A stretch of 64,000 bases of DNA from Candidatus Nomurabacteria bacterium (GTDB lineage Bacteria; Patescibacteriota; Minisyncoccia; Phycocordibacterales; UBA918). Location of the stretch: the NCBI GenBank assembly GCA_023898525.1, contig CP060227.1, positions 301,634-365,633 of the forward strand. The letters run 5' to 3'. The number at the start of each line of letters is the position of its first letter. Positions within the stretch are counted from its first letter, which is position 1. The notes below the pieces were generated by a model, which saw only the letters and a list, made by a program, of their open reading frames with translations, ran no database searches and was not told the origin of the DNA. Below, one piece after another: positions 1 through 64,000 of the stretch. A program made the translations under genes and the position numbers.

Positions 1-436
1 ATCCGGCGAAGTAGATAACCTTTTCTACCGCAGAAGCAGTAATACCGAGAATCATGGCGATTCGACTTGGTACACCACGCAAAAACCAGATGTGTGACAC
101 TGGAATACAAAGATCAATGTGTCCCATTCGTTCTCGACGTACAATCGCACGAGTCACTTCCACTCCACATTTTTCACAGACGATTCCTTTGTAGCGGATA
201 CCTCGATACTTTTTACACGAACACTCATAGTCCTCAACCGGACCAAAAATACGTTCGTCAAATAGACCATGCTTTTCTGGACGCTGGGTACGATAATTAA
301 TAGTTTCCGGCTTTGTCACCTCTCCGTGTGACCAATCAAGAATGGTCTCCGGGGCAGCTAAGCGCAAACTAATCTCAGTAAAATTAGTTGGAGCAGCCGG
401 AGCTTGTTTGGTGAATGATGATGTTTTAGTAGACAT
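1..436 (-). CDS. rpoC: DNA-directed RNA polymerase subunit beta' (rpoC), N-terminal fragment running off the window
   Basis: Reverse translation from 436 reads [16 protein letters not shown]...[33 protein letters not shown]...GHIDL, the conserved beta' N-terminal zinc-finger region. It lies immediately downstream of rpoB on the same strand, the canonical rpoB-rpoC order. The 67..300 plus-strand ORF is antisense to it. Confidence 0.85.
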
Positions 437-446
437 ATTATTTATT

Positions 447-3400
447 TTACGCTGATTCATAATCTCGCTTCGGACGTTCTGCTCTATCTAATTTTACGTC
501 CAGTGATAATCCTCTAAGCTGGTTAACCAACACATTGAAAGCGGCTGGTGTATGTGGGTGACTGATTTTTTCACCACGCACGATCGCGTCAAAAGCCGCT
601 GACCTTCCAACAATATCGTCAGACTTAATAGTCAACATTTCGCGTAGAGTATAAGCAGCTCCATAACCCAGAAGTGCCCACACCTCCATTTCTCCAAATC
701 TCTGACCTCCGATCTGAGCCTTTCCACCAAGTGGCTGCTGGGTAATAAGTGAGTATGGACCAATTGAACGCATGTGAATCTTATCTTCCACCATGTGGTG
801 CAATTTAAGAATATACATGTAACCAACCGCAGTTTTCTGAGCAAATTTATCACCAGTCAAACCATCACGTAGTTGAATCTTTCCATCCTCTGGTAAACCG
901 GCTGCTTTTAGCTCAGCTTTTACATGGTCTTCAGTCGCTCCAGCAAACGGTGGAACAATAGCTTGGTAACCAAGAGTGTTAGCCGCCATACCTAGGTGGA
1001 GTTCTAGAATCTGTCCAAGGTTCATACGAGAAGGTACTCCAAGCGGTGTAAGCAAGACATCAATTGGTTGACCATCTTCGGTATACGGCATGTCTTCTTC
1101 CGGCAAGATACGAGAGATAACTCCCTTGTTTCCGTGTCGTCCAGCTAGCTTGTCTCCCACAGACACATTTCTAACTTGGGCGATTGTGACATGAATACGC
1201 TTGATTACACCGCTTTCAAGCTGATGTCCGTTGTCTCGAGAGAAAATCTTTACCCCGATCACACGACCCCGCTTACCAGCTTCAAGTCGTAATGAAGTAT
1301 CCTTCACATCCTTTGCTTTTTCACCAAAGATCGAGCGTAATAGTCGCTCTTCTGGAGAAAGTTGAGTTTCACCTTTTGGTGTTACCTTACCAACCAAGAT
1401 ATCTCCCGGTCGCACCTCCGCTCCGATACGGATGATACCGTCCTCATCTAGGTTGCGAAGTTTTAGTTCTGACACATTTGGAATGTCTGAAGAAGTAACT
1501 TCTGGACCAAGTTTAGTGTCACGTACTGACACCTCAAGCTCATCGAGGTGAATAGTTGAGAACTTACTTTGCTTTACCAAGCGCTCAGAAATAACAATCG
1601 CATCTTCGTAGTTAGCACCATTCCAACTCATGAAAGCCACAAGAGCGTTTTGACCTACCGCAATCTGACCGTTATCAGTTGACGATGTATCAGCCAACAA
1701 ATCACCTCGCTTCACCTTATCTCCGACGGTTACCGCTGGTCGATGATAGAAAGCTGAGAAGTCATTAGTTCTTTGGAATGAAGTGAGTGGATAATCTTTT
1801 TTCTTGCCGTCTTTGTTCTTTACCACTATGTGTTTCGCATCACATTCTACCACCTCACCAGCTTCAGATGCATAAATAACTCTATGAGTATCACGAGCCA
1901 CCATACCTTCTACACCAGTCGCCACAATCGGTGCTTCTTGAACTAGACAAGGAGTAGCCTGCTTCTGCATGTTTGAACCCATCAGAGTACGGTTGGCATC
2001 GTCATGGTTCATAAAAGGAATCATGGAGGTTGCCACTGAGAATGGCTGATTGGTTGCCACATCAATATACTCGACTTCCTTAGCTGGGATTAGGCGAGGT
2101 GTACCCTTAGCTCGCGCCTCAATAAACTCACCCTTTATCTTACCTTTCGCATCAACCTCAACCGCCGCATGAGCAATGTTGTATTTCTCCTCTTCGTGAG
2201 CATTGAAGTAAGTAACCTCACCGGTAATAACTCCCTTTTCTACTTTAGCGTAAGGTGTCTCGATAATACCAAAACGATTGACCCTAGAGTACATTGACAG
2301 GCGAAGGATCAAACCAATGTTCGGACCTTCCGGTGTATGAATAGGACAAAGGCGTCCGTAGTGAGAAGGGTGGATGTCACGCACCTCAAAGCTCGCTCGC
2401 TCGCGAGTAAGTCCACCTGGACCCAAAGCTGATAAAGTTCGTAAATGTTCGATTTCAGCCAAAATATTCTGCTGTTGCGAGAACTGAGAAAGCTGGTTGG
2501 TCGTGAAGAATTCTTTGATAGCAGCTTGGAGTGGACGTGGATTAATGATCTGCATTGGTAGACTAGTCTCAGCCTCAATCGTAGACATACGATCTTGAAT
2601 ATTTCGCTTCATGCGAGTCATACCGACCCGAACACGTTGTTGGAGCATTTCACCAAAGTAGCGCACACGACGAAAACCGAGGTGATCGATATCATCAGCC
2701 ACTGCTCCCGGTTCATGGTTTTGCACCACGATGTGAGACAAAATAAGTTTGAAGTCCTCGATTGAAACAGTTCGTTCGTCGGTTGCCTTCTTATCAATCG
2801 GACGGCCAAATCGCTCATTGAAGTGATGACGACCGATTTCAGATAAGTCGTATCTAGCTGGAGTGAAGATAGAATTAACAAACTCACGAGCGTTTTCTAC
2901 GGTTGCCAAATCACCGTCACGCAAACGCTTATAGATTTCGATATAAGACTCATCGGTAGTTTTAGCCGGGTCTTTAGCAATAGTTGCTTTCATGTATTCC
3001 TCACCACGCTCCACTCCCTTAAGTAAAGCAATCATGTCCTTATCTTTTTCTAGACCAAGCACGCGAAGCACTGAAGAAACTGGGAATTTCTTTTTGCGGT
3101 CGATCTTTACATAGATAACACCATCAGCCTCTGACTCGATTTCAATCCATACTCCACGAGCCGGAATAATCTTAGCGCCAAAAAGCTGTTTGCCCTTTGA
3201 TTCAGTCTGGGTAAAGAAGATACCATAAGAACGAGCCAGCTGCGGAACGATTACACGCTCTACACCATTGATGATGAAAGTACCATGTTCAGTCATAACC
3301 GGCAGATCGGTCATAAAGATTTCCTGATCCTTTTCACTTTCAAAGGTCTTGTTCTTCAAAATCACATGCGCTCGAAGCGGTGCTTCATAAGTGATTTTAT

Positions 3401-3674
3401 TCTCCTTGGCAAACTCTGGAGTACACTTAGGGGAACCTAGCTCATACTTTTTGAACTTCATCTCAAACTTCTTTTCAGAATAGTCACTAATTGGTGAAAA
3501 TTCAGTAAAAATTTCTTTTAGAGCAGTTTCCACAAACCAACGAAAAGATTCGCGCTGTGGCTCAATCAGGTCCGGCAACGGAATCTTTGGATCCGCACTC
3601 ACCTGGAAGCGCTTTTGCGGCATATTTCCAACTGAAACTCTTTGTTCCTCTTTATGCTTTATTCCCATAAACAC
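447..3674 (-). CDS. rpoB: DNA-directed RNA polymerase subunit beta
   Basis: 1075-aa ORF with the hallmark RpoB motifs ([23 protein letters not shown]-like MGSNMQKQA). Full length, no internal stops. Confidence 0.95.
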
Positions 3675-3869
3675 TTAAATATATAAATTAATTACCTCCA
3701 AAACCAAACACACCACAAAACGCGCCTATTTGCGCTTTTTATGACAGTTTTAGTTTTACTTGATTAATATCGACATCACGTGCTTCGTGATTTACCCCGC
3801 GATATGAAAATCTCCCATCCACAACTCATTCGAGACCCCTTTGCGTTTGTGGCGGAATTATAACAAAAT

Positions 3870-3937
3870 AAGAATTTTTCGCAAGGGTGGATATCTAATA
3901 ACTCCACCCCCATTTTTTTGCTAGCTAATGACTGCCC
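3870..3937 (-). terminator. Hairpin (gggtgga...tccaccc) between trmD and the rpoB promoter region
   Basis: 7-bp stem inverted repeat directly after the trmD stop. The T-tract is weak on the minus strand. Confidence 0.3.
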
Positions 3938-4612
3938 TTAGCTTTCCCTTTGCCACTTCTCTACCAAAGCCGGATTTCCGCTTAAAAGCACTTCTGGCAC
4001 CTTGTATTCCTGCTTTTTGTACTTAAAAACTTCTGGCCTAGTGTAGACCTTACCGTTCGTAAGCCGCTCGTCTTCTAGTGACTCAAAATCTCCCAACACA
4101 CCAGGAATCTGCCTAGCTGTCGCATCTATTATAGTAAGGGCTGGTAGCTCACCGCCGGTCAAGATATAGTCACCAACCGATACTTCCTCGGCGTTAGTAA
4201 TTTGTCTTACCCGATCATCAATTCCTTCATAGCGCCCACTGATCAAGACCAGATGATCGTATTTTTTAGCATACTCCTTGGCCAAATCTTGGGTAAACTT
4301 CTTTCCTCGCGGCGACATGATAAGAGTCTTAACCTTTTTCTGATCACGCTTTCGCCCAACCGCCTTGTCCCAAGCTTTTACCACCGGTTCTACTTGCATT
4401 ACCATCCCTGGCCCACCACCGTATGGTTTATCGTCCACCTTATAATGTTTACTTTGAGAGAAATCACGTGGATTATAGTATGAAACCTCGATTTTCTTAC
4501 CCCGCACCTTTGCTCCTTTACCTTTATTAGTCTTCTGTGCCCGCCCCAAAATACTCACGCCAGTGTACGCCCGGCAAACATCTGGAAACAATGTAATGAT
4601 ATGAAAATGCAT
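3938..4612 (-). CDS. trmD: tRNA (guanine37-N1)-methyltransferase
   Basis: N-terminus MHFHIITLFPDV and the SGRYEGIDDRV motif are typical of the SPOUT-fold TrmD. 224 aa. Confidence 0.88.
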   Translation of the reverse strand: MHFHIITLFPDVCRAYTGVSILGRAQKTNKGKGAKVRGKKIEVSYYNPRDFSQSKHYKVDDKPYGGGPGMVMQVEPVVKAWDKAVGRKRDQKKVKTLIMSPRGKKFTQDLAKEYAKKYDHLVLISGRYEGIDDRVRQITNAEEVSVGDYILTGGELPALTIIDATARQIPGVLGDFESLEDERLTNGKVYTRPEVFKYKKQEYKVPEVLLSGNPALVEKWQRES

Positions 4613-4620
4613 ATTGAGAA

Positions 4621-4899
4621 CTAAAATTTATTTGTTTCAACTTTTTTATATAAAAAGAATTGAAAAACTACAACCAATGACATTAATGCTCCGATTGTCA
4701 TTGGAATAATCAATACCCAATCTTTTAACATAATTCCATACAAAACCCAAAACGAGTAAGAAATAGCAAGAATAAAGAAATAAAAGAAAGACAATCCTTC
4801 GACGCTTTTTCTTTCTTTATTTTTCTTTACCTGAGCACTCAAACCTAATCCAGTTACTATAAGTGATAGAAGTACAGTAATTACACCAATGATTTCCAT
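4621..4899 (-). CDS. Small 3-TM membrane protein, PQ-loop/SemiSWEET-like or LAB_N-like
   Basis: 92 aa with three predicted TM helices. The pattern ...AQVKKNKERKSVEGLSFFYFFILAISYSFWVLYGI... resembles the PQ-loop motif of SemiSWEET/LAB_N proteins. Confidence 0.35.
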   Translation of the reverse strand: MEIIGVITVLLSLIVTGLGLSAQVKKNKERKSVEGLSFFYFFILAISYSFWVLYGIMLKDWVLIIPMTIGALMSLVVVFQFFLYKKVETNKF

Positions 4900-4971
4900 A
4901 TACAGATTGTATCATCTATATAAATAAAAACACCACTTGTTTGTGAGTGGTGTTTTTATTCTATTTTTTAT

Positions 4972-5328
4972 CTATATCTTCAAGTCCTCAATCGCTTGAT
5001 CTAGAGACTTTGGCTCGGTGGCTGGGTTATCTTCATTCATGGCCTCAGACATCTCTCGATCCATACCCCGACTTCCCCCTTCCGGTTCATTGATCTTAAG
5101 ATTGACGCGGGCGTCATTTTTCATACCCACGACGCGGAGCAAGGTACGAATAGCCTTGGCAGTATTGCCCGAACGACCAATAATCTTACCCATATCATCA
5201 GCATGCACATCAAGTGTTAACAACACACCCATCTCATCGACAGTGCGGTTAATCTTAACACTTTCTGGATGATCAACTAGCGCTTTAACTAGCGATTCTA
5301 GAAACTGCTTATCTTCGTGCGTATCCAT
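4972..5328 (-). CDS. KH-domain RNA-binding protein (UPF0109/YlqC-like)
   Basis: KIIGRSGNTAKAIRTLLRV is a type-II KH GXXG loop. It sits between rpsP and trmD as in the conserved rpsP-KH-(rimM)-trmD operon. rimM and rplS are absent here. Confidence 0.7.
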   Translation of the reverse strand: MDTHEDKQFLESLVKALVDHPESVKINRTVDEMGVLLTLDVHADDMGKIIGRSGNTAKAIRTLLRVVGMKNDARVNLKINEPEGGSRGMDREMSEAMNEDNPATEPKSLDQAIEDLKI

Positions 5329-5461
5329 AAAATCAAATTCTTATCTAATCTAGTAAGCATGCGTCAAAAGATGACGTTGCTTGTATAATAATACGTAAGC
5401 TTTAATCAAGCGTCAACACAAAACCCGTGTATATAAACACAGGCTTGATTCATTTTTACAC

Positions 5462-5902
5462 TTAAGCGGCGGTAGCCGGAGCAACTTCTTCTTCAGTCTT
5501 AGCTTCCGCTTCAGCTGACTCCTCTTCCTTTACCTCCTCGGCTTCACTAGCTTCAGCAGCTGCCTTGGCCTCTGCCTCAGCTTTTTCCTTAGCTTCCGCT
5601 TCAGCCTTGAGTTTAGCTTCATCAATAATCGGTGACTTTTTTGGTAAAACATTCTTTTTCTTACCCTCTATCACTTTATTTGAAACCAAGATGTTGTAGA
5701 CAGTGTCTGAAGGCTGTACACCCTGACTAAGCCAGTGCTTGGCTTTTTCTCCATCTAGCTGAACATGATTTAGCTTTGGGTTGTATGAGCCTAGATGATC
5801 CACATGCTTGTTACTCTTGGGACCAGTTCTTTTGTCTACCACCACAATTCTGTATGAGGGGTCGTTTTTCCGACCAACCCGTTGTAAACGCATCATTAAC
5901 AT
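5462..5902 (-). CDS. rpsP: 30S ribosomal protein bS16 with an Ala/Glu/Lys-rich C-terminal extension
   Basis: The internal Met gives MLMMRLQRVGRKNDPSYRIVVVD, which aligns with the bS16 N-terminus MVKIRLARFGRK..YRIVV. The ORF-track start at 5992 adds 30 non-conserved residues and is probably wrong. The C-terminal ~45 aa are a low-complexity KAEAEAKEKAEAE tail. Confidence 0.82.
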   Translation of the reverse strand: MLMMRLQRVGRKNDPSYRIVVVDKRTGPKSNKHVDHLGSYNPKLNHVQLDGEKAKHWLSQGVQPSDTVYNILVSNKVIEGKKKNVLPKKSPIIDEAKLKAEAEAKEKAEAEAKAAAEASEAEEVKEEESAEAEAKTEEEVAPATAA

Positions 5903-6020
5903 AAGTGGAGCTAGAGTAGCAGATTGTATAGGTTTGGTCAACAGGCAAAATAGGTGTGGGTTCATGTATAAAAAAGCCACATGACAACGCATGCCCGTGG
6001 CTTTTTAAACCCGACTGGAA

Positions 6021-6383
6021 TTAAGTTACCAATTGTGGCTCCAAAGAACCTTCCCTAAACTTAAATAAAGAGAATTCCCTCACTTTGGTATTCTTATCAT
6101 CAGGACACAGATAAATTGCTACGTAACTCGGTACACTCACCCCTCCGTCAAGAACAAATCCTATATTAGCATCAACACTGATGGATTTACCCTCTTTACA
6201 AACTTTCCCAGTAAACAGCATAGAATAAATTCTTTTGTTACTTGAACATATATATTCACAATCAAACATATCTTTCTCAAGACAAAAAGATGAATCAATT
6301 TTTTGCAAGGCAGGGACAACTTGCGTCATGGCCAGTATACCTAACACACCTTCTAGACCATCGTCCATTTTAGGAATAATCAT
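6021..6383 (-). CDS. Hypothetical protein (Cys-rich, AT-rich gene)
   Basis: 120-aa ORF with no recognisable motif, in an AT-rich local composition. Confidence 0.3.
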   Translation of the reverse strand: MIIPKMDDGLEGVLGILAMTQVVPALQKIDSSFCLEKDMFDCEYICSSNKRIYSMLFTGKVCKEGKSISVDANIGFVLDGGVSVPSYVAIYLCPDDKNTKVREFSLFKFREGSLEPQLVT

Positions 6384-6524
6384 AAGTTATTACCTCCAAA
6401 ATAATTTTCACAAAAAACAACCCAACTGCTTTTGGTAGCATATATAACAAATTTAAAATGTCAAATTAACTCGTCACTCAATACAACAGTGGAAATATTA
6501 ATAGTCAATGCTATACTGACCACC

Positions 6525-8465
6525 ATGAATAATCTAAATACATACGAAGGGATAATCATGATCCGGGGCAAAGGGACCGGTTTTGTGAACCATCCTGACT
6601 TTGAGGAGGATATCGTGATCGAGCGCGAAGCCTTAGGCTTCGCGCTCGATGGTGACATCGTAAAAATCGAGTTAAAGAAAAAAGTCCCCGGCAAAAGACG
6701 TGAGGGTAAGGTGTTAGAAGTAGTTAAACCAGCCTATCGAGAACTAATCGGTGTCGTCAAAGAAAAGACCGAAAACGGCCAAACTGTTAAGTTTTTAAAT
6801 CCTGACAACCACCGTATTCACATCCGTCCCCTACTTCCAGAAGCTACCAGCAACGACCTTGATATGAAGGTGGTCGTAGAAATTACCAAATGGACCCAAC
6901 CTCTCCTTGATCCAATCGCCAAAATCAGCGAGACCATCGGCCACGCCGGAGATCATGAGACCGAAATGCAAGCCATCATCAGAAGTGGCGGTTTTGCTAA
7001 GACTTTCCCAGAATCAGTCCAAAAAGCCGCCCAGGATTTACACAGTAACCAAGAACAGATTTTTGCCGACGCTCTAAAAGACCCAAAACGTCGCGACTTT
7101 CGTGGCGTTACTACCATGACTATCGACCCAGCGGACGCCAAGGACTTTGACGATGCTCTTTCCTGTCAATTTTTACCATCTGGTAATGTAGAAATCGGTA
7201 TTCACATCGCCGACGTATCACACTACGTTCGTGAAAACGACGACATAGACACCGAGGCCAAAGAACGTGCCACTTCTGTTTACCTGGTAGACCGCGTAAT
7301 TCCGATGTTACCGGAAATTTTGTCTAATGACCTCTGTTCCCTAAGACCAAACGAAGACCGCTTAGCTTTCTCAGCTGTTTTTGAACTGACTCCAGAAGCA
7401 AAGATTGTAAACGCTTGGTACGGTCAAACCATCATCCACTCCGATCAACGCTTCAGTTATGAAGATGCCCAAAAAGTACTAGACGAAAAAGACGGACCAT
7501 ATCTGAAAGAACTACAAACCATGATGGATCTTGGTCGTATATTGCGCAAAAAGCGCTACCAGGCCGGTGCTATCGCCTTTGAGCAGCCGGAAGTAAAGTT
7601 TGAGCTAGACGAACGCGGTGCGCCAATTCGTGCTTACGCCAAAGTCCGCACCGAAACCATGCTTATGATCGAAGACTTTATGCTTCTAGCTAACCGCGAG
7701 GTAGCTACCCATGTCTACGATCTCTGTAAAGACAAAGGGCGTGATGTGGCTTTCGTCTACCGTATCCACGACACTCCAGACCCAGACAAACTAGAAGAAC
7801 TTGGTTCTTTCCTTAGAGCAATTGGCTATGAATTTGAGGTCAATAAAGGTATGGTCAAAGCGACCACTATCAACAAACTCTTAGAAGAAGTGACCGGAAA
7901 GCCGGAAGAAAACCTCATTAAAACAGCCACTATTCGCACCATGGCCAAAGCCATTTACTCTACCAAAAATATTGGTCACTTCGGTCTCGCTTTCAAATTT
8001 TATACTCACTTCACTTCCCCGATTCGTCGCTACCCTGACCTGATGGTACACCGCATGCTTCGTCGCCATTTAGACAACTCTACCATCGGACCAAAAGAAC
8101 TAGCGAAGTACGAACAAATGTCACTGAAGTCTTCGCAACGCGAAATGGAAGCCGTGTCAGCCGAACGCGACTCAATCAAATTCAAACAAGTCGAATACCT
8201 AATGAACAAAATCGGCGAGACTTTCGAAGGAGTAATTACCGGGGTAACCGACTGGGGTATCTATGTGCAGGAAAAAAATACTCTAGCCGACGGTATGGTA
8301 CGTCTAGGTAGTATCAAGAGCGATTACTTTGAGCATGAGGCTAGTAAATACCGCATCAAAGGCCAAAAGACCGGTAAGGTCTATCAACTAGGTGACGAAG
8401 TGAAGGTGAAACTAACCCGTGCTGATAAGGATGAAAGGCAGCTGGATTTTGAGTTGGTAGTGTAA
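6525..8465 (+). CDS. rnr: Ribonuclease R / RNase II family 3'-5' exoribonuclease
   Basis: RNB catalytic-domain motifs (HFGLAFKFYTHFTSPIRRYPDLMVHR), N-terminal cold-shock/OB region (IRGKGTGFVNHP) and a C-terminal S1-like domain. The track start 6432 is a TTG; the ATG at 6525 (or 6558) is more plausible. Confidence 0.9.
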   Translation: MNNLNTYEGIIMIRGKGTGFVNHPDFEEDIVIEREALGFALDGDIVKIELKKKVPGKRREGKVLEVVKPAYRELIGVVKEKTENGQTVKFLNPDNHRIHIRPLLPEATSNDLDMKVVVEITKWTQPLLDPIAKISETIGHAGDHETEMQAIIRSGGFAKTFPESVQKAAQDLHSNQEQIFADALKDPKRRDFRGVTTMTIDPADAKDFDDALSCQFLPSGNVEIGIHIADVSHYVRENDDIDTEAKERATSVYLVDRVIPMLPEILSNDLCSLRPNEDRLAFSAVFELTPEAKIVNAWYGQTIIHSDQRFSYEDAQKVLDEKDGPYLKELQTMMDLGRILRKKRYQAGAIAFEQPEVKFELDERGAPIRAYAKVRTETMLMIEDFMLLANREVATHVYDLCKDKGRDVAFVYRIHDTPDPDKLEELGSFLRAIGYEFEVNKGMVKATTINKLLEEVTGKPEENLIKTATIRTMAKAIYSTKNIGHFGLAFKFYTHFTSPIRRYPDLMVHRMLRRHLDNSTIGPKELAKYEQMSLKSSQREMEAVSAERDSIKFKQVEYLMNKIGETFEGVITGVTDWGIYVQEKNTLADGMVRLGSIKSDYFEHEASKYRIKGQKTGKVYQLGDEVKVKLTRADKDERQLDFELVV

Positions 8466-8482
8466 GAGAATATACATACAAC

Positions 8483-8516
8483 AAACCCCGCTGTAATCTT
8501 GCCTTAAGCGGGGTTT
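8483..8516 (+). terminator. Rho-independent terminator after rnr
   Basis: aaccccgc...gcggggtt 8-bp GC stem followed by TTTT. Confidence 0.5.
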
Positions 8517-8523
8517 TAATCTA

Positions 8524-8994
8524 TCAGGTTTCAAGCATAAGACCGAGCTTCATACCATTAAACTGACCTCCTGAATATCTTACAAACTTAAACATATTAA
8601 GCTCAAGTTTTGATAAACTAGGACTATGCTTAACTAATACAATCTTATGCGGGTAACCGTCACATAAATACATATATAATTCTGCTACAAATATTTCAGA
8701 CTCATAAATCTCCACTCGATCAGTGTCTTTATTAAATAACAAACTTAGAGTCGGATGCTTGTACCTGCGTCTAAAATAATTTTGTTTTCCTACAATTTCT
8801 TCTATTGAGGACTGACAATGAGTAATATGTGTCCGGCAGAAATCAGTCCATCTGGGAGACTCTTTTAAAGCAGTTATTTCCTTGTACGTCCTTAGATTTT
8901 CATACAAAGCATTCCAGCTAGTATTACCTGAACGATCCAGTACTACAAGGTTAGTAAGCCAAATTCTAATTAATTCAATCAAATTTATCATCAA
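8524..8994 (-). CDS. Hypothetical protein (AT-rich, isolated between two terminators)
   Basis: 156-aa ORF with no recognisable domain, markedly more AT-rich than its neighbours. Confidence 0.35.
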   Translation of the reverse strand: MMINLIELIRIWLTNLVVLDRSGNTSWNALYENLRTYKEITALKESPRWTDFCRTHITHCQSSIEEIVGKQNYFRRRYKHPTLSLLFNKDTDRVEIYESEIFVAELYMYLCDGYPHKIVLVKHSPSLSKLELNMFKFVRYSGGQFNGMKLGLMLET

Positions 8995-9056
8995 CCACCT
9001 CCATTTGTTGGTTAATTAAAAAAATATATCCACAAAACCTAAAAGGTTTATAACAC

Positions 9057-9090
9057 AAAACCCCGCAAACTTAAAGGTTTGCGGGGTTTT
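9057..9090. terminator. Bidirectional rho-independent terminator
   Basis: Perfect 14-bp stem (aaaaccccgcaaac / gtttgcggggtttt) with an A-tract before and a T-tract after. Confidence 0.6.
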
Positions 9091-9109
9091 CATATATCCT
9101 GAAAGCATA

Positions 9110-9364
9110 TTAAAGGGTTTCTATAAGATCCGACACAGCTTTATCCTCTCGTTTTTCTTCAAGTTCTATTTCTGATTTTTCTTCCTCAGTAAACCCTCCT
9201 TTATCCCATCTATTCATCTTTTCTTCCAGCGTCTCGACTTTTTTGTCCTGAACCTCAAACACCTCTATTTGATTATCCGTATAAGTAAAATTTTTCACTA
9301 ATAAATTTACTATGAATAGAATGAAGATGAATAAGACAATTACCGTAATTATATCTTTTTTCAT
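9110..9364 (-). CDS. Small N-terminally membrane-anchored protein with an acidic tail
   Basis: 84 aa. The N-terminal hydrophobic helix (IITVIVLFIFILFIVNLLV) is followed by an E/K-rich segment. It lies just downstream of smc on the same strand. Confidence 0.4.
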   Translation of the reverse strand: MKKDIITVIVLFIFILFIVNLLVKNFTYTDNQIEVFEVQDKKVETLEEKMNRWDKGGFTEEEKSEIELEEKREDKAVSDLIETL

Positions 9365-9391
9365 AAATATCTTTCTAATCTAAAACCAGAA

Positions 9392-11647
9392 TTATTTCGC
9401 CACCGCCACCGCTTCATCTAACTTCACCGACAAGAGTTTAGACACTCCATCTCCACCCATTGTTACCCCGTACAAGATACCAGCTCGGCTCATAGTCTCC
9501 CGATTGTGAGTGATAAGAATAAGTTGTGATTTCTTGGCCAACTCTTCGATCATATCACCATAGCGACGACTATTAGCTTCATCGAGCGCCGCATCGGTCT
9601 CATCAAGGATAATAAACGGCGGCGGATTCACCTGACTCATAGCAAAAATAAGGGCGATCGAAGTCAAGGCCCGTTCCCCGCCCGAAAGCATCTCAAGGCC
9701 TTTCACTCGCTTGTTTGGTAACTTAACCGCTAACTCAATACCGTTCTCTTTTTTCTTCGTCGACTCACCCTCTTCATCCACCTCGTCTTCTTCATCGGTT
9801 TTTGTAGTTACCTTTTCGAGCTTAGCCTCGCCACCGCCAAACATCAGTACAAAAAACCGGTTAAACTCGTTGGAAATTTTATCAATTCCCACCACAAACT
9901 GCTCTTCTAGTTTTTCATTGAGTTCAGCAATCAGTTCTCTTAACTTTTCAATTGATGCTTCGAGATCAGCTATTTCGTGAGCCAAAAATTCATCACGGGC
10001 TTTAGCGTCATTATATTCCTTTACCACATCTTCAGTGGCACCAATACCCATTTCCTCTAAACGAATCTTCAATTTTTCTAACTCATGCCGTCTTTGTCGC
10101 TGCACGCTCCTTTCTTCAGAAATTATACTTTCTTCGGCCACCTCCTTATCGTGTTCATCTTTAACTACAAAATCATAGTACTGTGAAGCCCCTCGCCCCA
10201 AAAGCGCCACCGCTTCTTGTAGTTCATCTTTAAATTCCTGACGATCACGATCTAAAACAGCTAGTTCTCGATCAATTTTTTCTATTTCACTTTCCAGTTC
10301 ACGACTTTGTCCAACCAAATGAAAGACTGCGCGCTCAGCTTCGCGTCCCTCGGTTGCTTCTTTTTGTCGCTTGCCTTCTAGTTCGGTATAGGCTGTCTTT
10401 GCTTCCACTTCACTCTCTTTAGCTTTAACAATTTTTTCTTCCAATTCTTTTAATTCCTTTTGCAAACGTGCAAGCTCAGCTTGATCAAGCTCCTGATTAT
10501 CATCCGGCACAGCTTCAGAACGTTCTACAAATAACTTTAGACGGTGCACTATGTCGGTAAGAGTCCGGTGGAGATAAGCTACCTCATCTTTTTTCGTAGC
10601 TTTTTCAACCTCTTGTTCAATCCTCTTTATTAGATCAGCCATTTCAGAGTACGGTATCGCTTTGCCTTTGTTTTCACTATTTCTTTTTTCATAGTCACGT
10701 AACCTCCTTTCCAAGAGAGAAATTTGACCCTCGTACTTACTATATTCGCGTTCTGCAACCTGTCTTTCTTCGGTCGCCTTACGTAACTTCTCATCTGCTT
10801 TCATAAAAGGTTCCAAATCTTGTTTGGACTCTGATTCTTTTAGAACCTTTTTTGCTTGCTCTAAGTCTTCTCTGGCTTTTTCTAAGTTTGCTTCCGGTTC
10901 CTTTCTCTTTTTAACCAAACGATCGTGATGATACGCAATGTAAGTATCCTCCCGTTTCAAATATTCAGCGTAAACGGTTTTTAACTGAGTCTGGAGTTCC
11001 AATGACTTTTCAATCTTTTGTACTTGGCGTTCAAGATATTTTAGATGTGGTGCCGCCTCTTTTCTCAACAGCTCCACTTGCGCAACATTATCTAATGTCT
11101 TTTTCAGCTTTTTGTCAGCTTCTTGCTTTTTATATTGATAAACTTTTAGTCCAAGTGCGTCTTCAATCATTTCCCGTCTTTCGCGTGCACCCGAACTCAA
11201 AATACGGTCTGCCTCACCTTGAGAAATAATATGATGACCGGTAGAACCAACATTAGCTGAAGCTAATAACTCTTGGATATCCTTAAGCCTTACATTTGAA
11301 TCATTGAGTAAATATTCGTTTTGTCCGTCACGGTGTACTACCCGCTCGATTTTAACTTCGTCAAAATCGAGCGGAAAAGTCCGCTTAGTATTATCAAGTA
11401 AAATCACTACACTGGCTCGATTACCCCTCGATACATCAGTTGAACCGCCCCAAATTAAGTCTTCACCCTTTTTACCACGCATTGACTTAACCGACTGTTC
11501 GCCTAAAACAAACCGAAAAGATTCAGCCACGTTACTCTTCCCTGAACCATTCGGTCCAACGATAGCCGTAATTGGTGCCGAGAACTCTAGCTCGCTTTTT
11601 TTGGCGAAAGACTTAAACCCAGAAATTGTTAGTTCTTTTAAATACAT
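9392..11647 (-). CDS. smc: SMC-family chromosome-segregation ATPase, short and hingeless (~751 aa)
   Basis: N-terminus MYLKELTISGFKSFAKK...ITAIVGPNGSGKSN (Walker A) and FRFVLGEQS. C-terminal signature LSGGERALTSIALIFAMSQVNPPPFIILDETDAALD (ABC signature plus Walker B) and ILYGVTM. The middle is continuous coiled coil with no recognisable ~150-aa hinge domain. Starting at MYLKEL (11647) rather than 11668 removes the overlap with the pilin gene. Confidence 0.8.
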   Translation of the reverse strand: MYLKELTISGFKSFAKKSELEFSAPITAIVGPNGSGKSNVAESFRFVLGEQSVKSMRGKKGEDLIWGGSTDVSRGNRASVVILLDNTKRTFPLDFDEVKIERVVHRDGQNEYLLNDSNVRLKDIQELLASANVGSTGHHIISQGEADRILSSGARERREMIEDALGLKVYQYKKQEADKKLKKTLDNVAQVELLRKEAAPHLKYLERQVQKIEKSLELQTQLKTVYAEYLKREDTYIAYHHDRLVKKRKEPEANLEKAREDLEQAKKVLKESESKQDLEPFMKADEKLRKATEERQVAEREYSKYEGQISLLERRLRDYEKRNSENKGKAIPYSEMADLIKRIEQEVEKATKKDEVAYLHRTLTDIVHRLKLFVERSEAVPDDNQELDQAELARLQKELKELEEKIVKAKESEVEAKTAYTELEGKRQKEATEGREAERAVFHLVGQSRELESEIEKIDRELAVLDRDRQEFKDELQEAVALLGRGASQYYDFVVKDEHDKEVAEESIISEERSVQRQRRHELEKLKIRLEEMGIGATEDVVKEYNDAKARDEFLAHEIADLEASIEKLRELIAELNEKLEEQFVVGIDKISNEFNRFFVLMFGGGEAKLEKVTTKTDEEDEVDEEGESTKKKENGIELAVKLPNKRVKGLEMLSGGERALTSIALIFAMSQVNPPPFIILDETDAALDEANSRRYGDMIEELAKKSQLILITHNRETMSRAGILYGVTMGGDGVSKLLSVKLDEAVAVAK

Positions 11648-11661
11648 TGCTGTGAATAATT

Positions 11662-12228
11662 TTACCAATCCTCGGCACCAATACTATAGACTGCGTAAGT
11701 TCTACTGTTTGCGTCGGCCGGTGTGGCTGTAGGACAAGCTCCACCCTGTCGCGGACAACGAGCAAACTCATCTCCATAACTTGAGACAGCTAACGACTCA
11801 ACCGTGTCATACACCATCAGCTTATAAGCTGTACCAGCCGCGTTGGTCATATAATAAAATCCTTTATTTGGTTCGTTTTCAGATTTTGGATCAGTTGGTA
11901 AAGTAGCTGTAAAGTCGGGAGTTAGACCCAATATATATTTAACAGACGGACCACAAGCCACCTTATCACCAGAGTCGGTACCTCCACTTGGTCCAGCGAA
12001 AGACGTCCCCGGCGTACCACAACCTTGCTCCGGATAACGATCGTTTTGGGCTTTGTATAACTGAATAGCTAGTTGCAATTCTTTCAATTCTGATAATCGC
12101 GTTTTATCACGAGCTTGTTTACGAGCATCATCAAAAGCGGCAAATAATATAGCTGATAAGAGGCCAATAATCGCAATAACGACTAGCAACTCAATTAAAG
12201 TAAAAGCTTTGGTGTTTTTTTTATACAT
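11662..12228 (-). CDS. Type IV pilin-like protein (prepilin-type N-terminal domain)
   Basis: The N-terminus KAFTLIELLVVIAIIGLL is a class-III signal / N-methylation motif, with Ala in place of the usual Gly at -1. A Cys-containing C-terminal domain follows. Confidence 0.75.
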   Translation of the reverse strand: MYKKNTKAFTLIELLVVIAIIGLLSAILFAAFDDARKQARDKTRLSELKELQLAIQLYKAQNDRYPEQGCGTPGTSFAGPSGGTDSGDKVACGPSVKYILGLTPDFTATLPTDPKSENEPNKGFYYMTNAAGTAYKLMVYDTVESLAVSSYGDEFARCPRQGGACPTATPADANSRTYAVYSIGAEDW

Positions 12229-12249
12229 AATTCACTTATATTTATTTTA

Positions 12250-12915
12250 TCACCTGCATATAACAGTGGAAGTGTCTCTAATTTTTATGGTTTCCGAAAC
12301 AGAATTGACCAAAGGAGCGAATCCTCCCCAAACAGCATACGACTTTTGGTAGCGACTATCATTAGTCTTGCACCAGGCGGGAGTATTGTTACCATTCCAA
12401 GGTGGGTTTACACAAAAACCAGCTTTGTACGGATCAGAAGAACCACTACCATCCCAATCACAACTCTTAAACTCATGCTTGTAGTCTATTGAGTCCGCTT
12501 CGACTGAGTTCATCGCCATGATTTTATAGACAGTACCGGCGGTATTGGTACGGTATACATATCCATAATCTCCTGAACCAGACTTAGGGTCAACCGGTAG
12601 CACCGAAATAAATTCTGGAGCTAGATTAACGATATACTGTGTATTATTACCACTACAAGCATAGTTAGTACCCTGTTCACCGGACCACTGATCCGCCCCT
12701 CTACAACCCTCCGGATAACGACCGTACTTATTTTTATAAAGCTCTACCGCGTTTTGCAGAGCCCGCAAGTCAGCTTGTCTTTCCGTGTCACGTGACTGCT
12801 TTCCGGCGTCAGAAGTATTAAACATAACAACTGCCACCAAAATACCAATTATGGCAATTACTACCATAATCTCGATTAAAGTGAATCCGCGATAATAAAA
12901 ATGCCTCATCTTCAT
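12250..12915 (-). CDS. Type IV pilin (prepilin with canonical RGFTLIE motif)
   Basis: The N-terminus MRHFYYRGFTLIEIMVVIAIIGILVA is a textbook prepilin peptidase site followed by the hydrophobic alpha1 helix. C-terminal Cys residues are present. Confidence 0.85.
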   Translation of the reverse strand: MKMRHFYYRGFTLIEIMVVIAIIGILVAVVMFNTSDAGKQSRDTERQADLRALQNAVELYKNKYGRYPEGCRGADQWSGEQGTNYACSGNNTQYIVNLAPEFISVLPVDPKSGSGDYGYVYRTNTAGTVYKIMAMNSVEADSIDYKHEFKSCDWDGSGSSDPYKAGFCVNPPWNGNNTPAWCKTNDSRYQKSYAVWGGFAPLVNSVSETIKIRDTSTVICR

Positions 12916-13029
12916 ATAAAAAAGTATAGCACGACCATTAAATTTGTACGGATAAATAATGTGATTAGTTAGACAAAAGCCCCGCGCCTACGGCACGGGG
13001 CTTTTGTCTAACTAATCACATTTTACAAA

Positions 13030-13740
13030 CTAACCCCAACCCTTAGTCGCAATCGCCTGTTCAGCGGCTTGTTGCTCAGCTTCCTGCTTAGACCGTCCTT
13101 TACCTTCCGCTACTTTTTCATGCCGCAAGAAGACGCCAACGGTAAAGACTCGATCGTGGTCTGGCCCATCTTGAGATAAAGTTTCGTAAGTCGGTGTAAT
13201 CGAAGCCCTCTCCTGCGCCAATTCCTGAAAACGACTCTTGGCATCTTGCCACAATCGTTTCTGAACAATCTCTTCAGTGTTTTTAAATAGTCGCCCGGCA
13301 ATAAAATCGCGAGCCGCCTCATATCCCTGATCCAAATATATAGCACCAATACAAGCTTCAAAGACGTTAGCTAAAATATATTGCCTAGCTCGCCCCTCAT
13401 CCTTGGCCTCACCTTTAGACATCAAAAGATATTGATTTACACCCAATTGCTCCGAAGCAGATGATAAGGACACAGTATTGACCAAAGCTGCACGCACAGC
13501 CGTAAGTTCCCCTTCTGGCTTATCTGGATACTTGGAAAATAAGTGGTCTGTAACCACCAATTCCAAAACTGCATCACCCAAAAACTCCAGACGCTCATTA
13601 TGATCCCAAGTCGCCTCACGATGTTCATTTAAATATGAACGATGGGTTACCGCTGACAACAACAAGTTCATATCTTTAAAAGTAACACCTAGAATCGCTT
13701 GTAAAGCTTCTAAATCGCTATCAATATTTCTTTCTTCCAT
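13030..13740 (-). CDS. rnc: Ribonuclease III
   Basis: RNase III signature ERLEFLGDAVLELVVTDHLF, plus a C-terminal dsRBD (KSRFQELAQE...GKGRSKQEAEQQAAEQA). Confidence 0.9.
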   Translation of the reverse strand: MEERNIDSDLEALQAILGVTFKDMNLLLSAVTHRSYLNEHREATWDHNERLEFLGDAVLELVVTDHLFSKYPDKPEGELTAVRAALVNTVSLSSASEQLGVNQYLLMSKGEAKDEGRARQYILANVFEACIGAIYLDQGYEAARDFIAGRLFKNTEEIVQKRLWQDAKSRFQELAQERASITPTYETLSQDGPDHDRVFTVGVFLRHEKVAEGKGRSKQEAEQQAAEQAIATKGWG

Positions 13741-13779
13741 AAATCTATTCCCTAAAATAAGTATATCGGGAGATTAGCA

Positions 13780-14682
13780 TTATTTACCGCGTCTGCCAAC
13801 CAGCATTGTGATTGCCTTAGTAACTATTGGCAAAATATCTTCATAAAAGTTAAGCTCAAGAATGTCGGCCACTCGAAACCAACGAGCGTCATCTAAGCCA
13901 CCCTTTTTCGCCAAAACGACATCTTGGTACGGGGACTTGGCAAGGAAATAATGAGCCTGTTTTCGAACCTTGCCGCGCTCTGGCTGTGACGCTATATACT
14001 CATTATTGCCCAGCTCCACTTCCACCTCTACCGGCAAGCCAATCTCTTCCAGAATAGCCCTGGTCGCACCTTGCTCAACAGTCTCCTCTTCCTTAACCTT
14101 GCTTTTAGACAAAGTCCAGTGGCCGAAAATATCATGGACTAAAGCCAGATATATTTCACCATTTTCTTCAGCATAAACCACTGCTCCTGACAAACGTTCA
14201 ATCGGCATTTGGTCAAACGGCACATCCTTTTTACGTTTTTTACTTACCTCATCTTTACCAGGTTCTCCCATTTCTTTATAGACCGCACCCAACACCCCGT
14301 TTACAAACCGGCTGCTATTATCACCACCAAATTGCTTTGCCAGCTCAATCGCTTCATTGATAGCCACCTTAGCTGGCACCTCTGACCGCTCAGCAAACAA
14401 AAGCTCATAAAGGCCGAGTCTTAAAATATTGCGATCAACCGGTGAAATACGTTCAATCGGCCACTCGGGCGCAGCCTTGGTGATCACCAAATCAAGCTCT
14501 GACTGCTTACTCAAAACACCGTTCAAAAGCTTCTCCATGAACGGTCGGTCGGTCTTATTGGGAGCAAATTCTTCTATATTCCTATCTAAAACCTCAACCA
14601 CTTCTTTTTTATCAATACTATTTAAATCCCACTCAAAGAGTGATTGCAGAACTATACTACGTGAAAGATGTCTGTTTGCCAT
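13780..14682 (-). CDS. nusB: NusB (transcription antitermination factor) fused to a C-terminal Nudix-like hydrolase domain
   Basis: Residues 1-140 align with NusB (RSIVLQSLFEWDL; VDRNILRLGLYELLF; VPAKVAINEAIELAKQFGGDNSSRFVNGVLGAV). Residues ~160-300 carry a degenerate Nudix box: SKVKEEETVEQGATRAILEEIGL matches Gx5Ex7REUxEExGU with G->S and RE->RA. Confidence 0.75.
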   Translation of the reverse strand: MANRHLSRSIVLQSLFEWDLNSIDKKEVVEVLDRNIEEFAPNKTDRPFMEKLLNGVLSKQSELDLVITKAAPEWPIERISPVDRNILRLGLYELLFAERSEVPAKVAINEAIELAKQFGGDNSSRFVNGVLGAVYKEMGEPGKDEVSKKRKKDVPFDQMPIERLSGAVVYAEENGEIYLALVHDIFGHWTLSKSKVKEEETVEQGATRAILEEIGLPVEVEVELGNNEYIASQPERGKVRKQAHYFLAKSPYQDVVLAKKGGLDDARWFRVADILELNFYEDILPIVTKAITMLVGRRGK

Positions 14683-14785
14683 AAAAAATGTACTAAAATA
14701 ACTATATTACTACTGAGCTCAGTATAGCACGAGCCCAAATTCAAGATTACCTAAATCCACAAAAGCCCCTTTAGGGGCTTAAAGT

Positions 14786-15079
14786 TTATTTTGAAGCTGG
14801 TGCTAATTCTGGAGCAGTTTCAGCTGGAGTTTCTGACTCAGTCACTTCTTCACCGCGACGCGCTTCACGCTTGGCTTTTACTCGAGCGTCTCGGTCTTTC
14901 TTTTTAGCTGCTAAATCAAGTACCACGCGGTCCTTATAAAAACCACAACTAAGACACATGTGGTGTGGCCGGTGCATATCACCGCAGTTCTTGCAGGTAG
15001 CCAAATTAGGCGCCTTAAGAGCGTGATGTGAACGGCGGTTGGCGGTGTGTGACCGCGTATGTCGCATTCGAATTACCAT
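14786..15079 (-). CDS. rpmF: 50S ribosomal protein bL32 with a C-terminal basic/acidic extension
   Basis: RHTRSHTANRRSHHAL...CKNCGDMHRPHHMCLSCGFYKDRVV matches the bL32 Zn-ribbon consensus. The start may be the internal MRHT (15067). Confidence 0.82.
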   Translation of the reverse strand: MVIRMRHTRSHTANRRSHHALKAPNLATCKNCGDMHRPHHMCLSCGFYKDRVVLDLAAKKKDRDARVKAKREARRGEEVTESETPAETAPELAPASK

Positions 15080-15157
15080 AGTGGCGAAACTATAGCAAAT
15101 TCTGGTAAAAAAGCAATGTCTCTTCCTTGCTTAATCATCAAATCATTAAAATTAGAA

Positions 15158-15194
15158 TAGAGGGGAAATTTGGCGGAGCCAAATTTCCCCTCTA
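15158..15194. other. Perfect 14-bp stem-loop (tagaggggaaattt / aaatttcccctcta)
   Basis: Read directly from the sequence. It sits upstream of rpmF at the edge of a ~750-bp non-coding, highly structured region, and could be a terminator for either strand. Confidence 0.4.
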
Positions 15195-15881
15195 TTTAAA
15201 TATTAAGTATCAAAAAAGCACAGATAACCAAATCTGTGCTGTCTTCCCAGGTGCTGATGGCTAATGACTCAAGCCTTTCGGCGAATCAACCATCAGCACC
15301 TTAACGTTAGTAAGTAATGCGAGATAACCAGTATCTCTAACCAACACTGCAACCGACAGTGTCAGGAGCACACAAAAATGACCATTACTTTGGTAGCCAT
15401 CAAACAAGCTACACGTTATCATTTAAGAGCTTCTATACTTACTTGAAACCAACAGGTGTAAAGGATCACGGTCTTCTTCGTGAATCTGAATGGCACTTTC
15501 TCTAGGCCACCAATCACTGTATAACAATGTCACTAATATATACAAACAATCCTTCCTATAAATGCAGTCTTTTTAGCTTTTTAAAGAAAACTACACTTAA
15601 TGTTAAGAATTAATACACTGTGTGTATTTTTAATTGTCAGTATTCATGAATTATACTATTAACTCATGTCCCATTAACTATGTAACGACACTCACGTCTA
15701 TATTACACTGGGCAGGTTAGGCATTGCCACTTGAGCATTACAAGTTCGCGGTACGAGAATATCAAACATCAAACCTCGTCTTCCCCGGAACCCCTGTTTT
15801 CAACGAACGCATTGATGTATAATCTTTAATCAATGTTTCAATATCATAGCAGATTTAAAACATTTGTCAAGCCTTTTTGCC

Positions 15882-16917
15882 TGAATTCTCACCCTAATTG
15901 CACAATCCTTTGCACCCTAATTGCACAGGTCAAGATGACATACATACTGCTTTTGTATGTCACACAAACAAATAGGACCGGAAGACTGGCCGGTTATTTC
16001 ACGTATGCTCAAAGCGGGATACTCAGGAGTGGAGATTGCGCACATTATCAACAAAGATCCAAGTGCGGTTAATAGACATATTAAAGCGTATGGTGGTCGG
16101 GATAGATACGATGCTCGCGAGGTTCGCAGAAAGAAAAAACAGGCACGTATCATTGCTATGGAAGGTACTAGAATACTCAAAGGAGTATTATTACGAGAAG
16201 TGAAACGATTATTAAAACAACACTACTCACCGGAACAGATAGTCGGAGTACGTGATGACATCTCTGCGAGCACTATCTACCGATACATTAACGAACGAGC
16301 TCCACACCTTAAACAATTTCTTCGTTCTCAGAAAGGCAAGTATCGGCGCAAACGAGGCACCAAAATACGTGAAAAAGTTCGTGAAAGAGCCAAGAAACGT
16401 CGTATTGATGAACGACCGCCCATTATTGAACGTCGCTCCCGTTTGGGAGATTGGGAGGGAGATACTATGCTGGGAAGAGACAAACGAGTACGTATTGTCA
16501 CCTTCGTTGATCGCAGAAGCGGGTATCTAATTGCGTATCTTCTGCCAAAATTAAATGCTACTTTACTCACTAAACTGGCGGTGGAAAAATTCAGGCGTAT
16601 ACCCAAAAACAAACGAAAGACCGCTACCTTTGATAACGGTACCGAGTTCAGTGACTGGGAACGGTTTGAGAAACAAACGAGTATGACTGTGTACTTTGCT
16701 TATCCATACCACTCTTGGGAGCGTGGTACCAATGAAAATACTAACGGGCTACTTCGACAATATTTTCCGAAAGACTTGGATTTCAACACCATTACTCCAC
16801 AAGAACTTTCTGAAGCGGTTCGTCGTATAAATCATCGTCCTAGAAAGAGACATAATTTCAAGTCTCCACATCAGATATTTTGGAAGTGATGGTCTGTGCA
16901 ATTAGGGTGGTGATTCA
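15882..16917 (+). mobile_element. IS30-family insertion sequence (~1.04 kb), apparently intact
   Basis: The terminal inverted repeats are tgaattctcaccctaattgcacaa (left) and ctgtgcaattagggtggtgattca (right); 20 of 24 positions match. The core caccctaattgcaca is perfect. A single transposase ORF fills the element. A second direct copy of the left-IR core (15913-15928) lies 7 bp inside the first. Confidence 0.72.
15957..16889 (+). CDS. IS30-family DDE transposase
   Basis: N-terminal HTH (SGVEIAHIINKDPSAVNRHIKAY). The DDE triad context is DWEGDTM ... TFDNGTEF ... HSWERGTNENTNGLLRQYFPK, characteristic of IS30 transposases. 310 aa with no frameshift. Confidence 0.88.
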   Translation: MSHKQIGPEDWPVISRMLKAGYSGVEIAHIINKDPSAVNRHIKAYGGRDRYDAREVRRKKKQARIIAMEGTRILKGVLLREVKRLLKQHYSPEQIVGVRDDISASTIYRYINERAPHLKQFLRSQKGKYRRKRGTKIREKVRERAKKRRIDERPPIIERRSRLGDWEGDTMLGRDKRVRIVTFVDRRSGYLIAYLLPKLNATLLTKLAVEKFRRIPKNKRKTATFDNGTEFSDWERFEKQTSMTVYFAYPYHSWERGTNENTNGLLRQYFPKDLDFNTITPQELSEAVRRINHRPRKRHNFKSPHQIFWK

Positions 16918-17021
16918 AGTTGGCTCAAATTTGGCTTATTTTTATGTAAAATCGTTATTTTAAGCCTTATTTTGTATATCTGTATAATACACGACTGCTT
17001 TATTGTTAATGATTAAAATAA

Positions 17022-17070
17022 ACAAGGCACGTATTTATATAAGAAATTTATATAAGAAACACGTGCCTTT
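17022..17070 (-). terminator. Terminator hairpin downstream of the 17082..17309 gene
   Basis: aaggcacgt...acgtgcctt 9-bp stem with a T-rich tail on the minus strand. The loop contains a direct repeat of atttatataagaa. Confidence 0.4.
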
Positions 17071-17081
17071 AATGTGTGTAC

Positions 17082-17309
17082 TTAATAGACCCTTAGCCAC
17101 ACAAGTATTAAAAGTAATATAACCAACGTCCAGCCAATATATTCAGCTAGAGCCAAAACTGCAAAAAACAAACTCGCAAACAAACTCAATATGAGACCAA
17201 TAGCGATAAATGCTAAAAAAACAGATCCTATAAGTACTGGAGCAATTCCAACACTCATCAGTATATATGGTTCAATCCTTTTATTTAAAACCTTTCTGTT
17301 AATGTTCAT
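17082..17309 (-). CDS. Small hydrophobic membrane protein (2 TM)
   Basis: 75 aa, almost entirely hydrophobic helices. Confidence 0.35.
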   Translation of the reverse strand: MNINRKVLNKRIEPYILMSVGIAPVLIGSVFLAFIAIGLILSLFASLFFAVLALAEYIGWTLVILLLILVWLRVY

Positions 17310-17376
17310 TACCCACCCCTTTTGTTTGTATATTTAAGAACACTTGCCAAGTTTTATATAAAATAAAATACAATAT

Positions 17377-18030
17377 TTACTTTATAATGTCAATTATTCC
17401 GTTAGACATCTGTTCTATGCTCCGACAAAAACTCACCCGATGCTGGCTACTTAAACCATTCTCAGATACTGCCTGCCGGTGGGCCTTGGTACCATACCCC
17501 TTATGTTTAGCAAAGTCATAGATGACAAATTCTGACTTTTTTGCCAACCTTTCCATATATCTATCTCTAGTTACCTTGGCCACAATCGAAGCTAGTCCAA
17601 TCACTTTTTCTTTACCGTCTCCTTTCACTATCATCTCTTGATTTACAAACTCAGCTGGCGCTTTCAGTCCCCCATCCAGCTTCACCTCAATTGTCCCGAG
17701 GGGAACCCTCGGGGAAATTGTAGTGACTTTTTTAAGTCCGCGTTTCATAGCCAGTCTAATAGCTGGAACGATACCTATTTTGTCTATTACTGATGAGTTG
17801 ACTAAGGATACAGCAAAACTTAGTTGACCAGCTTTTTTCAACTGCTGAGCTTGCCGGAAAATCGCTTCGCGATTTTCCGGCTTCAACCGCTTACTATCAT
17901 TCACTCCAGGAAGCACGCTCCAATCAAAGTCAGCCGGTACCATTACTATCCCAACACCCACTGGTCCCGCCAACGGCCCACGTCCCACTTCGTCAATACC
18001 AATTAACCATTTTATATTCTTTTTACCCAT
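17377..18030 (-). CDS. rnhB: Ribonuclease HII
   Basis: GIDEVGRGPLAGPV active-site motif and the DSK/RNase HII fold hallmarks. 217 aa. Confidence 0.9.
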   Translation of the reverse strand: MGKKNIKWLIGIDEVGRGPLAGPVGVGIVMVPADFDWSVLPGVNDSKRLKPENREAIFRQAQQLKKAGQLSFAVSLVNSSVIDKIGIVPAIRLAMKRGLKKVTTISPRVPLGTIEVKLDGGLKAPAEFVNQEMIVKGDGKEKVIGLASIVAKVTRDRYMERLAKKSEFVIYDFAKHKGYGTKAHRQAVSENGLSSQHRVSFCRSIEQMSNGIIDIIK

Positions 18031-18253
18031 CTAAATGTATCTTTATGAAATCGCTTGACAATACTATCTTATGGAGTATACTCCAAATAGTTCGTTTTGT
18101 CTTAGGGGGTTACCCCACCTGTTTTTAGGAGTTTTAATTAACTTAAGTTTGCAAGGATGCACTCTTAGTAGTGGGGAACTTTAAAAGTTTCTATATGCTT
18201 GAGTTACATTAAATCAATTTTTAACAGAATTACGTGAATAACAAAACATGAAC

Positions 18254-18300
18254 TATGCCGTCATTCCCTCTGGGTCTGACGGCATCATTTTATATTTTTT
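18254..18300 (+). terminator. Rho-independent terminator-like hairpin in the rnhB-dnaE intergenic region
   Basis: atgccgtca...tgacggcat stem followed by cattttatattttttg. Confidence 0.4.
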
Positions 18301-18330
18301 GAGCTAAAACAAAATAAAAACCCTCCCAGA

Positions 18331-18362
18331 CACCGCCCCCAAGCGGTGTTCTTTTTTTTATT
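18331..18362 (+). terminator. Second terminator-like hairpin (acaccgc/gcggtgt) followed by T9
   Basis: A GC-rich 7-bp stem with a ttctttttttta tail lies 40 nt before the dnaE start. It could be an attenuator or the end of a small RNA. Confidence 0.4.
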
Positions 18363-18400
18363 TTTTACCTCTACACACAAAATGCTATACTGTCCGCACT

Positions 18401-21400
18401 ATGTCTGACATACCATCAACCTCATCCTCTGACTTCATCCATCTCCACGTCCATTCGCACTATTCCCTCCTAAACGCCCTCCCTACCCCAAGTGAATTAG
18501 CTAAAGCCGCCAAAGCCGACGGACAAGACGCCCTTGCTATCACTGACGCTGGCGCCATGTACGGGATCATTGATTTTTATAAAGCTTGTACCAAAGAAGG
18601 GATCAAACCCATTCTCGGACTAGATGCCTATTTGGCGCCCCGCACCCGTCACGACAAAGAACCTCGGATCGACAAACCCCGCTCCCGCCTAGTCCTACTA
18701 GCTAAAACTTTCTCTGGCTATCAAAATATGATCAAAATGGTCACCCTCTCTAACACCGAAGGTTTCTACTACAAACCCCGCCTGGATGAAGAACTTCTAA
18801 CCGAAGGACACGAAGACTTAATCTGCATCATCCCCTCTTTTGCCGGAGAAGTAGCCCAAGCTCTCAAAGACGGTGACGATGAGCTAGCCGGACAAAGATT
18901 GGATTTTTATAAAAACCTATTTGGCGACGACTGCTACCTTGAAATCACCCACCATCCGGAAATCCTAGACCACGAAGCTAATCAGCAAAAAATTATCGAA
19001 CTAGCTAGAAAGACTAATACTAAGCTGGTAGCCGCTCACGATGTCTATTATCTAAAACCAGAAGACCGTCTCGCTCGCGAAACGATGGTTAAGATTCAAA
19101 GCGGCGGCGTAGTTGATACCACCGCCGATGATAGTGACGAGAACTTTTCTTTCATTACCCAAGCTGATGCCAAAGAACTTTTCAAAGACACTCCGGATGC
19201 TATCGAGAACACCGTAAAGATTGCCAACCAGTGTCATATTGAAATAGAAATTGGTACTCACTGGTACTTCCCTAACTACATTATTGAAAGTGGTAAGACT
19301 CCCGACGACGAACTCAAAGACATGTCATACAAAGGTGTTGCCTGGCGCGGTATGTCACTTGATGACAAAGTGGTGAGAGAACGTCTTGATTATGAACTGG
19401 ACGTTATCAAAACCAAAGGTTACGCCACCTACTTTTTGGCCGTGGGAGACCTGCTTCGCGAAGCGCGTGAGCGTGGTATCCTGACCACCATTCGAGGTTC
19501 GGTGGCGGGCTCACTCACTACTTACGTACTTGGTATTACAAACGTAGATCCTCTTGAATACAAACTCCCTTTTGAACGTTTCCTAAACCCACAAAGACCT
19601 TCGGCACCTGATATCGATATGGATTACGCTGATAATCGTCGCGATGAGATTATTGAATATTCTAAGGAAAAATATGGTGCCGATAAAGTAGCGCAAATCG
19701 GTACCTTCGGAACCATGGCCGCTCGCGCGGCAGTACGAGACGTAGCTCGTGCCCTTGGTCACCCTTATGCTACCGGAGACAAGATTGCCAAGCTGATACC
19801 AATGGGTAGCCAAGGTTTTCCAATGACTATCAAGAAGGCTCTAGAAATCGAACCAGACTTGGCAGATTTGTATAAAAAAGATAGCGAAGCTCGTGAAGTC
19901 TTGGACTTAGCCAAACAGATCGAAGGTCGAGTCCGTCACCTTGGTGTACACGCCGCTGGCGTCGTGATTGCTCCCGAGCCACTTGATCGCTTTGTTCCTA
20001 TCCAACCCGACCCCAAATCTGGAAAATATATCACTCAATACGAAATGAAAAGCGTTGGTGAAGATGGTGTAGGACTTTTGAAGTTTGACTTCCTTGGTAT
20101 CAAAAACCTAGCCATTTTGGCGGACGCGGTGAAGCGCACCAAAGCCATTAGGGGTGTGGATGTCGATATAGAAAACATTCCTCTAGATGACCCAAAGACT
20201 TTTGAAATCTTAGCCAAGGGCGAGACGATGGGTCTTTTCCAGCTCAATGGTTCTGGCATGACGGCTTTTCTTAAGCAACTAAAGCCAACTACTATTCACG
20301 ACATCAATGCGATGGTGGCCCTTTATCGTCCTGGTCCGATGGAGTCTATTCCTCAGTATATTGAACGCAAACACAACCCTGGACTAGTAACCTATCTCGA
20401 CCCTCGCCTTGAACCAATTCTCGACCTGTCTTACGGAGTCATCACCTACCAGGACGACGTGATGGCGATTGCCCGTGAACTAGCTGGCTATAGCTGGCTT
20501 GAAGCCGATATGCTTCGAAAAGCGATGGGAAAGAAAATTCCCGAAGTAATGGCCGCGGAGAAAGATAAGCTACTAAGCGGTTTTGTTGAACACGGCAAAT
20601 TATCCAGCAAAATCGCAGACAAGCTCTGGGCTCTAATTGAACCTTTTGCTGCTTACGGATTCAACAAAGCTCACGCAGCGAGCTACGGACGCGTTGCTTA
20701 CCAGACTGCTTACATGAAAGCCAACTTCCCAGTGGAGTATATGTCCGCAGTTCTCACCGCCGATTCTGGCGACACCGAAAAAATCTCAGAAATTATTCGG
20801 GAGTGTGAACGCATGGGTATCGAAGTACTACCACCAGATATCAATGAATCTTTCTCAGACTTCACCGTAGTATCCGGCAAGCAAACTATTCGCTTTGGAT
20901 TAACTACCATCAAAAACTTTGGTGAAGGTATTGCCGACGCCATTATTAAAGAAAGAAAAGATAACGGACTCTTCACTTCACTTAGTGATTTTCTGTCACG
21001 CATCCATGACCGCAACCTCAACAAAAAGTCTCTTGAAGCTCTCATCATGACCGGAGCTTTAGATAAGTTTGGCGAACGTGGACAAATGAATGCCAATATC
21101 GAAATGATGCTCACCTTCAACAAAGAACGAGTGGCCGAAAAAGAATCGGCTCAAGAATCGCTCTTTAACCTCATGAGTGACAGCAGTAGCAGCACTCTCA
21201 CTCTGGCTCCCGCGGAAGAAGCTCCAACCATACAAAAGCTTAACTGGGAGAAAGAACTACTAGGCGTATATGTATCTGGCCACCCGCTAGCCGAACACCA
21301 AGCCGAACTAGATAAACGCCCGTCAATTAAACAGATAAAGGAAGAAGGTAGGAATGGTGTAACAGTTGTAACTGCCGGGATGGTAAGTAGCGTCAAAGAA

Positions 21401-21634
21401 CTCCTAACCAAAAAAGGCGATCGCATGGCCTTTGTTACTCTTGAGAATCAAACCGACCAAATCGAAATGGTTGTCTTCCCCAAAACCTACACCGACCTTA
21501 AAGAAATTTTAATTGCCGGTAGCTGTATCGCTATTAAAGGTAAACTCACGATTCGTAACGATGAACCAAGTATTGCGGTTGATAAGGCGAAGCTGCTTTC
21601 GGGAAAACCTAAAGAACAAACTACTTCAGAATAA
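18401..21634 (+). CDS. dnaE: DNA polymerase III alpha subunit
   Basis: N-terminal PHP domain (HLHVHSHYSLL), a polymerase core with the finger/palm region and a C-terminal OB fold. 1077 aa. Confidence 0.95.
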   Translation: MSDIPSTSSSDFIHLHVHSHYSLLNALPTPSELAKAAKADGQDALAITDAGAMYGIIDFYKACTKEGIKPILGLDAYLAPRTRHDKEPRIDKPRSRLVLLAKTFSGYQNMIKMVTLSNTEGFYYKPRLDEELLTEGHEDLICIIPSFAGEVAQALKDGDDELAGQRLDFYKNLFGDDCYLEITHHPEILDHEANQQKIIELARKTNTKLVAAHDVYYLKPEDRLARETMVKIQSGGVVDTTADDSDENFSFITQADAKELFKDTPDAIENTVKIANQCHIEIEIGTHWYFPNYIIESGKTPDDELKDMSYKGVAWRGMSLDDKVVRERLDYELDVIKTKGYATYFLAVGDLLREARERGILTTIRGSVAGSLTTYVLGITNVDPLEYKLPFERFLNPQRPSAPDIDMDYADNRRDEIIEYSKEKYGADKVAQIGTFGTMAARAAVRDVARALGHPYATGDKIAKLIPMGSQGFPMTIKKALEIEPDLADLYKKDSEAREVLDLAKQIEGRVRHLGVHAAGVVIAPEPLDRFVPIQPDPKSGKYITQYEMKSVGEDGVGLLKFDFLGIKNLAILADAVKRTKAIRGVDVDIENIPLDDPKTFEILAKGETMGLFQLNGSGMTAFLKQLKPTTIHDINAMVALYRPGPMESIPQYIERKHNPGLVTYLDPRLEPILDLSYGVITYQDDVMAIARELAGYSWLEADMLRKAMGKKIPEVMAAEKDKLLSGFVEHGKLSSKIADKLWALIEPFAAYGFNKAHAASYGRVAYQTAYMKANFPVEYMSAVLTADSGDTEKISEIIRECERMGIEVLPPDINESFSDFTVVSGKQTIRFGLTTIKNFGEGIADAIIKERKDNGLFTSLSDFLSRIHDRNLNKKSLEALIMTGALDKFGERGQMNANIEMMLTFNKERVAEKESAQESLFNLMSDSSSSTLTLAPAEEAPTIQKLNWEKELLGVYVSGHPLAEHQAELDKRPSIKQIKEEGRNGVTVVTAGMVSSVKELLTKKGDRMAFVTLENQTDQIEMVVFPKTYTDLKEILIAGSCIAIKGKLTIRNDEPSIAVDKAKLLSGKPKEQTTSE

Positions 21635-21642
21635 ACAATAAA

Positions 21643-21680
21643 ACACGCGGAGACTAGACAAAGTTCCGCGTGTGTTTTTA
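21643..21680 (+). terminator. Rho-independent terminator after dnaE
   Basis: acacgcgga...tccgcgtgt stem followed by ttttta. Confidence 0.6.
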
Positions 21681-21698
21681 TTTCAAAAAATATCAGTA

Positions 21699-22292
21699 TC
21701 AGTATATAGATATTAAAAAATCTATTACCACTACATGTAATTGAGTAATAATCTCAGGCACATAAGATACCACAATCGAAGCTGGTAACATACCTACAGC
21801 AGTAGCAGTAATATATAGCTTTAACCTCATGTTAGAAAAAGTTCCTAACGCATAACTCAATATTCCAACCGGGATGAACATTCTCAAAACCAAAACAATA
21901 GTGAAAAATGTCTTTTCTCCATATCTTTTTTCATATTCTTCCAACTTTCTAAAAGGATATATCCTTTTAAGAAAAAGATTTCCGTAATATTTTTGAGCTA
22001 TCAAAAAAGTAATAACAGCACCAACCGTCCAAGAAAAAATACTTAACAGGACCGTCGTAAAACTACCCCAGATAACCACTCCAATTGGAACAAAAGTTAT
22101 CGCTGGTATCGGTATTATTAGTATGGAAATTATACCAATCAACACATAGATAATCATGCTGATAAAACCGTAATCCAAGTGCGTAATTATATCCATCCGA
22201 TACTTATTTGCTAATACCGAAACGATAATAAAAATTATTGGTATAATGACAAGACTCACGAACAGATCCTTTCTTCTTTCATTTTCAATCAT
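21699..22292 (-). CDS. DedA/TVP38-family membrane protein
   Basis: The multi-TM region FVPIGVVIWGSFTTVLLSIFSWTVGAVITFLIAQKYYG resembles the DedA/SNARE-associated domain. Confidence 0.6.
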   Translation of the reverse strand: MIENERRKDLFVSLVIIPIIFIIVSVLANKYRMDIITHLDYGFISMIIYVLIGIISILIIPIPAITFVPIGVVIWGSFTTVLLSIFSWTVGAVITFLIAQKYYGNLFLKRIYPFRKLEEYEKRYGEKTFFTIVLVLRMFIPVGILSYALGTFSNMRLKLYITATAVGMLPASIVVSYVPEIITQLHVVVIDFLISIY

Positions 22293-22406
22293 TTTTTAAG
22301 AACCTTTTTAGTTAATCAATCTACATACTTTATAAGATAATTTGTACTTTTAGGCAAATAAAATTTTATTATGTAAATATATTTATTTTTCTATATAATA
22401 TATTTT

Positions 22407-22901
22407 ATGGTTAGAAAAAAGATACTTATTTGGACATTGTTAATACTTACAGTAGCAGGACTGTTACTTGCCTATTTATTTGAAAATAATAATCACAATA
22501 AATACGTTGAGGTTAACTCAATAACCGAAAGACTTGGAACTGAATATAAAATTTTACATGAAATTATTGAACCAGACGAAAGACTAGGAAGACACGAAAA
22601 AAATGTTATATCTGATTTATATCACAAGAACGAAGGATGGTTACTTCGAAATAAAACAACTTATTGTTCTAATAGACTAATTGATGATATAGATAAGATT
22701 TCGACCAAATCTGGAATTTATAAATACACAGGAAACCCAGACGGTAATCAACTTACAATGGATGTTGAAAAATTTAAAAAACACCTTATTTCACTGAATG
22801 AGTTATGTGTAAACGAAACCGAATTCAATGGAGAGAAAGCTCTTGAAGCAACTTTGTTTATAAGTCCAGAACATAAAATTTGGAAAAAAGTAAAATACTA
22901 A
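22407..22901 (+). CDS. Hypothetical membrane-anchored/secreted protein
   Basis: 164 aa with an N-terminal TM/signal helix, AT-rich, no recognisable domain. Confidence 0.4.
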   Translation: MVRKKILIWTLLILTVAGLLLAYLFENNNHNKYVEVNSITERLGTEYKILHEIIEPDERLGRHEKNVISDLYHKNEGWLLRNKTTYCSNRLIDDIDKISTKSGIYKYTGNPDGNQLTMDVEKFKKHLISLNELCVNETEFNGEKALEATLFISPEHKIWKKVKY

Positions 22902-22902
22902 A

Positions 22903-22970
22903 TTTGACATTTTATTTCCTAGCGTTAGCATTAGAATATATACATAGACAGAGATTGTGGCAGCTACCAA
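22903..22970 (+). repeat. Repeated intergenic element, copy 1 (~65 bp)
   Basis: tttgacattttatttcctagcgttag...atatatacatagacagagattgtggcagctaccaa is ~85% identical to copy 2. It contains a TTGACA -35-like hexamer and the near-palindrome cctagcgttagg. Confidence 0.6.
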
Positions 22971-23176
22971 ACACAAGCATAAGATAGTTGTATACAAAGA
23001 CAGTACTTTAGCACTTAAGTCAAAAAATAAATTCGCTAATTATTTTGTTTTATAAAAAATGGTGATACCTACCTCTGCCCAAGTTAAAGTTGCTTTTTCT
23101 TAAAAATGTGTTACTCTTCAAATAGAGTCGAACTAAGTTTTTTAGTTGAAGAGACTACCAATATTCTTAAACAAAA

Positions 23177-23695
23177 TTGGAGATAAAAATGAAAATGATA
23201 TTAGTTACAGATCATGAAAATGTATCCTGTAAAAAATACCACATCGATAAATTTAAGCGCAGCTCCAAAACTTATGAAGAAGTCATTAAACAAGAACTCA
23301 GCATAGAAGAGTCTCTTAACCTTAACGAAGGGGATTTAGTTATAATACCAAGGCGGATTGCCTATTATGACTACCCTATAACAAGCAGTCTTAAAAAAAC
23401 CGTTGAAGAAGGCGCTGTATTATTATGGCATACTAGTAACATAAATTATTATCCCAATGAACTTAATGAAGTAAAATTATGTTGCCAAGAGCAACTTGTC
23501 AGACATTTTACAGAGAGTTGGATTAATTACAAGGTTTCAGTCTATTCACGTGGATATTCTTCTCATGGCAAGAACTTGTTTAAGTATATTAAACACAAGA
23601 AAATAAACCTTGAGAAAATGACCGCAACAGACTTTAGGGATTTGATAGGAGCTCTATCTAAAACCTGGATTGAAGGACTTGAATGGATTAGGTAA
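23177..23695 (+). CDS. Hypothetical cytoplasmic protein
   Basis: 172 aa, no recognisable domain, followed by a clean terminator. Confidence 0.4.
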   Translation: MEIKMKMILVTDHENVSCKKYHIDKFKRSSKTYEEVIKQELSIEESLNLNEGDLVIIPRRIAYYDYPITSSLKKTVEEGAVLLWHTSNINYYPNELNEVKLCCQEQLVRHFTESWINYKVSVYSRGYSSHGKNLFKYIKHKKINLEKMTATDFRDLIGALSKTWIEGLEWIR

Positions 23696-23701
23696 CAAAT
23701 C

Positions 23702-23735
23702 AGCCTCACAAAACAAATGTGAGGCTTTATTTTTT
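23702..23735 (+). terminator. Rho-independent terminator
   Basis: agcctcaca...tgtgaggct stem followed by ttattttttt. Confidence 0.6.
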
Positions 23736-23778
23736 ACTTACATAATCCAAAATACTATATATTTTGTACGCAAATTTA

Positions 23779-23839
23779 TTTGACAATTTATTTCCTAGCG
23801 TTAGGATATATACAAACCAGAGATTGTGGTGGCTACCAA
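23779..23839 (+). repeat. Repeated intergenic element, copy 2
   Basis: tttgacaatttatttcctagcgttaggatatatacaaaccagagattgtggtggctaccaa. It lies upstream of the thrS leader and is the probable promoter (TTGACA ... gatatat). Confidence 0.6.
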
Positions 23840-23904
23840 CCATCGAGATGAATTTGATTTAAAATTTATCTGTACAAAGATTTTGTACCTAATCTGAAAT
23901 TGGA

Positions 23905-24032
23905 GTGTTGGGCGGGGAAAATTTTTAAGCTTAAAAATTTTCCCCGCCCGGAAGCTCGGTGGAACCGCGGTTTATAAAATCGTCCGAGTGAATATATGAA
24001 ATTTTTTCGTGTATTCACTTGGGCGATTTTTT
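23905..24032 (+). promoter_or_regulatory. T-box-like riboswitch leader upstream of thrS
   Basis: A perfect 17-bp hairpin (gggcggggaaaattttt / aaaaattttccccgccc) is followed by gctcGGTGGaACCGCGG, which matches the conserved T-box sequence AGGGUGGNACCGCG. A terminator hairpin (ccgagtgaata / tattcacttgg plus T6) follows, and its 5' arm can pair alternatively with gctcgg as an antiterminator. Confidence 0.5.
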
Positions 24033-24180
24033 AAATGAACAAATGAGCGTAGCGACTATTGTGAATTTACTTCCCAATTTGCTTATTCCTAAAGCAAATC
24101 GCTGGAAGAACAAACTCGAACCATCAACGAACACATTAAAGATAAAACATCTAACATTATTACTAAATAAAATTTTCTCT

Positions 24181-25938
24181 ATGGAACAAAAACTCGAATA
24201 CAAACGACACACTCTCGCTCATCTTTTGGCGGCGGCAGTACTCGAAAAATACCCACACGCTAAGCTTACTTTAGGTCCTGCCATCGATACCGGTTTCTAC
24301 TACGACATCGATTTTTCGGATGGTAACGCTCCCGGTGACAATGACCTTAAGGGATTACAAAAAGACATGAAAAAACTTCTAAACAAGTGGACTGAATTTA
24401 CCCACGAAGAAGTTGGTCCTGACAAAGCCCGTGAAGTCTTTGCCGGTAATCAATTTAAACTAGAGTTAATAGACGAAATTGAAGGTCGTGGAGAAAAAAT
24501 TACTCTCTATACTTGCGGTGGTTTTACTGATCTTTGTCGTGGTGGTCACAGCAAAAATCCTAAGGAAGAAATCAACACTGACGCTTTTAAATTAGACAAA
24601 ATTGCTGGCGCCTACTGGCGAGGTGACGAGAAAAACCCGATGCTTACCCGTATCTATGGTGTGGCTTTTGATACCAAGGAAGAATTAGAAGCCTATGAAA
24701 AACTACAAGAAGAGGCTAAAGCGCGCGATCACCGCAAGCTTGGTAAAGAACTTGATCTCTTTACCTTCTCTGATCTAGTTGGTCCTGGTCTACCCCTTTT
24801 CACCCCTAAGGGTACTTTGATGCGTGACCTAATTGTAGATAGGATTATGAAAATACAAGCTCGCTACGGTTATGAAAAAGTAACTATTCCTCATATTACT
24901 AAAAGTGACTTATACAAGACTTCCGGTCACTGGGATAAGTTTGGCGATGAACTGTTTAAAGTTAAAGGCCAATCAGACGCTGAGTTTGTTTTAAAACCAA
25001 TGAACTGTCCGCACCATACCCAAATCTTTGATAGTCGCCCACGTTCATATAAAGAGCTACCAATTCGTTACGCCGAAACCACTATGGTCTATCGCGACGA
25101 ACAACAAGGTGAACTACTTGGACTATCTCGAGTACGCAGCATTACCCAAGACGATGGTCATGTTTTCTGTACCGTTGATCAAATTGAACAAGAGGTGGAA
25201 AATATTGTTGGCGTAATTAAAGAATTTTACCAAGCTCTTGGTATGTATAAAGACGGAAATTTTTGGGTCTCCCTTTCGGTTCGTGATTCAAAAAACCTAG
25301 ACAAATACTTAGGTAGTCAAGAAATCTGGAACAAAGCCGAAAACACTTTGGAAGAAGTAGCTAAAAAGCTGGACTTACCATACAAACGTATTGAAGGAGA
25401 AGCGGCTTTTTATGGACCAAAGTTAGACTTCATGTTCTTTGATGCGATTGGTCGCGAGCGTCAGTTAGCTACCGCCCAACTCGACTTCATCATGCCGGAA
25501 CGCTTCGGACTTACTTATACTGACAAAGATGGTTCCAAGAAAACTCCGGTTATGATTCACCGCGCTATCGCCGGCTCACTAGAACGCTTCATGGCCATCA
25601 TGATCGAACACTTTGCCGGTGCTTTCCCGCTTTGGCTATCTCCGGAACAACTACGTATTATTCCAGTTAATGAGGTACATCTTGAATATGCCAATAAAGT
25701 CTACACTGAACTTAAAGCCGTCGGTCTACGTGTTACCCTCGACGACAGTAACGAATCCATGGGCAAGAAAATCAGAAATGCCAAGAAAGAAAAACTTCCT
25801 TACTTCGCTGTCATTGGCGACAAGGAAGTAGCCGCTAAAAACGTCACCTTAGAATCGCGCGAAGGAGAATCAGTACAAGTTGATTTAAGTAAGCTGGCCA
25901 ATCACCTTTTGACAGAGGCTGACATGCCTGATTATTAA
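24181..25938 (+). CDS. thrS: Threonyl-tRNA synthetase (lacks the N-terminal TGS/N1 domain)
   Basis: The N2 editing-domain start is HTLAHLLAAAVLEKYPHAKLTLGPAIDTGFYYD. Class II motifs are present (HRKLGKELDLF, FVLKPMNCPHH, GFGLERL-like). The ORF is open from 24019; an alternative in-frame ATG at 24043 cannot be excluded. Confidence 0.85.
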   Translation: MEQKLEYKRHTLAHLLAAAVLEKYPHAKLTLGPAIDTGFYYDIDFSDGNAPGDNDLKGLQKDMKKLLNKWTEFTHEEVGPDKAREVFAGNQFKLELIDEIEGRGEKITLYTCGGFTDLCRGGHSKNPKEEINTDAFKLDKIAGAYWRGDEKNPMLTRIYGVAFDTKEELEAYEKLQEEAKARDHRKLGKELDLFTFSDLVGPGLPLFTPKGTLMRDLIVDRIMKIQARYGYEKVTIPHITKSDLYKTSGHWDKFGDELFKVKGQSDAEFVLKPMNCPHHTQIFDSRPRSYKELPIRYAETTMVYRDEQQGELLGLSRVRSITQDDGHVFCTVDQIEQEVENIVGVIKEFYQALGMYKDGNFWVSLSVRDSKNLDKYLGSQEIWNKAENTLEEVAKKLDLPYKRIEGEAAFYGPKLDFMFFDAIGRERQLATAQLDFIMPERFGLTYTDKDGSKKTPVMIHRAIAGSLERFMAIMIEHFAGAFPLWLSPEQLRIIPVNEVHLEYANKVYTELKAVGLRVTLDDSNESMGKKIRNAKKEKLPYFAVIGDKEVAAKNVTLESREGESVQVDLSKLANHLLTEADMPDY

Positions 25939-25951
25939 AAAATATAAAACA

Positions 25952-25985
25952 AAAACCGCGCGCCAAGGGCGTGCGGTTTTTTACT
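25952..25985. terminator. Bidirectional terminator, copy A
   Basis: aaaaaccgcgcgcc aagg gcgtgcggttttt. Confidence 0.6.
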
Positions 25986-25996
25986 TTATTACTTAC

Positions 25997-26626
25997 CTAC
26001 ATATATTTCCTTCTCCATAAAAGCATAATATATAAACTGGTATTCCCTACAGTTTGTACTAGTACATAGGTGACTGTAAGTAGATTATACTCAGTTAATG
26101 AAATGATAACGAGTATTGCAGCTATTGCCATAATTAACCAAAATGAAGCAGTTTCACTATAAGGTTCTGTGTATGATTTTCTAAAAGTTGGGACATAACT
26201 CAATGCCTCAATAAAAGAAACTGTTAGCACTGCAAGTGACGGGTTGTCTAACTGCCACCAAAAGATAATTGCCAATAAAGCAAAAAAGAGAATTATTGTG
26301 TCACTCTTTGTTATATTCTTGGTACCGTATTTTAGAGACAATATAAGAATTAGTGCCATTAAACTTGTACCTATAATTAGTACCGTACTTCCAAAAACAC
26401 CTCCTCCTCCGTTTATTAACGCTACTAAGGCTGTTGCTTGTGTGATTATTACAATAAGCCAAGTATACAAATGGGGTTGAGTATTCTTTTGTAGAATATC
26501 TTTAATATAAGGTGCAAATCCTATGATCACTAGTATAGAAGCTACAACTGAAGCTGCTAATTTTATATCTACGTTCTCAAACATAATTAAATAATAACAC
26601 TGAATTTTCAAAATTAAGTATGACAA
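25997..26626 (-). CDS. Polytopic membrane protein (6 predicted TM), unknown function
   Basis: Hydrophobic helices throughout. The start may be MFENVDIK (26584). Confidence 0.5.
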   Translation of the reverse strand: MSYLILKIQCYYLIMFENVDIKLAASVVASILVIIGFAPYIKDILQKNTQPHLYTWLIVIITQATALVALINGGGGVFGSTVLIIGTSLMALILILSLKYGTKNITKSDTIILFFALLAIIFWWQLDNPSLAVLTVSFIEALSYVPTFRKSYTEPYSETASFWLIMAIAAILVIISLTEYNLLTVTYVLVQTVGNTSLYIMLLWRRKYM

Positions 26627-26660
26627 AAACCGCGCGCCAAGGGCGTGCGGTTTTTGTTTT
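26624..26660. terminator. Bidirectional terminator, copy B (identical 31-bp core to copy A)
   Basis: The same aaaaaccgcgcgccaagggcgtgcggttttt sequence. Confidence 0.6.
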
Positions 26661-26674
26661 TATTTATTATTTAA

Positions 26675-29545
26675 TTAAGCGTGGGTTACCACCTTAACAG
26701 CTTTCATGATTGCCACCTTTACCGCTGAAGCCTCATCGGTATAAGTACCATCAAGTGCGCCCGTCAAAGCTTTGATCATATCAAGTAATTGTTCATCTGA
26801 CAGACTTTCAGTTTCTTTAAGCAACATATCAGAAACCACTTCCTTATTTCCTTTTCGAGTTCGATAAACAGAATCCAGGTCAGCCGCCGCATCAGCTAGA
26901 GCAAACATTGGTCGGTGACCAATCATTTCGTAAGCAGCAACTACGTTACCGGTTACTATTGCCTCAGCTAGTGAACCAGATCCTTCTGGCATAACGGTTG
27001 GAATAAACTGAGTCGCTTTTTCGGCTACCTGAAACAATCCACTGTCTTTACATAAATCAATCATTCTTTTTTCGTTTATCACAATCCATCCTTCCTCTGC
27101 CGGAATCTGTGATTTAGCCGCCTTGATAATTTGACTAAGTATATTTAGTCGCTCATCAACCTCATCCACCTTACCAACAAAATGACGAATCGCATCACTT
27201 GATAAGAGCACGTGCTCTGTGTGGGCATAATTTTCAATTCGTGTAACTTCCTCATCATCAATCATATGAGCAGAAGTTTCAGCAGATGAAACATTGTCTT
27301 CTAAATTAGCATATCCAATAACGGGTGCAATTGGTAGGTTCGCCGGAACTGCGGACTCAACTACCGCTGTATCAGTTTTAGAAGTGTCAGCACCAACATT
27401 TTCAACCACCGTGGTTGGAGAGATATTATTTGAACCAGAATTTGTTAACTTAATATTATTTGTCGTTACCAACTTGTCATCATCATACAAGGTTGGACGA
27501 ACAACCATCAGGTAAGCAATGTATAGAGCCCAAAGCATTAGTAGTGTGTAGAAGAGTACGGTTAGTATTGGTCCAGCCTCAAAACCAGTATATGGTACTT
27601 CAGCTAATGAAATACTAGCAATTAAAGGCTGTTGATCACGCACCTGTTTTACCACAATAGTGTCACCTTCTACCTCAACCTTAGCGGTACAAATACGATC
27701 TCTTGAACCACGTTCTACGTTCATTGTGTAAGTCGTATCTTTAGTCGGACTTAGGGTTAGAGAACCATCAAACAAGCCAATTTTGTCTTTACTAAGCTTA
27801 TCCTCAGTAGTAACCAATACTTCTCCACTATCATCAACAATCTTTAGCTCGGTAGCACGGCTACTTTTCCAAACTAACTCAATCTCCTCACCGTGCTTTA
27901 TTTTCACATCAGACACAGAAAGTTCACAAGTCGGAGAAGATGAACCGCCTCCGCCTCCGCCACCAGAAGTTACTACTACCGGAATTGGACAAGAGATTGT
28001 GTCGATACCATCAGTCGCTGTTAAAGTATAAGTAGTATCAGAAGTTGGAGACACAGAGATTGAACCGCTCAAGCTGGTTGAATTAATACCCCCATCAAAA
28101 CTTAAGCTGGTAACACCGGTTGTGCTCCAAGCTAGAGTTGCCGCTTGCCCTCTTTTAATACTAGCCGGACTCATTGATAAGTTAACATTATTAGCACAAG
28201 ATAAAGGAATTGGTGTACTTTCAACTGTAATTTCAGAAGTACAACTCACAGTCTCTCCATTAGTACCAAGGACATCTAATTGATAAGTTTTATTAGCTGT
28301 GAGAGCACCTGTGTTCTCTGTGCCGTCAAAAGCTACATTACCAAGGTCAGTCAAAACCGCTGAAGTTGCATTGGTTGTGGTCCAAATCAGATCAACTGAT
28401 TCACCGCTAGCAATTGTTTTCGTCGCTGGAGACAAAGTACAAGCCGGAGCAAGAACTGGCGGTTCCTCAACTGTTAGAGTAACTGAACAAGTATCCCGTT
28501 TGTCATCATCACCAAAGGCGGTGAGTAGATATTCAGTAGTTGCAAGAGGGGTCACAGAAAGAGTTCCGGTAGCAGATACTTCACCAATACCGTTATCAAT
28601 GACAACTCGATTGGCATTTAAAGTAGACCAGTTTAAATCAGCTGAATTACCTTTAAGCAAAGCGTCAGGAGTCGCGTTTAAAAATTCACACTTAGGAGCT
28701 GGGACTTCACAAGCATATCCGACAGTAGTCTCAACAGTATTACTATATGACCAATCATTGAAGTTATTTAATTCTTTAGCCGTAGCTTTGGCAGTGTTTT
28801 CTACTACCACATAAGTATCACAAGCTAGACCATCAACCACTTTACCGGTCCAAGTTATAGTTCCTTCTTCTCCAGGACTAAGTTCGTGACCATTCCACCA
28901 CAACTTTCGTGAGCTTGGTACATAAAGAGGAGTGCTCCCATAGCCAGCATCAAGGTTACTTGTATGTGTCTCACTTATAAAAGTAACGTTTTGATCCACA
29001 ACATCAAGAATACGTACTCCACCACCTGTACAATCAGTGGTTCCGGTATTTTTAATATTTATAGTGTAAGTTATCTCATCACCAGGATTAACCTTTGTTG
29101 AACTAACAGACTTTTCAAGGGTAAGTTCACAGTAAGCAGTCGCTGGTGGATTACCCATGTAATTTACCTGTACTTCAGAAGTACAGTTAGAATTACCGTC
29201 AGCTGACTCAGCGAACAAGGTGTAGGTGGTATCATTCTGCAGATCATCAATAGTAATAGTTCCTGACAGATTATTTAGCTCCTGACCATTTAGATAAACC
29301 TTAGCAAAACCGGTCACAGCCCAAGAAATATCTAAATCAGACCCAGCATAGATCTCATTTGAGCTAGCCGACAGGTCACAAGTACCAGCCACCCCGCCGG
29401 TACCATTGGTAGCCAAAGCACTACTTGGCAACAAAGAACCAAGTTCGTTGTTGGCATTATATGAACCGAAGTTCAAAACAGCAAAAACCAACACCATTAC
29501 AAAAGCGATTGGTGCCACCTTTTTGATATCAATAAAATTTTTCAT
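26675..29545 (-). CDS. Large type-I membrane surface protein with Ig-like/DUF11 repeats and a ~290-aa cytoplasmic C-terminal domain
   Basis: An N-terminal signal/TM (VAPIAFVMVLVFAVLNF) is followed by at least 6 repeats of ~85 aa (C...W.T...TY.LTA...C) and a DUF11-like segment (VNPGDEITYTINIKNTGTTDC). A Gly7 linker follows. The LAEVPYTG motif comes immediately before a TM helix (ILTVLFYTLLMLWALYIAYLMVV-RP), and a 290-aa domain of unknown fold lies after it. Confidence 0.7.
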   Translation of the reverse strand: MKNFIDIKKVAPIAFVMVLVFAVLNFGSYNANNELGSLLPSSALATNGTGGVAGTCDLSASSNEIYAGSDLDISWAVTGFAKVYLNGQELNNLSGTITIDDLQNDTTYTLFAESADGNSNCTSEVQVNYMGNPPATAYCELTLEKSVSSTKVNPGDEITYTINIKNTGTTDCTGGGVRILDVVDQNVTFISETHTSNLDAGYGSTPLYVPSSRKLWWNGHELSPGEEGTITWTGKVVDGLACDTYVVVENTAKATAKELNNFNDWSYSNTVETTVGYACEVPAPKCEFLNATPDALLKGNSADLNWSTLNANRVVIDNGIGEVSATGTLSVTPLATTEYLLTAFGDDDKRDTCSVTLTVEEPPVLAPACTLSPATKTIASGESVDLIWTTTNATSAVLTDLGNVAFDGTENTGALTANKTYQLDVLGTNGETVSCTSEITVESTPIPLSCANNVNLSMSPASIKRGQAATLAWSTTGVTSLSFDGGINSTSLSGSISVSPTSDTTYTLTATDGIDTISCPIPVVVTSGGGGGGGSSSPTCELSVSDVKIKHGEEIELVWKSSRATELKIVDDSGEVLVTTEDKLSKDKIGLFDGSLTLSPTKDTTYTMNVERGSRDRICTAKVEVEGDTIVVKQVRDQQPLIASISLAEVPYTGFEAGPILTVLFYTLLMLWALYIAYLMVVRPTLYDDDKLVTTNNIKLTNSGSNNISPTTVVENVGADTSKTDTAVVESAVPANLPIAPVIGYANLEDNVSSAETSAHMIDDEEVTRIENYAHTEHVLLSSDAIRHFVGKVDEVDERLNILSQIIKAAKSQIPAEEGWIVINEKRMIDLCKDSGLFQVAEKATQFIPTVMPEGSGSLAEAIVTGNVVAAYEMIGHRPMFALADAAADLDSVYRTRKGNKEVVSDMLLKETESLSDEQLLDMIKALTGALDGTYTDEASAVKVAIMKAVKVVTHA

Positions 29546-29764
29546 ATCTTCTATAATATAAATTTATAAGTTCTATACCCTCACCTACACCTTAAGTACG
29601 CAAGAGTAACAGAAACCACAAATTACCACTCAAAAGAACGGTTGTATTACTGTCCCGAGCTGGTTTAGCAGACAGTTACTTGTGAAAATACTTAGTTTAG
29701 AACAGTAATCTTTTTCCTTATAAACAAACGCTAGTTGATTTTTATAAGTTTGTCAATAGGGCTT

Positions 29765-30478
29765 TTATAAAGCTCTCACCTCAGAAAGTTCAGCCTCAAT
29801 AATAAATCTGTCGTCTACCGAGCCAAAACTGTTACAAGTAGCCAAGACAAGTTTTTGTGTCTCACCAGCAATTGGGACACTAGCGTTGGCTGCGTAAGCT
29901 TTGTATACTTTATTTACCTTGTACACGTACTCATCTTGACCTGACTGAAGCCTTACAACGTCTCCCCACTTGAGGTTTTGTATGCCGTTGAAAGCTTTAA
30001 AATTTTTATTGTTTACCACCGGCAAATAACTGGAGTGTCCTAAAATAAACACCGTACCATTTTGATCCAAAGTAGCCGAGTCAGGATGTCTAACTGCTCC
30101 GTCCAGCAAAGCGTTGTCTAAATCATGAACTGATCTTGAAGTTGGATTAGCAACTTGGATGGTTTTATCAAGAGTGTCGAAAATAATTTTTTCAGGCTTC
30201 ACATTTTGGATTGTTGAAACTATGGGTGTTGAAGTGTCCTCTATGACATCAACTTCACTGACACCTGCGTCATTTACAGTAAAACCGGACAAACCGGATT
30301 CCTCAACAGAATCATCTTTATTTATCTGATCGGAAGAAATCGGTTCTGGTAAAAAATCAAACCAAGCTAGAACAGCGTATGAAATTAAAAATACTATGAA
30401 AAAGGTAGTTACAAATGCAACTTTTTTTTCTAAGATTATATCCATAATTTCTGACTGATCCTGACTAGTTTTTTCCAT
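29765..30478 (-). CDS. Sortase-family transpeptidase
   Basis: N-terminal membrane anchor; His in FILGHSS; catalytic Cys in the TLxTC-like LVLATCNSF; the Arg of DRFIIEA. It lies directly upstream of the 956-aa surface protein on the same strand. Confidence 0.82.
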   Translation of the reverse strand: MEKTSQDQSEIMDIILEKKVAFVTTFFIVFLISYAVLAWFDFLPEPISSDQINKDDSVEESGLSGFTVNDAGVSEVDVIEDTSTPIVSTIQNVKPEKIIFDTLDKTIQVANPTSRSVHDLDNALLDGAVRHPDSATLDQNGTVFILGHSSYLPVVNNKNFKAFNGIQNLKWGDVVRLQSGQDEYVYKVNKVYKAYAANASVPIAGETQKLVLATCNSFGSVDDRFIIEAELSEVRAL

Positions 30479-30621
30479 ATAAATTATTACTAAATGACAT
30501 TAATATATATAACATATTTTATTTTGTTTGTCAATGCAACATTTTTAATAAATGTCTATACTACTGATAATATAAGCCTTGGTCTTGACAGACTAGTTTA
30601 AATATAGTATTATAAAAAGAT

Positions 30622-31692
30622 ATGACAAACACAACTGAAAATCCAAATGACTCCAAAAAAGGTGCACAGAAGCTGATTATGGCAGCTGGGCTGATAGCTA
30701 TTATAGTATTCTTTGCTTGGTCTGCAGTTCAAATTGTAAAAATATTCCCTACTGCTGTCAGCTCATTAGCTTCACTGGCAGATAATGTCTATAATTACAG
30801 AGAAGGAGATAAAAAACAAACTATCTCTGCTACATCTGACCGCAGTATTATGAACAGTGGTGAATCCCTAGAGGTGTGGTGGGAAAATACTAAAACATCA
30901 GGTACTTATACCTTTAATTACGAATGTAAAGATGGTGTGGCTATCGACATTAAAACGACCGATAAGGAATTCGTGAGTCTGAGTTGTGGCAGTTCCTACG
31001 ATCTTGGACTTGTCGATCGATTAGAAATGCAAGTCGATTCAGAAAAGGCCCGCTTTGCTGAAATAGCCTACACAATATCTTACATCAAGAACAATTCCTC
31101 AGAACCAGATTCTTCACAGACTAAAAGTATATCCGTTTTAAACACCAACATAGCCGAAACGGAGTCTATTACCGATACCGACACTCAATCTGAGAATGAG
31201 AACAAGCCTGAAGAGGCACCTAGCGATACAACAACAGAACCTACAGAAACCAAGGAGACTGTATCTACGCAACCAAAGCCTGTCATACCAACTGAAACAG
31301 TATATACCTACGCTATACCTGTATCAGATCCAAACGGGAGTACTGACTTAGTCGTAAGTGATCTTAAAATTGGTGTTGAAAATAATACAGATACTTTTAT
31401 AGAAACCAATAGCATAATACAGGATATACCAGGTGTAATTAAATTCACCGTACATAATATTGGCAACAAAACTTCTAACACTTGGGTTTTCGAGGTGGAA
31501 CTACCTGGCAATGTAACTTACAAGTCAGACGATCAAGACCCATTAAAACCTAATGAAAGGGCTATCATCACCATTAATTTCCCAGCGGTTAATGAAATTG
31601 GTAAAGACTCAATCTCAATTCAAACCTTTACTAGAAGTGACGCCAATATAACCAACAACTATCTCAACGAATCAGTTACCGTAACCCAGTAG
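30622..31692 (+). CDS. Membrane-anchored secreted protein with a Thr/Glu/Pro-rich linker and a CARDB-like C-terminal domain
   Basis: N-terminal TM (LIMAAGLIAIIVFFAW), a low-complexity linker (TEPTETKETVSTQPKP), and C-terminal DLVVSDLKIG...FTVHNIGNKTSNTWVFEV, which resembles a CARDB/adhesion beta-sandwich. Confidence 0.5.
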   Translation: MTNTTENPNDSKKGAQKLIMAAGLIAIIVFFAWSAVQIVKIFPTAVSSLASLADNVYNYREGDKKQTISATSDRSIMNSGESLEVWWENTKTSGTYTFNYECKDGVAIDIKTTDKEFVSLSCGSSYDLGLVDRLEMQVDSEKARFAEIAYTISYIKNNSSEPDSSQTKSISVLNTNIAETESITDTDTQSENENKPEEAPSDTTTEPTETKETVSTQPKPVIPTETVYTYAIPVSDPNGSTDLVVSDLKIGVENNTDTFIETNSIIQDIPGVIKFTVHNIGNKTSNTWVFEVELPGNVTYKSDDQDPLKPNERAIITINFPAVNEIGKDSISIQTFTRSDANITNNYLNESVTVTQ

Positions 31693-31698
31693 AAACAT

Positions 31699-31727
31699 AA
31701 AAAGACCGCCCTAAGGCGGTCTTTTTA
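31699..31727. terminator. Bidirectional terminator (aaagaccgcc/ggcggtcttt)
   Basis: A 10-bp stem with flanking A and T tracts, between the convergent 30622..31692 gene and gyrB. Confidence 0.6.
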
Positions 31728-31748
31728 TGTATTCTGTATTTGTCCAAA

Positions 31749-33818
31749 CTAAATATCCAAATTGGCCATCTTAGCATTGGACTGAATAAATGACTTTCGA
31801 CTAGAAACGTCAGTCCCCATAAGGATATCAAACACCTTGTCGGCCATTTGTGCATCATCGATAGTAACTTGCTTTAAGATACGAAACTCTGGATTCATAG
31901 TAGTTTCCCACAGCTCATCAGCATTCATTTCACCCAAACCTTTGTAGCGTTGAATTCTAACCTTAGTATTCTTCTTGCTGACCTCAGCTTCTGCTTCCCC
32001 CTCCGAATCTTCTTCTGTCACCTCTTCTTCATCTACAGTTACTCCCATATCTGTTAATATCCTGAATTTTTCCTCGTCGTCAAAAGCGTAGTGCATTTCT
32101 TTGCCGCGCTGGATTTTGTACAAAGGAGGTTGTGCGATATAGATAAAACCACCTTCAATCAGAGGTTTGAAGTACCGATAAAATAAAGTCAGAAGCAGGG
32201 TTCTAATATGAGCTCCGTCAACATCAGCGTCAGTAGCAATAATGATTTTGTGATAACGCAGTTTAGAAATATCAAACACGTCACCAATTGCAGTACCAAG
32301 AGCAATCACCACATTTTTAATTTGCTCTGAAGCCAGCATTTTATCAATACGAGCACGCTCCACATTGAGAATCTTACCGCGCAGTGCCAAAATAGCCTGA
32401 GTCTTTCGATCACGTCCCATTTTAGCTGAACCACCAGCTGAGTCTCCCTCTACCACAAACAGCTCTGAGTCTTCCGCTTTCTTACTTTGACAATCAGCCA
32501 GCTTACCTGGCAAAGACATTCCTTCAAGCGCACCTTTACGAAGCACACTGTCCTTGGCCGCTTTGGCTGCTTTTCTGGCTTTAACTGCAATAATAACTTT
32601 ATTGATAATAGCTTTAGCATCGTCAGGGTTCTCTTCTAAGTAAGTTGCGAAAGCTTCACCAAACACTGTCTCAACCGCTCCTCTCGCCTCTACCGAACCC
32701 AGCTTGGCCTTGGTCTGACCCTCAAACTGAATTTCGGGCATTTTGACCGACACTACTGCAGTGATACCCTCTAACACATCGTCTCCGGTAAAACTGGTGT
32801 CTTTGTCCTTGACGGAAAAGAAATTATTTTTCTTAGCGTAGTTATTGAGAGTACGAGTAAGCGCGGTTTTAAATCCGGTTACATGTGTGCCATGCTCTGG
32901 GTTATAGATGTTATTAGCGAAAGCCGAGATTCGAGCGGAAATATCGTCAACATACTGTACCGCTACCTCAACCGACATTACCATCTCATCAATATCATTC
33001 TTCTCAACGTAAAAAATATTTTTATGAACTGGTTTTTGGTAATGATTATTAAAAGCTACCAATGATTTAAGTCCACCTTCAAAATAAAAATGTTGCTGTG
33101 GTACTTCTAAACGATCGTCGCTTAGGTACTGTTTCCCTTTCAGATCAAGCTTCTTCTGCTCGGCTTCACTCATCTCCCTAGCATCAAGCACAGATATTTT
33201 CATTGCTTTTACCAAGTAAGCTTGCTGACGTAAGTGATTTACAATTCGTTTAAAATCATAATTGATTTCTTTAAAAATTATTGGGTCGGCTTGGAAAGTT
33301 ATGATTGTACCCTGCAATTTTGATGGTCCAACTTTTTTTACTTTAGCCTTTGGCTTACCGATGTTGTACTCTTGCATATAATATCCGCCGTCACGATGCA
33401 CTTCGGCAATAACGTGAGTTGAAAGTGCGTTTACCACTGAGACACCTACACCATGAAGACCACCAGATACTTTATAGCCTTCTCCGCCAAACTTACCTCC
33501 AGCATGAAGAGTGGTTAGAATGGTTTCCAAAGCAGAAACTTTTGTCTGTTTGTGTACATCAACCGGAATACCACGTCCGTTGTCTACCACACGAATATAG
33601 TTATCAGGTAGGAGAGTGACCTCCACCCGATCAGCAAAACCACCCATCGCTTCATCGCGTGAGTTATCAAACACCTCCCAAATCAAGTGATGGAGACCGT
33701 CTGGACCGGTAGTACCGATGTACATTCCCGGACGCTTACGAACCGGCTCCAATCCTTCCAAAACAGAGATAGATGAAGCATCATATCCTCCTTTCTTTTT
33801 ATCTTTTTTATCTGCCAT
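31749..33818 (-). CDS. gyrB: DNA gyrase subunit B (short form, 689 aa)
   Basis: GHKL ATPase motifs (VVDNGRGIP, GLHGVGVSVVNALS), a Toprim domain (EGDSAGGSAK), and the C-terminal NPEFRILKQVTIDDA. Confidence 0.93.
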   Translation of the reverse strand: MADKKDKKKGGYDASSISVLEGLEPVRKRPGMYIGTTGPDGLHHLIWEVFDNSRDEAMGGFADRVEVTLLPDNYIRVVDNGRGIPVDVHKQTKVSALETILTTLHAGGKFGGEGYKVSGGLHGVGVSVVNALSTHVIAEVHRDGGYYMQEYNIGKPKAKVKKVGPSKLQGTIITFQADPIIFKEINYDFKRIVNHLRQQAYLVKAMKISVLDAREMSEAEQKKLDLKGKQYLSDDRLEVPQQHFYFEGGLKSLVAFNNHYQKPVHKNIFYVEKNDIDEMVMSVEVAVQYVDDISARISAFANNIYNPEHGTHVTGFKTALTRTLNNYAKKNNFFSVKDKDTSFTGDDVLEGITAVVSVKMPEIQFEGQTKAKLGSVEARGAVETVFGEAFATYLEENPDDAKAIINKVIIAVKARKAAKAAKDSVLRKGALEGMSLPGKLADCQSKKAEDSELFVVEGDSAGGSAKMGRDRKTQAILALRGKILNVERARIDKMLASEQIKNVVIALGTAIGDVFDISKLRYHKIIIATDADVDGAHIRTLLLTLFYRYFKPLIEGGFIYIAQPPLYKIQRGKEMHYAFDDEEKFRILTDMGVTVDEEEVTEEDSEGEAEAEVSKKNTKVRIQRYKGLGEMNADELWETTMNPEFRILKQVTIDDAQMADKVFDILMGTDVSSRKSFIQSNAKMANLDI

Positions 33819-33887
33819 GCTGAATTATTAAAACGTTAAAATATGGGGTTATTATAGCAGATAAATAACTGATTGTCTGGTTGATTT

Positions 33888-33938
33888 TATAAGAAAATAA
33901 GGGCAAAAAACAAAGTTTTTTGCCCTTATTTTCTTATA
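33888..33938. terminator. Long perfect palindrome (24-bp stem) downstream of pheT and upstream of gyrB
   Basis: tataagaaaataagggcaaaaaac aaa gttttttgcccttattttcttata. Confidence 0.6.
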
Positions 33939-33946
33939 AAATCCAT

Positions 33947-35881
33947 CTACCTGGTATCAAATCCAGCTTTTTCTACCGCTCGGTAAACAGCAGCCATATA
34001 CGGCTCTACCTCATCATCAGTTAAAGTCTTTTCATATGACTGAAAAACTAATCTAAACGCATAGGAGATCCGCCCATCTTTAGCAAATTCATCAAACAAA
34101 GTGATTCTTTCGCACAATTCTCCTGCCCCGTCTTTCAAAATCCTACCTATGCTATCTATATCGGTATTTTCCGGCACCCACATAGCAATATCACGAACAA
34201 TCGCTGGATAAACTGAAAATGGTTTGTAGGTTATATCCGATAAAGGGACATTCGGTTCGTACTTGGTAGGCTCTGGCAAAGCAGAAATAAGCTTATCCAG
34301 ATTCGTCTCACATATACCCTGTTTGGCACCCACCCCTATTTCCAGTCCAGCCTCTATTAGGGCTTTTATCGCCTCATTTACTATCACATCATCTTTTGCT
34401 GAGTAACCGGTTTTTTTAACTCTCGCCCCGATTGTCAAAACTACATGTTCTCTTGCTTTACCTTTATCATCTTTAGTAAAGACTGTACCAATCTCAAACA
34501 TCCGTACATCACGTAACCCAAGAATATCGACATTTTGTATATTGAGAGCTAGCGCTTCTTCAATAGCAGGTATAATACTTGACCGTAGATATTCCTTATC
34601 ACTAGCCAAAGCATTTTGTAAATGTATTTGATCTTTCTTTCTAAAGGACGAAGTCATTACTTCGGAGAAGCCTAATTCACCCAAAATTTTTCTTATCTTT
34701 TCACTGTAGTAGTGATTAGCATTTATTTCTGCTAACGGTAGATTTTCTGGAGTAATTGAAACAATATTTGAAAGGCCGTAAATTCTCCCTATTTCATCTA
34801 TATAGTTTTCCTCGATAGTTAGATCCACTCTCTCCTTTGGTGCTGTCACCAACCAACCAGACTCAGATTCACTGATTTCTGCCCCTAACCTAAATAAAAC
34901 ATCTTTCATAAAGGACTCCTCTAGAGATAAACCAAGCACCTTATTTACTCTATCTGGATGAACCGTAACTACCGACTCAGCTTGTACCATCGGATACTGA
35001 TCGGAAACACCCTTAAGTTCCCCGCTGGCAATTTCAGTGATCAATTCCACAATTGTTCGCATTGCGTACGGTGGCAAGGTGCTAGAAACTTCATTTTCAA
35101 ATCTTTTAGAGGCATCGGTCAGAATACCCAAGGCTCTAGCTGTTTTCCTAGTCAAGGTTGAATTAAAATTAGCTGCTTCTAAAATAATATTAGTCGTACC
35201 TTCATGTAAGCCGGCGTAAGTCCCGCCTTTTATACCAGCCAAAGCTACTGCCTGATCACTTTCCCCATTTACCACTAAAAGCTCGGTACCTTTAAGATCA
35301 ACCTCACGATCTTCCGCGCCGGTTTTTTCCGGTAATAGTTTCACTATCTCCCCAGCCTTGGCTCGTCTAATCACAAAATTCCACTTGTCATCTTTTTTAG
35401 AAAAGGTGTCTGAGTCATAAACATGCATCGGTTGACCGAGTCCAAACATCACATAGTTGGTAGCATCAACAATATTATTGATAGACCTTTGTCCGAGAGT
35501 CTCAAGTCTTTCTTTTAGCCACTTTGGTGATGGGCCTACTTTAACTCCCTCCATAAGAGCCAGCATGAAGCGTGAACAGTCGGCCTTATCTTCAATCTCA
35601 ATTTTAAAATCATCTAAAACAGGTAATTCTGTCTCGTCTTTCAACTGATCTACGACCAGGGGTTTGTTGAGCAAAACAGCAAGCTCAAGGGCTATTCCTC
35701 GATGAGACAAACAGCTACTGGCTCGATCCGGCAAAACATTAACCTCGATTTGAGTATCGCCCCCCACCTTTTCTGTACCCTCTATTTCAAACGCATGAAA
35801 AGTCAGAAGCTCCACCACCTCATCAACCGATGGTAAATCTTCTCCCAAATAATCCTTTAACCAATTATAAGATACCAACAT
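33947..35881 (-). CDS. pheT: Phenylalanyl-tRNA synthetase beta subunit (short form)
   Basis: N-terminus MLVSYNWLKDYL, plus the B3/4 and B5 domains. 644 aa, lacking the N-terminal tRNA-binding extension. Confidence 0.88.
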   Translation of the reverse strand: MLVSYNWLKDYLGEDLPSVDEVVELLTFHAFEIEGTEKVGGDTQIEVNVLPDRASSCLSHRGIALELAVLLNKPLVVDQLKDETELPVLDDFKIEIEDKADCSRFMLALMEGVKVGPSPKWLKERLETLGQRSINNIVDATNYVMFGLGQPMHVYDSDTFSKKDDKWNFVIRRAKAGEIVKLLPEKTGAEDREVDLKGTELLVVNGESDQAVALAGIKGGTYAGLHEGTTNIILEAANFNSTLTRKTARALGILTDASKRFENEVSSTLPPYAMRTIVELITEIASGELKGVSDQYPMVQAESVVTVHPDRVNKVLGLSLEESFMKDVLFRLGAEISESESGWLVTAPKERVDLTIEENYIDEIGRIYGLSNIVSITPENLPLAEINANHYYSEKIRKILGELGFSEVMTSSFRKKDQIHLQNALASDKEYLRSSIIPAIEEALALNIQNVDILGLRDVRMFEIGTVFTKDDKGKAREHVVLTIGARVKKTGYSAKDDVIVNEAIKALIEAGLEIGVGAKQGICETNLDKLISALPEPTKYEPNVPLSDITYKPFSVYPAIVRDIAMWVPENTDIDSIGRILKDGAGELCERITLFDEFAKDGRISYAFRLVFQSYEKTLTDDEVEPYMAAVYRAVEKAGFDTR

Positions 35882-35890
35882 ACACCAACA

Positions 35891-36613
35891 TTAAAACTGA
35901 TTAACTAAACGCAAGTCACCAGCATAAAGATTTCTCACATCATCAATTCCGTACTTGATCATTATCAACCGATCGATACCACCACCAAAAGCATAGCCTG
36001 TGTATTTCTTTGGATCTATTCCTGACTCTTTAAGTACATTTGGGTGCACCATACCAGCCCCAAAAATCTCCACCCACTTCCCCTTGAGTTTGCTCTCCCC
36101 CGACAAAAGTCGCATATCAACCTCAAGACCAGGCTCTACAAATGGAAAGAAGCTAGGTCGAAAGCGTACCTCTACTTCGCCCTTCAAAAAGTTTGAGAAG
36201 AAATACTCCAACACTCCCTTTAGGTGTCCTAGATTTATCTCTTCGTCTACACAAAGACCTTCCAACTGATAAAACTGAGCCTCATGAGTAGCATCAGTCG
36301 CCTCATTACGAAAAACCTTTCCTGGCACAATAATACGAATCGGTGGTTTGTGGGTATCCATATAACGAGCCTGTACTGGTGAAGTATGAGTCCTAAGTAC
36401 AGTCGGCTCATCAACGTCTTCACTTTTTAGCCAAAAAGTATCTTGCATATCACGTGACGGATGATCCTTGGCTACGTTTAGTCGGTCAAAATTATAGTGC
36501 TCTTTCTCCATTTCCGGGCCTTCAGCTAAAGAAAAGCCAATGCGTGAAAAAATATCATTTATTTCAGCAATGGTAGCAGTTATAGGGTGTCGGTGTCCTG
36601 TCTTAGGTTGCAT
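35891..36613 (-). CDS. pheS: Phenylalanyl-tRNA synthetase alpha subunit (minimal 240-aa core)
   Basis: The class II catalytic core (HPSRDMQDTFWL, RTHTSPVQ, FRPSFFPFVEPG, GAGMVHPNVL) is present. The N-terminal coiled-coil is absent. Confidence 0.88.
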   Translation of the reverse strand: MQPKTGHRHPITATIAEINDIFSRIGFSLAEGPEMEKEHYNFDRLNVAKDHPSRDMQDTFWLKSEDVDEPTVLRTHTSPVQARYMDTHKPPIRIIVPGKVFRNEATDATHEAQFYQLEGLCVDEEINLGHLKGVLEYFFSNFLKGEVEVRFRPSFFPFVEPGLEVDMRLLSGESKLKGKWVEIFGAGMVHPNVLKESGIDPKKYTGYAFGGGIDRLIMIKYGIDDVRNLYAGDLRLVNQF

Positions 36614-36628
36614 ATTTTTATGTTAACA

Positions 36629-37774
36629 CTAGTTTTTGATGCTATCAATTGTGGTTAGGGCTTCAAATATAAATTTGCCATTTTTCACAAAAATCTGTTC
36701 CCCGTAAATCAGCATTTGTAGATTTTCTCCTGGATATAAAAGCTGAACATTTTGCCACGATCGATCATCAGCCTCAACGACATAAATACCATCATCAAGA
36801 TGCATCAACACTAAATCAAGATTACCTGGAAGAAAATTAAAGTCATGCACTATTTGCCACTTTCTATCAATCCTAATATCTGTTCTACAGGAAGATTCAG
36901 CAATTGGTTCTACTCTGTTTATTATGCCAATCTCTTCTTCTGGATCAACTGTTATTTCTGCCTCCACCGCCGCCGAAGAAGTCGACACGACAGGATCAGA
37001 ACAGAAATAGTAAGGAACCTGTTTTCCTGTTCCTAGAGCATGAACAAAAACATCATCTCCATCCTTGTATAGCTGCAAATGATCTCTGGTAACTGTGGTA
37101 GTTGCCACCTCACCATCTACTATTACCGGAGTTGCTGTGGCAAACCCAAACTTGGTGGCTTGAACCTTTTCCCAAGCAGCTAACGCCGCGGTGGTAGATG
37201 CTTTTTCTACAAATATTTCATCAAGCAGTGCGTATTCAGGGTTTAAATCATAACTACTTGTAGCTGACGAGGTTGCAAATATAACTGGCAGCGTACTTGA
37301 AGAATCGCTAAACAGATCAGTTGGTGCTGTCTTTACGAAATAAATTGCTTCACCAGTTTTGTCAGTATATTCAGTTACCGGTCTAACCTGTGGTATTACT
37401 GGTAAATTAAAACTCTCTGCCTCAGTCACAATTTGTGGACTGACTAACAGATTTTTAACCCAGGTATGTAACCCAGGAGCTTGCACATGTACCCTGTGTA
37501 CCCCAGGCTGTATTCCTTGTAAGTACGAGGCTTTGCGAAAAATCCTGACATTGGCCACCTCCACCTCATCAATATAAATCTGACTATCTGATGCTTCAGA
37601 AGCAATATACAAACCACCTGTAGCAGTCACTGTTGGGGTTTCAGAGAAAAAATCATACCGGTACCCAGCTGAATAAAAAATGAATATCGGTAAGCTAATC
37701 AGAAAAACTAACGTCAAGGTAATAAAGACGAAATTTCGATGTCTGTATGAAAGTGGTTTTACAACTGGTTGCAT
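36629..37774 (-). CDS. N-terminally anchored extracytoplasmic protein, possible partner of the adjacent glycosyltransferase
   Basis: A single N-terminal TM (FVFITLTLVFLISLPIFIFY), then a 350-aa Thr/Ser/Val-rich soluble domain. It is translationally coupled (10-bp gap) to the GT2 gene. Confidence 0.45.
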   Translation of the reverse strand: MQPVVKPLSYRHRNFVFITLTLVFLISLPIFIFYSAGYRYDFFSETPTVTATGGLYIASEASDSQIYIDEVEVANVRIFRKASYLQGIQPGVHRVHVQAPGLHTWVKNLLVSPQIVTEAESFNLPVIPQVRPVTEYTDKTGEAIYFVKTAPTDLFSDSSSTLPVIFATSSATSSYDLNPEYALLDEIFVEKASTTAALAAWEKVQATKFGFATATPVIVDGEVATTTVTRDHLQLYKDGDDVFVHALGTGKQVPYYFCSDPVVSTSSAAVEAEITVDPEEEIGIINRVEPIAESSCRTDIRIDRKWQIVHDFNFLPGNLDLVLMHLDDGIYVVEADDRSWQNVQLLYPGENLQMLIYGEQIFVKNGKFIFEALTTIDSIKN

Positions 37775-37783
37775 ATATTTATT

Positions 37784-39400
37784 CTAGATTTTTACCTTGG
37801 GCGTAGACCAAAAGCCCATATAACGACCGAACATTAACCTAGTTTGCGCATCTAGTCCAGGAATAGCACTAAAGATAATCATCGTAGCCGGGACCATGAT
37901 CCACTGCACAGCCATAACGAAATACTGGAATCGACTGGTGTGATTAGGGCGGGCCGGTAAAAGTGAGAGAGATATCATTGATGACACAATGAGTCCAAAC
38001 ATAGCGATAATCAAGAGGTCTCGAACGATTAAAGGCAGATTGAAAGACAGTACTGTCTGGTGAAAATTCTGCCCACCTAAATATAGAGGTGCCCAGCCTA
38101 AAATAAAAAGCATGATCGGGTTAGTAACCAAAGACCAATAACCCTCAGCTTGTTGAAAAGCGATAGTCAGCTTTTTCTTAAGCGTAATACTTTTATTCTT
38201 CTTAAAATGATAAAGAATGTAACATAGATTTTCAACACCATACGTCCAACGACGGTGCTGCTTATAAATCTGAACAATCGTCTTCCAAAAAGTTGGTGCA
38301 GCATTGGCATCCATCGATACTGGATATGATAATGGTATAACGTCGTACTCACCATTGTTTGCCATAAGTAAGTTCCAATAAATACGGGAGTCTTCACTTA
38401 CCATGTTTTTCTGCCAGTACCCTACTTCGTACAATGCTTGAAATGAAACTGAATGGGATGAAAAAGTTGCCATACGCTCCGGTCTCTCTTGCTGAACCAT
38501 TTCCCAAAATGTACTACTCATTGCCACCACCCGGGAAATAGCGGGCGCTTCCCAAATATTATTATTAAAGATAGGTACCGGCTGAAATGAGCTCTTAAGA
38601 GGGCGAGCCGCCTTCATGAAGTGCCAAACTAAGCAATTGAAATAATCGGGATACAACACTGTATCAATATCAAAAATCGACACCAAAGTTTCACTATACT
38701 TTAATCCCATTGGATCTAGGACCTTGGTACGCACCTCCTCAATAGCGTAAGAAGAATTAGAACCTTTCCCGGCCATTTCACCAGGCAAATCAGCTGGATG
38801 AATAGTGGTTAGAAAAACCCCAAATTTATCTGAAAACTTTTGTTTCATTAGTTCACAGGTTTGATTAGTTGATTCTCCAGCCCTAGCCTCTCCTGCTAAG
38901 ACCACAATGATTTTTTTATGATCATACTTAACCTTGGCTAAAGCACTTAGGCTCGCTTCCACTACCTCTGCTGATTCCTTATAAAAAGGCAAGATTACCA
39001 CATGGTGGAGATGCCCATAATCAAACTTTGAAATTAAAACACTCCAATCAAGCGTCAGATGATGCCGTAGACGCTTCCAATTGTGGCGTAAGTGATAAGA
39101 CAAAAAAGCTGTCTTTAGAACCCAGTACAAGGCAAAAGCAATAACAAAGTAAGAAGCAATAAATGGAGTATAGATGGACAACAAAACTACTCCAATCAAG
39201 GTTCCCCAAGAAGCAACACCAGGCAATATCTCCAAGAATCGGTAGAAGACTTTATCTTTACCAGTTAGTTCAGTTGCCCGACCGACGTGAAAATCAGCCT
39301 GTTTAGCGTATGAAAGTAAATGCTCTTTGCTATCGCCCTGCATAGTTAATGTTCCTGAGTATACAACCAAAAAAGGTATAAATAAAGGGTTTTTAATCAC
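37784..39400 (-). CDS. Membrane-embedded processive family-2 glycosyltransferase (cellulose/chitin/hyaluronan-synthase-like)
   Basis: Multiple TM helices flank a cytoplasmic GT-A domain with DxD (FDIDT) and ED motifs, and a Q(H)RRW = QxxRW motif typical of processive beta-glycan synthases. Confidence 0.72.
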   Translation of the reverse strand: MIKNPLFIPFLVVYSGTLTMQGDSKEHLLSYAKQADFHVGRATELTGKDKVFYRFLEILPGVASWGTLIGVVLLSIYTPFIASYFVIAFALYWVLKTAFLSYHLRHNWKRLRHHLTLDWSVLISKFDYGHLHHVVILPFYKESAEVVEASLSALAKVKYDHKKIIVVLAGEARAGESTNQTCELMKQKFSDKFGVFLTTIHPADLPGEMAGKGSNSSYAIEEVRTKVLDPMGLKYSETLVSIFDIDTVLYPDYFNCLVWHFMKAARPLKSSFQPVPIFNNNIWEAPAISRVVAMSSTFWEMVQQERPERMATFSSHSVSFQALYEVGYWQKNMVSEDSRIYWNLLMANNGEYDVIPLSYPVSMDANAAPTFWKTIVQIYKQHRRWTYGVENLCYILYHFKKNKSITLKKKLTIAFQQAEGYWSLVTNPIMLFILGWAPLYLGGQNFHQTVLSFNLPLIVRDLLIIAMFGLIVSSMISLSLLPARPNHTSRFQYFVMAVQWIMVPATMIIFSAIPGLDAQTRLMFGRYMGFWSTPKVKI

Positions 39401-39453
39401 GGCCTAATGCTGATCAGGCCGCCTTGCGAAATATAGAGTTCTGTATAATTCTG

Positions 39454-39527
39454 AGCCACCTCTCGGATTCGAACCGAGGACCTACGGTTTACAAAACCGT
39501 TGCTCTAACCAGCTGAGCTAAGGTGGC
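39454..39527 (-). tRNA. tRNA-Thr (anticodon UGU)
   Basis: The reverse complement GCCACCTTAGCTCAGCTGGTTAGAGCAACGGTTTTGTAAACCGTAGGTCCTCGGTTCGAATCCGAGAGGTGGCT folds as a cloverleaf. The acceptor is GCCACCT/AGGTGGC, the D-stem GCTC/GAGC, the anticodon stem ACGGT/ACCGT with loop TTTGTAA, and the T-arm CTCGG-TTCGAAT-CCGAG. CCA is not encoded. Confidence 0.85.
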
Positions 39528-39792
39528 GTTTTTTGCCTTATTTAATTATTGCACATCTTACTTTTACTAGCCGGTTTTGTAAACATTTACAAAACCTTAG
39601 CGGACCGCATATTCATTTTCTCCCTTGGGGGTCGAAAATTTCATTGCGTCTGCTTAAGGAAAATATAGTCGTAGCAAGCTACTCCTTATTTCTCCTTATC
39701 TAACCAGCTGGGCTAAGGTGGCGGTATTGTTCACACGAACTTTTTGTGTGACTGATATCTTAAGCTGTTTTTCTAAAAAGCGCAACCTTGAT

Positions 39793-40230
39793 TTACCGAC
39801 CTTCCAATTTCTTGTTTAGTAACTTCTTTTTTTCACTCGCGCTAAGCGCAGTATTGGCCTTATGGTCAACCATTTGATGTAAATGATTATCTTTCTCCAT
39901 TAACTTCTTTTCTTTTTTTATCACTTTGGCTCGGTTGTGATTTTGTAGAAATATTTTTTCTAAGCCATCATAGCTCTTTACCAACAAAGTCAAAATAAAA
40001 CGAAGAAACCGGTGAATACTATAGTACCAGGACAACTTAATTATATGCCTTCCAAGATACCTAAACCAAAAGCTGAGCTTATTATAAATTTTTACTATGA
40101 CCGCATCAATCCAACCTCTCAAAGAGGAAAACAGGAGACGCCTACCGCGTCGATTTTCGATTGTGACAAATATAGCGTAAAAGACGAAGACACAAATGCT
40201 GATTAAAAACAATGGGGCGGCACTAACCAT
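39793..40230 (-). CDS. Hypothetical N-terminally anchored basic protein downstream of tsf
   Basis: 145 aa with an N-terminal TM and a Lys-rich C-terminus. It occupies the position usually taken by pyrH/frr after tsf. Confidence 0.4.
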   Translation of the reverse strand: MVSAAPLFLISICVFVFYAIFVTIENRRGRRLLFSSLRGWIDAVIVKIYNKLSFWFRYLGRHIIKLSWYYSIHRFLRFILTLLVKSYDGLEKIFLQNHNRAKVIKKEKKLMEKDNHLHQMVDHKANTALSASEKKKLLNKKLEGR

Positions 40231-40232
40231 GT

Positions 40233-40817
40233 TTATTTAACAGATAGACGGGATATTTTCACTACTGAGATATTTTCACCAAATTTCTGAACTGCTCCGG
40301 TAATCATTTCACCAATTGTATGATCTGGATTCTTTACAAAACTTTGTTCTAAGAGAATCTGTTCTTTGAAGTAAGATGACAATTTACCTTCCAGAATTTT
40401 TTCCTGCATTTCTGCCGGTTTATCTTCAACTTCTCCCTTAAATACTTCTTTAGCTTTTTCAATTACTTCAGCTGGTACGTCCTCACGAGAAACATAAGTC
40501 GGATTAGTAGCCGCTACTTGCATGGCAACGTCACGAGCCAAGGCAACAAATTCGTCATTCTTAGATACAAAGTCTGTTTCGCAAGCTAGTAAAACCAAGG
40601 CGGCTACTTCATTTGTATTGTGTAGATAAGAACCGATAGCACCAGCCCCTAATTCACGATCTGATTTCTTTTCAGCCGCTTCACTTCTCTTCTTTCTTAG
40701 GATAATAACCGCCTTATCCATATCACCACCAGCTTCTTCCAAAGCCTTTTTACATTGCATTACTGAAATGCCAGTTTTATCTCGTAATTCTTTTAATTGC
40801 GCTGAAGTAATTTCCAT
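40233..40817 (-). CDS. tsf: Elongation factor Ts (short form, 194 aa)
   Basis: The N-terminal UBA-like domain LKELRDKTGISVMQCKKALEEAGGDMDKAV and the dimerisation core are present. Confidence 0.9.
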   Translation of the reverse strand: MEITSAQLKELRDKTGISVMQCKKALEEAGGDMDKAVIILRKKRSEAAEKKSDRELGAGAIGSYLHNTNEVAALVLLACETDFVSKNDEFVALARDVAMQVAATNPTYVSREDVPAEVIEKAKEVFKGEVEDKPAEMQEKILEGKLSSYFKEQILLEQSFVKNPDHTIGEMITGAVQKFGENISVVKISRLSVK

Positions 40818-40871
40818 AGTTAAAAATTATTTTAGTAAAGAACACCAAATATTATACTTTGGTTTTAACCA

Positions 40872-41636
40872 CTAAGCTCGTGGGGAACGAGTTCTATTAA
40901 TAGTTACTCGGGATGGAGTTGTTTTTGGTGTATAAGCCGATTTACCCTCATGTAAAGCTGACACCAACTCATCGAGCACCACTGCTACACTTTGCTGTAA
41001 AGCATCATTGACCAACACTGGGTAATTAACCTCAGCAATATTACAATCTGAACTCATGATTCCAATAACTGGCACCTTCATATCAATCGCCTCTTTAACT
41101 GCAATATGGTCATGTCTTGGATCGACTACTACCATAAGATCGGGAGTCTTTGGCATAGTACTGATTCCTTGAAAATTGAAATTCAATTTTGTCATTTCAC
41201 GACCAAGAACCAGACGTTCTTTTTTTGTATACTTACGCTCTAGTTCACCTGATTCAGTTTCCCGATTTAGTTGCTCAAGGCGGTTAACTCGTTTCTTGGT
41301 TTCTGAAGCATTAGTTAACATACCTCCAATCCAGCGATTTACTACGTAAGGCATCTCCACTTTTAGGGCAGCTGCCTTAACTTGTTTTACCGCTTCATCC
41401 TTGGTTCCGACAAATAAAACCGTTTTACCGTTTAACCCAGCTTCTTTTATAATTTCTTTAGCTTGATTTATAAGGCCCGCTGTCTTCTCAAGGTCAAAGA
41501 TATCATTACCGTCTTTTGTACCATATAAGTATGGTGCACTAGTCGGATGACGACGACTTTTTTTAAAACCAAAATGAGCACCCGCCTTAAACAAGCGGTC
41601 AATGAGTGATGAATTATTGTTTGTTTGTGTTGACAT
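40872..41636 (-). CDS. rpsB: 30S ribosomal protein uS2
   Basis: LFKAGAHFGFKKSRRHP...VLFVGTKDEAV... Starting at MSTQTNN (41636) avoids overlap with prfA; the track start 41711 is probably too early. Confidence 0.88.
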   Translation of the reverse strand: MSTQTNNNSSLIDRLFKAGAHFGFKKSRRHPTSAPYLYGTKDGNDIFDLEKTAGLINQAKEIIKEAGLNGKTVLFVGTKDEAVKQVKAAALKVEMPYVVNRWIGGMLTNASETKKRVNRLEQLNRETESGELERKYTKKERLVLGREMTKLNFNFQGISTMPKTPDLMVVVDPRHDHIAVKEAIDMKVPVIGIMSSDCNIAEVNYPVLVNDALQQSVAVVLDELVSALHEGKSAYTPKTTPSRVTINRTRSPRA

Positions 41637-41703
41637 AAAAAATTCTAAAGCAAAAAAGCGCAACGCGCTTAAAGCAAAGCAGATGTTAGCACATCTACCC
41701 AGC

Positions 41704-42684
41704 CTATGCAACTACTTCTCCGCCTGTAGCCACCTCACTAAGAGCATCAAAAATAGTATCTAGCTGCCCTTTCATGACTTCTTCAATATTGTGCCAAGAC
41801 ACCTTTATTCGATGGTCAGTAATGCGGTTTTGTGGAAAATTATAGGTCCTAATCTTTTCTGAACGATCACCAGTCCCGATTTGATTCTTCCTTTCTGAAG
41901 CATGCTTTTTAGCTTCCTCCTCCTCGTGAGCCGCCTCTAATTTAGCCACCAAAATACTCATAGCCTTTTCGCGATTCTTCAGCTGTGACCGCTCGCTCTG
42001 ACTACGTACCTCAATACCAGTAGGAGTATGGACAAGTCTTACAGCTGTTTCTACTTTATTGACATTTTGTCCACCAGCTCCCCCCGAGCGCGAAAATTCC
42101 ATCACTATATCACTCTGATTAATTTCGATAGTTGGTTTTTTTCGTAGTGGTAAAATAGCCACCGAAGCAGTCGAGGTGTGGATTCTGCCAGATTTTTCAG
42201 TAACTGGAATACGTTGTACTCTATGAACACCGGTTTCGTAGCGAAGCTTCTCATAAGCCTGCGAATGAATTATCTCAAAAGCTGCTTCTTTATAGCCACC
42301 AGCTGAAGATCTAGATTCGTGCTCAACTGATGTAAACCAACCATTCATAGCCGCATACTGTAAATACATTTGAGCTAATTCTTCAGCAAACAAAGCCGCT
42401 TCGTCTCCACCGGCTCCGGCCCTAACTTCTAACACAACACCGTATGGACGTTCTTCTTCTTCCTTTGACTCAGCCACTATGCGCTGCATTTCTTCATAAA
42501 GCGACACCTTTTGAGTCTCAATAGAATCAATATCTTCTCTAGCCAGTTCTGCCATATCTGGATCATCACCGATAAGCTCTTCTGCTTCTTTTTGTTTCTG
42601 AGCAAGTTCATCAAATTGCCCAGCCATAAACTGAGTTTTTTGATTGTCACGAAATGACTGCAATTCTTCTTCACTGATTTCCAT
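41704..42684 (-). CDS. prfA: Peptide chain release factor 1
   Basis: A GGQ motif ([18 protein letters not shown]) and a PVT tripeptide ([14 protein letters not shown]), which is the RF1-type PxT codon-recognition motif rather than the SPF of RF2. Confidence 0.82.
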
Positions 42685-42749
42685 AAATATAGTTTACCGT
42701 AAACAACAAAAAACCGCTTCTTTTTTAAAATTAAAAAGCGGTTTCTGTG

Positions 42750-43019
42750 TTATTTTTTCTTCTTGCGATTAGTCGCCTGAGAAGCTCTGTTCTTGAACCG
42801 CTCTACCCTACCAGCGGTGTCCATAACCTTTTCTTGTCCGGTGTAAAAAGGATGGGAAGCGCTAGATACATCTACATGTGCCAATGGATACTCATTTCCA
42901 TCAGTCCACTTATCAGTAGCTGCTGTCTTAATAGTAGATCCGATTAAAAAACGCTCACCGCTTGAGTTATCGTGAAATATAACTAACCTATAATTGTCTG
43001 GATGAATATCTGCTTTCAT
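42750..43019 (-). CDS. rpmE: 50S ribosomal protein bL31 (type B, no Zn-ribbon cysteines)
   Basis: [10 protein letters not shown]...[23 protein letters not shown]. Confidence 0.85.
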
Positions 43020-43121
43020 ATGTAGGGCACACTATAGCAAATATCTGCCATTTAGCAACCCACAGACTTAAAAGATGTCTAAAATAGAACATTTAGATTG
43101 AATTAGACAGTTTCTAATATT

Positions 43122-44489
43122 TTAACCCCCTCCCAGTACTGCTATATCACCCTGAATTCTGGCCTTGCGATTCATCACCTGGTCACCATAAAAAGCGTTG
43201 GCTGGATTGCTAGCTCCGCCCCAACCGGCATAATACCTAAGAGCCGCCATACGATCACCACTAGCTGTACCATTAGCACCGTTATCACGGAGGAGTAGAG
43301 CTGTCGCCAAGAAAGCATCTCGATTACTAAATGGGTTAGCCGGTCCCGTACCACCATTTATCATTCTGATCGCATCAGATCCTTGATCATAAATCCAGCC
43401 AGTGCCGATATTTATGATACCACCATAAATAGCCCAGGTTGATGGTATAAATTGTGATGGACCCATAGCCCCACCCCAACCATAACGCTCACCGTTACTG
43501 GTAATTGGACATGACACCTGTCGACTACGTGGATCAAAGCCATGAATTTTGGCAATGGCTTCAAAGATTGGCGCATCACGATCCGGATGCATCACTGTCT
43601 TACCACCTCGTAAATCATTATAAATACAACTACCTAGATGTGAACCGAGATTAGTCTCCTGCTCAAGAATAGCCAACACAAGAGAAGCCGGTACGCCAGT
43701 TTTATTTTCTGCATACTTAGCCAGCTCTACCGCTTCCGGGAATGGTATACCACCTCCACCACCAAGCAAGTCAAACAACTGACTTCTAAGCTGCGCCGCG
43801 GTTTTTTGTTGTGACTCCAAAAGTTCTTGGTAAGCCCTTTCCTGTCCTTTGGTAGTTGTTAATATTCTGGATTTTTCCTTTTCTTTCTTTTCAATCTCCT
43901 GCTTCTCTAGCTCTTGAATTCGTTTCATTTCTGCTTCAGTTTCCTGTTTTGATTCAAGCTGGTTCTTTTGAGCAAAAGTATCTTCTTTAATACCCCTCAA
44001 AATAGATAAAGATTCGTTTAGTGATTCCTTTATTGATTGGTAGCTAGCCACATCTTCAAAAAAATCTGAAAATGTCCGCTTGCTCAAAATAACTTCAACC
44101 AAAGTAAAATCCTCGATATTAGCTGAACGGCGCACCAAGTCAGCGAGTGACTCCTTTTGCTTTCTTTGTTTCTCTTCTAGGATACCTAACATAACTTCTT
44201 TCTCATCAATCTGTAGCGACAGCTGGGTAATATTAACTGAACGAGCCTGTATTCCTAATTGGGCTTTTTTTATTTGACCGTCAATTATGGCCATATCACG
44301 CTCAAGCGACTGTCTTTCCATTTGTTTATCCTCCACTAAACGTTGCTGCGTCAAAATCTGTCTTTCTACGTTTTGTAGCTCAGCCTCTAGACGAGCCTTA
44401 CGTTCAGCATCAGTTTCAGCATTTAGCACCGACAAACTAGGCATTGCTACCATAATAGTAATCACACCAATCGCCAAAATTTTCTTCAT
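43122..44489 (-). CDS. Secreted coiled-coil protein with a C-terminal MltB-like lytic transglycosylase domain
   Basis: Signal peptide MKKILAIGVITIMVAMPSLSVLNA, a ~250-aa coiled coil, then GWGGAMGPSQFIPSTW...DAIRM, which matches the GAMGxxQFMPST motif of family-3 lytic murein transglycosylases. Confidence 0.62.
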   Translation of the reverse strand: MKKILAIGVITIMVAMPSLSVLNAETDAERKARLEAELQNVERQILTQQRLVEDKQMERQSLERDMAIIDGQIKKAQLGIQARSVNITQLSLQIDEKEVMLGILEEKQRKQKESLADLVRRSANIEDFTLVEVILSKRTFSDFFEDVASYQSIKESLNESLSILRGIKEDTFAQKNQLESKQETEAEMKRIQELEKQEIEKKEKEKSRILTTTKGQERAYQELLESQQKTAAQLRSQLFDLLGGGGGIPFPEAVELAKYAENKTGVPASLVLAILEQETNLGSHLGSCIYNDLRGGKTVMHPDRDAPIFEAIAKIHGFDPRSRQVSCPITSNGERYGWGGAMGPSQFIPSTWAIYGGIINIGTGWIYDQGSDAIRMINGGTGPANPFSNRDAFLATALLLRDNGANGTASGDRMAALRYYAGWGGASNPANAFYGDQVMNRKARIQGDIAVLGGG

Positions 44490-44586
44490 GTGACTTATTG
44501 TATCAAACTTAAGTCGGCAAATCATCCAACCCGCTACCAACAGCCTTTATCGGCAAGACATTAAGCAATGTTACAATAAGTTCTAT

Positions 44587-45591
44587 ATGAATGAACAATA
44601 TGATTTTGTAGCCGTAGGTGACATCGTCATCGATGCTTTTATAGAACTTAATAAAGATGCTGCTGATGTTAGCCAAGACATGGATACTGGTCGAATGACT
44701 CTCCATATGCCGTTTGGTAGTAAATTACCTTACGATAATGTAGAAGTGGTAAACGCCGTAGGAAATTCTCCAAACGCAGCTGTGTCTGCTCACCGTTTAG
44801 GTTTGCGTTCAGCCTTAGTTACCAACCTAGGACAAGATCGGAATGGAAAGGATTGTTTAAACGCACTGCGTACCGAAGGAGTACATACTGATTATGTAAA
44901 GTTACACGAGGGTAAAGAAACTAATTATCACTACGTACTTCGTTATGGTCCAGAACGAACAATTTTAATTAAGCATGAAGTTTTTCCTTACTCCCTTCCT
45001 GATTTTGCCACTCCGCCTCGCTATTTGTATTTTTCATCGGTTGGTGAACATGGTGTTCCGTTTCATCACGAAATTGCTGCCTATATAAAAGAACATGACA
45101 CTAAACTGGTTTTCCAACCTGGTACATTTCAGCTTAAATTAGGTTTTGATGAGCTTAAAGATTTGTACGAAGTTACCAACATATTTTTCTGCAACAAAGA
45201 GGAGGCGCAAGAGCTACTTAAAACCGATGAGGGTAACATTCCTACTTTGATTAGAAAACTAAAGGATGTGGGCCTAGTCTTGCCAGTTATCACTGACGGA
45301 CCACATGGTGCTTACGTCGTAGACGAAGATGATCAAGCTTGGCATATGCCGATGTATCCTGATCCCAAACCACCAGTAGACCGCACTGGTGCCGGTGATT
45401 CATTTGCTTCAACTTTCACCGCTGCGATTGCTCTTGGTAAAACTCCCGCCGAAGCCCTAACCTGGGGACCAATTAATTCTATGTCGGTTGTACAATATAT
45501 TGGCGCTCAAAAAGGACTATTAACCAGAGACCAATTACTTGAATATATTGCTAACAAACCAGAGGATTATGAGGCGAAGCGGGTTGATTAG
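44587..45591 (+). CDS. PfkB-family carbohydrate/nucleoside kinase (ribokinase-like)
   Basis: N-terminal FVAVGDIVID and the C-terminal anion-hole motif DRTGAGDSFASTFTAA (the DTxGAGD signature). Confidence 0.78.
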   Translation: MNEQYDFVAVGDIVIDAFIELNKDAADVSQDMDTGRMTLHMPFGSKLPYDNVEVVNAVGNSPNAAVSAHRLGLRSALVTNLGQDRNGKDCLNALRTEGVHTDYVKLHEGKETNYHYVLRYGPERTILIKHEVFPYSLPDFATPPRYLYFSSVGEHGVPFHHEIAAYIKEHDTKLVFQPGTFQLKLGFDELKDLYEVTNIFFCNKEEAQELLKTDEGNIPTLIRKLKDVGLVLPVITDGPHGAYVVDEDDQAWHMPMYPDPKPPVDRTGAGDSFASTFTAAIALGKTPAEALTWGPINSMSVVQYIGAQKGLLTRDQLLEYIANKPEDYEAKRVD

Positions 45592-45600
45592 GTGTACTTG

Positions 45601-45662
45601 TGCTACATAAATTTAAAAGGCTCGGCACCTAAAGGTGCCGAGCCTTTTAAATTTATGTAGCA
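45601..45662. terminator. 29-bp perfect-stem palindrome, a bidirectional terminator between the convergent pfkB-like gene and tkt
   Basis: tgctacataaatttaaaaggctcggcacc taaa ggtgccgagccttttaaatttatgtagca. Confidence 0.65.
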
Positions 45663-45663
45663 A

Positions 45664-46647
45664 CTAAACAGCCTCTTCCCCTTTTTTGACAATAGCCTCC
45701 ACGTCCATTCCGTAATGTGAAATTAATTCTTCCGGTTCACCAGACTGTCCAAATTGGTCATCCACCCCAATCCGTATCACCTTACGCGGAAACACTTCAC
45801 TCAAATACTCTGTAACCGCACCCCCCAGTCCACCAGACCGTTGGTGTTCTTCTACTGTTAGAATAGCATCGTGGTTCTTGGCTAATTCTAGAACAGCTTC
45901 TTTGTCTAAAGGCTTTATGGTAGGAACATGAAGAACCGATACTCCAATTCCTTCCGCTTCTAAAAGTTGAGCGGCCTTGAGAGCATTAAAGAGAAGTGTT
46001 CCGGTAACCGCTATACCTAAGGTTTTTTCAGCTGATTCGTTTTTTTGATAGAAGATCTCTGCTTTACCAATCTCAAAGGGTGACTCCATGGTTGTTACTA
46101 CTGGTGTGTTACTACGACCAACTCGAATGTAAACCGGGCCGTCATATTTAGCTGCAGCCAAAACAGCTTTACGAGCTTCATGAACGTCGGCCGGAGCAAT
46201 GACAACCATATTTGGAACCACTCGCATTAAAGCAATATCCTCAATCGCCTGATGTGTAGCACCATCCGGCCCCACCGACACCCCGGCGTGAGCGCCAATT
46301 ATTTTTACATTGCTTTCGTTATAAGCGATAGTGGTTCTAATTTGTTCCCAATTACGACCAGGTGAAAACATAGCGTAAGAGGCAATGAAAGGTACCTTAC
46401 CCATCGCCGCCATCCCCGACGCCACTGAAGCCATGTTTTGTTCCGTGATACCCATCTGTACAAAGCGGTTAGAAAAAGCCTCAGCAAACTGCAAAGTTCT
46501 AGTTGATTCAGTTAAGTCGGCCGCTAAAGCCACAATGTTTTCATCGCGTTTTCCAGCCTCTAAAAGCCCCTCACCATAACCATTGCGACTAGGCAAGCTG
46601 AGCATGTCTTTAGTATCAAAATTTTTATCTACATGTGAAGCTAACAT
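45664..46647 (-). CDS. tkt: Transketolase, C-terminal subunit (Pyr-binding and C-terminal domains) of a split transketolase
   Basis: FGIAEQNMASVASGMA..., HAGVSVGPDGATHQAIEDIALMRVVPNM. Confidence 0.88.
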   Translation of the reverse strand: MLASHVDKNFDTKDMLSLPSRNGYGEGLLEAGKRDENIVALAADLTESTRTLQFAEAFSNRFVQMGITEQNMASVASGMAAMGKVPFIASYAMFSPGRNWEQIRTTIAYNESNVKIIGAHAGVSVGPDGATHQAIEDIALMRVVPNMVVIAPADVHEARKAVLAAAKYDGPVYIRVGRSNTPVVTTMESPFEIGKAEIFYQKNESAEKTLGIAVTGTLLFNALKAAQLLEAEGIGVSVLHVPTIKPLDKEAVLELAKNHDAILTVEEHQRSGGLGGAVTEYLSEVFPRKVIRIGVDDQFGQSGEPEELISHYGMDVEAIVKKGEEAV

Positions 46648-46654
46648 AATCTAT

Positions 46655-47551
46655 TTATGAGATATTATCGGAGTCTATTAATCCAGCCAAGGTGCGTAAC
46701 TTTTGCAAAGCTACCTCTGCTTGTTTCCCTTTAGGAACCCGTTCTTCCGGCCCCTTACCCGGCGGGTTACCATGCCAACGAAAGTCACGTTCAAAAACAT
46801 CTACCCCTTTGGATGCAATTGTATGAGCGATAATTAATGATGGCTGACCATAAACAGCTTGGGCTTTACCAATTGCGTCGTTTACAGAACGAATATTGTG
46901 TCCATCCACCTCTTGAACATCAAAATTAAATGACTCAAATTTTTCGGCCAAAGGTTCGAGCGGCATAACATCCTTAGTGTAGCCATCTATTTGGATACCA
47001 TTGCGGTCAATTATTACAATTAGGTTATGTAATTTTTCTTTACCAGCCAAAAGGGCCGCCTCCCAGATTTGCCCTTCGTTTAATTCACCATCTCCTGTTA
47101 AACAATATACATACTTGGAAGAATACGGGTTATCGATCCTTTCTGCCAATGCCATTCCCACTGCTTGGGAAAGACCGGAACCGAGCGGGCCTGAACTAGT
47201 CTCGATACCAGGTAAAGCAGTGCGGTGCGGATGACCTTGCAACCTTGAACCAAACTTGCGCAAGGTTGCTAACTCCTCTATTGGAAAATATCCAGCATGA
47301 GCCATCGCCGCGTATAAGCCAGGACAAATGTGACCATTCGATAACACTAAACGATCACGTTCTTCCCAGTCAGGATTTTTTGGATCGTGTTTCAACACTT
47401 TAAAATAAAGAAGTGACAGTATGTCAGCCATACCAAGCGGACCAGCGGTATGTCCGCTACCAGCCGCTACCAGCATTTCAATTATACTTTGTCTAATCTG
47501 ATTGGCTTTTGCTTCTAAGTTTTTAACTTCATCGTTGGTTAAATAATACAT
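46655..47551 (-). CDS. tkt: Transketolase, N-terminal TPP-binding subunit
   Basis: GSGHTAGPLGMADI, the GDGELNEGQIWEA thiamine-diphosphate motif, and HPHRTALPGIETSSGPLG. Confidence 0.88.
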   Translation of the reverse strand: MYYLTNDEVKNLEAKANQIRQSIIEMLVAAGSGHTAGPLGMADILSLLYFKVLKHDPKNPDWEERDRLVLSNGHICPGLYAAMAHAGYFPIEELATLRKFGSRLQGHPHRTALPGIETSSGPLGSGLSQAVGMALAERIDNPYSSKYVYCLTGDGELNEGQIWEAALLAGKEKLHNLIVIIDRNGIQIDGYTKDVMPLEPLAEKFESFNFDVQEVDGHNIRSVNDAIGKAQAVYGQPSLIIAHTIASKGVDVFERDFRWHGNPPGKGPEERVPKGKQAEVALQKLRTLAGLIDSDNIS

Positions 47552-47631
47552 AAAAAATATATTGACAGTATAACAGCCTCAATAGTTAAATTATAGCCAG
47601 CAATTGTTAGAAACTATCCAAGATTTCACTA

Positions 47632-48288
47632 CTACTTATCTTGATTGGCCAACGAAACCAAATTCTTGTAAGCGGTATAAGGATCACTTGCTCCGACTAT
47701 CGCTGATCCAGCGATAAAACGATTGGCTCCAGCCCGCTTCAACAACAAAATTGTCTCTTGATTTACACTACCATCGATACTTATCGGATGATTAGGGAAC
47801 TTTTGTTTTATCACCTTTATTCGCTCCAAAACCCTGTCATCAAAAGATTGTCCCTGAGCGCCTATTTCAGCGATACCCATAAGTTGAACATAATCGGCTA
47901 TTTCTGCGTACGGATACAAATTCTCAAGCGGTGTGTCATTTAAAGCCGAAACACCAACCGAAACAGAAGTAGTATTTACAAAGGCTCGAAAAGACTCTAA
48001 ATTTATACTTTCAATATGAAAAACCAGCATGTCTGCACCGGCCTCTAGCCACTCCTGACCAGCTTCAATTGGATTTGTTACCATCAGATCTATCTCCACA
48101 GAACATTTAGCCGCCTCATCCCTTATTAAAAACGGTGAACCTGGTGGATTATAGGGCCAAGAAACAAAAGGTACAAACTTTCCGTCAACTACATCAATCT
48201 GTATCTCTTCCGCAAAAGATAGATTAACCAAAGACTGCTTTAGCTCTTCTTCTGACTTTGGAATAATGGCAGGAACAATTGGAATCAT
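47632..48288 (-). CDS. rpe: Ribulose-phosphate 3-epimerase-like TIM-barrel protein
   Basis: IVPAIIPKS...IQIDVVDGKFVP, ...LMVTNP, and the GSAIVGASDP phosphate-binding end. It sits in a pentose-phosphate gene cluster. Confidence 0.7.
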   Translation of the reverse strand: MIPIVPAIIPKSEEELKQSLVNLSFAEEIQIDVVDGKFVPFVSWPYNPPGSPFLIRDEAAKCSVEIDLMVTNPIEAGQEWLEAGADMLVFHIESINLESFRAFVNTTSVSVGVSALNDTPLENLYPYAEIADYVQLMGIAEIGAQGQSFDDRVLERIKVIKQKFPNHPISIDGSVNQETILLLKRAGANRFIAGSAIVGASDPYTAYKNLVSLANQDK

Positions 48289-48290
48289 AA

Positions 48291-48773
48291 TTATTTATAC
48301 AAAGACGCAACGGTTGTTTTGATCTTCCCATTACGTCGGTTATATTTCTCATCTTCAAGTACATTTATTGATAACCATTTTGTGATGGAAGACTTGACTT
48401 CCTCGACTGAAACAAACCTAGACCCAAACGACAATACGTTCGCATCATTATGCTGACGAGATAATTTTATAATTTCTTCATTCCCACCATAATAAACCGT
48501 GGCTCTAACTTCAGGATAACGGTTAGCCAACATAGCCTCCCCTTCACCCGAACCACCAAAAATAAAAGCACAGGATTCAGTTGGACTTTCATTCACAGCC
48601 AAACTAGCTAGATTAATAAAGTCAGGAAAATCATCTAGAGGATGTAGCTGGTGCGCACCATGATCTACCACTTCATAAACAGAATTCTTTAACCACTCCT
48701 TAATCGCCTCTTTATGTTCATACCCCGCATGATCAGCAGCTAAGTGAATGGTTTTTATATTCTCGACCTCCAT
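48291..48773 (-). CDS. rpiB: Ribose-5-phosphate isomerase B (RpiB/LacAB family)
   Basis: IHLAADHAGYEHKE, ...CAFIFGGSGEGEAMLANRYPEVRA. Confidence 0.82.
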   Translation of the reverse strand: MEVENIKTIHLAADHAGYEHKEAIKEWLKNSVYEVVDHGAHQLHPLDDFPDFINLASLAVNESPTESCAFIFGGSGEGEAMLANRYPEVRATVYYGGNEEIIKLSRQHNDANVLSFGSRFVSVEEVKSSITKWLSINVLEDEKYNRRNGKIKTTVASLYK

Positions 48774-48782
48774 ACATGAAAT

Positions 48783-49808
48783 TTACTTGGCAATATGTCC
48801 TGCTACCGCTCTTACGTGCTCAACCAAAGTTTGAGTGTAACTAGTTTCATTATCATACCAAGCCAAAACTTTCACTAAGTTACCGCCAACAACCTTTGTG
48901 AAAGATAAATCTGCAATTGAGCCGACCCGTGACCCAATGATGTCGCTAGAAACAATCTGTTCGGTCGTAGCTGCAAACAAATTTTTCCATCTTGGATTTT
49001 CTGCTGCATCAGCTAAAGCCTTATTTACCTCTTCTACCGTAGTGTCTTTAGACGCAATAAAAGTAACGTCAACTATTGACCCTACTGGCACCGGTACTCG
49101 CATAGCGATACCATCAAACTTATCTTTGAGTTCAGTATGAGCTAGAGTAGTAGCAATAGCTGCGCCAGTCGTGCTAGGCACGATATTGATAGCAGCTGCC
49201 CGGCCAGCTCGTAAATCTTTTTTACTAGGACCGTCAACCAATGACTGAGAAGCAGTATACGCATGAACTGTGTTTAGTACCGCTTTCTCAATTCCGATTG
49301 ACTCTTTCAAAATAGCGATCAATGGACTGGTAGCGTTAGTGGTACAAGAAGCGTTAGACGATATTTGACAGGTAGCCAGAGCATCATGATTAACCCCCAT
49401 CAACACAGTCGCTCCTGACACACCTTCGACCGGCTTACCTTTAACCGGAGCTGAAACTACAACCCTTTTTGCACCAGCATCAAGATGGGCTTTTGAACCC
49501 TCATAGGTAGTGAAAAAGCCAGTAGATTCAATTACAACATCAATATTCATATCTCGCCATGGCAATTTACCAGGCTCGCGCTCTTGTAAAAAGGTCACCT
49601 CCTTATCCTGGATGATTAACTTTCCATCTTTTTGATCCACACTAAAAGGACTCCTACCGTAGACAGAGTCATACTCCAGTAAGTAAGCCAGGCTTTCCAA
49701 ATTTCCCAGATCGTTGATTGCCACCACTTCAAAATCTGGATTACCATAGGCTAACCGAAAGAAAGTTCTTCCGATGCGACCAAAACCATTTATTGCAACA
49801 CGTACCAT
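48783..49808 (-). CDS. gap: Glyceraldehyde-3-phosphate dehydrogenase
   Basis: MVRVAINGFGRIGR Rossmann N-terminus, the catalytic SNASCTTN, and WYDNE. Confidence 0.9.
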   Translation of the reverse strand: MVRVAINGFGRIGRTFFRLAYGNPDFEVVAINDLGNLESLAYLLEYDSVYGRSPFSVDQKDGKLIIQDKEVTFLQEREPGKLPWRDMNIDVVIESTGFFTTYEGSKAHLDAGAKRVVVSAPVKGKPVEGVSGATVLMGVNHDALATCQISSNASCTTNATSPLIAILKESIGIEKAVLNTVHAYTASQSLVDGPSKKDLRAGRAAAINIVPSTTGAAIATTLAHTELKDKFDGIAMRVPVPVGSIVDVTFIASKDTTVEEVNKALADAAENPRWKNLFAATTEQIVSSDIIGSRVGSIADLSFTKVVGGNLVKVLAWYDNETSYTQTLVEHVRAVAGHIAK

Positions 49809-49873
49809 GTATATATAAAACTAAAACTTATTAAGTCTTAATACTATAACGACAAAAGCACAAAACGACACTA

Positions 49874-51472
49874 CTAATTATCCTCACCCCGCCTTTTTAT
49901 CAACCAAAGCAAAAATAAAATTAAAAAAGTACCTACTCCTAAATAAAAAAGTGGTGAGGTATATTTAATGGCTGTAACAATTTTATCAGGAAATACAACT
50001 TCTGGATTAGTCTGAACATTTGACACCACAAAGTCAATTTGTTTCTTTTTAGTAGCCACTACCTTGGCTTCAAAATCAAAAACCTCAACCTGCAACCTTG
50101 AAACACCAAGTACATTAAGTGGCGCTATGGTCGCTTCGTAAGCCGTCTTCTCGGTATTTAGACGGAGTAAAAAAGAATAGCTACGACGCTGATCCGTTGG
50201 ATCAAGAATGGTAACAATTATTGACTTAAGGTGTTTTGGTAGCGCTTCGTAAGGAATCCTGATAACAAACTGCTCTTGGTAAACTAAAGGAATTCTTTCC
50301 GAAGCAAAGGTATATATTAAATCTGACTGTAACAAATAAATATCCTCTCGTCCTAAAATGGAAGGTAACTCATCAGTTAACTCCGTGTTTTCAACTTTGT
50401 CCGAATCAGTTGATATGGTACCAGTAGCTGGTAAGTCATTAGTTGATTCTACCGGTGAAGAAAAAAACCGAGAAACAGATACAACCGCTCCCGATGAGAT
50501 ATTATCATTATCATCTATTACAAATACACTATAGAATTGCTTACCCGCATCTTTTAAAGCACCTTTGTCGGTCGCTCCTGCCCCTGTACCGCTGTAAATA
50601 ATTTTACCGTCATAGATATCAGCTGGGTAACTATTTGGATTCCTCACTACTCTAATTTCTTTTATCGACACCGAAGTCGGTGATTGCCATGACAAAATTA
50701 CATCATCAATATCTTGTCTGGCCTGCAATCTCAAAACATTAGGCGGTGAAAAAATCTCTGTTGTTTCCACAGTCTTAAACTGACCCGTTTTTAATATAAC
50801 CTTGTTACCAGACGGAGTAATAGCTGTAAGCTCATACCAGTAGTCGGTAGCCGGCTCTAATTCAGCCAGTATTGTCTTATGAGAAGTACTGAAGGTTTCA
50901 TTGGTGATATATCCGTCTTTATATTCATAGGTTTTACCCCATCTTATTAAGTAACGGGAAATTCCATAAGTTTGCCATTCAAGGATTGCTTTATTTGTAA
51001 AAGTTATCACCTCTATATTTTTCAACTGAACAGCCCTAGTTGATTGTGAGCCAGAATTGTTCGCAATATCGGTTGAGGTGGGAGTTGTAGGTGGTGGCGG
51101 TAAAGACAAGGTTGTAGTCGATAAAGCATTTGAGGTTGTCGACAGATTGTACGAAGTATCAAAAGCATAAACCTCATAAGTATAGGGTGTTTCAGAATTT
51201 AGTCCGCTATCACTGTAAGACGTGAGTGTGGTAGTGGCAATTGCCACACTATCACGTGATAACACATACCCACCAACCGCCAAATTATCAGTAGAGACAC
51301 TCCACGCTAAATCAATCTGTGAAGCAGTCACTGGTACAGCCGACAACAGCACTGGTGTTGTTGGGGGCTGAGTATCATCACCAACTAACGTTTTAATTGT
51401 AAATTGATCTGTAGCTGCAAAACTCGCAATCGGTGACAATGTCAACACGCAGGTTAGTATAAACTTGATCAT
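49874..51472 (-). CDS. Secreted FN3-domain surface protein with a C-terminal TM anchor
   Basis: Signal peptide, a Pro/Thr linker, at least 3 fibronectin-III-like modules (QIDLAWSVSTDNLAVGGYVL...YTYEVYAFD), a C-terminal hydrophobic helix and KRRGEDN. It overlaps the next gene by 4 bp. Confidence 0.6.
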   Translation of the reverse strand: MIKFILTCVLTLSPIASFAATDQFTIKTLVGDDTQPPTTPVLLSAVPVTASQIDLAWSVSTDNLAVGGYVLSRDSVAIATTTLTSYSDSGLNSETPYTYEVYAFDTSYNLSTTSNALSTTTLSLPPPPTTPTSTDIANNSGSQSTRAVQLKNIEVITFTNKAILEWQTYGISRYLIRWGKTYEYKDGYITNETFSTSHKTILAELEPATDYWYELTAITPSGNKVILKTGQFKTVETTEIFSPPNVLRLQARQDIDDVILSWQSPTSVSIKEIRVVRNPNSYPADIYDGKIIYSGTGAGATDKGALKDAGKQFYSVFVIDDNDNISSGAVVSVSRFFSSPVESTNDLPATGTISTDSDKVENTELTDELPSILGREDIYLLQSDLIYTFASERIPLVYQEQFVIRIPYEALPKHLKSIIVTILDPTDQRRSYSFLLRLNTEKTAYEATIAPLNVLGVSRLQVEVFDFEAKVVATKKKQIDFVVSNVQTNPEVVFPDKIVTAIKYTSPLFYLGVGTFLILFLLWLIKRRGEDN

Positions 51473-52257
51473 AGAGGTACAGCTGTTAGGGTAGAGGTCG
51501 CCACATAGTCACCAGCTATCGCACCCGCTTCACTACCAATACCAACCTTGAAATAAAGCGTGGTCGTAGCTCCACTCGGTTGGTTAGCCGCTCCCTGCGC
51601 GATGGTCTTATTAGTCGTGGACAAACCATCCCAACAAGTTAAAGCTGTACTGTTGCTACCAATGTTACAATTTGAAGTATCATTTAACCAGCGCTGGGTC
51701 ACATCATTCCCTTGCGGTGAAAAACCAAAGTAGGTATCAGTGGTTCCATACGTAAAAGACATATCTGGATCCGGTGAAGCGGTTGGAATATAGTCAGAAA
51801 TAGTATCAACCCCTTTTTGCATGGCCGGGTTATTTTCAGCAGCTATGGTCAATTGGTAACCACTAGGACTATCCGTCATAACCGAGACGCTGGTAGAACC
51901 ATTAGATTCACCTCCGGTTAGACCACCCAAACTTGTCATAACAACATCGGGTACCGTAGTTATACTAATAAAAACCTCTTGCATCTGCTGATATCCAGCT
52001 TTTAGTGAATAAGCTGAACTCGTACCTTCACCAGTAGCTATTTCGCCAGCAGTGCTCTCTAGTTCATAATTAGTAGAAGTTGATAAGCCGCCACCAAAGT
52101 TCAAACTGTCACTTTGCAATTGATAATTTGAACTGCTACGCACCTGAGCTTCAGACAAAGATAACAAACCCAAGATTATTGCGGTTAACAAAAATGATTG
52201 TATTGAACTAATAAACAAATCTCTAAAGTACATGCTAACTCCGACGTTTAAATTCAA
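51469..52257 (-). CDS. Ser/Thr/Gly-rich secreted protein with a WxL-like C-terminus (paralog A)
   Basis: Signal peptide, a beta-rich low-complexity body and conserved Cys pairs. The C-terminus LTCWDGL...GDYVATSTLTAVPL resembles the two C-terminal WxL motifs (LTWxL, ...tYtgtLtWtL) of Firmicutes WxL proteins, with Trp replaced by Ala in the second motif. Confidence 0.42.
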   Translation of the reverse strand: MNLNVGVSMYFRDLFISSIQSFLLTAIILGLLSLSEAQVRSSSNYQLQSDSLNFGGGLSTSTNYELESTAGEIATGEGTSSAYSLKAGYQQMQEVFISITTVPDVVMTSLGGLTGGESNGSTSVSVMTDSPSGYQLTIAAENNPAMQKGVDTISDYIPTASPDPDMSFTYGTTDTYFGFSPQGNDVTQRWLNDTSNCNIGSNSTALTCWDGLSTTNKTIAQGAANQPSGATTTLYFKVGIGSEAGAIAGDYVATSTLTAVPL

Positions 52258-53320
52258 ACGTCCTAAAAAAAGCTCTAATACCGAATAGTATAATAAATAT
52301 AGCTAAGAATATTCCACCAGTAACCTTCCAAGGTAGCACCCAGAAAGATACTGAAACCTCGTCCACAATATCATCATAGCCACGATTAACCAGGGCTGTG
52401 GCTGTATACCTACCAAACAGCAGCTCGCGATCCCAGGTTACAGTTCTTGAGCGGAGTGACTTAGGCAGAGCAAACCATGGGTCAAGCTCAACAAAACCAA
52501 CTTCCTCTCCCAAAATATTTTTTACCCTAAGTTCACCATAAGGATTAAGGTGGATTGACCCAGTATTCTCATAAAGTACATTCATTTCTATTGGCCCTTT
52601 TTCGTACCACCACTTACCATTAGCCAACGCTATCTCTTTAGTTTCTCCACTAGTCTTAATGTCACCTGGAACAGTGATGAAAAACAGAGTACCGACCCGA
52701 GCGATTATCGGTGACCGCGGTACATCATTATCTTCCTCACCGTTGTTTTCACGAATTGTAGAAACTAAAACACCTCCATAGTATCCACCTGGCTCAGCAT
52801 CTGGCGGTATAGTTATAGTAACAGGTATCCTGGCTCGCTCACCAAGAGATAGTGTAAATGAATCTTCTGGAAAGCTTATATAATCTTTTATGGTATACGG
52901 ACCTTTTTCATCTCCAAGTAATACGACCGAATCGCGACCATCATCAGAACCAGCGATATCCTCAACTTCAAGTTTAAAGATTCGGTCGTCACTAATACGG
53001 TTAGCCACCGATATTGGATAAACGACTGTTTCGCCAGGCTTAATTTCGAGTTCAGCCCTACCAGGACCAACTACAAAGTCACCTTGTTGAATATTATTTC
53101 CAGTTAACTGTTCAACTTCAAACCAAGGCTCTTTGTCGTTAACGCTCTCAGTCGTAGTGGCCAAAGCAGTATCTAAACCTGAGGTTGATGTATCTGTCTC
53201 AGTATTAGTTTGTGCTCTAGACGTCTGAGTTAAACTAAAAACTATGATTAGTGTTACCAGTAAAACTAATGAATAAATAACGCTGTGCTTTGTACTCTCT
53301 GAATTTGTAGTCATAACCAT
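52235..53320 (-). CDS. Signal-peptide plus C-terminal TM protein with DUF916/DUF3324-like architecture
   Basis: 361 aa. Signal/TM, two beta-sandwich-like halves (PDAEPGGYYGGVLVS; YENTGSIHLNPYGEL...FWVLPWK), then a C-terminal TM (GGIFLAIFIILFGI) and a basic tail. Its size and topology match the DUF916-DUF3324 proteins found in WxL (Csc) loci. Confidence 0.45.
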   Translation of the reverse strand: MVMTTNSESTKHSVIYSLVLLVTLIIVFSLTQTSRAQTNTETDTSTSGLDTALATTTESVNDKEPWFEVEQLTGNNIQQGDFVVGPGRAELEIKPGETVVYPISVANRISDDRIFKLEVEDIAGSDDGRDSVVLLGDEKGPYTIKDYISFPEDSFTLSLGERARIPVTITIPPDAEPGGYYGGVLVSTIRENNGEEDNDVPRSPIIARVGTLFFITVPGDIKTSGETKEIALANGKWWYEKGPIEMNVLYENTGSIHLNPYGELRVKNILGEEVGFVELDPWFALPKSLRSRTVTWDRELLFGRYTATALVNRGYDDIVDEVSVSFWVLPWKVTGGIFLAIFIILFGIRAFFRTFEFKRRS

Positions 53321-53335
53321 GTGACTACTTTATCG

Positions 53336-54034
53336 TTATTGGTTGAGTGCTGTCAAGGTTGCAGTTGCTGTGTATGTATCGGTTTCTATTGTTGGACTTG
53401 GAGAGTTTGGTACGTATACCCGAAAATTTATGGTTGTTGTGGCACCAGTAGTGGCAGCTGAACTTCTATTTATGATTTGAAATCCAGTTGTTTGCGGTTC
53501 CATCCAACAGGTTAGAGGATTACTACTTCCTGATGTGTTACAACTACCGGCTCCGTTATCTTGAAACGATTGATCAACATCAGAGGCGTTGTCAGCGGTG
53601 GCGGTGTAAGCAAAGACAGCTGAAGTACTGGCAGTATAGAAACCGTATGTTGGTTCACTACTAGAAGCAGTATAATCGTGAATTGAGGTACCGGCATAAG
53701 CATCACCCACCATAGCATTATCTGTACCATTATCGGTGAATGCAATAGACATAGTGTAGCCAGTAGAGCTGTTGGTGGTAACAACAGCTGTCGTTGTACC
53801 GTTTGATGTACCTCCAGTCACACCGTTGATGCTACCACTCATAGTGACATCAGTTGGCTGAACTAGAAACGAAATCTCTCCTGTGATAGTCTGCTTAATA
53901 GTAAAAGCGTTACTGTCTACAGCTTGACCAACTCTTGGTTCAGCCACAAAGAAAGTAGCTGCTACAAAAGTAATAATTACGAAAGATGTTAAAAGTGCTT
54001 GCCAAGCTGAATTTATATAATGATTAATATTCAT
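53336..54034 (-). CDS. Ser/Thr/Gly-rich secreted protein with a WxL-like C-terminus (paralog B)
   Basis: It is homologous to 51469..52257 (VTGGTSNGTTTAVVTTNSSTGYTMSIA vs LTGGESNGSTSVSVMTDSPSGYQLTIA). The C-terminus is LTCWMEP...DTYTATATLTALNQ. Confidence 0.42.
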   Translation of the reverse strand: MNINHYINSAWQALLTSFVIITFVAATFFVAEPRVGQAVDSNAFTIKQTITGEISFLVQPTDVTMSGSINGVTGGTSNGTTTAVVTTNSSTGYTMSIAFTDNGTDNAMVGDAYAGTSIHDYTASSSEPTYGFYTASTSAVFAYTATADNASDVDQSFQDNGAGSCNTSGSSNPLTCWMEPQTTGFQIINRSSAATTGATTTINFRVYVPNSPSPTIETDTYTATATLTALNQ

Positions 54035-54132
54035 AATGTCTATACTATATTTTTAGGTTTTACTACTCTATTATAACAAGGTTTTACTTAATATATTGGT
54101 GACAAAGTTGGGATATGGGTATAACTTGAACT

Positions 54133-57100
54133 TTATACTCTACCTCCACCTCCACCTCCCCCGCCACCAGTTTGGTGAAACACACGCACTTCAAGCGCGT
54201 CTAGGTTTATGGTATTACTTTCAGGCGTAGCGGTAACTCTTATTAAGAAGGTACTGGGTGTAAATTCAGTTGATGACCAAGTTCTCCCCCACGTATCTGT
54301 ATTACCACCAACCGTATAAACAATATCTGTTCCAGATAAAGTTGGAGTGGCCTTTCCGGTAGTGTAAGAAGAACCGCCGTCCCAGGACAAAGAAACATCG
54401 ACTGTGCCGGTAGCCGTAGTACCAGAAATATCCAGCTTTACTGCTATACCTTGTATAGTATTACTTCCAGGTATACTGAAGTTAAATCCAGTATAACTCT
54501 GACGTAAGCTACTGGTAGAAGCAGTGGCATAAACACCATCAGAATTGTAAGCGTTTTCCGGATTAGTCCATTCGTTGTTAGGAGTACCTGTGTTACTTGG
54601 ACTAAAGTAGTTGGGGCTATAAGTAATATTCTCATCATCTACATTCTGTCCTACATTACCACCTCCACCCGAACCACCACCTGTTTCCATACCGTTTCCA
54701 GGTGGAGGCGTATCTCCAGTGCGAGATGAACTTCCTCCCGAGCCTGCTGTATTTCGTATATGCTGAACCTCATCTACAGAACCGATAATAACCGGAGACA
54801 CAGCAGAAGTTGTACCAACAGATGTTATTCCGGTAACTGGTAAACTAATCGTCATTGAATCACCTCTATCTATAGAGCTTGTATTACCAATTATCAAATA
54901 ATCAGAACTGGTCGTAGCATAGAAGTCAGTACTGAAAGTAATCGCCCCGAGCTGACCATTAACAGTCATAATACCGGAGTTGTCTAACAACTCATCACCA
55001 CCATCCATTACTTGGTCATTGTTGATATCACGATATAGACGTAAAGTATCCACATTGTCGGTGTCAATTCCCTGTACTCCCCTCAAAGTGAACACAATAT
55101 CTGTGACTGTCACATCCTCTCCTGATGGATCTAAAGAGAAAGCGTATAATGCTTCATCGGTCTTATTTTGGAAACTAAACTGGTTACTTACCTGACCCAA
55201 AGTATGATTACCTAAAGTCATGGATCCGCTTATATCTATGGTTTTGGTGTCCTCCGTAATTGCAGTTGTCGTAGCTGAGCCATCTACATGCAAAGCAAAT
55301 TTACCAGATGTAGTACTGACTGTCGAAAAACTACCAACTTCTATGTTATCAATAGTCAAAGTGTCTCCGTTTACAAAATCACTAGTCACATCAATCAATA
55401 ATGTAGCTCCACCATCCTCATATGAAACAGTACTAAACACCTTCCCTGAAGCGGTTCCGCCAAATGTTGGAGTTGTTACACCAGTACTAAAATAGAAGTC
55501 GGTGGTAGTAGTAGCTATAGTAATACGAATGTCATTGGCCGCGACTATGTTGGTGCTACTAGAATTTTTAGTGATAGTAATTTGATCCAAAGTTGTGGAT
55601 GCTTGACCAACGTAGAAATTATAACTATAAACCGAAGCCAGTGTGACAGGAACATTCGTATTCCAATTAGTATTATTACCACTATCAATACAACCAGTAC
55701 CACAATTTATAGTTGTAATATTTATATTGTCCGAATCTTGCACGTCCAAATAAGCAACAGTGGTGCTGGCTCGTGGATCTATGTACCATTCTCCGGTAGA
55801 GCTACTAGAGCGTAATGATAAGAGGTTGCCGTCGGTACCGGTTAAAGTTAATTGATCTTCTATGACATAAGTTCCACCAGATGAAAAGGTTAAAGTGTCT
55901 GCGGTGGTCACTTCTTTGGATAGAGTATAAAAAGTAGTGGTGGCTGACGAGACCAGTGATTGACTGGTACCAGATAAAGTTATGGTTCCGCTAGAGTGGT
56001 TGAAGGTACCGTAGTTACTCATGTCACCGGCTACAGTAAGACTGCTTGGAGCGGTTAGAGTGGATGAAGTAGAGATGGTGAGATTGGTGGTGGAGGAGAT
56101 ATCTTGAAAAGTGACTTGACCGGTTATTATTAGGCTACTAAAATCATCACCACTAACCATGCTTCCGCTCATATTTGCCGGCACACGAAAAGACATAAGC
56201 TCACAACCAATCGCTGAACCAGCGACCTGGGAACAGGCGGTAGCATCTGCAGATTTACCAATGTAAATATTATCTCCAACCTTGATTAAGTTATTTATAT
56301 CTTCTAGTCCGGTGCCAGTACTACCACCGTTCACATCTCGCCCTGCCACGTAAATCGGGTTGGTGGTGGAGGAGATGTCGAAAACCATTAGTTCGCAGCC
56401 GTCGGCTGAGCCAGCGGTTTGCGAGCAAGCAGTAGCATTTTGAAGCTTCCCTAAATATAGATAATCACCATCCACGTAGATAGAAGTCGCATTAATATTT
56501 CCTACTCCAGTATCATCCCCTGTCACATCTCGTCCTGCCACGTAAATCGGGTTGGTGGTGGAGGAGATGTCGAAAACCATTAGTTCACAACCTCTGGCGG
56601 AGCCGGCGGTTTGGGAACAGGCGGTGATATCTCCACTTTTACTCATATATAGGTAGTTACCAGAGATTTGAATATCATACACAGCCTCTGCTTTGTTACC
56701 AGTACTAGAACCATCCACATCTCGCCCTGCCACGTAAATCGGGTTGGTGGTGGAGGAGATGTCGAAAACCATTAGTTCACAACCAATCGCTGAGCCGGCG
56801 GTTTGGGAACAGGCAGTAGGGTCTTGAGTTTTTCCTATATACAAATAATTACCCCTAATCGCTATACTATCGATATTCTCACCTCCAGTTCCTGTACTAT
56901 CACCAGTAACGTCTTGTCCTGCCACATATATCGGATTAGTCGTAGAAGAAATATCGTAGACCATAAGTTCACAACCAATCGCTGAGCCGGCGGTTTGGGA
57001 ACAGGCAGTAGTGTCAAAACCCTTCCCGATATATAAACTACTTCCAGATATTGCTAAAGACCTGATATCTAATGCAGTAGTTCCTGTACTTGAACCATCC

Positions 57101-58164
57101 ACATCTCGTCCTGCCACATATATCGGATTAGTCGTAGAAGAAATATCGTAGACCATAAGTTCACAGCCATCAGCTGAGCCGGCGGTTTGGGAACAGGCAG
57201 TAGCGTTACCAGATTTACCAACATACATATAATCACCACTTATAGCTAGTGCATACACACTATCATTACCGGCTCCGCCTGTATTATCACCCGCCGTGTC
57301 TCTTCCGGCTACATATGTAATATTAGTAGAAGATGAAATGTCATATATTTGTAACTCACAACCTCTAGCTGAGCCGGCGGTTTGAGCACAAGTATCAGTA
57401 CTAGCAGTATGTCCTACAAATAATGAGTTACCTGAGACAGCAAAAGAGTCTATCCAAATACTAGTAATTCCAGAACTAGAACCGTCAGCATCTACGCCCC
57501 CGTTATATCCACTAAGGTATGCCTGTATTTCTAAAGTCCCACTGTTATTGGTGAATGTATCAATATTCTCATAATCTCCTGAAACTATAACGGTATTAGT
57601 TGGAGCCAAAAATTCCCCCTGATTAATTAACAGATTTGCCACAATTTGAGTACTCGCACCAGAATTTGTATACAAAATATCTGTATCATCAGAACTATCG
57701 TAAAAAGAAAAATCATCACTATATAAAATATCTGTACTACTGGCTGTGTGTGATACTACATAGTTATGATAAAGAGGCACACTGGTAATATCAGACCCTT
57801 TATAACCCATCACTATCGTTGTAGCCTTATCTGTTTCACCACCAAGCCATACAGTAAAAGGTGTCGTGGTAGAAAGATTAACATCATCAATATCTGTAAA
57901 GCTCCAAGTTCCACCAGCACCAGTGGTTGCTGAGTGAACACTGACTGTAGAAGTACCAACAGCCACTTTAACAGTTTTACCAGAAGTATCAGTTGTAACA
58001 CCTTTGTCGACATAGAGCGTTCCAGATAGGGTTATGGTCGCTGCATTTACCTGATTAATATCATTAAACTGACTAAAAAAAGTAAATATGATTACAGAAA
58101 AAACAAATAGTCGCACTATGTTTGTTTGAATTATATTGATTTTTTGTATAATTTTTTTTCTCAT
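54133..58164 (-). CDS. Giant (1343 aa) secreted protein with LVIVD-like beta-propeller repeats
   Basis: N-terminal signal/TM; at least 7 tandem ~62-aa repeats (YxGK...ATACSQTAGSAxGCELMVFDISSTTNPIYVAGRDVxG...) that resemble LVIVD repeats; a Ser/Thr-rich beta-rich C-terminal half; ends in a Gly9 run. Confidence 0.7.
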   Translation of the reverse strand: MRKKIIQKINIIQTNIVRLFVFSVIIFTFFSQFNDINQVNAATITLSGTLYVDKGVTTDTSGKTVKVAVGTSTVSVHSATTGAGGTWSFTDIDDVNLSTTTPFTVWLGGETDKATTIVMGYKGSDITSVPLYHNYVVSHTASSTDILYSDDFSFYDSSDDTDILYTNSGASTQIVANLLINQGEFLAPTNTVIVSGDYENIDTFTNNSGTLEIQAYLSGYNGGVDADGSSSGITSIWIDSFAVSGNSLFVGHTASTDTCAQTAGSARGCELQIYDISSSTNITYVAGRDTAGDNTGGAGNDSVYALAISGDYMYVGKSGNATACSQTAGSADGCELMVYDISSTTNPIYVAGRDVDGSSTGTTALDIRSLAISGSSLYIGKGFDTTACSQTAGSAIGCELMVYDISSTTNPIYVAGQDVTGDSTGTGGENIDSIAIRGNYLYIGKTQDPTACSQTAGSAIGCELMVFDISSTTNPIYVAGRDVDGSSTGNKAEAVYDIQISGNYLYMSKSGDITACSQTAGSARGCELMVFDISSTTNPIYVAGRDVTGDDTGVGNINATSIYVDGDYLYLGKLQNATACSQTAGSADGCELMVFDISSTTNPIYVAGRDVNGGSTGTGLEDINNLIKVGDNIYIGKSADATACSQVAGSAIGCELMSFRVPANMSGSMVSGDDFSSLIITGQVTFQDISSTTNLTISTSSTLTAPSSLTVAGDMSNYGTFNHSSGTITLSGTSQSLVSSATTTFYTLSKEVTTADTLTFSSGGTYVIEDQLTLTGTDGNLLSLRSSSSTGEWYIDPRASTTVAYLDVQDSDNINITTINCGTGCIDSGNNTNWNTNVPVTLASVYSYNFYVGQASTTLDQITITKNSSSTNIVAANDIRITIATTTTDFYFSTGVTTPTFGGTASGKVFSTVSYEDGGATLLIDVTSDFVNGDTLTIDNIEVGSFSTVSTTSGKFALHVDGSATTTAITEDTKTIDISGSMTLGNHTLGQVSNQFSFQNKTDEALYAFSLDPSGEDVTVTDIVFTLRGVQGIDTDNVDTLRLYRDINNDQVMDGGDELLDNSGIMTVNGQLGAITFSTDFYATTSSDYLIIGNTSSIDRGDSMTISLPVTGITSVGTTSAVSPVIIGSVDEVQHIRNTAGSGGSSSRTGDTPPPGNGMETGGGSGGGGNVGQNVDDENITYSPNYFSPSNTGTPNNEWTNPENAYNSDGVYATASTSSLRQSYTGFNFSIPGSNTIQGIAVKLDISGTTATGTVDVSLSWDGGSSYTTGKATPTLSGTDIVYTVGGNTDTWGRTWSSTEFTPSTFLIRVTATPESNTINLDALEVRVFHQTGGGGGGGGGRV
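56160..57420. repeat. Near-identical ~186-bp tandem DNA repeats inside the 1343-aa gene
   Basis: Units begin at ~56334, 56524, 56714, 56900 and 57093. Long blocks are identical, e.g. ctgccacgtaaatcgggttggtggtggaggagatgtcgaaaaccattagttc x3 and atatcggattagtcgtagaagaaatatcgtagaccataagttcaca x2. Confidence 0.8.
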
Positions 58165-58225
58165 ATCTTTACTAATTTGGTTTTGTTTTTTGTTATCTAT
58201 CTAATTATATTTTTAATTTACTTTT

Positions 58226-61200
58226 TTAAGGTGACGTTTCATCTAGTTCAGAAACTTCTACTTCTGACGGACTGGAGTCTTCTACCATTTCCTCCACTAC
58301 CTCTACATTTTCTTCTTCTGTCTCGCTCATTGCAACCTCCCCACTCTCACTATCAATGTTTTCACTTTCATCATCTTTAACAACTTCTCCGACATCTTCT
58401 ACTATTAGTTCTAAATCTACTTCTGTATCATTTTCAATATTTTCTTGGTACTCACTATCCCCCTCTATGTCTGTTGTACTAGTAGAAGTGGTTGTGGTAA
58501 CAGTTTTTTCTTCATTTATCTCTTGGTCTGTATCTTCCTCTACCACTTCATTTGCACTTGTCTGTGGTGAAGTTGAATCTTCTTGAGCCTGAACCGGTTC
58601 TTCGTGAGATTTATTTATTACTTCTCTATCCTTTTCTATATTATTATTGGTATTATTTACCGGAGACTCACTCACTCTGTTAAGTAGTACTCGAAGGTCA
58701 TCAGCCCCAACACACACACCATCGACACATAGTTCATTTTGCACCTCCACCCGATCGGCTTTAAGAGTAAAGACAGAAAGTACACCGTCGATGAAATTGT
58801 TGGCTAGATTAACCAGACGCTCCCAAATAGTTACATCTGACTTAGAACCATTTGTGCTGCTAGCATTTGCCAACAAAGAATCTATAATTTTAAGCCCTTC
58901 GTCATCCAAGTAGCGGTATCCTAGATCCACAAACATTACAATCTGCCCCACCCGCACAGACTGACCGTTTTCCAAAATTTCAGTGTCGCTCTTTATGCGA
59001 GACAGCGATTCAAGTGCTTTTCTCTCCGCTTCAGCTTCAGCTAAAGCTTCCGCCTCTTTGATCTGAGCATCGGTAGTAGTTGCTTCAAGCGGTACACACT
59101 CTTCTTCTCCGGTAGCATTTCCTCCACCGTAGTAACATCCGTCGTGCATACGCGGATCCTCAACTCTGTTTATTGGTTCAAATATCGGATCAACCAAATC
59201 GTCTCCGAATTGATTAATATATGTATCTGAGTAAGCCCTAGTTTCCACAAAATCTTCCAAAGCCACACCGATTATCTTACCGGTTGAAGTCGCCTTCATC
59301 GCTACTCCTGGAATCGAAGAAAGGGTAAGCTCATCACCGGCTTTGATCGATCCGTTTTCATTTGAAAGCTTGATAGGAACACGTCCAGATAGAGCAATTG
59401 GGAACACCTCCTCTCCTTCCTCCAATGATGAATCATCATAACCCAACAAGAGACCAGGCTTGGTTGAAACCACACCGATTATTTTGTTCTTCGTATCTGT
59501 ATCCGCCCTTCCTACAGAAAGACCGCCTTTGGTATACACAATTTCTCCCGCTTCAAGATTTTCACTTGAGAAGTATGTTTCCGCAAGGTCAGAATTTCCT
59601 GTATGAGTCGATACTGATGCTATCCGTCCGGTAGTCGAAGCGTTACACGAACCGTCATTATCAACACAAAGGCCCCCATAACCAATCTGCAAACCGGCAT
59701 TATTACTGGTAGTACCATCACCAATAGTTAACATTCCGTAAGCTCCAACGGTGAACATAGAAGTTCCTGCGTTTTGCAGATCGACGAATTTTGAAGCGGT
59801 GGTTGAAGAAAATGATCCACCACTATTACCAAAATTCATTAAAAGACCCGTGCCGGTAAAGGTTGAAGTATCTTGGAATAACTTGAGTAAAGAAGCTGTT
59901 GTAATAGAAGATGAATAACCTCGAATAGCATTACCTTGTGTAGTTCCAGTTGTCTCACCAAACACACCGGCCGGCTCATACGAACCACCAGCATCACCTG
60001 AAGTGATACCCTTAACACCGAAAGTTCGCGCGTACCCTGACATAGCTGTATTTTCTCCCAAAGTGTTTGCTCCCCAGTCACTCTGAACTTCTAAACCTCT
60101 AACTGTATTTCCAAACGTCGTAGCGTCTTCTATTTTTATAAAATTACCAACCAGTGTACTAGTAGCTGTATTGGTGGCATATAGATATGACCGATCGCCG
60201 TACTGTGTAGAGCTGGCAGTGCTGTTAGCAAAGGTCAAATACCTATCTATACCCGCTACCCCGGCGTCAGCATAATTTAGATTTTCAATAGTCAGACGCG
60301 AAGCTGGAGTAGTGGTAGCAATACCAATACTTCCATCGTTTTTGATATATAACCTATCCGTGTAACTTCCGGTAGTTTGGAATCTAAAATCTCCAGTAGC
60401 GTTTGGTAATATAAAATTCATGCTACCACTAGTATCAGAACCACCTATTAGTACATTGTTAGCTGAACTCATGGATAATAAAGATTTAACACTACCCGCA
60501 TTGTCTCTAGTGGCAAGACTGTAGTTATTAGGTATAAATATATGGCCATCCACCGTCAGCTTCCTTACCGCTGTAGTAGTACCAATAGACACATCACCAC
60601 CAGAGCTCACATAAATACCCTCATCGTCTCCGTCACCTGAAAGGAAATTAGAGCCGAGAGCTATGTTAGCCGCTGTGCCGGACATGGTCAGGTTACCGGC
60701 AAATGAACCCGTGCCACTGACAGTAAGGTTTCCATCTAAGTAAGTATTGCCAGTGACAGTAAGCTTGGAAGAAGGAGTAGTACTACCAATACCAATGTTT
60801 CCACTAGATAGTGAAGTACCGGTACCATCAATACCAGTACCGAAGATAAGGTTACCTATAGATAATTGATTAGACCCAGTTGAAGAAGCGGCATCAATAT
60901 CATAACCAATTAATATATTGTTTGAACCAGTCGTGACTATGTTACCCGCTCTATAACCAAGGAATATATTATTAGAACCGGTTGTTAAAGCCTCACCGGT
61001 TTCTGAACCGAATAACGAGTTATTTGAATAAGAGTTACTAAGTACACCAATACCGGCATGGTAACCAACTGCAGTGTTGCTACTGGCCGCACTTGAAACA
61101 TAGCGCATCGCATTACTACCAACCGCCACATTTTTAGCACCGGTAGAAATATTCTGAGCCGTAAAAGCACCATAAGCTGTATTATCATCACCGGTAGTAA

Positions 61201-63913
61201 CACTTAGAGAATTGGTACCAAAAGCTGAGTTTGCACTACCGGCAGAATTACCCGCCAAAGCAGAAGAACCGAAGGCATTATTATTTCCTCCAGTAGTGTT
61301 AGAGTTTAAAGCATTAATACCAAAGGCGTTATTATATCCTCCGGTAGTGTTTAGTTTTAGAGCACTATATCCAAAAGCAGAGTTGTTAACTGAAATGTTG
61401 TTGACCAAAGCATCAATTCCGACTGCAGTTTGCGTAGTATTTATCACCATTGCACTAGCTGAATTCATGGTAATTACTCCACCGGTAGTTTGGGTAGTAA
61501 GGTTGACTACCCCTAAGGAACCATCAGCAATATTGTCTGTATAAGTAGTGGTAGAGTTATCGTTTATAGTCGTTACCAAATACATAGCCCCCCAGACACC
61601 ATCCGCATCTTTGTTACGATAAATCTTTCGTCCGGTCACGGCTGGGTCGCTAGATACTGGGATATTGGTTAGATTAATCTCTTGGGATGACGGTGATACT
61701 TGACCAGAAAGTTTACCGACCTCAGTTTCACCGGTAGCGGTAATGTAAGAAACTCGGTAGCGATAGGTGCCCGACAAACTTCCCGCCCCACCCAAGGCAA
61801 TACTTGGTGTCACGGTAGACGGTGCGTCAACTATTGAGAACCGTAAATCCCCAGCGCCGATGTCTAATTTTGCTTGTGGTGTTGAAGTACCAATACCCAA
61901 ATTAGTCCCATCAAATACTAAATCAGCATCATCCGTCACCGCAGTACCACCACTGTTAGCAAACAACAGTCGGTTAGCCGTGTATGAAGAGATGGTGTCA
62001 GAGAGACCAAGAAAAGTTCCGTCTCCTAGACCGAGGGTAGAGGTAGAGATCCAGTCAGTGCCGGTGCCGGTTGAGGAGAGAATTTGGCCTAAGGTTCCAG
62101 AGGCGTTAGAAGAGTCAAATAGTGCTCCAGTGATGAAAGCGTCGCCAGCAACGGTAAGCTTTGAAGACGGCGTGGTGGTGCCGATGCCGATGTTTCCGTT
62201 ATTGAGAATTTTCATAACAGGGTTTGAGGTAGAACCGATTTCAAACTGTATGACACCAGAGTCATTAGGGACACCCAGTATCATACTGCCGCTAACTGTA
62301 GATCCGTTTATGAGAACATTGTTAGCTGAAGTCATGGACAAGAGAGAAACATTGTTAGCAGAAGTATCTCTAGTCATAAAACTATAATTATTTGGAATAT
62401 AGATACTTCCATCCACATTAAATTTAGCCACGTCAGTTGTGGTACCGATAGAAACATCACCAACGTTATTTACATAAATACCCTCATCATCACCATCGCC
62501 GGAGAGCCAATTAGAACCAAGGATGATATTAGCCGCAGTACCAGACATAGTTAAACTATCAGAAAAAGTACTTGTGCCGGCTACGGTCAAATCTCCTTCT
62601 AGGTAAGTACTGCCAGTAACTGTAAGTCTGGAGGATGGAGTAGTGGTGCCGATGCCGATGTTGCCAGCAGAACTTATAGTAGTAGTTGCTGTTCCGTTAA
62701 CAAAATTTAGAGAACCATTACCCCAACCGACAACAGCATCATCTTGGTTGTGGAAAAATTCTATATAGTCATCAACCTGACCCTCGTCTGAAGAATAAAC
62801 ACGGAAAGTCGGGTTGTCAGTATTATTACTTACTATTCTGTTATCATTCCGTTCTCCCAAAATAAAATATCCACTAGTGTTTAAATAACCTCCTACTCGG
62901 GTTTCAGCAACCATCGCTTCATAACCACCGCTATTTCGATAAAGAAATCTTGCCGTGGATTGAGAACCTAAAGTAAAATCAATATTATCATTCAGAGCTA
63001 AAGCACTGTTAAATAATATACCGGCACTACTTCCGTTTAAGGTATCTTGACCCAATGTAATAAAATACTGATGATCAGTACCTATGTTTAAACACTGGTT
63101 ATAAGTACTACCACTTCCACACAATCGAATATCTCCATTGGTATCATTTTCTATGTATTCATCGTTGGCTAAAGTCGTCGTTCCCGATAAAGAGGTTACA
63201 CCAGAAACAGTCAGATTACCTGACGTATCAACATTTCCATCAAAGTAAGAATTACCAACAACTGTCAGCTTACTGTCTGGTGTGGTGGTGGCGATACCAA
63301 CGTTGCCATTGTTTAGGATGGTGAACATTTCTGTAGCACCTGCAAACAAACTTAGTATCTTACCTGCACCATTTTGAATTAAGGTCAAAAGAGCAGAACT
63401 ACTTGTAGCCTCCATAGTGTCAGCATCATCTGCGCGCAAGAAAGAAGTGGTAGCAAAACCATCAAAGGTGTTAGCATTCTCTGCAATAAACGCTGCCGGT
63501 ACCGCGCCCAGCACTTTTCGAGGAGACATTTCGCCGTCCCAACTTGGTGTACCAGTTCCTCCAATCTCCACACCCAAGTAAAGGGACTGGTCGAAATCTA
63601 CCGAACCCAAGGAAGACACGTCACCGAGCATGACTGAGAAGAGGCCGTTAGTGACAGTCACCTTATTTACTCCCGTTCTGGCCTCAGACCAGATAGCGGT
63701 TGAAGTAGCTGCCGTACTGGAAGACAGTAGCCAGAAATTCATGTTGTAGTCACCGTCTGCTACCGCCACGCCAACAGAATCAGTTAGTTTACCTTGGTAA
63801 TTTATCTCCTGATTGAACTGTGCCAAAGAGACAAAAGGAGAAACCATAAAAGCAAAAACCAGCACTAGTGTGCTTATCATGAAAAGTATTTTGTTTGGAA
63901 GCAAAATTTTCAT
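58226..63913 (-). CDS. Giant (1895 aa) secreted protein with tail-fibre/YadA-head-like beta-roll repeats and an acidic C-terminal tail
   Basis: Signal peptide (ISTLVLVFAFMVSPFVSLA); repeated NIGIGTTTPSSKLTV(T/A)G modules; ~15-residue NxA(F/I/V)Gxx(A/S)xxxxTTGxx repeats (NNAFGSSALAGNSAG, NTAVGYHAGIGVLSN, NNIFLGYRAGNIVTTGS...). There is an internal ~350-aa duplication (TAANIILGSNWLSGDGDDEGIYV / TAANIALGSNFLSGDGDDEGIYV), and the last ~150 aa are strongly acidic (E/D/S/T-rich). Confidence 0.7.
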   Translation of the reverse strand: MKILLPNKILFMISTLVLVFAFMVSPFVSLAQFNQEINYQGKLTDSVGVAVADGDYNMNFWLLSSSTAATSTAIWSEARTGVNKVTVTNGLFSVMLGDVSSLGSVDFDQSLYLGVEIGGTGTPSWDGEMSPRKVLGAVPAAFIAENANTFDGFATTSFLRADDADTMEATSSSALLTLIQNGAGKILSLFAGATEMFTILNNGNVGIATTTPDSKLTVVGNSYFDGNVDTSGNLTVSGVTSLSGTTTLANDEYIENDTNGDIRLCGSGSTYNQCLNIGTDHQYFITLGQDTLNGSSAGILFNSALALNDNIDFTLGSQSTARFLYRNSGGYEAMVAETRVGGYLNTSGYFILGERNDNRIVSNNTDNPTFRVYSSDEGQVDDYIEFFHNQDDAVVGWGNGSLNFVNGTATTTISSAGNIGIGTTTPSSRLTVTGSTYLEGDLTVAGTSTFSDSLTMSGTAANIILGSNWLSGDGDDEGIYVNNVGDVSIGTTTDVAKFNVDGSIYIPNNYSFMTRDTSANNVSLLSMTSANNVLINGSTVSGSMILGVPNDSGVIQFEIGSTSNPVMKILNNGNIGIGTTTPSSKLTVAGDAFITGALFDSSNASGTLGQILSSTGTGTDWISTSTLGLGDGTFLGLSDTISSYTANRLLFANSGGTAVTDDADLVFDGTNLGIGTSTPQAKLDIGAGDLRFSIVDAPSTVTPSIALGGAGSLSGTYRYRVSYITATGETEVGKLSGQVSPSSQEINLTNIPVSSDPAVTGRKIYRNKDADGVWGAMYLVTTINDNSTTTYTDNIADGSLGVVNLTTQTTGGVITMNSASAMVINTTQTAVGIDALVNNISVNNSAFGYSALKLNTTGGYNNAFGINALNSNTTGGNNNAFGSSALAGNSAGSANSAFGTNSLSVTTGDDNTAYGAFTAQNISTGAKNVAVGSNAMRYVSSAASSNTAVGYHAGIGVLSNSYSNNSLFGSETGEALTTGSNNIFLGYRAGNIVTTGSNNILIGYDIDAASSTGSNQLSIGNLIFGTGIDGTGTSLSSGNIGIGSTTPSSKLTVTGNTYLDGNLTVSGTGSFAGNLTMSGTAANIALGSNFLSGDGDDEGIYVSSGGDVSIGTTTAVRKLTVDGHIFIPNNYSLATRDNAGSVKSLLSMSSANNVLIGGSDTSGSMNFILPNATGDFRFQTTGSYTDRLYIKNDGSIGIATTTPASRLTIENLNYADAGVAGIDRYLTFANSTASSTQYGDRSYLYATNTATSTLVGNFIKIEDATTFGNTVRGLEVQSDWGANTLGENTAMSGYARTFGVKGITSGDAGGSYEPAGVFGETTGTTQGNAIRGYSSSITTASLLKLFQDTSTFTGTGLLMNFGNSGGSFSSTTASKFVDLQNAGTSMFTVGAYGMLTIGDGTTSNNAGLQIGYGGLCVDNDGSCNASTTGRIASVSTHTGNSDLAETYFSSENLEAGEIVYTKGGLSVGRADTDTKNKIIGVVSTKPGLLLGYDDSSLEEGEEVFPIALSGRVPIKLSNENGSIKAGDELTLSSIPGVAMKATSTGKIIGVALEDFVETRAYSDTYINQFGDDLVDPIFEPINRVEDPRMHDGCYYGGGNATGEEECVPLEATTTDAQIKEAEALAEAEAERKALESLSRIKSDTEILENGQSVRVGQIVMFVDLGYRYLDDEGLKIIDSLLANASSTNGSKSDVTIWERLVNLANNFIDGVLSVFTLKADRVEVQNELCVDGVCVGADDLRVLLNRVSESPVNNTNNNIEKDREVINKSHEEPVQAQEDSTSPQTSANEVVEEDTDQEINEEKTVTTTTSTSTTDIEGDSEYQENIENDTEVDLELIVEDVGEVVKDDESENIDSESGEVAMSETEEENVEVVEEMVEDSSPSEVEVSELDETSP

Positions 63914-64000
63914 AATCTTATGGACCGGCGTTACTTAAGGTTTTTTTAGACGTTGGTACGGACACAAAAGGATACTCCATTATTTCTCCATCCTGATTCT

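What the first reader, a model, noticed from the sequence alone, without database searches (positions are those of the whole stretch)
26675..30478. Sortase operonic with a 956-aa Ig-repeat protein whose sorting-signal-like motif (VPYTG plus TM plus RP) is internal and followed by a 290-aa cytoplasmic domain
The sortase gene (TLxTC-type Cys, His and Arg present) sits immediately upstream of the large protein on the same strand. That protein has LAEVPYTG, five spacer residues, a 23-residue hydrophobic helix and an Arg, which is the layout of a cell-wall sorting signal. The ORF then continues for ~290 more residues of unknown fold. Either this is a receptor-like type-I membrane protein, or sortase cleavage would release the ectodomain to the wall and leave a membrane-tethered cytoplasmic fragment, i.e. 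regulated processing. That would be an unusual arrangement.
Basis: partly seen in the sequence, partly recalled or inferred. Interest (0 to 1): 0.6.

Follow-up and report, generated by a model that had tools for sequence, protein, structure and literature searches.

The report
Sortase substrate with internal sorting signal
A surface protein of an ultra-small (Patescibacteria) bacterium carries a complete sortase "cell-wall sorting signal" in the middle of the chain, followed by a conserved cytoplasmic domain. This layout, next to its own sortase, is the norm in its whole lineage, so it is real biology and an undescribed variant of a textbook system, not an assembly error.

Summary
ORF 26675-29545(-) encodes 956 aa: a signal sequence, six Cys-bracketed Ig-like/DUF11 modules, VPYTG (aa 650-654), a 5-aa spacer, a 23-aa TM helix and R683. 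An 80-aa disordered linker and a 193-aa helical domain without a Pfam family follow. A sortase with intact His148/Cys215/Arg224 lies 219 bp upstream on the same strand.

The layout is conserved, not an artefact. Of 172 related Patescibacteria loci, 138 have the same in-frame fusion (motif almost always VPYTG). An intact sortase sits upstream in 76 of 89 loci examined for it. The signal region, the sortase and the cytoplasmic domain are the best-conserved parts.

In a minority of lineages the protein ends right after the TM and basic residues, which is a canonical sorting signal. The cytoplasmic domain is then read from the -1 frame. In 13 such loci the junction is exactly an A9 run, and adding one A restores the fusion.

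Best reading (about 0.55): a dedicated sortase cleaves T653|G654, links the ectodomain to the wall and leaves a membrane-tethered cytoplasmic protein. The domain's function is unknown; it weakly resembles clamp-loader lid and collar domains. Cleavage is inferred, not shown. I rate it a new variant of a known kind.

The parts
29765..30478 (-). Sortase gene (237 aa). It has an N-terminal membrane anchor at about aa 20-40 and a catalytic domain at about aa 100-237, with His148 (30035-30037), Cys215 (29834-29836) and Arg224 (29807-29809).
   Evidence: Pfam PF04203 matches at 4.3e-16, 59.2 bits against a cut-off of 26.6. All NCBIfam class models score below their cut-offs; class D is best at 31-32 bits. 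The nearest solved structures are class D sortases 2ln7 and 4d70. His, Cys and Arg are invariant in 76 of 76 complete orthologous sortases.
29546..29764 (-). Intergenic spacer of 219 bp between the sortase and the substrate gene.
   Evidence: The sequence shows TTGACA just after the sortase stop and a weak hairpin at 29642-29625. Co-transcription is neither shown nor excluded.
26675..29545 (-). The 956-aa precursor: ectodomain, internal sorting signal and cytoplasmic domain in one ORF.
   Evidence: The same architecture occurs in 138 of 172 related loci. In the long members among the 150 best representatives of 661 clusters, the C-domain lies at the extreme C-terminus.
29453..29545 (-). N-terminal signal sequence (aa 1 to about 31; hydrophobic core aa 10-26).
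   Evidence: Hydropathy scan. The cleavage site was not predicted with a dedicated tool, so this is inferred.
27671..29410 (-). Ectodomain (aa 46-625): six Cys-bracketed beta modules, including DUF11 at aa 141-265 (28751-29125). A Gly7-SSSP linker precedes the membrane-proximal module at aa 540-625.
   Evidence: Pfam DUF11 4.4e-12 and TIGR01451 4.9e-10. Cys map. This is the most variable part of the protein: median 38% identity over 72% of its length.
27569..27640 (-). Juxtamembrane stalk plus sorting motif RDQQPLIASISLAE-VPYTG-FEAGP (aa 636-659). VPYTG is at 27584-27598.
   Evidence: The consensus of 72 fused orthologs is RDQQPLVAGISLTQVPYTGFEAGP. Motif variants: VPYTG 67, VPHTG 2, TPYTG 2, IPYTG 1. 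The stalk-plus-signal segment, aa 626-683, is the best-conserved segment of the protein, with median identity 66%.
27497..27568 (-). Transmembrane helix aa 660-682 followed by the stop-transfer Arg683.
   Evidence: Hydropathy scan. The conserved pattern is FYxLLxxWALYxAYLLVI followed by RR, KR or RK.
27257..27496 (-). Cytoplasmic disordered linker (aa 684-763) containing the conserved short motif PANLPxxPxxGY.
   Evidence: The AlphaFold2 model has pLDDT of about 50 here. P51, L54 and P55 of the segment are nearly invariant.
26678..27256 (-). Folded cytoplasmic domain (aa 764-956) with two helical subdomains. It belongs to no Pfam or NCBIfam family.
   Evidence: AlphaFold2 models have pLDDT of about 90. 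There are 24 invariant columns, including ENxAH, LLSSDA, EDGW, SLAE, RPMxALADA and ALDGxYxDE. Foldseek against PDB gives clamp-loader gamma/delta/RFC as best hits: E 2.6e-3, TM 0.40-0.42, about 200 columns. There is no Pfam, NCBIfam or PDB sequence match.
26622..26658 (.). Strong hairpin terminator (17-bp stem) just after the stop codon of the precursor gene.
30622..31692 (+). Divergently transcribed 356-aa membrane protein (N-terminal TM plus Ig-like domains). It is a conserved neighbour of the sortase and a possible third component.
   Evidence: It is present in nearly all syntenic loci (X=True). Pfam gives only a weak DUF1573 match. Divergent promoter-like sites lie in the 143-bp spacer 30479-30621.

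Best explanation
The locus encodes a dedicated sortase and its substrate, conserved across Paceibacteria/Parcubacteria-type Patescibacteria.

**Proposed steps (all inferred)**
1. The substrate is made as a two-in-one precursor and exported through Sec by its N-terminal signal sequence.
2. The helix at aa 660-682 together with Arg683 stops transfer. The Ig-like/DUF11 ectodomain ends up outside and the last 273 residues stay in the cytoplasm.
3. The neighbouring sortase recognises the invariant juxtamembrane segment (...ISLxxVPYTGFEAGP) and cleaves between Thr653 and Gly654.
4. The sortase transfers the ectodomain to the cell wall, presumably to lipid II.
5. The remnant Gly654-Ala956 stays behind as an N-out/C-in membrane protein. 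Its linker and helical domain act in the cytoplasm, independently of the ectodomain.

In other words, the cleaved-off 'sorting signal', normally a disposable peptide of about 30 aa, is here a conserved functional protein.

**Shown here:** the anatomy, its conservation, the intact sortase, and the modularity of the two halves.
**Not known:** the acceptor of the transfer reaction and the biochemical role of the cytoplasmic domain.
For: 1. **The signal is complete.** xPxTG, a 5-aa spacer, a 23-aa TM helix and a basic residue are all present.
2. **The layout is the norm in the lineage.** It is fused in 138 of 172 related loci and in 71 of 84 non-redundant genome-based loci. P, T and G of the motif are invariant.
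3. **A sortase accompanies it.** A sortase with invariant His, Cys and Arg lies upstream on the same strand in 76 of 89 loci examined, in conserved synteny gyrB-X-sortase-substrate-thrS.
4. **The same segment works as a canonical signal elsewhere.**
   - In L007, L065, L091-L094 and L125 the ORF ends ...VPYTGFEAGP-TM-IKKKVS*.
   - In L086 it ends ...RKKEQKLY*.
   - In L004 it ends ...KRRRAAQTSDAADTLQ*.
   The segment is therefore a self-sufficient C-terminal sorting signal.
5. **The cytoplasmic half works on its own.**
   - L004 encodes it as a separate gene starting MTGS plus its own homologous TM helix. That product closely mimics the predicted post-cleavage remnant.
   - A whole clade has a 2-TM version with no ectodomain and no motif, 11 bp downstream of the sortase.
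   - All of these keep the 24 invariant residues.
6. **Conservation pattern.** Median identity to the window protein is 66% for the signal region, 63% for the sortase catalytic domain, 60% for the C-domain, 38% for the ectodomain and 36% for the linker. This fits a co-evolving enzyme-substrate pair.
7. **No competing substrate nearby.** No other sorting-signal ORF occurs in the window or in about 1.2 Mb of flanks.
8. **Precedent.** In Streptococcus gordonii the membrane remnant of a cleaved LPXTG protein (C-pep) has a function, per Hall 2019 as summarised in PMC7763024.
Against: - No experiment has been done, and the specificity of this unclassified sortase is unknown. It falls below every NCBIfam class cut-off.
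- Conservation extends well beyond the pentapeptide, about 14 residues upstream and 5 downstream. That is atypical for sorting signals and could reflect a structural role instead.
- The clade without ectodomain and without motif still keeps an intact sortase directly upstream. The sortase to C-domain link is therefore not explained by a substrate relationship alone, or may simply be inherited synteny.
- In 16 of 60 species other genes sit between the sortase and the substrate.
- Neither the Pfam nor the NCBIfam LPXTG-anchor model matches.
- Whole genomes could not be scanned, so 'dedicated' is not proven.
Confidence: 0.55

Rival explanations
1. The protein is an uncleaved type-I membrane protein: a receptor or adhesin whose ectodomain is physically coupled through the helix to the cytoplasmic domain. 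On this reading VPYTGFEAGP is a conserved juxtamembrane structural or docking element. The sortase is next door only through inherited synteny, or it binds the protein without cleaving it.
For: - Conservation around the motif is extended and atypical for sorting signals.
- The sortase stays adjacent to the ectodomain-less, motif-less 2-TM variant.
- The locus lies in a block of housekeeping genes (gyrB, thrS, dnaE) whose order is conserved anyway.
- No LPXTG-anchor HMM matches.
Against: - Several independent lineages separate the two halves and still keep both intact. The separations are a TM duplication in L004 and frame breaks after the TM, in the middle of the linker and at the end of the linker. 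That is hard to reconcile with signalling that needs a continuous chain.
- In those lineages the ectodomain protein ends as a textbook sorting signal.
- The motif residues P, T and G that sortases require are invariant, while position 1 and the residue between P and T can vary.
Confidence: 0.25
2. The sortase does cleave at VPYTG, but the acceptor is another protein rather than the wall precursor. Candidates are a Lys of the same ectodomain (a pilus-like polymer) or the conserved divergent neighbour at 30622-31692.
For: - DUF11 / 'B. anthracis repeat' modules occur in sortase-assembled surface structures (own knowledge).
- A conserved TM plus Ig-like neighbour is always present.
- V at motif position 1 occurs in pilin signals of streptococci (own knowledge).
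- In the A9 clades the long form would be made sub-stoichiometrically, as expected for a basal subunit.
Against: - Only one sortase gene is found in the locus, whereas pilus loci usually have a class C sortase plus a housekeeping one.
- The nearest solved relatives are class D, and class C scores worst.
- No pilin-motif lysine was looked for or found.
Confidence: 0.12
3. The fusion in this window is an assembly or sequencing artefact: a missed stop or frameshift near 27500-27650 joins two genes.
For: - A minority of relatives do have a stop right after the TM and basic residues.
Against: - The window has no homopolymer at the junction (VVRPTLYDDD).
- 138 independent loci from many assemblies and pipelines have the same uninterrupted frame.
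- Full-length orthologs of 773 and 1083 aa were read directly in L002 and L001.
Confidence: 0.01

Closest known systems
Canonical LPXTG cell-wall sorting signals and sortase A-type anchoring (Staphylococcus and Streptococcus paradigm; own knowledge)
   Same: It has an N-terminal signal sequence, an xPxTG pentapeptide, a short spacer, a hydrophobic helix and basic residues. A membrane-anchored Cys/His/Arg transpeptidase is encoded next to it.
   Different: The signal is internal rather than at the extreme C-terminus. It is followed by 273 conserved cytoplasmic residues instead of a tail of a few residues. The motif is VPYTG, and conservation extends to RDQQPLVAGISLxxVPYTGFEAGP. The sortase fits no defined class.
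Dedicated sortase with a single adjacent substrate, such as SrtB-IsdC (NPQTN) or the class GN 'marine' sortase (TIGR03784) with its one adjacent target (own knowledge; TIGR03784 scored 20.8 bits against a cut-off of 158)
   Same: One sortase gene sits next to one target gene. The recognition sequence is lineage-specific and strongly conserved.
   Different: Those targets end at the sorting signal. The sortase here is not a member of those classes, because its scores fall far below their cut-offs.
C-pep signalling in Streptococcus gordonii (Hall et al. 2019, as summarised in PMC7763024)
   Same: After sortase cleavage, the membrane-retained C-terminal remnant of the substrate has a function of its own.
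   Different: There the remnant is a peptide of about 30 aa sensed by a two-component system. Here it would be a 303-aa protein with a folded domain. No two-component system is present in the locus.
Clamp-loader subunits (DnaX gamma/tau, HolA, HolB, RFC), domains II and III (AAA+ lid plus collar)
   Same: The predicted fold of aa 764-956 matches these domains better than anything else in PDB. About 200 columns align, TM is 0.40-0.42 and many family members are hit.
   Different: E-values are only 3e-3 to 5e-2 and rmsd is about 15 A. There is no ATPase domain, no sequence similarity and no Pfam match. This is a lead on the fold, not membership.
Gene expression through 9A slippery runs (Thermus thermophilus dnaX, Shigella mxiE, IS elements; PMC1088944)
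   Same: In sister lineages, though not in this window, the junction between the sorting signal or linker and the cytoplasmic domain is exactly A9. The downstream part lies in the -1 frame, and one extra A restores the long product.
   Different: Slippage has not been shown experimentally here. Internal initiation, phase variation, or a systematic homopolymer under-call remain possible.

Membership tests
Sortase (PF04203) transpeptidases | Sortase domain HMM match above the curated cut-off | tested here: met
   59.2 bits against a cut-off of 26.6, E 4.3e-16, aa 120-231.
Sortase (PF04203) transpeptidases | Catalytic His, Cys (TLxTC-like) and Arg | tested here: met
   His148 (GHSS), Cys215 (LVLATC) and Arg224 (DDRF). 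They are invariant in 76 of 76 complete orthologous sortases.
Sortase (PF04203) transpeptidases | Membrane anchoring that places the catalytic domain outside the cell | tested here: met
   A hydrophobic segment lies at about aa 20-40, upstream of the catalytic domain. The topology is inferred.
Defined sortase classes A-F and GN | Score above the NCBIfam class model cut-off | tested here: not met
   Class D 30.8-32.1 bits (cut-offs 140 and 165). Class E 23 (cut-off 160). Class GN 20.8 (cut-off 158). Class C 14.7 (cut-off 160). The nearest PDB relatives are class D, at 1e-4. The sortase is therefore unclassified.
Cell-wall sorting signal (LPXTG type) | xPxTG pentapeptide | tested here: met
   VPYTG at aa 650-654. 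P, T and G are invariant in 72 orthologs.
Cell-wall sorting signal (LPXTG type) | Hydrophobic helix shortly after the motif, then positively charged residues | tested here: met
   A 5-aa spacer, a 23-aa helix and then R683. Orthologs mostly have RR, KR or RK.
Cell-wall sorting signal (LPXTG type) | Position at the extreme C-terminus, with only a short charged tail | tested here: not met
   In the window, 273 residues follow R683. The feature is met only in the minority 'split' relatives (IKKKVS*, RKKEQKLY*, KRRRAAQTSDAADTLQ*).
Cell-wall sorting signal (LPXTG type) | N-terminal secretion signal | tested here: met
   Basic residues followed by a hydrophobic core at aa 10-26. No dedicated predictor was available.
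Cell-wall sorting signal (LPXTG type) | Match to the LPXTG-anchor HMMs (PF00746, TIGR01167) | tested here: not met
   No such hit at E up to 0.1.
Cell-wall sorting signal (LPXTG type) | Cleavage between T and G by sortase, with linkage to the wall | not testable with these tools
   This needs biochemistry or proteomics.
Clamp-loader / AAA+ family | AAA+ ATPase core (Walker A and B) | tested here: not met
   The folded domain has only 193 aa, is all-helical with two short strands, and has no P-loop. There are no Pfam AAA hits.
Clamp-loader / AAA+ family | Lid plus collar fold | tested here: inconclusive

The most novel reading that the evidence does not exclude
Sortase acts here as the maturation enzyme of a two-in-one precursor. 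A single translation product yields a wall-linked, fast-evolving surface protein and, from what is normally the discarded sorting-signal remnant, a conserved membrane-tethered cytoplasmic protein with a clamp-loader-collar-like domain. Surface display would thus be coupled stoichiometrically, or as a signal, to an intracellular process. Sister lineages would tune the ratio of the short canonical substrate to the long precursor through programmed slippage at an A9 run placed exactly at the module boundary.
Probability: 0.35. Interest if true: 0.85.

Novelty: new variant of a known kind. Interest (0 to 1): 0.7.

Why it matters
**Challenge to the textbook rule.** Sortase sorting signals are defined as C-terminal, and the cleaved remnant is treated as waste. 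Here an internal signal followed by a conserved folded cytoplasmic domain is the standard state of a whole bacterial lineage: 661 clusters at 50% identity. If cleavage occurs, this widens what sortases are used for, from anchoring alone to making two proteins from one precursor or reporting surface display to the cytoplasm.

**Relevance to Patescibacteria.** The locus marks a near-universal, syntenic, uncharacterised cell-envelope module in Paceibacteria. These organisms depend on their surface to interact with hosts, yet most of their envelope proteins have no known function.

**A candidate recoding case.** The exact A9 runs at module boundaries in sister clades are a candidate new case of programmed slippage. 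This can be tested from public metatranscriptomes.

**Practical use.** VPYTG together with an unclassified sortase could provide a new orthogonal pair for sortase ligation.

Tried and rejected
- **Assembly artefact or missed stop.** Rejected: 138 independent fused loci exist, full-length ORFs were read in L001 and L002, and the window has no homopolymer at the junction.
- **Known family for the C-terminal domain.** Nothing was found.
  - Pfam and NCBIfam on the window protein gave nothing.
  - Pfam on 87 family members at E up to 1 gave no recurrent family.
  - A PDB sequence-profile search gave only noise.
- **Profile comparison with a clamp loader.** I looked for a clamp-loader gene in the window to run a profile-profile comparison. 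The only ORF with a Walker A motif (G..G.GK[ST]) is the 758-aa ORF at 9392-11668, which was not pursued, so this was dropped.
- **Other sortase substrates.** None were found in the window or in about 1.2 Mb of flanks. None lie near the sortase of the ectodomain-less clade either. Whole genomes could not be scanned.
- **Exact-sequence look-up of the window protein.** It is not in the public gene-position index.
- **Literature.** No paper mentions VPYTG as a sorting motif, internal LPXTG signals, or sortase substrates of Parcubacteria or Patescibacteria. Méheust 2019 notes only that a sortase family is enriched in CPR bacteria.
- **'Soluble' 200-270 aa family members as independent genes.** I first read the 200-270 aa members without a TM helix as separate genes. 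Those whose DNA context I checked (P0107, P0068) are -1-frame continuations after an A9 run, P0095 is cut by a scaffold gap (L090), and ORF calls that start inside the helix are truncated; the rest were not checked individually.
- **L060.** Its split is an indel without a homopolymer, probably an error or a pseudogene, and carries no weight.

Full report
**1. What is in the window**

The minus strand carries a 237-aa ORF (29765-30478) and, 219 bp downstream, a 956-aa ORF (26675-29545).

The first ORF is a sortase.
- It matches Pfam PF04203 at 59.2 bits against a cut-off of 26.6.
- It has His148, Cys215 in LVLATC, and Arg224.
- It has an N-terminal hydrophobic anchor.
- It scores below the cut-off of every NCBIfam sortase class; class D is best at about 31 bits against 140-165.
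- Its nearest solved relatives are the class D enzymes 2ln7 and 4d70, at E 1e-4.

The 956-aa protein has these parts:

| Residues | Feature | Basis |
|---|---|---|
| 1 to about 31 | N-terminal signal-like sequence | |
| 46-625 | Six Cys-bracketed beta modules, one a Pfam DUF11 domain (aa 141-265, 4e-12) | |
| before the last module | Gly7-SSSP linker | |
| 636-649 | Stalk RDQQPLIASISLAE | |
| 650-654 | VPYTG | |
| 655-659 | Spacer FEAGP | |
| 660-682 | 23-residue hydrophobic helix | |
| 683 | Arg | |
| 684-956 | 273 further residues | |

Two corrections apply: 273 (not about 290) residues follow the Arg, and 'operonic' is not established. The 219-bp spacer holds promoter-like hexamers and a weak hairpin. 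No other xPxTG-plus-helix candidate exists in the 64 kb.

**2. It is not an artefact: the fusion is the norm in the lineage**

A search with the last 335 residues found 146 relatives. The closest ones keep ...VPYTGFEAGP, the helix, the basic residues and the same C-terminal region.

Reading contigs directly gave full-length orthologs of 1083 aa (L001) and 773 aa (L002, with VPHTG). Both have the same layout in the same neighbourhood, pheT-gyrB-X-sortase-substrate-thrS-dnaE.

I then made two censuses.
- **Genome-based census.** It covers 80 GTDB species-representative loci plus the look-up loci L001-L009 and the window. All are Patescibacteria labelled Paceibacterota, Parcubacteria, Kaiserbacteria or Nomurabacteria, plus a few obviously mislabelled bins. 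It gave 71 fused, 5 split, 3 without ectodomain and 5 truncated. Motifs were VPYTG 67, VPHTG 2, TPYTG 2 and IPYTG 1.
- **Extended census.** Adding 80 metagenome loci gave 138 fused, 19 split, 14 without an upstream motif and 1 scaffold gap.

An exhaustive profile search found 661 clusters at 50% identity (223 at E up to 1e-30). In the long proteins among the 150 best that are listed, the domain sits at the very C-terminus.

A same-strand upstream sortase was found in 76 of the 89 loci examined. Its His, Cys and Arg are invariant in all 76 complete sequences.

Median identity to the window protein differs sharply between parts:

| Part | Median identity |
|---|---|
| Stalk plus signal | 66% |
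| Sortase catalytic domain | 63% |
| Cytoplasmic domain | 60% |
| Membrane-proximal module | 49% |
| Rest of the ectodomain | 38% (over 72% of its length) |
| Linker | 36% |

The consensus around the motif is RDQQPLVAGISLTQVPYTGFEAGPxLTxxFYxLLxxWALYxAYLLVIRR.

**3. Natural experiments that separate the two halves**

(a) **L004 (also L003).** The ectodomain gene ends ...ISLTQVPYTGFEAGEMLSFLFYGLLTLWALYVAYVVIKRRRAAQTSDAADTLQ*, a textbook C-terminal sorting signal. The next gene starts MTGSVLTLFFYAALTLWGLFVSYVVVIKW..., which is its own homologous helix followed by the cytoplasmic domain. That second product looks almost exactly like the fragment predicted to remain after cleavage at T|G.

(b) **The ectodomain-less clade.** A sizeable clade (P0034, P0049, P0051, P0080 and others; L005, L038, L051) has no ectodomain and no motif. 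It has an N-terminal helical hairpin followed by the same linker and domain, 11 bp after, or overlapping, an intact sortase gene.

(c) **Frame-broken loci.** In other loci the zero frame stops right after the helix (IKKKVS*, RKKEQKLY*), in the middle of the linker, or at the end of the linker. The rest of the protein is encoded in the -1 frame.

Across all these variants the 24 invariant residues of the cytoplasmic domain are retained.

Two conclusions follow. First, VPYTG plus helix plus basic residues is a self-sufficient sorting signal. Second, the cytoplasmic domain does not need to be covalently joined to the ectodomain. Both are what one expects if the two halves are separated post-translationally in the fused form. 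This is an inference, not a demonstration.

**4. An unexpected regularity in the split loci**

The frame junction is exactly A9 in 13 non-redundant loci, at three different positions in the gene, with diverged flanking sequence. In L086 it is A7. In every case the downstream part is in the -1 frame.

Inserting a single A restores an uninterrupted ORF from VPYTG through a linker with the usual conserved motifs into the domain, with no stop. This held in 12 of the 12 loci tested.

Among the 138 fused loci, only four have a run of seven or more A in that interval.

Independent assembly pipelines (NCBI MAGs, Logan, JGI) give the same A9.

Runs of nine A are the classic slippage-prone sequence used for expression in Thermus thermophilus dnaX, in mxiE and in IS elements (PMC1088944).

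The simplest reading is that these lineages make both a short canonical sortase substrate and, after slippage (or a -1 ribosomal frameshift), the long precursor. Three alternatives cannot be excluded without reads:
- phase variation;
- internal initiation at an ATG created in the -1 frame by the conserved Trp codon;
- a systematic A10-to-A9 under-call.

The window itself has no such run (VVRPTLYDDD) and is plainly fused.

**5. The cytoplasmic region**

AlphaFold2 with the family alignment predicts a disordered linker at aa 684-763 (pLDDT about 50). The linker contains the nearly invariant PxNLPxxxxxxGY motif.

The model is confident for aa 764-956 (pLDDT about 90). It has two subdomains: helix-strand-helix-helix-strand-helix, followed by six helices.

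There is no Pfam or NCBIfam family and no PDB sequence relative.

Foldseek against PDB returns clamp-loader subunits almost exclusively at the top (E. coli gamma, delta and delta', B. subtilis delta, RFC, Rad24- and CTF18-RFC), followed by RuvB lids.
- About 200 columns align and TM is 0.40-0.42.
- E is only 2.6e-3 to 5e-2 and rmsd is about 15 A.

The domain has the size and order of an AAA+ lid plus collar but lacks an ATPase core. This is a lead that may hint at oligomerisation or docking to an AAA+ partner. It is not an assignment. The function of the domain remains unknown.

**6. Most likely mechanism and rivals**

Best-supported model (about 0.55): a dedicated sortase-substrate pair.
1. 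The precursor is exported through Sec.
2. The helix and Arg683 stop transfer.
3. The sortase cleaves Thr653|Gly654.
4. The ectodomain is transferred to the wall.
5. A 303-aa N-out/C-in remnant is left, and its cytoplasmic domain is the functional second product.

A precedent exists for a functional remnant: the C-pep circuit of Streptococcus gordonii.

Points against the model:
- There is no experiment.
- The sortase is unclassified.
- Conservation extends unusually far beyond the pentapeptide.
- An intact sortase is retained next to the motif-less, ectodomain-less variant.
- Other genes are inserted between sortase and substrate in 16 of 60 species.

Rivals:
- An uncleaved type-I receptor or adhesin (about 0.25).
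- Cleavage with transfer to a protein acceptor or a polymer, possibly the conserved divergent TM plus Ig-like neighbour at 30622-31692 (about 0.12).
- An artefact (about 0.01).

**7. Comparison with what is known**

The system works like a classical LPXTG sorting signal and meets most of its defining features: the pentapeptide, the helix, the basic residues, the N-terminal signal and an adjacent sortase. It fails the positional criterion (extreme C-terminus) and the anchor HMMs.

It resembles the 'one sortase, one adjacent target' systems (SrtB-IsdC, class GN) in logic but not in family.

I found no paper that describes VPYTG signals, internal sorting signals with cytoplasmic domains, or sortase substrates of Parcubacteria. 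Méheust et al. 2019 report only that a sortase family is enriched in CPR bacteria.

**8. Verdict**

The feature is a lineage-wide, apparently undescribed variant of a known system, with an uncharacterised cytoplasmic domain family and a candidate recoding site in sister clades. Interest is 0.7.

Noticed in passing
L007 6962-6970; L065 6821; L091 4909; L092 2950; L093 2947; L094 897; L125 1285; L118 404; L072 1355; L079 1454; L080 4122; L105 406; L119 1157; L086 6911 (A7): In sister lineages the boundary between the sorting signal or linker and the cytoplasmic domain is exactly an A9 run, with the downstream part in the -1 frame. Adding one A restores the long ORF in all 12 loci tested. This is a candidate for programmed transcriptional slippage, -1 frameshifting or phase variation. 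It is not present in the window.
   Followed up: partly
L005 5307-6987; L038 about 6037-7720; L051 about 6084-7789: One clade lacks both the ectodomain and the VPYTG motif. It keeps an intact sortase immediately upstream (11-bp gap, or overlapping) of a protein made of a 2-TM hairpin plus the cytoplasmic domain. The sortase to C-domain link is therefore not explained by a substrate relationship alone.
   Followed up: partly
window 30622-31692 (+): A 356-aa protein with an N-terminal TM helix and Ig-like domains (weak DUF1573 match) is transcribed divergently from the sortase. It is conserved in that position in nearly all related loci and may be a third component.
   Followed up: partly
window about 21700-23900: A low-GC island (0.31 against about 0.41) lies between dnaE and thrS. 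It holds three small ORFs (197-aa membrane protein, 164 aa, 172 aa) that are absent from the syntenic loci of relatives. It is probably an insertion.
   Followed up: no
window 49874-51472 (-): A 533-aa secreted protein ends ...AIKYTSPLFYLGVGTFLILFLLWLIKRRGEDN*. It has a C-terminal helix and a basic tail but no xPxTG motif. It may have a different kind of C-terminal anchor.
   Followed up: no
window 54133-63913 (-) and 11662-12915 (-): There are two giant secreted proteins (1343 and 1895 aa, one ending in a Gly run) and two type IV pilin-like genes (N-terminal FTLIEL motif). These are typical Patescibacteria surface equipment and carry no sortase signal.
   Followed up: no
L002 2633-4159; L001 5441-6145; L090 936-2960: In several relatives foreign-looking genes are inserted between the sortase and the substrate gene. 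In L002 these are strikingly GC- and Arg-rich ORFs.
   Followed up: no
L055, L056, L067 (record titles): Contigs with this Patescibacteria-specific syntenic locus are filed under MAGs named Patiriisocius, Azotimanducaceae and Acidimicrobiales. These are probably mis-binned contigs. Many TPA MAGs labelled 'Saccharibacteria' carry a Paceibacteria-type locus.
   Followed up: no
window 26622-26658: A very strong hairpin (17-bp stem, T-rich sequence on both sides) lies between the precursor gene and the 209-aa multi-TM ORF at 25997-26626. It overlaps the latter's predicted TTG start, so that start is doubtful.
   Followed up: no

Follow-up and report, generated by a model that had tools for sequence, protein, structure and literature searches.

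Pam pili and WxL clusters

The Pam pilus was described in Candidatus Mycosynbacter amalyticus, a CPR bacterium of the Saccharimonadia (Troman et al. 2026, bioRxiv 10.64898/2026.03.03.709456). [quoted passage not shown] The pam operon has a 'tail fibre-like protein' as a conserved neighbour (10.64898/2026.03.03.709456). [quoted passage not shown]

The locus described here is formed by six ORFs of a Candidatus Nomurabacteria genome, all on the minus strand where a first-pass annotation had placed them, in a window of 64 kb (the whole stretch of DNA that was analysed). With a probability of roughly 0.6, the locus is read as a minimal Paceibacteria form of a Pam-type surface fibre, assembled by usher-free donor-strand complementation and often paired with giant adhesins. 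The first-pass annotation held that no comparable module had been described in a reduced-genome bacterium, a view made outdated by the 2026 preprint on the CPR Pam pilus (10.64898/2026.03.03.709456).

Organization of the locus

All six products contain an N-terminal hydrophobic signal segment of the Sec type, and g361 and g532 additionally carry, at the C-terminus, a TM helix and then a basic tail. The locus is one of surface display as first proposed, with every product secreted or membrane-anchored. Two giant genes, g1895 and g1343, lie upstream of a core cassette of four genes, g232, g361, g262 and g532. The gene first reported to encode 262 aa begins at ATG 52233 according to homolog alignments and the NCBI annotation, which gives a product of 254 aa; with this start the spacers from g1895 through g1343, g232, g361 and g262 to g532 are 61, 98, 15, 1 and −4 nt, the last three being those of the cassette, and the start of g532 overlaps the stop of g262 (ATGA). 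Of the small gaps and overlaps noted at first, those of 15 nt and −4 nt stand, while an overlap of ~23 nt falls away as it needs an upstream TTG start of g262.

The chaperone candidate g361

g361 (52235..53320, minus strand) is a membrane-anchored protein with two Ig domains that shares homology with WxLIP (DUF916) and has the shape of the chaperones of chaperone-usher systems, and is the chaperone candidate of the cassette. It has a signal/TM helix at residues 8-31, beta-sandwich domains at ~68-190 and ~206-328, and a C-terminal TM helix at 331-360; the AF2 model (pLDDT 85) features the two beta-sandwich domains and the C-terminal TM helix. Foldseek ranks WxLIP first (9i1y and 9i25_C, E 2e-11 to 1e-10, ~280 columns covering both domains), 9i25 being 'WxLIP bound to long WxL'; RbmA follows, and then the chaperone-usher chaperones CfaA, EcpB, Caf1M and DraB, which give the highest target-normalised TM-scores (0.49-0.54). 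The family profile of g361 finds EfmWxLIP1 crystal structures in the PDB at E 3.3e-5, and PF06030 (DUF916) matches 43 of 47 family members at E <=0.01 (best 2e-6), all below the gathering score of 27.3; the PF11797 (DUF3324) HMM has no match in g361. The earlier description of the protein as DUF916/DUF3324-like is supported as regards likeness to DUF916/WxLIP in size, topology, sequence and structure, but not for DUF3324 by HMM. Homologs of g361 number 1473, the best 120 of which have at least 60% identity.

Residues 140-151 of g361 (GPYTIKDYISFP; 52868..52903, minus strand) form a nearly invariant, mostly irregular loop that is a candidate donor strand of the chaperone; the AF2 model gives it hardly any regular secondary structure. 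Across 77 species, G140, P141 and [ST]143 are each present in 77, Y142 in 73, [ILV]144 in 72, [KR]145 in 73, D146 in 71 and P151 in 70; the loop aligns with LPFDVRDVLLIA of EfmWxLIP1. The structure models are of monomers, and we infer the pilin groove and the strand insertions.

The small pilin-like proteins g262 and g232

g262 (51469..52233, minus strand; 254 aa from ATG 52233, 262 aa from TTG 52257) is a PamT-like pilin, and g232 (53336..54034, minus strand) is a small pilin-like protein of 232 aa and a candidate fibre-forming subunit; the two are paralogs, as had been claimed (35% identity over 170 aa, E 8e-22). In g262 a signal peptide is followed by a stretch of ~55 aa with three SxNYxL repeats and then by a pilin domain of Ig-like type that contains a conserved Cys pair; g232 has a signal peptide, a conserved N-terminal strand, an Ig-like pilin module and the Cys pair C165/C176. 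The fold of g262 is predicted by modeling to be an Ig fold like that of chaperone-usher pilins, and g232 is its paralog; Foldseek E-values for this fold are marginal (best 1.9e-3), and sequence searches with the pilin families against the PDB return nothing significant. g232 has no match in Pfam, NCBIfam or PDB sequences; its match to a pilin-module HMM (E 6e-55) is no independent evidence, since g232 and its relatives were included in that HMM. It occupies the same cassette position in ~70 species loci.

The SNY-repeat region of g262 (SSNYQLQSDS.. STNYELEST.. SSAYSLKAGYQQM; 51982..52134, minus strand) is a candidate linker and donor strand or strands. No other part of the family is as well conserved, and across 76 species many of its columns vary little or not at all. 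The monomer model shows the region as disordered, and it is the portion that matches the PamT HMM (NF058579). This match covers the N-terminal half only (E 3.4e-9, 36.5 bits against a cutoff of 240) and extends to 40 of 50 g262 relatives; from sequence, g262 is a distant homolog of PamT, below equivalog status. No cassette protein reaches the curated cutoff of the NCBIfam Pam models (NF058579 PamT, NF058581 Pam_pilin_C), and the families of g232, g361 and g532 do not match the NCBIfam Pam chaperone, anchor or pilin models. The third SNY repeat aligns with residues 44-58 of g232 (FTIKQTITGEISFLV; 53861..53905, minus strand), a candidate N-terminal donor strand, in which conservation among 70 species is high: F44 (68/70), [IV]46 (70/70), Q48 (63/70), I50 (67/70), E53 (69/70) and F56 (67/70).

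Lectin inserts of adhesin type (Laminin_G_3, DUF2341) are found in the g262-position pilin of loci L020 and L051 and of many relatives. The HMM of TafC, from haloarchaeal tafi, matches 6 of 50 relatives; pilin homology was rejected as an explanation, the source probably being the laminin-G domain. g262 and g232 are the only pilin-module ORFs in the window, and both are without an NTD; longer pilin-module forms exist in relatives elsewhere. As two-domain major pilins are absent from the window, it is not certain that a long filament forms.

The 262-aa and 232-aa proteins had been tentatively proposed as WxL proteins, an assignment that finds no support by HMM, hhalign, motif or fold: the WxL domain (PF13731) with its two W-x-L motifs is not found in either, and hhalign of the pilin profiles against a genuine WxL family from an Enterococcus plasmid gives a probability of <=1%. 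The power of this hhalign comparison is low, its positive control (the g361 family against a single WxLIP sequence) reaching only 2.4%, so the case against WxL depends chiefly on what the HMM, motif and Foldseek searches gave. The C-terminal ends of g232 and g262 (..TLTALNQ and ..TLTAVPL) display no sorting signal. Membership of the small proteins in the WxL family is not supported; the analogy to WxL clusters fits in mechanism, since a strand inserted by WxLIP completes the beta-sandwich of WxL (PMC10599100).

The anchor candidate g532 and a shared strand motif

g532 (49874..51472, minus strand) contains FN3 repeats, has a TM helix at its C-terminus, and is a PamR-like terminator/anchor candidate. 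The FN3 assignment of the first-pass annotation is marginal in Pfam (24.7 bits against a threshold of 25) and clear when the family profile is compared with the PDB, at profile positions 35-134 (E 1e-23) and ~160-271. The TM helix spans residues 504-527 and is followed by KRRGEDN; at the N-terminus a short conserved strand precedes a PPTTP linker. This strand, FTIKTLVGDD at residues 24-33 (51374..51403, minus strand), lies at the N-terminus of the mature protein and is a candidate donor strand for capping. In 72 species F24 is kept in 68, [IV]26 in 69, [RK]27 in 50, G31 in 53 and D33 in 72, and beyond the strand P37 is kept in 72 and P40 in 71. The protein is found in every locus that extends that far.

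Each of the four core proteins contains the motif [FY][ST][IL]K once, as does g1895, and the remaining 14,251 aa encoded in the window contain none (Fisher p 1.4e-4 for a motif defined post hoc); each core site is conserved in ~70 species. The search for LPXTG sorting signals returned two internal LPxTG-like strings (g532 347 and g1343 1108) with no sorting signal after them; both were rejected as they are unconserved.

Proposed assembly and comparison with known systems

After export g361 would remain in the membrane and stabilise each pilin, inserting its GP-Y-[ST]-[ILV]-[KR]-D-Y-I-S-F-P loop into the incomplete beta-sandwich of the subunit; this step is modelled on WxLIP with WxL and on PapD with Pap subunits. 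The N-terminal [FY]-[ST]-[ILV]-[KR] strand of the next pilin would displace the chaperone strand, and through this donor-strand exchange the fibre would grow from its base. g262 is expected to be distal, with a ConA-like lectin insert in some species, and g232 to form the shaft; the N-terminal FTIK strand of g532 may cap the last pilin while its TM helix holds the fibre at the membrane, in line with the proposal for PamR.

Both the cassette and the Pam system belong to monoderm CPR bacteria and appear to share Sec-exported Ig-fold pilins with paired cysteines, donor-strand logic, a tail-fibre-like neighbour, and a two-domain PapD-like chaperone retaining a C-terminal TM helix (here g361, in the AF2 model). 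g262 is, by sequence, a homolog of the small pilin PamT, and g532 is in architecture a candidate counterpart of PamR, which is RbmA-like and has FN3, a C-terminal TM and an additional N-terminal strand. However, the cassette has two small pilins only, without the two-domain (NTD and CTD) major pilins PamA, PamB and PamE; it has one chaperone rather than two and four genes rather than seven or more; and it lacks an ATP-synthase, CorB or MFS neighbourhood, no ATP synthase genes of the kind reported for pam being found around it. It also belongs to the Paceibacteria, a class absent from the Pam paper, and g361 carries a DUF916/WxLIP signature that the Pam paper does not mention.

In Firmicutes WxLIP is regarded as a stable surface partner and not as a transient chaperone, and we know of no fibre or filament in WxL systems. 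The cassette could be a static complex like those of WxL/Csc clusters, the model of the first-pass annotation, in which g361 as a WxLIP uses strand complementation to hold both small proteins permanently at the surface of the membrane or cell wall; this would give a non-polymeric adhesion complex on the envelope and no fibre. g361 resembles WxLIP in length (a range of 337-365 aa), topology, DUF916 signal and two-domain structure, and WxLIP provides its best matches in both sequence and structure; a single WxLIP-like gene lies between two small secreted paralogs, the same one-plus-two arithmetic as in the commonest WxL cluster (PMC10599100). A WxLIP strand completes the beta-sandwich of the partner, as it would in the cassette, long partner variants bear host-binding domains, and NTD-bearing major pilins are missing from the window. 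Nevertheless we judge a static complex unlikely, as the small proteins are not detectably WxL in domain or W-x-L motifs and instead resemble polymerising pilins and PamT, and as it is difficult to see why a second TM-anchored protein, g532, whose N-terminal strand is pilin-like, should be present if g361 already serves as anchor. The cassette further differs in its extra FN3/TM protein, its phylum, the missing DUF3324 HMM match, and the absence of an LPXTG (CscD-like) protein or any sign of peptidoglycan binding; the canonical cluster L084 has a small LPXTG-anchored protein.

The proposed Pam-type fibre would also be distinct from other fibre systems. CPR bacteria are monoderm, and relative to the chaperone-usher pili of Gram-negatives (including the archaic/alternate Csu, CupE and CFA/I) the cassette has no outer membrane, no usher and no sequence similarity, its chaperone is membrane-anchored and not soluble, and its terminator would be a TM-anchored FN3 protein; no usher-like Pfam domain is present in the six proteins. 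Sortase-dependent Gram-positive pili differ in that the cassette pilins have no C-terminal LPXTG signal, and no sortase match was obtained at the locus or in the ten downstream genes scanned. TasA/TapA, archaeal threads, bundling pili, cannulae and haloarchaeal tafi are usher-free donor-strand fibres without a dedicated two-domain chaperone, and differ from the cassette in polarity and in the source of the donor strand (PMC11821415).

The giant proteins g1343 and g1895

g1343 (54133..58164, minus strand) is a giant secreted protein of LVIVD type and an accessory adhesin candidate; the LVIVD repeats named in the first-pass annotation score 37.5 bits (E 1.4e-9), above the gathering score of 20.2. 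Its LVIVD-type repeats bear paired Cys, the protein having seven Cys pairs at i/i+10 spacing, and it also features further beta-rich domains and a conserved C-terminal tail ('..LDALEVRVFHQ-Gly9-RV'); in many species similar giants immediately precede the core. g1895 (58226..63913, minus strand) is a giant secreted protein and an accessory adhesin or tail-fibre-like candidate. Its N-terminal domain, marked by 'INYQGKLTD', is conserved, the N-terminus being shared by the window protein and five of five complete homologs; the protein also contains repeats of GNIGIGTTTPSSKLTV, and its tail at the C-terminus is acidic. It has no Pfam match of its own; Beta_helix/NosD is found in some homologs and Peptidase_S74 in a Kaiserbacteria ortholog, so that of the original 'beta-roll/tail-fibre-like' label the second half holds, through homologs only, and the beta-roll finds no support. 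A PHROGs search with the giants gave one weak match of unknown function. 'INYQGKL' of g1895 was considered as a donor strand; it more likely belongs to a folded conserved domain of ~100 aa.

Giants are found upstream of the cassette and on its strand in 37 of 55 loci (~2/3) and are absent in ~1/3. In the Pam-type reading the beta-helix and LVIVD giants would be co-expressed adhesins that bind the host. The cassette might alternatively be a mount, in which a short g262/g232 stalk on g532 tethers or presents the 1343-aa and 1895-aa proteins as functional tips; the frequency of same-strand giants directly upstream would fit, as would their variable middles beside constant ends (a C-terminal strand and poly-Gly tail in the g1343 type, the N-terminal domain in the g1895 type) and the tail fibre-like neighbour likewise reported in the Pam paper (10.64898/2026.03.03.709456). 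This arrangement is improbable, since neither giant contains a pilin module or a clear donor strand, about a third of species have no giant beside the cassette, and in some the lectin domain is on the pilin itself.

Conservation of the cassette

The order 232-361-254-532 on one strand is kept in 80 of 80 species-level loci where the contig permits viewing, which is more than chance, and the four-gene cassette is almost invariant across small-genome Paceibacteria; the identical order also occurs in Kaiserbacteria contigs. The first-pass annotation had asked whether synteny is conserved in related genomes, and the core genes do stay together there, so the scattering of the genes in relatives that would have spoken against it is not seen. 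Across the 80 loci the identity of g361 is ~45-75%, with ~60% typical for g361 and the 254-aa pilin. The cassette is spread over more than 1,000 protein clusters, whose current annotation does not go beyond 'hypothetical protein'. Downstream of it, the housekeeping genes GAPDH, RpiB, Rpe, transketolase and PfkB are kept in the same order, and because this order is equally conserved, collinearity alone is no proof of functional coupling. That the genes encode unrelated secreted proteins, neighbours merely through the high collinearity of Paceibacteria genomes, is nonetheless very improbable: the conserved downstream order and uninformative promoter and terminator scans (matches at or below chance expectation) would allow it, but the tight spacers with their ATGA overlap, the complementary chaperone-like, pilin-like and anchor-like folds, the strand motif confined to these proteins, and the fusion of a DUF916 domain and a pilin module in one protein (P0246) argue against it.

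Implications

A broader possibility, held only tentatively, is that WxL clusters, Pam pili and the Paceibacteria cassette form one ancient superfamily of usher-free donor-strand-exchange systems of monoderms. In its minimal four-gene form a single [FY]-[ST]-[ILV]-[KR] code would recur in the loop of the chaperone, at the N-termini of the pilins and in the FN3/TM terminator, and a short fibre would carry, or work with, hypervariable giant adhesins that attach ultrasmall Paceibacteria to their hosts. A literature search found no connection drawn between WxL clusters and CPR pili; if the superfamily is real, WxL proteins would be pilin-like subunits and WxLIP a pilus chaperone. The link between g361 and WxLIP in sequence and structure ties CPR pili to the WxL adhesion clusters of enterococci, listeriae and lactobacilli.

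Few CPR lineages are as abundant or as poorly understood as the Paceibacteria, and to our knowledge none of their host-attachment machinery has been characterised. The cassette usually adjoins giant adhesin genes and is therefore a probable host-attachment device. The shared strand motif provides a direct experimental handle on it. The Pam-type reading extends a newly described system to another class, where the stripped-down form may reveal the minimal parts list, and offers a concrete, testable candidate attachment organelle for the Paceibacteria.

Locus organization

The six co-oriented minus-strand ORFs reported by the first-pass annotation are all present at exactly the positions proposed there and are named here by protein length in aa: g1895 (58226-63913), g1343 (54133-58164), g232 (53336-54034), g361 (52235-53320), g262 (51469-52257), and g532 (49874-51472). 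All six proteins open with a hydrophobic signal segment; g361 and g532 also end in a C-terminal TM helix with a basic tail, and Cys pairs are found once each in g232 and g262 and many times in g1343 and g1895. Homolog alignments and the NCBI annotation place the start of g262 at ATG 52233 (254 aa); with this start the spacers through the locus are 61, 98, 15, 1, and -4 nt, those separating the two giant genes being AT-rich. With the final values of 15, 1, and -4 nt, the last four genes (g232-g361-g262-g532) have the tight packing of a translationally coupled operon. The 98-nt spacer contains, ~35 nt upstream of the g232 ATG, a perfect extended -10 element (TGTTATAAT; 54070-54078, minus strand); it is a consensus match only, without a good -35, and could be a separate promoter of the four-gene cassette.

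The organism is a Candidatus Nomurabacteria MAG of the class Paceibacteria (locus tags H6779_01535 and H6779_01530; 1.09-Mb contig). The remaining window is ordinary chromosome encoding RpoB, DnaE, SMC, RF, S2, EF-Ts, and pentose-phosphate genes, and no further pilin-module or chaperone-like ORFs were found beyond the locus within the 64 kb. A low-GC patch at 22001-24000 (0.31 against ~0.41 elsewhere) holds two ORFs without a Pfam match (22407-22901 and 23177-23695) adjoining the gene of a VTT-domain membrane protein. A 956-aa large secreted-type protein with a DUF11 repeat (26675-29545, minus strand), unlinked to the locus, is a second candidate surface protein.

Conservation of the cassette

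A scan of species-representative genomes yielded 80 loci from Nomurabacteria, Kaiserbacteria, Paceibacteria, and Parcubacteria, some under generic "Saccharibacteria" labels. The order 232-361-254-532 on one strand is kept in every locus where the contig permits, Kaiserbacteria contigs included, so that the conserved synteny of the core genes is borne out. A same-strand giant gene, defined as one of at least 1000 aa or cut by a contig end and mostly of the g1343 or g1895 type, lies directly upstream in 37 of the 55 loci that extend far enough, which makes the giants a common yet accessory feature. The housekeeping genes downstream keep their order too, from Nomurabacteria to Kaiserbacteria, thus gene order by itself is weak evidence of coupling; gene overlaps and complementary folds speak for a functional unit. 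After the cassette there always come (45664-49808 in the window; likewise in three other loci, L001-L003) GAPDH, RpiB, Rpe, a transketolase split into separate genes for its N and C halves, and a divergent PfkB kinase.

The g361 chaperone candidate

g361 has 1473 homolog clusters; the best 120 all share at least 60% identity with it and, one 596-aa outlier aside, measure 328-370 aa. PF06030 (WxLIP_PGBD, or DUF916) matches g361 with an E of 0.0024 and 43 of 47 family members (best E 2e-6), every one below the gathering score; the family profile matches the E. faecium crystal structures of WxLIP, the WxL-interacting protein (9i1y, 9i25_C; E 3.3e-5). The AlphaFold2 model (pLDDT 85) features a signal/TM helix, a disordered Thr-rich spacer, two β-sandwich domains, and a C-terminal TM helix. 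Foldseek places WxLIP on top (E 2e-11 to 1e-10 over ~280 columns; matches include 9i25, "WxLIP bound to long WxL"), followed by RbmA and then the chaperone-usher chaperones CfaA, EcpB, Caf1M, and DraB, which have the top target-normalised TM-scores (0.49-0.54). The DUF916-like character suggested earlier is thereby upheld; the accompanying DUF3324 claim found no match by HMM search. g361 is equally a candidate PapD-like membrane-anchored chaperone. P0246, a 577-aa protein from the search of representatives, joins an N-terminal WxLIP_PGBD match (E 1.4e-5) to a g262-like pilin module at its C-terminus in one polypeptide; this reflects either a natural fusion of chaperone and pilin or read-through across the 1-nt gene junction.

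The pilin-like proteins g232 and g262

g262 and g232 are paralogous, as first supposed (35% identity, E 8e-22). The sole NCBIfam match of g262 is NF058579, "CPR-type pilus protein PamT" (E 3.4e-9, residues 24-145), which covers only its N-terminal half at 36.5 bits against a cutoff of 240. An exhaustive profile search gave 1337 clusters of relatives at 50% identity; among 50 diverse relatives PamT matched 40 (best E 1e-14), Pam_pilin_C one, and Pfam WxL none. The AF2 model of g262 (pLDDT 78) contains a well-folded β domain at residues 85-254 (pLDDT >90); the 55-residue stretch preceding it, with three SxNYxL (SNY) repeats, is conserved more strongly than any other part of the family despite being disordered in the monomer. 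Structure-comparison E-values for the pilin fold are marginal.

Many g262 relatives carry N-terminal lectin-like domains. The pilins at the g262 position in L020 (617 aa; 6221-8074) and L051 (600 aa; 10996-12798) have their pilin fold interrupted, at differing insertion points, by a DUF2341/Laminin_G_3 (ConA-like lectin) module; such modules fit an exposed, adhesive position. In L061 the chaperone gene is preceded by two tandem g232-type genes (2776-3480, 3513-4199), suggesting that this candidate shaft pilin can duplicate.

The WxL domains earlier proposed for both proteins did not hold. A WxL family alignment was built from a canonical Enterococcus plasmid cluster (large WxL, LPXTG, small WxL, WxLIP); hhalign of the small-protein profiles against it gave probabilities of 0.4-1%, neither g232 nor g262 has a W-x-L motif, and the long-WxL chain of 9i25 is absent among the top structural matches. 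The C-terminal strand pairing behind the proposal (G.Y.ATxTLTA with TYTTTIVWNL) is recovered at low stringency and is not significant. g232 and g262 are therefore not assigned to the WxL family. A static WxL-like complex is nonetheless a serious rival, if an unlikely one: the commonest WxL cluster comprises one WxLIP (DUF916, DUF3324, and a TM helix) and two WxL proteins (Hassan et al. 2023, PMC10599100).

g532 and the giant proteins

The FN3 assignment of g532 is confirmed; it is marginal by Pfam and unambiguous by family profile against the PDB (E 1e-23, positions 35-134), which also places further FN3 at ~160-271. LVIVD in g1343 likewise stands at 37.5 bits, above the gathering score. g1895 has no Pfam match; its homologs carry Beta_helix/NosD or Peptidase_S74, therefore "adhesin or tail-spike-like" is a fair description, and the "beta-roll" label is unsupported. 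The giants have conserved termini and variable central regions.

The g1343-type C-terminus (54136-54213) has a conserved "..LDALEVRV[YF]HQ" strand, then 7-10 Gly in a run that Ser or Ala breaks in some cases, and lastly 1-2 residues (RV, I, II, AI, DI); it recurs in L008, L016, L026, L043, L052, L054, and L072, and resembles a signal for sorting, processing, or anchoring. In L057, L062, L078, and L080 a hydrophobic or amphipathic tail of ~35-60 aa follows the poly-Gly instead. In all g1895-type giants "xINYQGKLTDxxGxAVxDGxYNMxFxL" directly follows the signal peptide (63764-63817; L030, L034, L050, L081); this segment probably forms the opening strand of a folded domain and may have a docking role. 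The first of the g262 SNY repeats also contains its "NYQ".

A shared strand motif

The mature N-termini of g232 (..NAFTIKQTITGEISFLV) and g532 (..TDQFTIKTLVGDD, then PPTTP) are conserved in ~70 species. With a shared "DV.M...G.TGG.SNG" block as the anchor, the third SNY repeat in g262 (SSAYSLKAGYQQM) aligns to the g232 strand; g361 has a nearly invariant, mostly irregular loop, GPYTIKDYISFP, which pairs with LPFDVRDVLLIA of EfmWxLIP1 in the HMM alignment. The pattern [FY][ST][IL]K occurs five times in 18,876 aa (44 window ORFs), once per core protein exactly at these conserved segments and once in g1895, and is absent from the other 14,251 aa (Fisher p 1.4e-4, with the pattern defined post hoc). 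Such a motif is nevertheless what a chaperone-usher-like system predicts, because there the chaperone donor strand mimics subunit N-terminal extensions.

Relation to Pam pili and proposed assembly

Two filaments of Ca. [quoted passage not shown] That paper mentions neither WxL/DUF916 nor Paceibacteria, and no paper linking Pam pili to WxL clusters was found in the literature searched. For WxLIP, AlphaFold2 predicts a hairpin that turns into a strand completing the WxL β-sandwich (PMC10599100), which amounts to donor-strand complementation under another name.

The best classification of the locus is as a Pam-type donor-strand pilus in a new, minimal version whose chaperone is of the WxLIP type. 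Pilins exported by Sec would be captured by membrane-anchored g361 via strand insertion, donor-strand exchange would join g262 (distal) to g232 (shaft), and g532 would cap the fibre and anchor it in the membrane; the giants are probably co-expressed adhesins. The cassette lacks NTD-bearing pilins such as PamA, PamB, and PamE and may form no long filament. The first-pass interpretation thus keeps its DUF916, FN3, LVIVD, and synteny components and loses WxL; its statement that no such system had been described is now outdated by the pam operon. The cassette, currently unannotated, is widespread in Paceibacteria.

Follow-up and report, generated by a model that had tools for sequence, protein, structure and literature searches.

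A 192-nt tandem array in a putative surface-protein gene of Candidatus Nomurabacteria: probable constraint and short-tract conversion in a predicted seven-bladed LVIVD-type beta-propeller

Introduction

Tandem coding repeats of about 200 nt are found in surface proteins of variable copy number, such as the alpha C protein of group B streptococci and the staphylococcal Aap/SasG proteins. The units of these arrays are essentially identical in DNA and form an open, beads-on-a-string arrangement in which any copy number is tolerated. The LVIVD repeat, as first described, is 42 aa long and occurs in archaeal and bacterial proteins of the cell surface (Adindla et al. 2004, PMC2447325). Beta-propellers with a median blade identity above 60% are termed "highly symmetric" (PMC9218822). 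The Pam pilus of CPR bacteria is known mainly from Saccharimonadia and Microgenomatia, and its description mentions no propeller protein (bioRxiv 10.64898/2026.03.03.709456).

The window analyzed here, 64,000 nt of DNA from a Candidatus Nomurabacteria bacterium, an ultra-small member of the CPR, contains a 192-nt tandem array within a long gene. The array is an ordinary structural repeat of a kind already known, encoding a predicted LVIVD propeller of high symmetry in a surface protein of Patescibacteria. It is probably the coding sequence of a closed seven-bladed LVIVD-type beta-propeller shaped by constraint and short-tract conversion, and not a copy-number switch.

The gene and its protein

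The array lies in the gene with locus tag H6779_01545 (positions 54133..58164 of the window, minus strand), which encodes a secreted LVIVD-repeat protein of 1343 aa, as read from the ORF list and its translation. This changes the host gene assumed in an earlier sequence-only reading of the window. The adjoining upstream gene (58226..63913, minus strand), which encodes a secreted giant protein of 1895 aa, contains no LVIVD unit, and the two proteins have no homology beyond the signal peptide.

The 1343-aa protein is a 100% match to P0001, from the NCBI MAG of Candidatus Nomurabacteria. The whole protein matches the Pfam LVIVD family PF08309 with an E-value of 1.4e-9 and 37.5 bits, above the gathering cut-off of 20.2, and none of its single 42-aa stretches passes the Pfam LVIVD model alone. 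Its homologues carry precomputed PF08309 assignments. The protein database, GTDB genomes and JGI metagenomes contained no relative of this gene with more than 65% identity. A PDB sequence search with the whole protein gave nothing at E<=0.1, a PHROGs search gave no match, and a scan for promoters and terminators gave no signal above the shuffled expectation.

The N-terminal 42 residues (58039..58164, minus strand) appear to be a signal peptide or anchor, judging by a hydrophobic stretch, LFVFSVIIFTFF, followed by VNA-A, that was read by eye from the translation. Close to the C-terminus is a predicted jelly-roll domain (aa 1179-1334; AF2 pLDDT about 90), followed by a poly-Gly tail (aa 1333-1341); together they occupy 54163..54630 on the minus strand. 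The domain is conserved in homologues with 44-70% identity, and Foldseek gave weak matches to carbohydrate-binding modules (E 2e-4 to 1e-2, TM <=0.5). A truncated Ig-like pilin domain at this position, as in a tip-adhesin model, was considered and found unsupported, both AF2 and Foldseek pointing to the jelly roll. The architecture of the protein suggests that it is an adhesin.

Structure of the repeat array

Tandem Repeats Finder (TRF) located the array at 56332-57203, with a period of 192 nt, 4.5 copies and 75% matches. A repeat search found six copies spaced by 192 nt, which match the reference copy with 62-81% identity. The protein contains six full units of 64 or 65 aa, spanning aa 258-642 (56239-57393), flanked by two partial units. 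Each unit is composed of a conserved core of 34 codons and a variable tail of 30 codons.

The leading partial unit (aa 220-257; 57394..57507, minus strand) has the tail half only, corresponding to positions 27-61 of the unit HMM; it forms part of the split closing blade described below, and homologues are alike in this respect. Unit 1 (aa 258-322, 65 aa; 57199..57393, minus strand) is the most divergent full unit, having an amino-acid identity of 0.55-0.60 to the others. Units 2 and 3 (aa 323-450; 56815..57198, minus strand) share one synonymous haplotype of the core, A, while units 4, 5 and 6 (aa 451-642; 56239..56814, minus strand) share another, B, which is marked by C-ending codons. The GC3 of the segment formed by units 4-6 is 0.80, compared to 0.31 gene-wide. 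The trailing partial unit (aa 643-660, ACSQVAGSAIGCELMSFR; 56185..56238, minus strand) has the core only and corresponds to HMM positions 1-33.

The sequence-only reading had described near-perfect tandem repeats of about 186 bp, at least five consecutive units of which shared long identical stretches. The array is indeed present close to where it had been seen, and the peptide motif quoted for the unit (TACSQTAGSA...) is correct. However, the details of period, identity and gene had to be corrected. The period is 192 nt (64 aa), and whole units 2-6 are only 64-76% identical in DNA, with a median of 70%. Exact runs of 58 nt (units 2 and 3), 41 nt (3 and 4), 59 nt (4 and 5), 63 nt (4 and 6) and 53 nt (5 and 6) are shared by five of the ten pairs among units 2-6 and lie in the core, whereas the runs in the other five pairs measure 8-26 nt. 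The longest exact run between units is 63 nt, and each unit has a unique 90-nt tail.

A two-unit (384-nt) super-repeat, hinted at by TRF, was rejected, as units i and i+2 are no more alike than neighbouring units. A diversity-generating retroelement was likewise rejected as the source of tail variation, there being no template-like repeat of the array elsewhere in the 64-kb window.

Synonymous variation and homogenization

Identical codons are expected by chance at a fraction of 0.38-0.42. Within the two haplotype groups ({2,3} and {4,5,6}), 23-28 of about 31 same-residue core codons are identical, and the dS of the cores is 0.17-0.47, compared to about 0.9-1.2 in the adjacent tails; for units 2 and 3, the values are 26 of 30 codons and a dS of 0.18. 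Between the groups, the identical core codons range from 8/29 to 17/31, dS ranges from 0.97 to saturated, and dN is 0.03-0.09. The identical-codon fraction is at or near chance for the pairs 2 and 6, 3 and 5, and 3 and 6, and somewhat above it (0.53-0.55) for the pairs 2 and 4, 2 and 5, and 3 and 4. In the tails, dS is 0.9-2.1, dN is 0.4-1.0, and the identical-codon fraction of 0.27-0.60 is at chance level throughout.

The conservation of third codon positions, from which the sequence-only reading had deduced recent duplication or concerted evolution rather than protein-level constraint, is thus confined to the 34-codon core within each haplotype group and does not extend to the tails or to the between-group pairs. 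On careful alignment most unit pairs are divergent at synonymous sites, which that reading had itself named as contrary evidence. The exclusion of protein-level constraint did not hold, given that 30-32 of the 34 core residues are kept between the haplotype groups despite a dS that is at least 1 or saturated. Homologues from many Patescibacteria carry the core motif in each of their blades and, because this motif is conserved across the whole protein family, protein-level constraint dominates.

The other half of the deduction, concerted evolution between the units, is a real signal. Cores and tails differ in Fisher tests with p=0.003 for units 4 and 5, 0.017 for units 2 and 3, and 0.034 for units 5 and 6. 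In permutations, the longest identical fragment has p<=0.003 for the pairs 2 and 3, 3 and 4, 4 and 5, 4 and 6, and 5 and 6, although these values are optimistic, being uncorrected for the rate heterogeneity between core and tail. The core carries mutually incompatible synonymous partitions, which change at codon 13/14 of unit 4 from units 2-5 against unit 6 to units 2 and 3 against units 4-6. Unit 4 is a mosaic, resembling unit 3 in codons 1-12 and units 5 and 6 in codons 14-27, a stretch in which 12 of 14 codons differ between the haplotype groups (11 synonymously, one by a Y/F replacement). The orthologues P0007, P0005 and P0003 have the same patchy pattern, with values mostly of 0.2-0.6, rising to 0.9-1.0 in a few pairs. 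Of 106 blades, 37-57 have their nearest core blade within their own propeller, compared to 4% by chance. Gene conversion would be the mechanism that homogenizes the cores.

A history of phase-shifted duplication could give rise to the mosaic in unit 4 with no conversion breakpoint, though not to identical cores beside saturated tails.

The six tails of the window were compared with all tails of P0003, P0004, P0005, P0007, P0012 and P0014, and there was no diagonal that would indicate blade-by-blade orthology; the scores against these homologues follow closeness to the consensus only. It is possible that the blades were amplified independently in each lineage. A recent amplification of a single blade, in the sense of Pereira and Lupas, with fast diversification of the tails under positive selection and an unchanged core, would account for the lack of positional orthology and for the enrichment of nearest neighbours within a propeller. 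It would also agree with a tail dN about equal to dS, and with a median blade identity of 0.67 over the six full units (0.71 over units 2-6) that is above the 60% threshold for highly symmetric propellers (PMC9218822). However, recent amplification should leave few synonymous differences and a low dS everywhere, and dS is low only in the within-group cores, the tails and between-group cores being synonymously saturated. Moreover, the core motif is family-wide, so that identity of the cores needs no recency. Recent amplification is therefore an unlikely origin of the array. High blade identity can stem from strong constraint and patchy conversion without recent amplification, a caveat for surveys that take blade identity as a clock.

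Constraint combined with conversion, the most probable explanation, would operate as follows. The protein would be a Sec-exported surface protein of Nomurabacteria (Patescibacteria/CPR) with unusually long blades of 64 residues. The nearly invariant 34-residue core of each blade provides a Cys-x9-Cys loop and two predicted inner strands, and the 30-residue tail provides a variable loop and two predicted outer strands, the ring being closed by six full units and a split seventh blade. The repeats are probably old, as indicated by the saturated synonymous sites in the tails and between the core haplotype groups, and strong purifying selection would hold the amino-acid sequence of the core. Because the conserved core stays similar in DNA, occasional conversion of short tracts (about 40-100 nt) could take place, mostly between neighbouring blades, and would leave patches of perfect identity. 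The array would not act as a copy-number switch because closure of the ring fixes the number of blades, and the length of orthologues shifts by whole propeller modules, with one as opposed to two.

Predicted fold of the propeller

The region of aa 219-668 (56161..57510, minus strand) was modeled with AF2 on an alignment of 20 sequences. The model has a pLDDT of 87 and a pTM of 0.88 and consists of seven sets of four strands with a 64-residue period. The suggestion that one unit corresponds to one propeller blade is borne out by AF2 and Foldseek. In the model the closing blade is split, its strands 2-4 being provided by the N-terminal end and its strand 1 by the C-terminal end. This innermost strand (E462-466) is supplied by the trailing partial unit. 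The strand pattern, pTM and fold matches all point to a closed seven-bladed ring. The Cys-x9-Cys loop probably holds a disulphide, and the variable tails may form a ligand-facing surface.

The top Foldseek matches in the PDB are all beta-propellers. The best of them, with an E-value of 2.9e-11, is the phosphotriesterase of Sphingobium sp. TCM1 (5hrm), a propeller with seven blades. The two propellers are of similar size (494 vs 506 residues), but with 12% identity and a TM of 0.48-0.49 the likeness is one of fold only, and nothing points to a shared active site.

Unit number in homologues

The 64-residue LVIVD blade variant defined here is widespread in giant surface proteins of Patescibacteria, with 842 representatives passing E<=1e-3 and as many as eight profile matches in a single protein. 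More than 20 complete blocks in homologues consist of a tail-only unit, six full units and a core-only unit, and are 428-462 aa long. Among 190 internal blocks of 150 representatives, six full units were found in 78, five in 16 and seven in 5. Within each of five clusters of homologues at >=90% identity (about 25 sequences) the unit counts are identical, at 16, 16, 14, 14 and 8. Homologues have one or two propellers per protein, and the syntenic orthologues have two each, which shows that length differs between orthologues by entire propeller modules. The single propeller in the window may correspond to propeller 1, to propeller 2 or to a recombinant of both; its flanks suggest an N-terminal domain like the N-terminus of P0005 and a region after the propeller like the segment that follows propeller 2.

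These counts bear on the proposal that the array is a repeat-number hotspot, a contingency locus where slippage, or unequal crossing-over mediated by RecA, adds and removes near-identical units to give length and antigenic variation in a surface protein. Recombination between units evidently happens, and the exact tracts of 41-63 nt are at least as long as the roughly 25 bp that homologous recombination in E. coli is usually said to require. Many MAG contigs break within the homologous genes. Two homologues, P0009 and P0028, are set apart by exactly one unit of 64 aa. However, both are protein-level read assemblies, prone to repeat collapse, whose siblings show a shuffled unit order, and the difference was set aside. 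Against the proposal stand the low identity of whole units, the predicted closed seven-bladed ring with its split closing blade, and a unit number that is kept family-wide, six full and two partial units being the dominant module, and is invariant in the five strain-level clusters of homologues. A hotspot would have opened a way to study phase or antigenic variation among CPR bacteria that have not been cultivated, but this reading is not supported, and variation in copy number is very improbable.

An artefact in which the unit count or the identical tracts arose by short-read collapse or chimerism is scarcely credible. In its favour, the sequence comes from a MAG, one assembly version has a contig that stops 101 nt downstream of the gene, and homologous genes are often at contig ends. 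Against it, the two assembly versions are identical in DNA over 7.1 kb, the longest identical run is shorter than typical reads, a unique tail anchors every unit, and the intact ORF has the layout typical of the family.

Neighbouring genes

Downstream of the LVIVD gene are four genes encoding proteins of 232, 361, 262 and 532 aa (49874..54034, minus strand), a possible Pam-like pilus module whose synteny is kept in three orthologous loci. The 262-aa protein matches the NCBIfam model CPR_pilus_PamT (NF058579) with an E-value of 3.4e-9 and 36.5 bits, far under the 240-bit cut-off, and gave nothing meaningful in a PDB sequence search. The protein of 232 aa is a paralogue of the 262-aa one. A signal peptide, a C-terminal TM segment and a faint match to WxLIP_PGBD were found in the 361-aa protein, and fn3 and a C-terminal TM segment in the 532-aa protein. 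Apart from the 262-aa protein, none of the four matched NCBIfam at E<=1, and no two-domain pilin of the PamA/B type was found.

In having a candidate PamT-like small pilin with a paralogue, and a giant fibre-like protein next door, the cluster resembles the Pam operon (bioRxiv 10.64898/2026.03.03.709456). The signal peptide and C-terminal TM segment of the 361-aa protein parallel the PamC/D chaperones, and the FnIII and C-terminal TM segment of the 532-aa protein parallel PamR. However, only one of the four proteins has a detectable match, far below the cut-off, while the others parallel the Pam proteins by architecture only. The conserved four-gene cluster may extend the newly described CPR pilus to another class. 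A bolder idea is that the LVIVD and 1895-aa proteins serve as cargo for host binding on a divergent Pam-like pilus of Paceibacteria/Nomurabacteria, assembled with a chaperone and donor-strand exchange, and that segmental conversion, possibly GC-biased, keeps the inner half-blades uniform while the outer halves diverge to form seven binding surfaces. This idea is doubtful; if true, it would place a Pam-like system in a class where none has been described.

Comparison with known systems

The array is unlike those of the alpha C protein and Aap/SasG. Its units are about 70% identical, with a range of 64-76% and exact runs of 63 nt at most, and what is predicted is not an open-ended architecture with any copy number but a ring that a split blade closes and in which the number of units is fixed.

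In common with LVIVD proteins (PMC2447325), the protein has a tandem repeat, is secreted and is predicted to form a beta-propeller, and its "LMVFD" strand matches the LVIVD signature. It differs in belonging to a CPR bacterium and in its period of 64 aa instead of 42 aa, the extra residues coming from the conserved Cys-x9-Cys loop and from a variable loop of greater length.

As in "continuously amplified" propellers, for example the Nostoc WRAP proteins (PMC6805158, PMC9218822), blades are closer to each other within a propeller than between orthologues. However, the blades of the Nostoc WRAP type are near-identical down to the nucleotide, whereas synonymous sites in the present array are largely saturated and identity within each blade is limited to one half, with conversion in patches.

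The repeat array and its predicted fold

The array is a genuine but ordinary tandem repeat: it encodes the blades of a closed, seven-bladed propeller of LVIVD type, part of a Patescibacteria surface protein. It lies inside a 1343-aa open reading frame on the minus strand (window 54133-58164), the product of which matches, at 100% identity, a hypothetical protein annotated in a MAG of Candidatus Nomurabacteria (locus tag H6779_01545). The DNA is unchanged over 7.1 kb in a second assembly version. The neighboring 1895-aa open reading frame (58226-63913) encodes a different protein and contains no copies of the repeat unit.

Tandem Repeats Finder gives a period of 192 nt, 4.5 copies and 75% matches, and a separate repeat search finds six copies, spaced by exactly 192 nt, that are 62-81% identical to its reference copy. 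At the protein level there is a leading partial unit consisting of the tail half only (aa 220-257), six full units of 64 or 65 residues (aa 258-642; window 56239-57393, minus strand) and a trailing partial unit comprising only the first 18 residues (aa 643-660). The tandem array reported by the sequence-only reading is genuine and well above chance, but its period is 192 nt and not 186 nt. The units cannot be called near-perfect repeats either, as the nucleotide identity of whole units among units 2-6 is only 0.64-0.76.

The segment aa 195-700, aligned with 19 homologous propeller segments, was modeled with AlphaFold2 (mean pLDDT 87, pTM 0.88). The DSSP string has four strands per 64 residues, with each strand type seen exactly seven times, in agreement with the earlier suggestion that each unit is one blade. 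The N-terminal partial unit forms strands 2-4 of one blade in the model and the C-terminal partial unit forms strand 1, and this split "velcro" blade is predicted to shut the ring of seven. A Foldseek search of the PDB returned beta-propellers exclusively, headed by the Sphingobium phosphotriesterase 5hrm (E 2.9e-11, TM 0.48-0.49), after which come WD40, Kelch and designed propellers. That the TM scores are moderate is in keeping with blades some 20 residues above the usual length. The whole protein scores 37.5 bits on the Pfam LVIVD profile (PF08309), above the cut-off of 20.2, and its "ELMVFD" strand is the LVIVD signature. The LVIVD repeat was described as having 42 residues, whereas the period here is 64 residues, which makes the present repeat a variant with long blades. 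In the conserved half of the unit lie a Cys-x9-Cys loop, the cysteines of which, Cys259/269 and their equivalents, probably form a disulphide, and both inner strands. Strand 3 and the loop preceding it make up the variable half, the residues of which may be oriented toward a ligand.

At its N-terminus the protein has a typical signal sequence, as read from the translation, and it ends with a conserved jelly-roll domain (window 54142-54630, minus strand, including the poly-Gly end; AlphaFold2 pLDDT ~90). This domain is unlike a pilin domain, which had been considered for it; its structural matches are weak ones to carbohydrate-binding modules CBM4/16/22/32/6 (E 2e-4 to 1e-2). Nine glycines directly follow the jelly roll and precede the stop codon. 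The poly-Gly end is kept in the homologues, three of which (P0015, P0023 and P0026) add about 35 residues beyond it.

Core and tail of the repeat unit

The first 34 residues of the unit, the core (ACSQTAGSAxGCELMVFDISSTTNPIYVAGRDV), are identical at 30-32 positions among units 2-6, and the remaining 30 residues, the tail, at only 10-17. From the codon usage of the window, the same residue is expected to be encoded by identical codons in 38-42% of cases by chance. The cores fall into two groups, units {2,3} and units {4,5,6}. Between the groups, 12 of the 14 codons at positions 14-27 differ; 11 of these differences are synonymous and the twelfth is a Y/F replacement. Same-residue codons of the whole core are identical in 8/29 to 17/31 cases; this fraction is at chance level in three of the six between-group pairs (2v6, 3v5 and 3v6) and moderately above it, 0.53-0.55, in the other three. 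The between-group NG86 dS ranges from 0.97 to uncomputable (saturated) and dN is 0.03-0.09, so that in this codon-by-codon comparison protein constraint cannot be dismissed, as had been proposed from the conservation of third codon positions.

The cores within each group are nearly codon-identical (26/30 for 2v3, 28/31 for 4v5, 24/31 for 4v6 and 23/31 for 5v6), with a dS of 0.17-0.47. The adjoining tails of the same pairs are saturated, having a dS of 0.9-1.2 and an identical-codon fraction of 0.36-0.55. The longest exact runs are 58 nt (2v3), 41 nt (3v4), 59 nt (4v5), 63 nt (4v6) and 53 nt (5v6), and at most 8-26 nt in the remaining five pairs among units 2-6. Unit 4 is a mosaic: its codons 1-12 cluster with units 2, 3 and 5, codons 9-11 with unit 3 specifically, and codons 14-27 with units 5 and 6. 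Some concerted evolution, as earlier suggested, is visible in the within-group cores and in this mosaic. For the pairs 2v3, 3v4, 4v5, 4v6 and 5v6, a permutation test of the longest identical fragment yields p<=0.003. However, the test ignores the difference in rate between core and tail, and the incompatible partitions together with the core/tail contrast in dS are therefore the stronger evidence. The same pattern appears independently in three syntenic orthologues, where identical-codon fractions are mostly 0.2-0.6 and a few pairs reach 0.9-1.0.

The core codons (window 56239-57393, minus strand) have a raised third-position GC content, 0.47 observed versus 0.27 expected, and the tails do not. 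Comparison of loci L002, L003 and L004 shows the same excess in orthologues P0007 (0.50 versus 0.24) and P0005 (0.35 versus 0.20), but none in orthologue P0003. The haplotype of units 4-6 has a GC3 of 0.80, compared to 0.31 for the whole gene. The raised core GC3 could result from GC-biased gene conversion or from selection favoring accurate codons where residues are constrained. This half-blade conversion pattern with raised GC3 is among the most interesting leftovers of the analysis.

Unit number and protein length in the family

When 1.84 billion representatives were searched exhaustively with the propeller profile, 842 proteins matched at E<=1e-3, 132 of them at E<=1e-30. Many of these proteins are 3000-5300 residues long and carry up to eight full-length propeller-profile matches each. 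The closest relatives of the window gene in the protein database, GTDB genomes and JGI metagenomes have at most 65% identity. A unit HMM built from units 2-6 was run on the homologues and gave one or two complete blocks per protein. Such a block, of which there are more than 20, consists of one tail-only match, six full units and one core-only match and spans 428-462 residues. In the 190 internal blocks counted, a number of six full units was the clear mode (78 blocks), ahead of five (16), seven (5) and thirteen (3). Lower counts are most likely due to divergent blades escaping the narrow HMM, and the thirteen-unit blocks are likely to be two adjoining propellers. In five strain-level clusters of homologues at >=90% identity, all full-length members agree in unit counts (16, 16, 14, 14 and 8) and in spacings.

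The sole hint of heterogeneity comes from P0009 versus P0028 and from P0029/P0092/P0093 (run SRR3989344), near-identical homologues that differ by one 64-aa unit or in unit order. These sequences are protein-level read assemblies with same-run siblings of shuffled unit order; the P0009/P0028 difference was for this reason not counted as evidence, and repeat collapse is the likely cause of such differences. The copy-number hotspot earlier proposed is contradicted by the predicted closed fold and by the constant unit number in relatives.

Many MAG contigs of 1-5 kb are almost wholly taken up by a homologous propeller gene or stop within one (L008, L012, L016, L041 and others). Short-read assemblies therefore often break in genes of this family, and unit counts from public MAGs need care.

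The length of the family varies by whole modules. The window gene encodes one seven-bladed propeller and its syntenic orthologues, of 1805-2247 residues, encode two (loci L002, 1422-6839; L003, 6001-12114; L004, 6001-12744). These orthologues keep the downstream neighbors of the window gene, namely four conserved genes followed by GAPDH, RpiB and Rpe. P0003 also has its N-terminal domain and its post-propeller segment in duplicate.

Origin of the blades

For 37 of 106 canonical blade cores, drawn from 14 proteins, the nearest core lies within the same propeller only, and for another 20 there is a tie with one in the same propeller; 4% would be expected by chance. Blade-by-blade orthology between the tails of orthologues was not found. 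The blades of one propeller therefore co-evolve, via conversion, independent amplification, or both. Independent amplification has been proposed for other propellers, and the median blade identity here, 0.67, exceeds the 60% that defines "highly symmetric" propellers (PMC9218822). Nevertheless, the synonymous sites of this propeller are saturated, which argues against recent amplification as the source of its blades. Simple recent duplication cannot produce young cores between old tails. The economical reading is an old repeat under protein constraint, in which short tracts of ~40-100 nt would occasionally be copied between units, mostly neighbors.

Neighboring genes and a possible Pam-like operon

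Two GC-rich hairpins, each followed by a T-run, resembling intrinsic terminators and 89% identical (25949-25995 and 26623-26669), flank a 209-aa open reading frame (25997-26626) elsewhere in the window; weaker copies occur at 12973 and 18326.

The 1895-aa protein (58226-63913, minus strand) is a secreted giant, very acidic at the C-terminus. A GN[VI]GI[GA]TTTPxS[KR]LTV motif occurs in it three times (at aa 203, 417 and 573; DNA repeat family D3), and it has no Pfam or NCBIfam matches and only a weak PHROG match to a function-unknown group. The four genes directly downstream of the LVIVD gene (window 49874-54034, minus strand), the synteny of which is kept in three orthologous loci, encode two small secreted proteins that are paralogues (232 and 262 residues), a 361-residue protein with a signal peptide, a C-terminal TM and a faint WxLIP_PGBD match, and a 532-residue protein with FnIII and a C-terminal TM. 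The 262-residue protein matches the NCBIfam CPR pilus tip pilin, CPR_pilus_PamT, with an E-value of 3.4e-9 but a score far below the cut-off.

The propeller protein is most likely a surface adhesin or binding platform; that it is attached to a pilus, or displayed together with one, would be speculation. Likewise among the most interesting leftovers is the possible Pam-like operon beside its gene. The pam operon of CPR bacteria, as described in a 2026 preprint (bioRxiv 10.64898/2026.03.03.709456), encodes a tip pilin, membrane-anchored chaperones and the FnIII anchor PamR and co-localizes with a "tail fibre-like" protein; the preprint does not report it for the class of the present organism. 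The 1895-aa protein may be the counterpart of that tail fibre-like protein. As the resemblance between the pam operon and the four-gene cluster is weak in sequence, we treat it as a lead; in architecture, the two are parallel.
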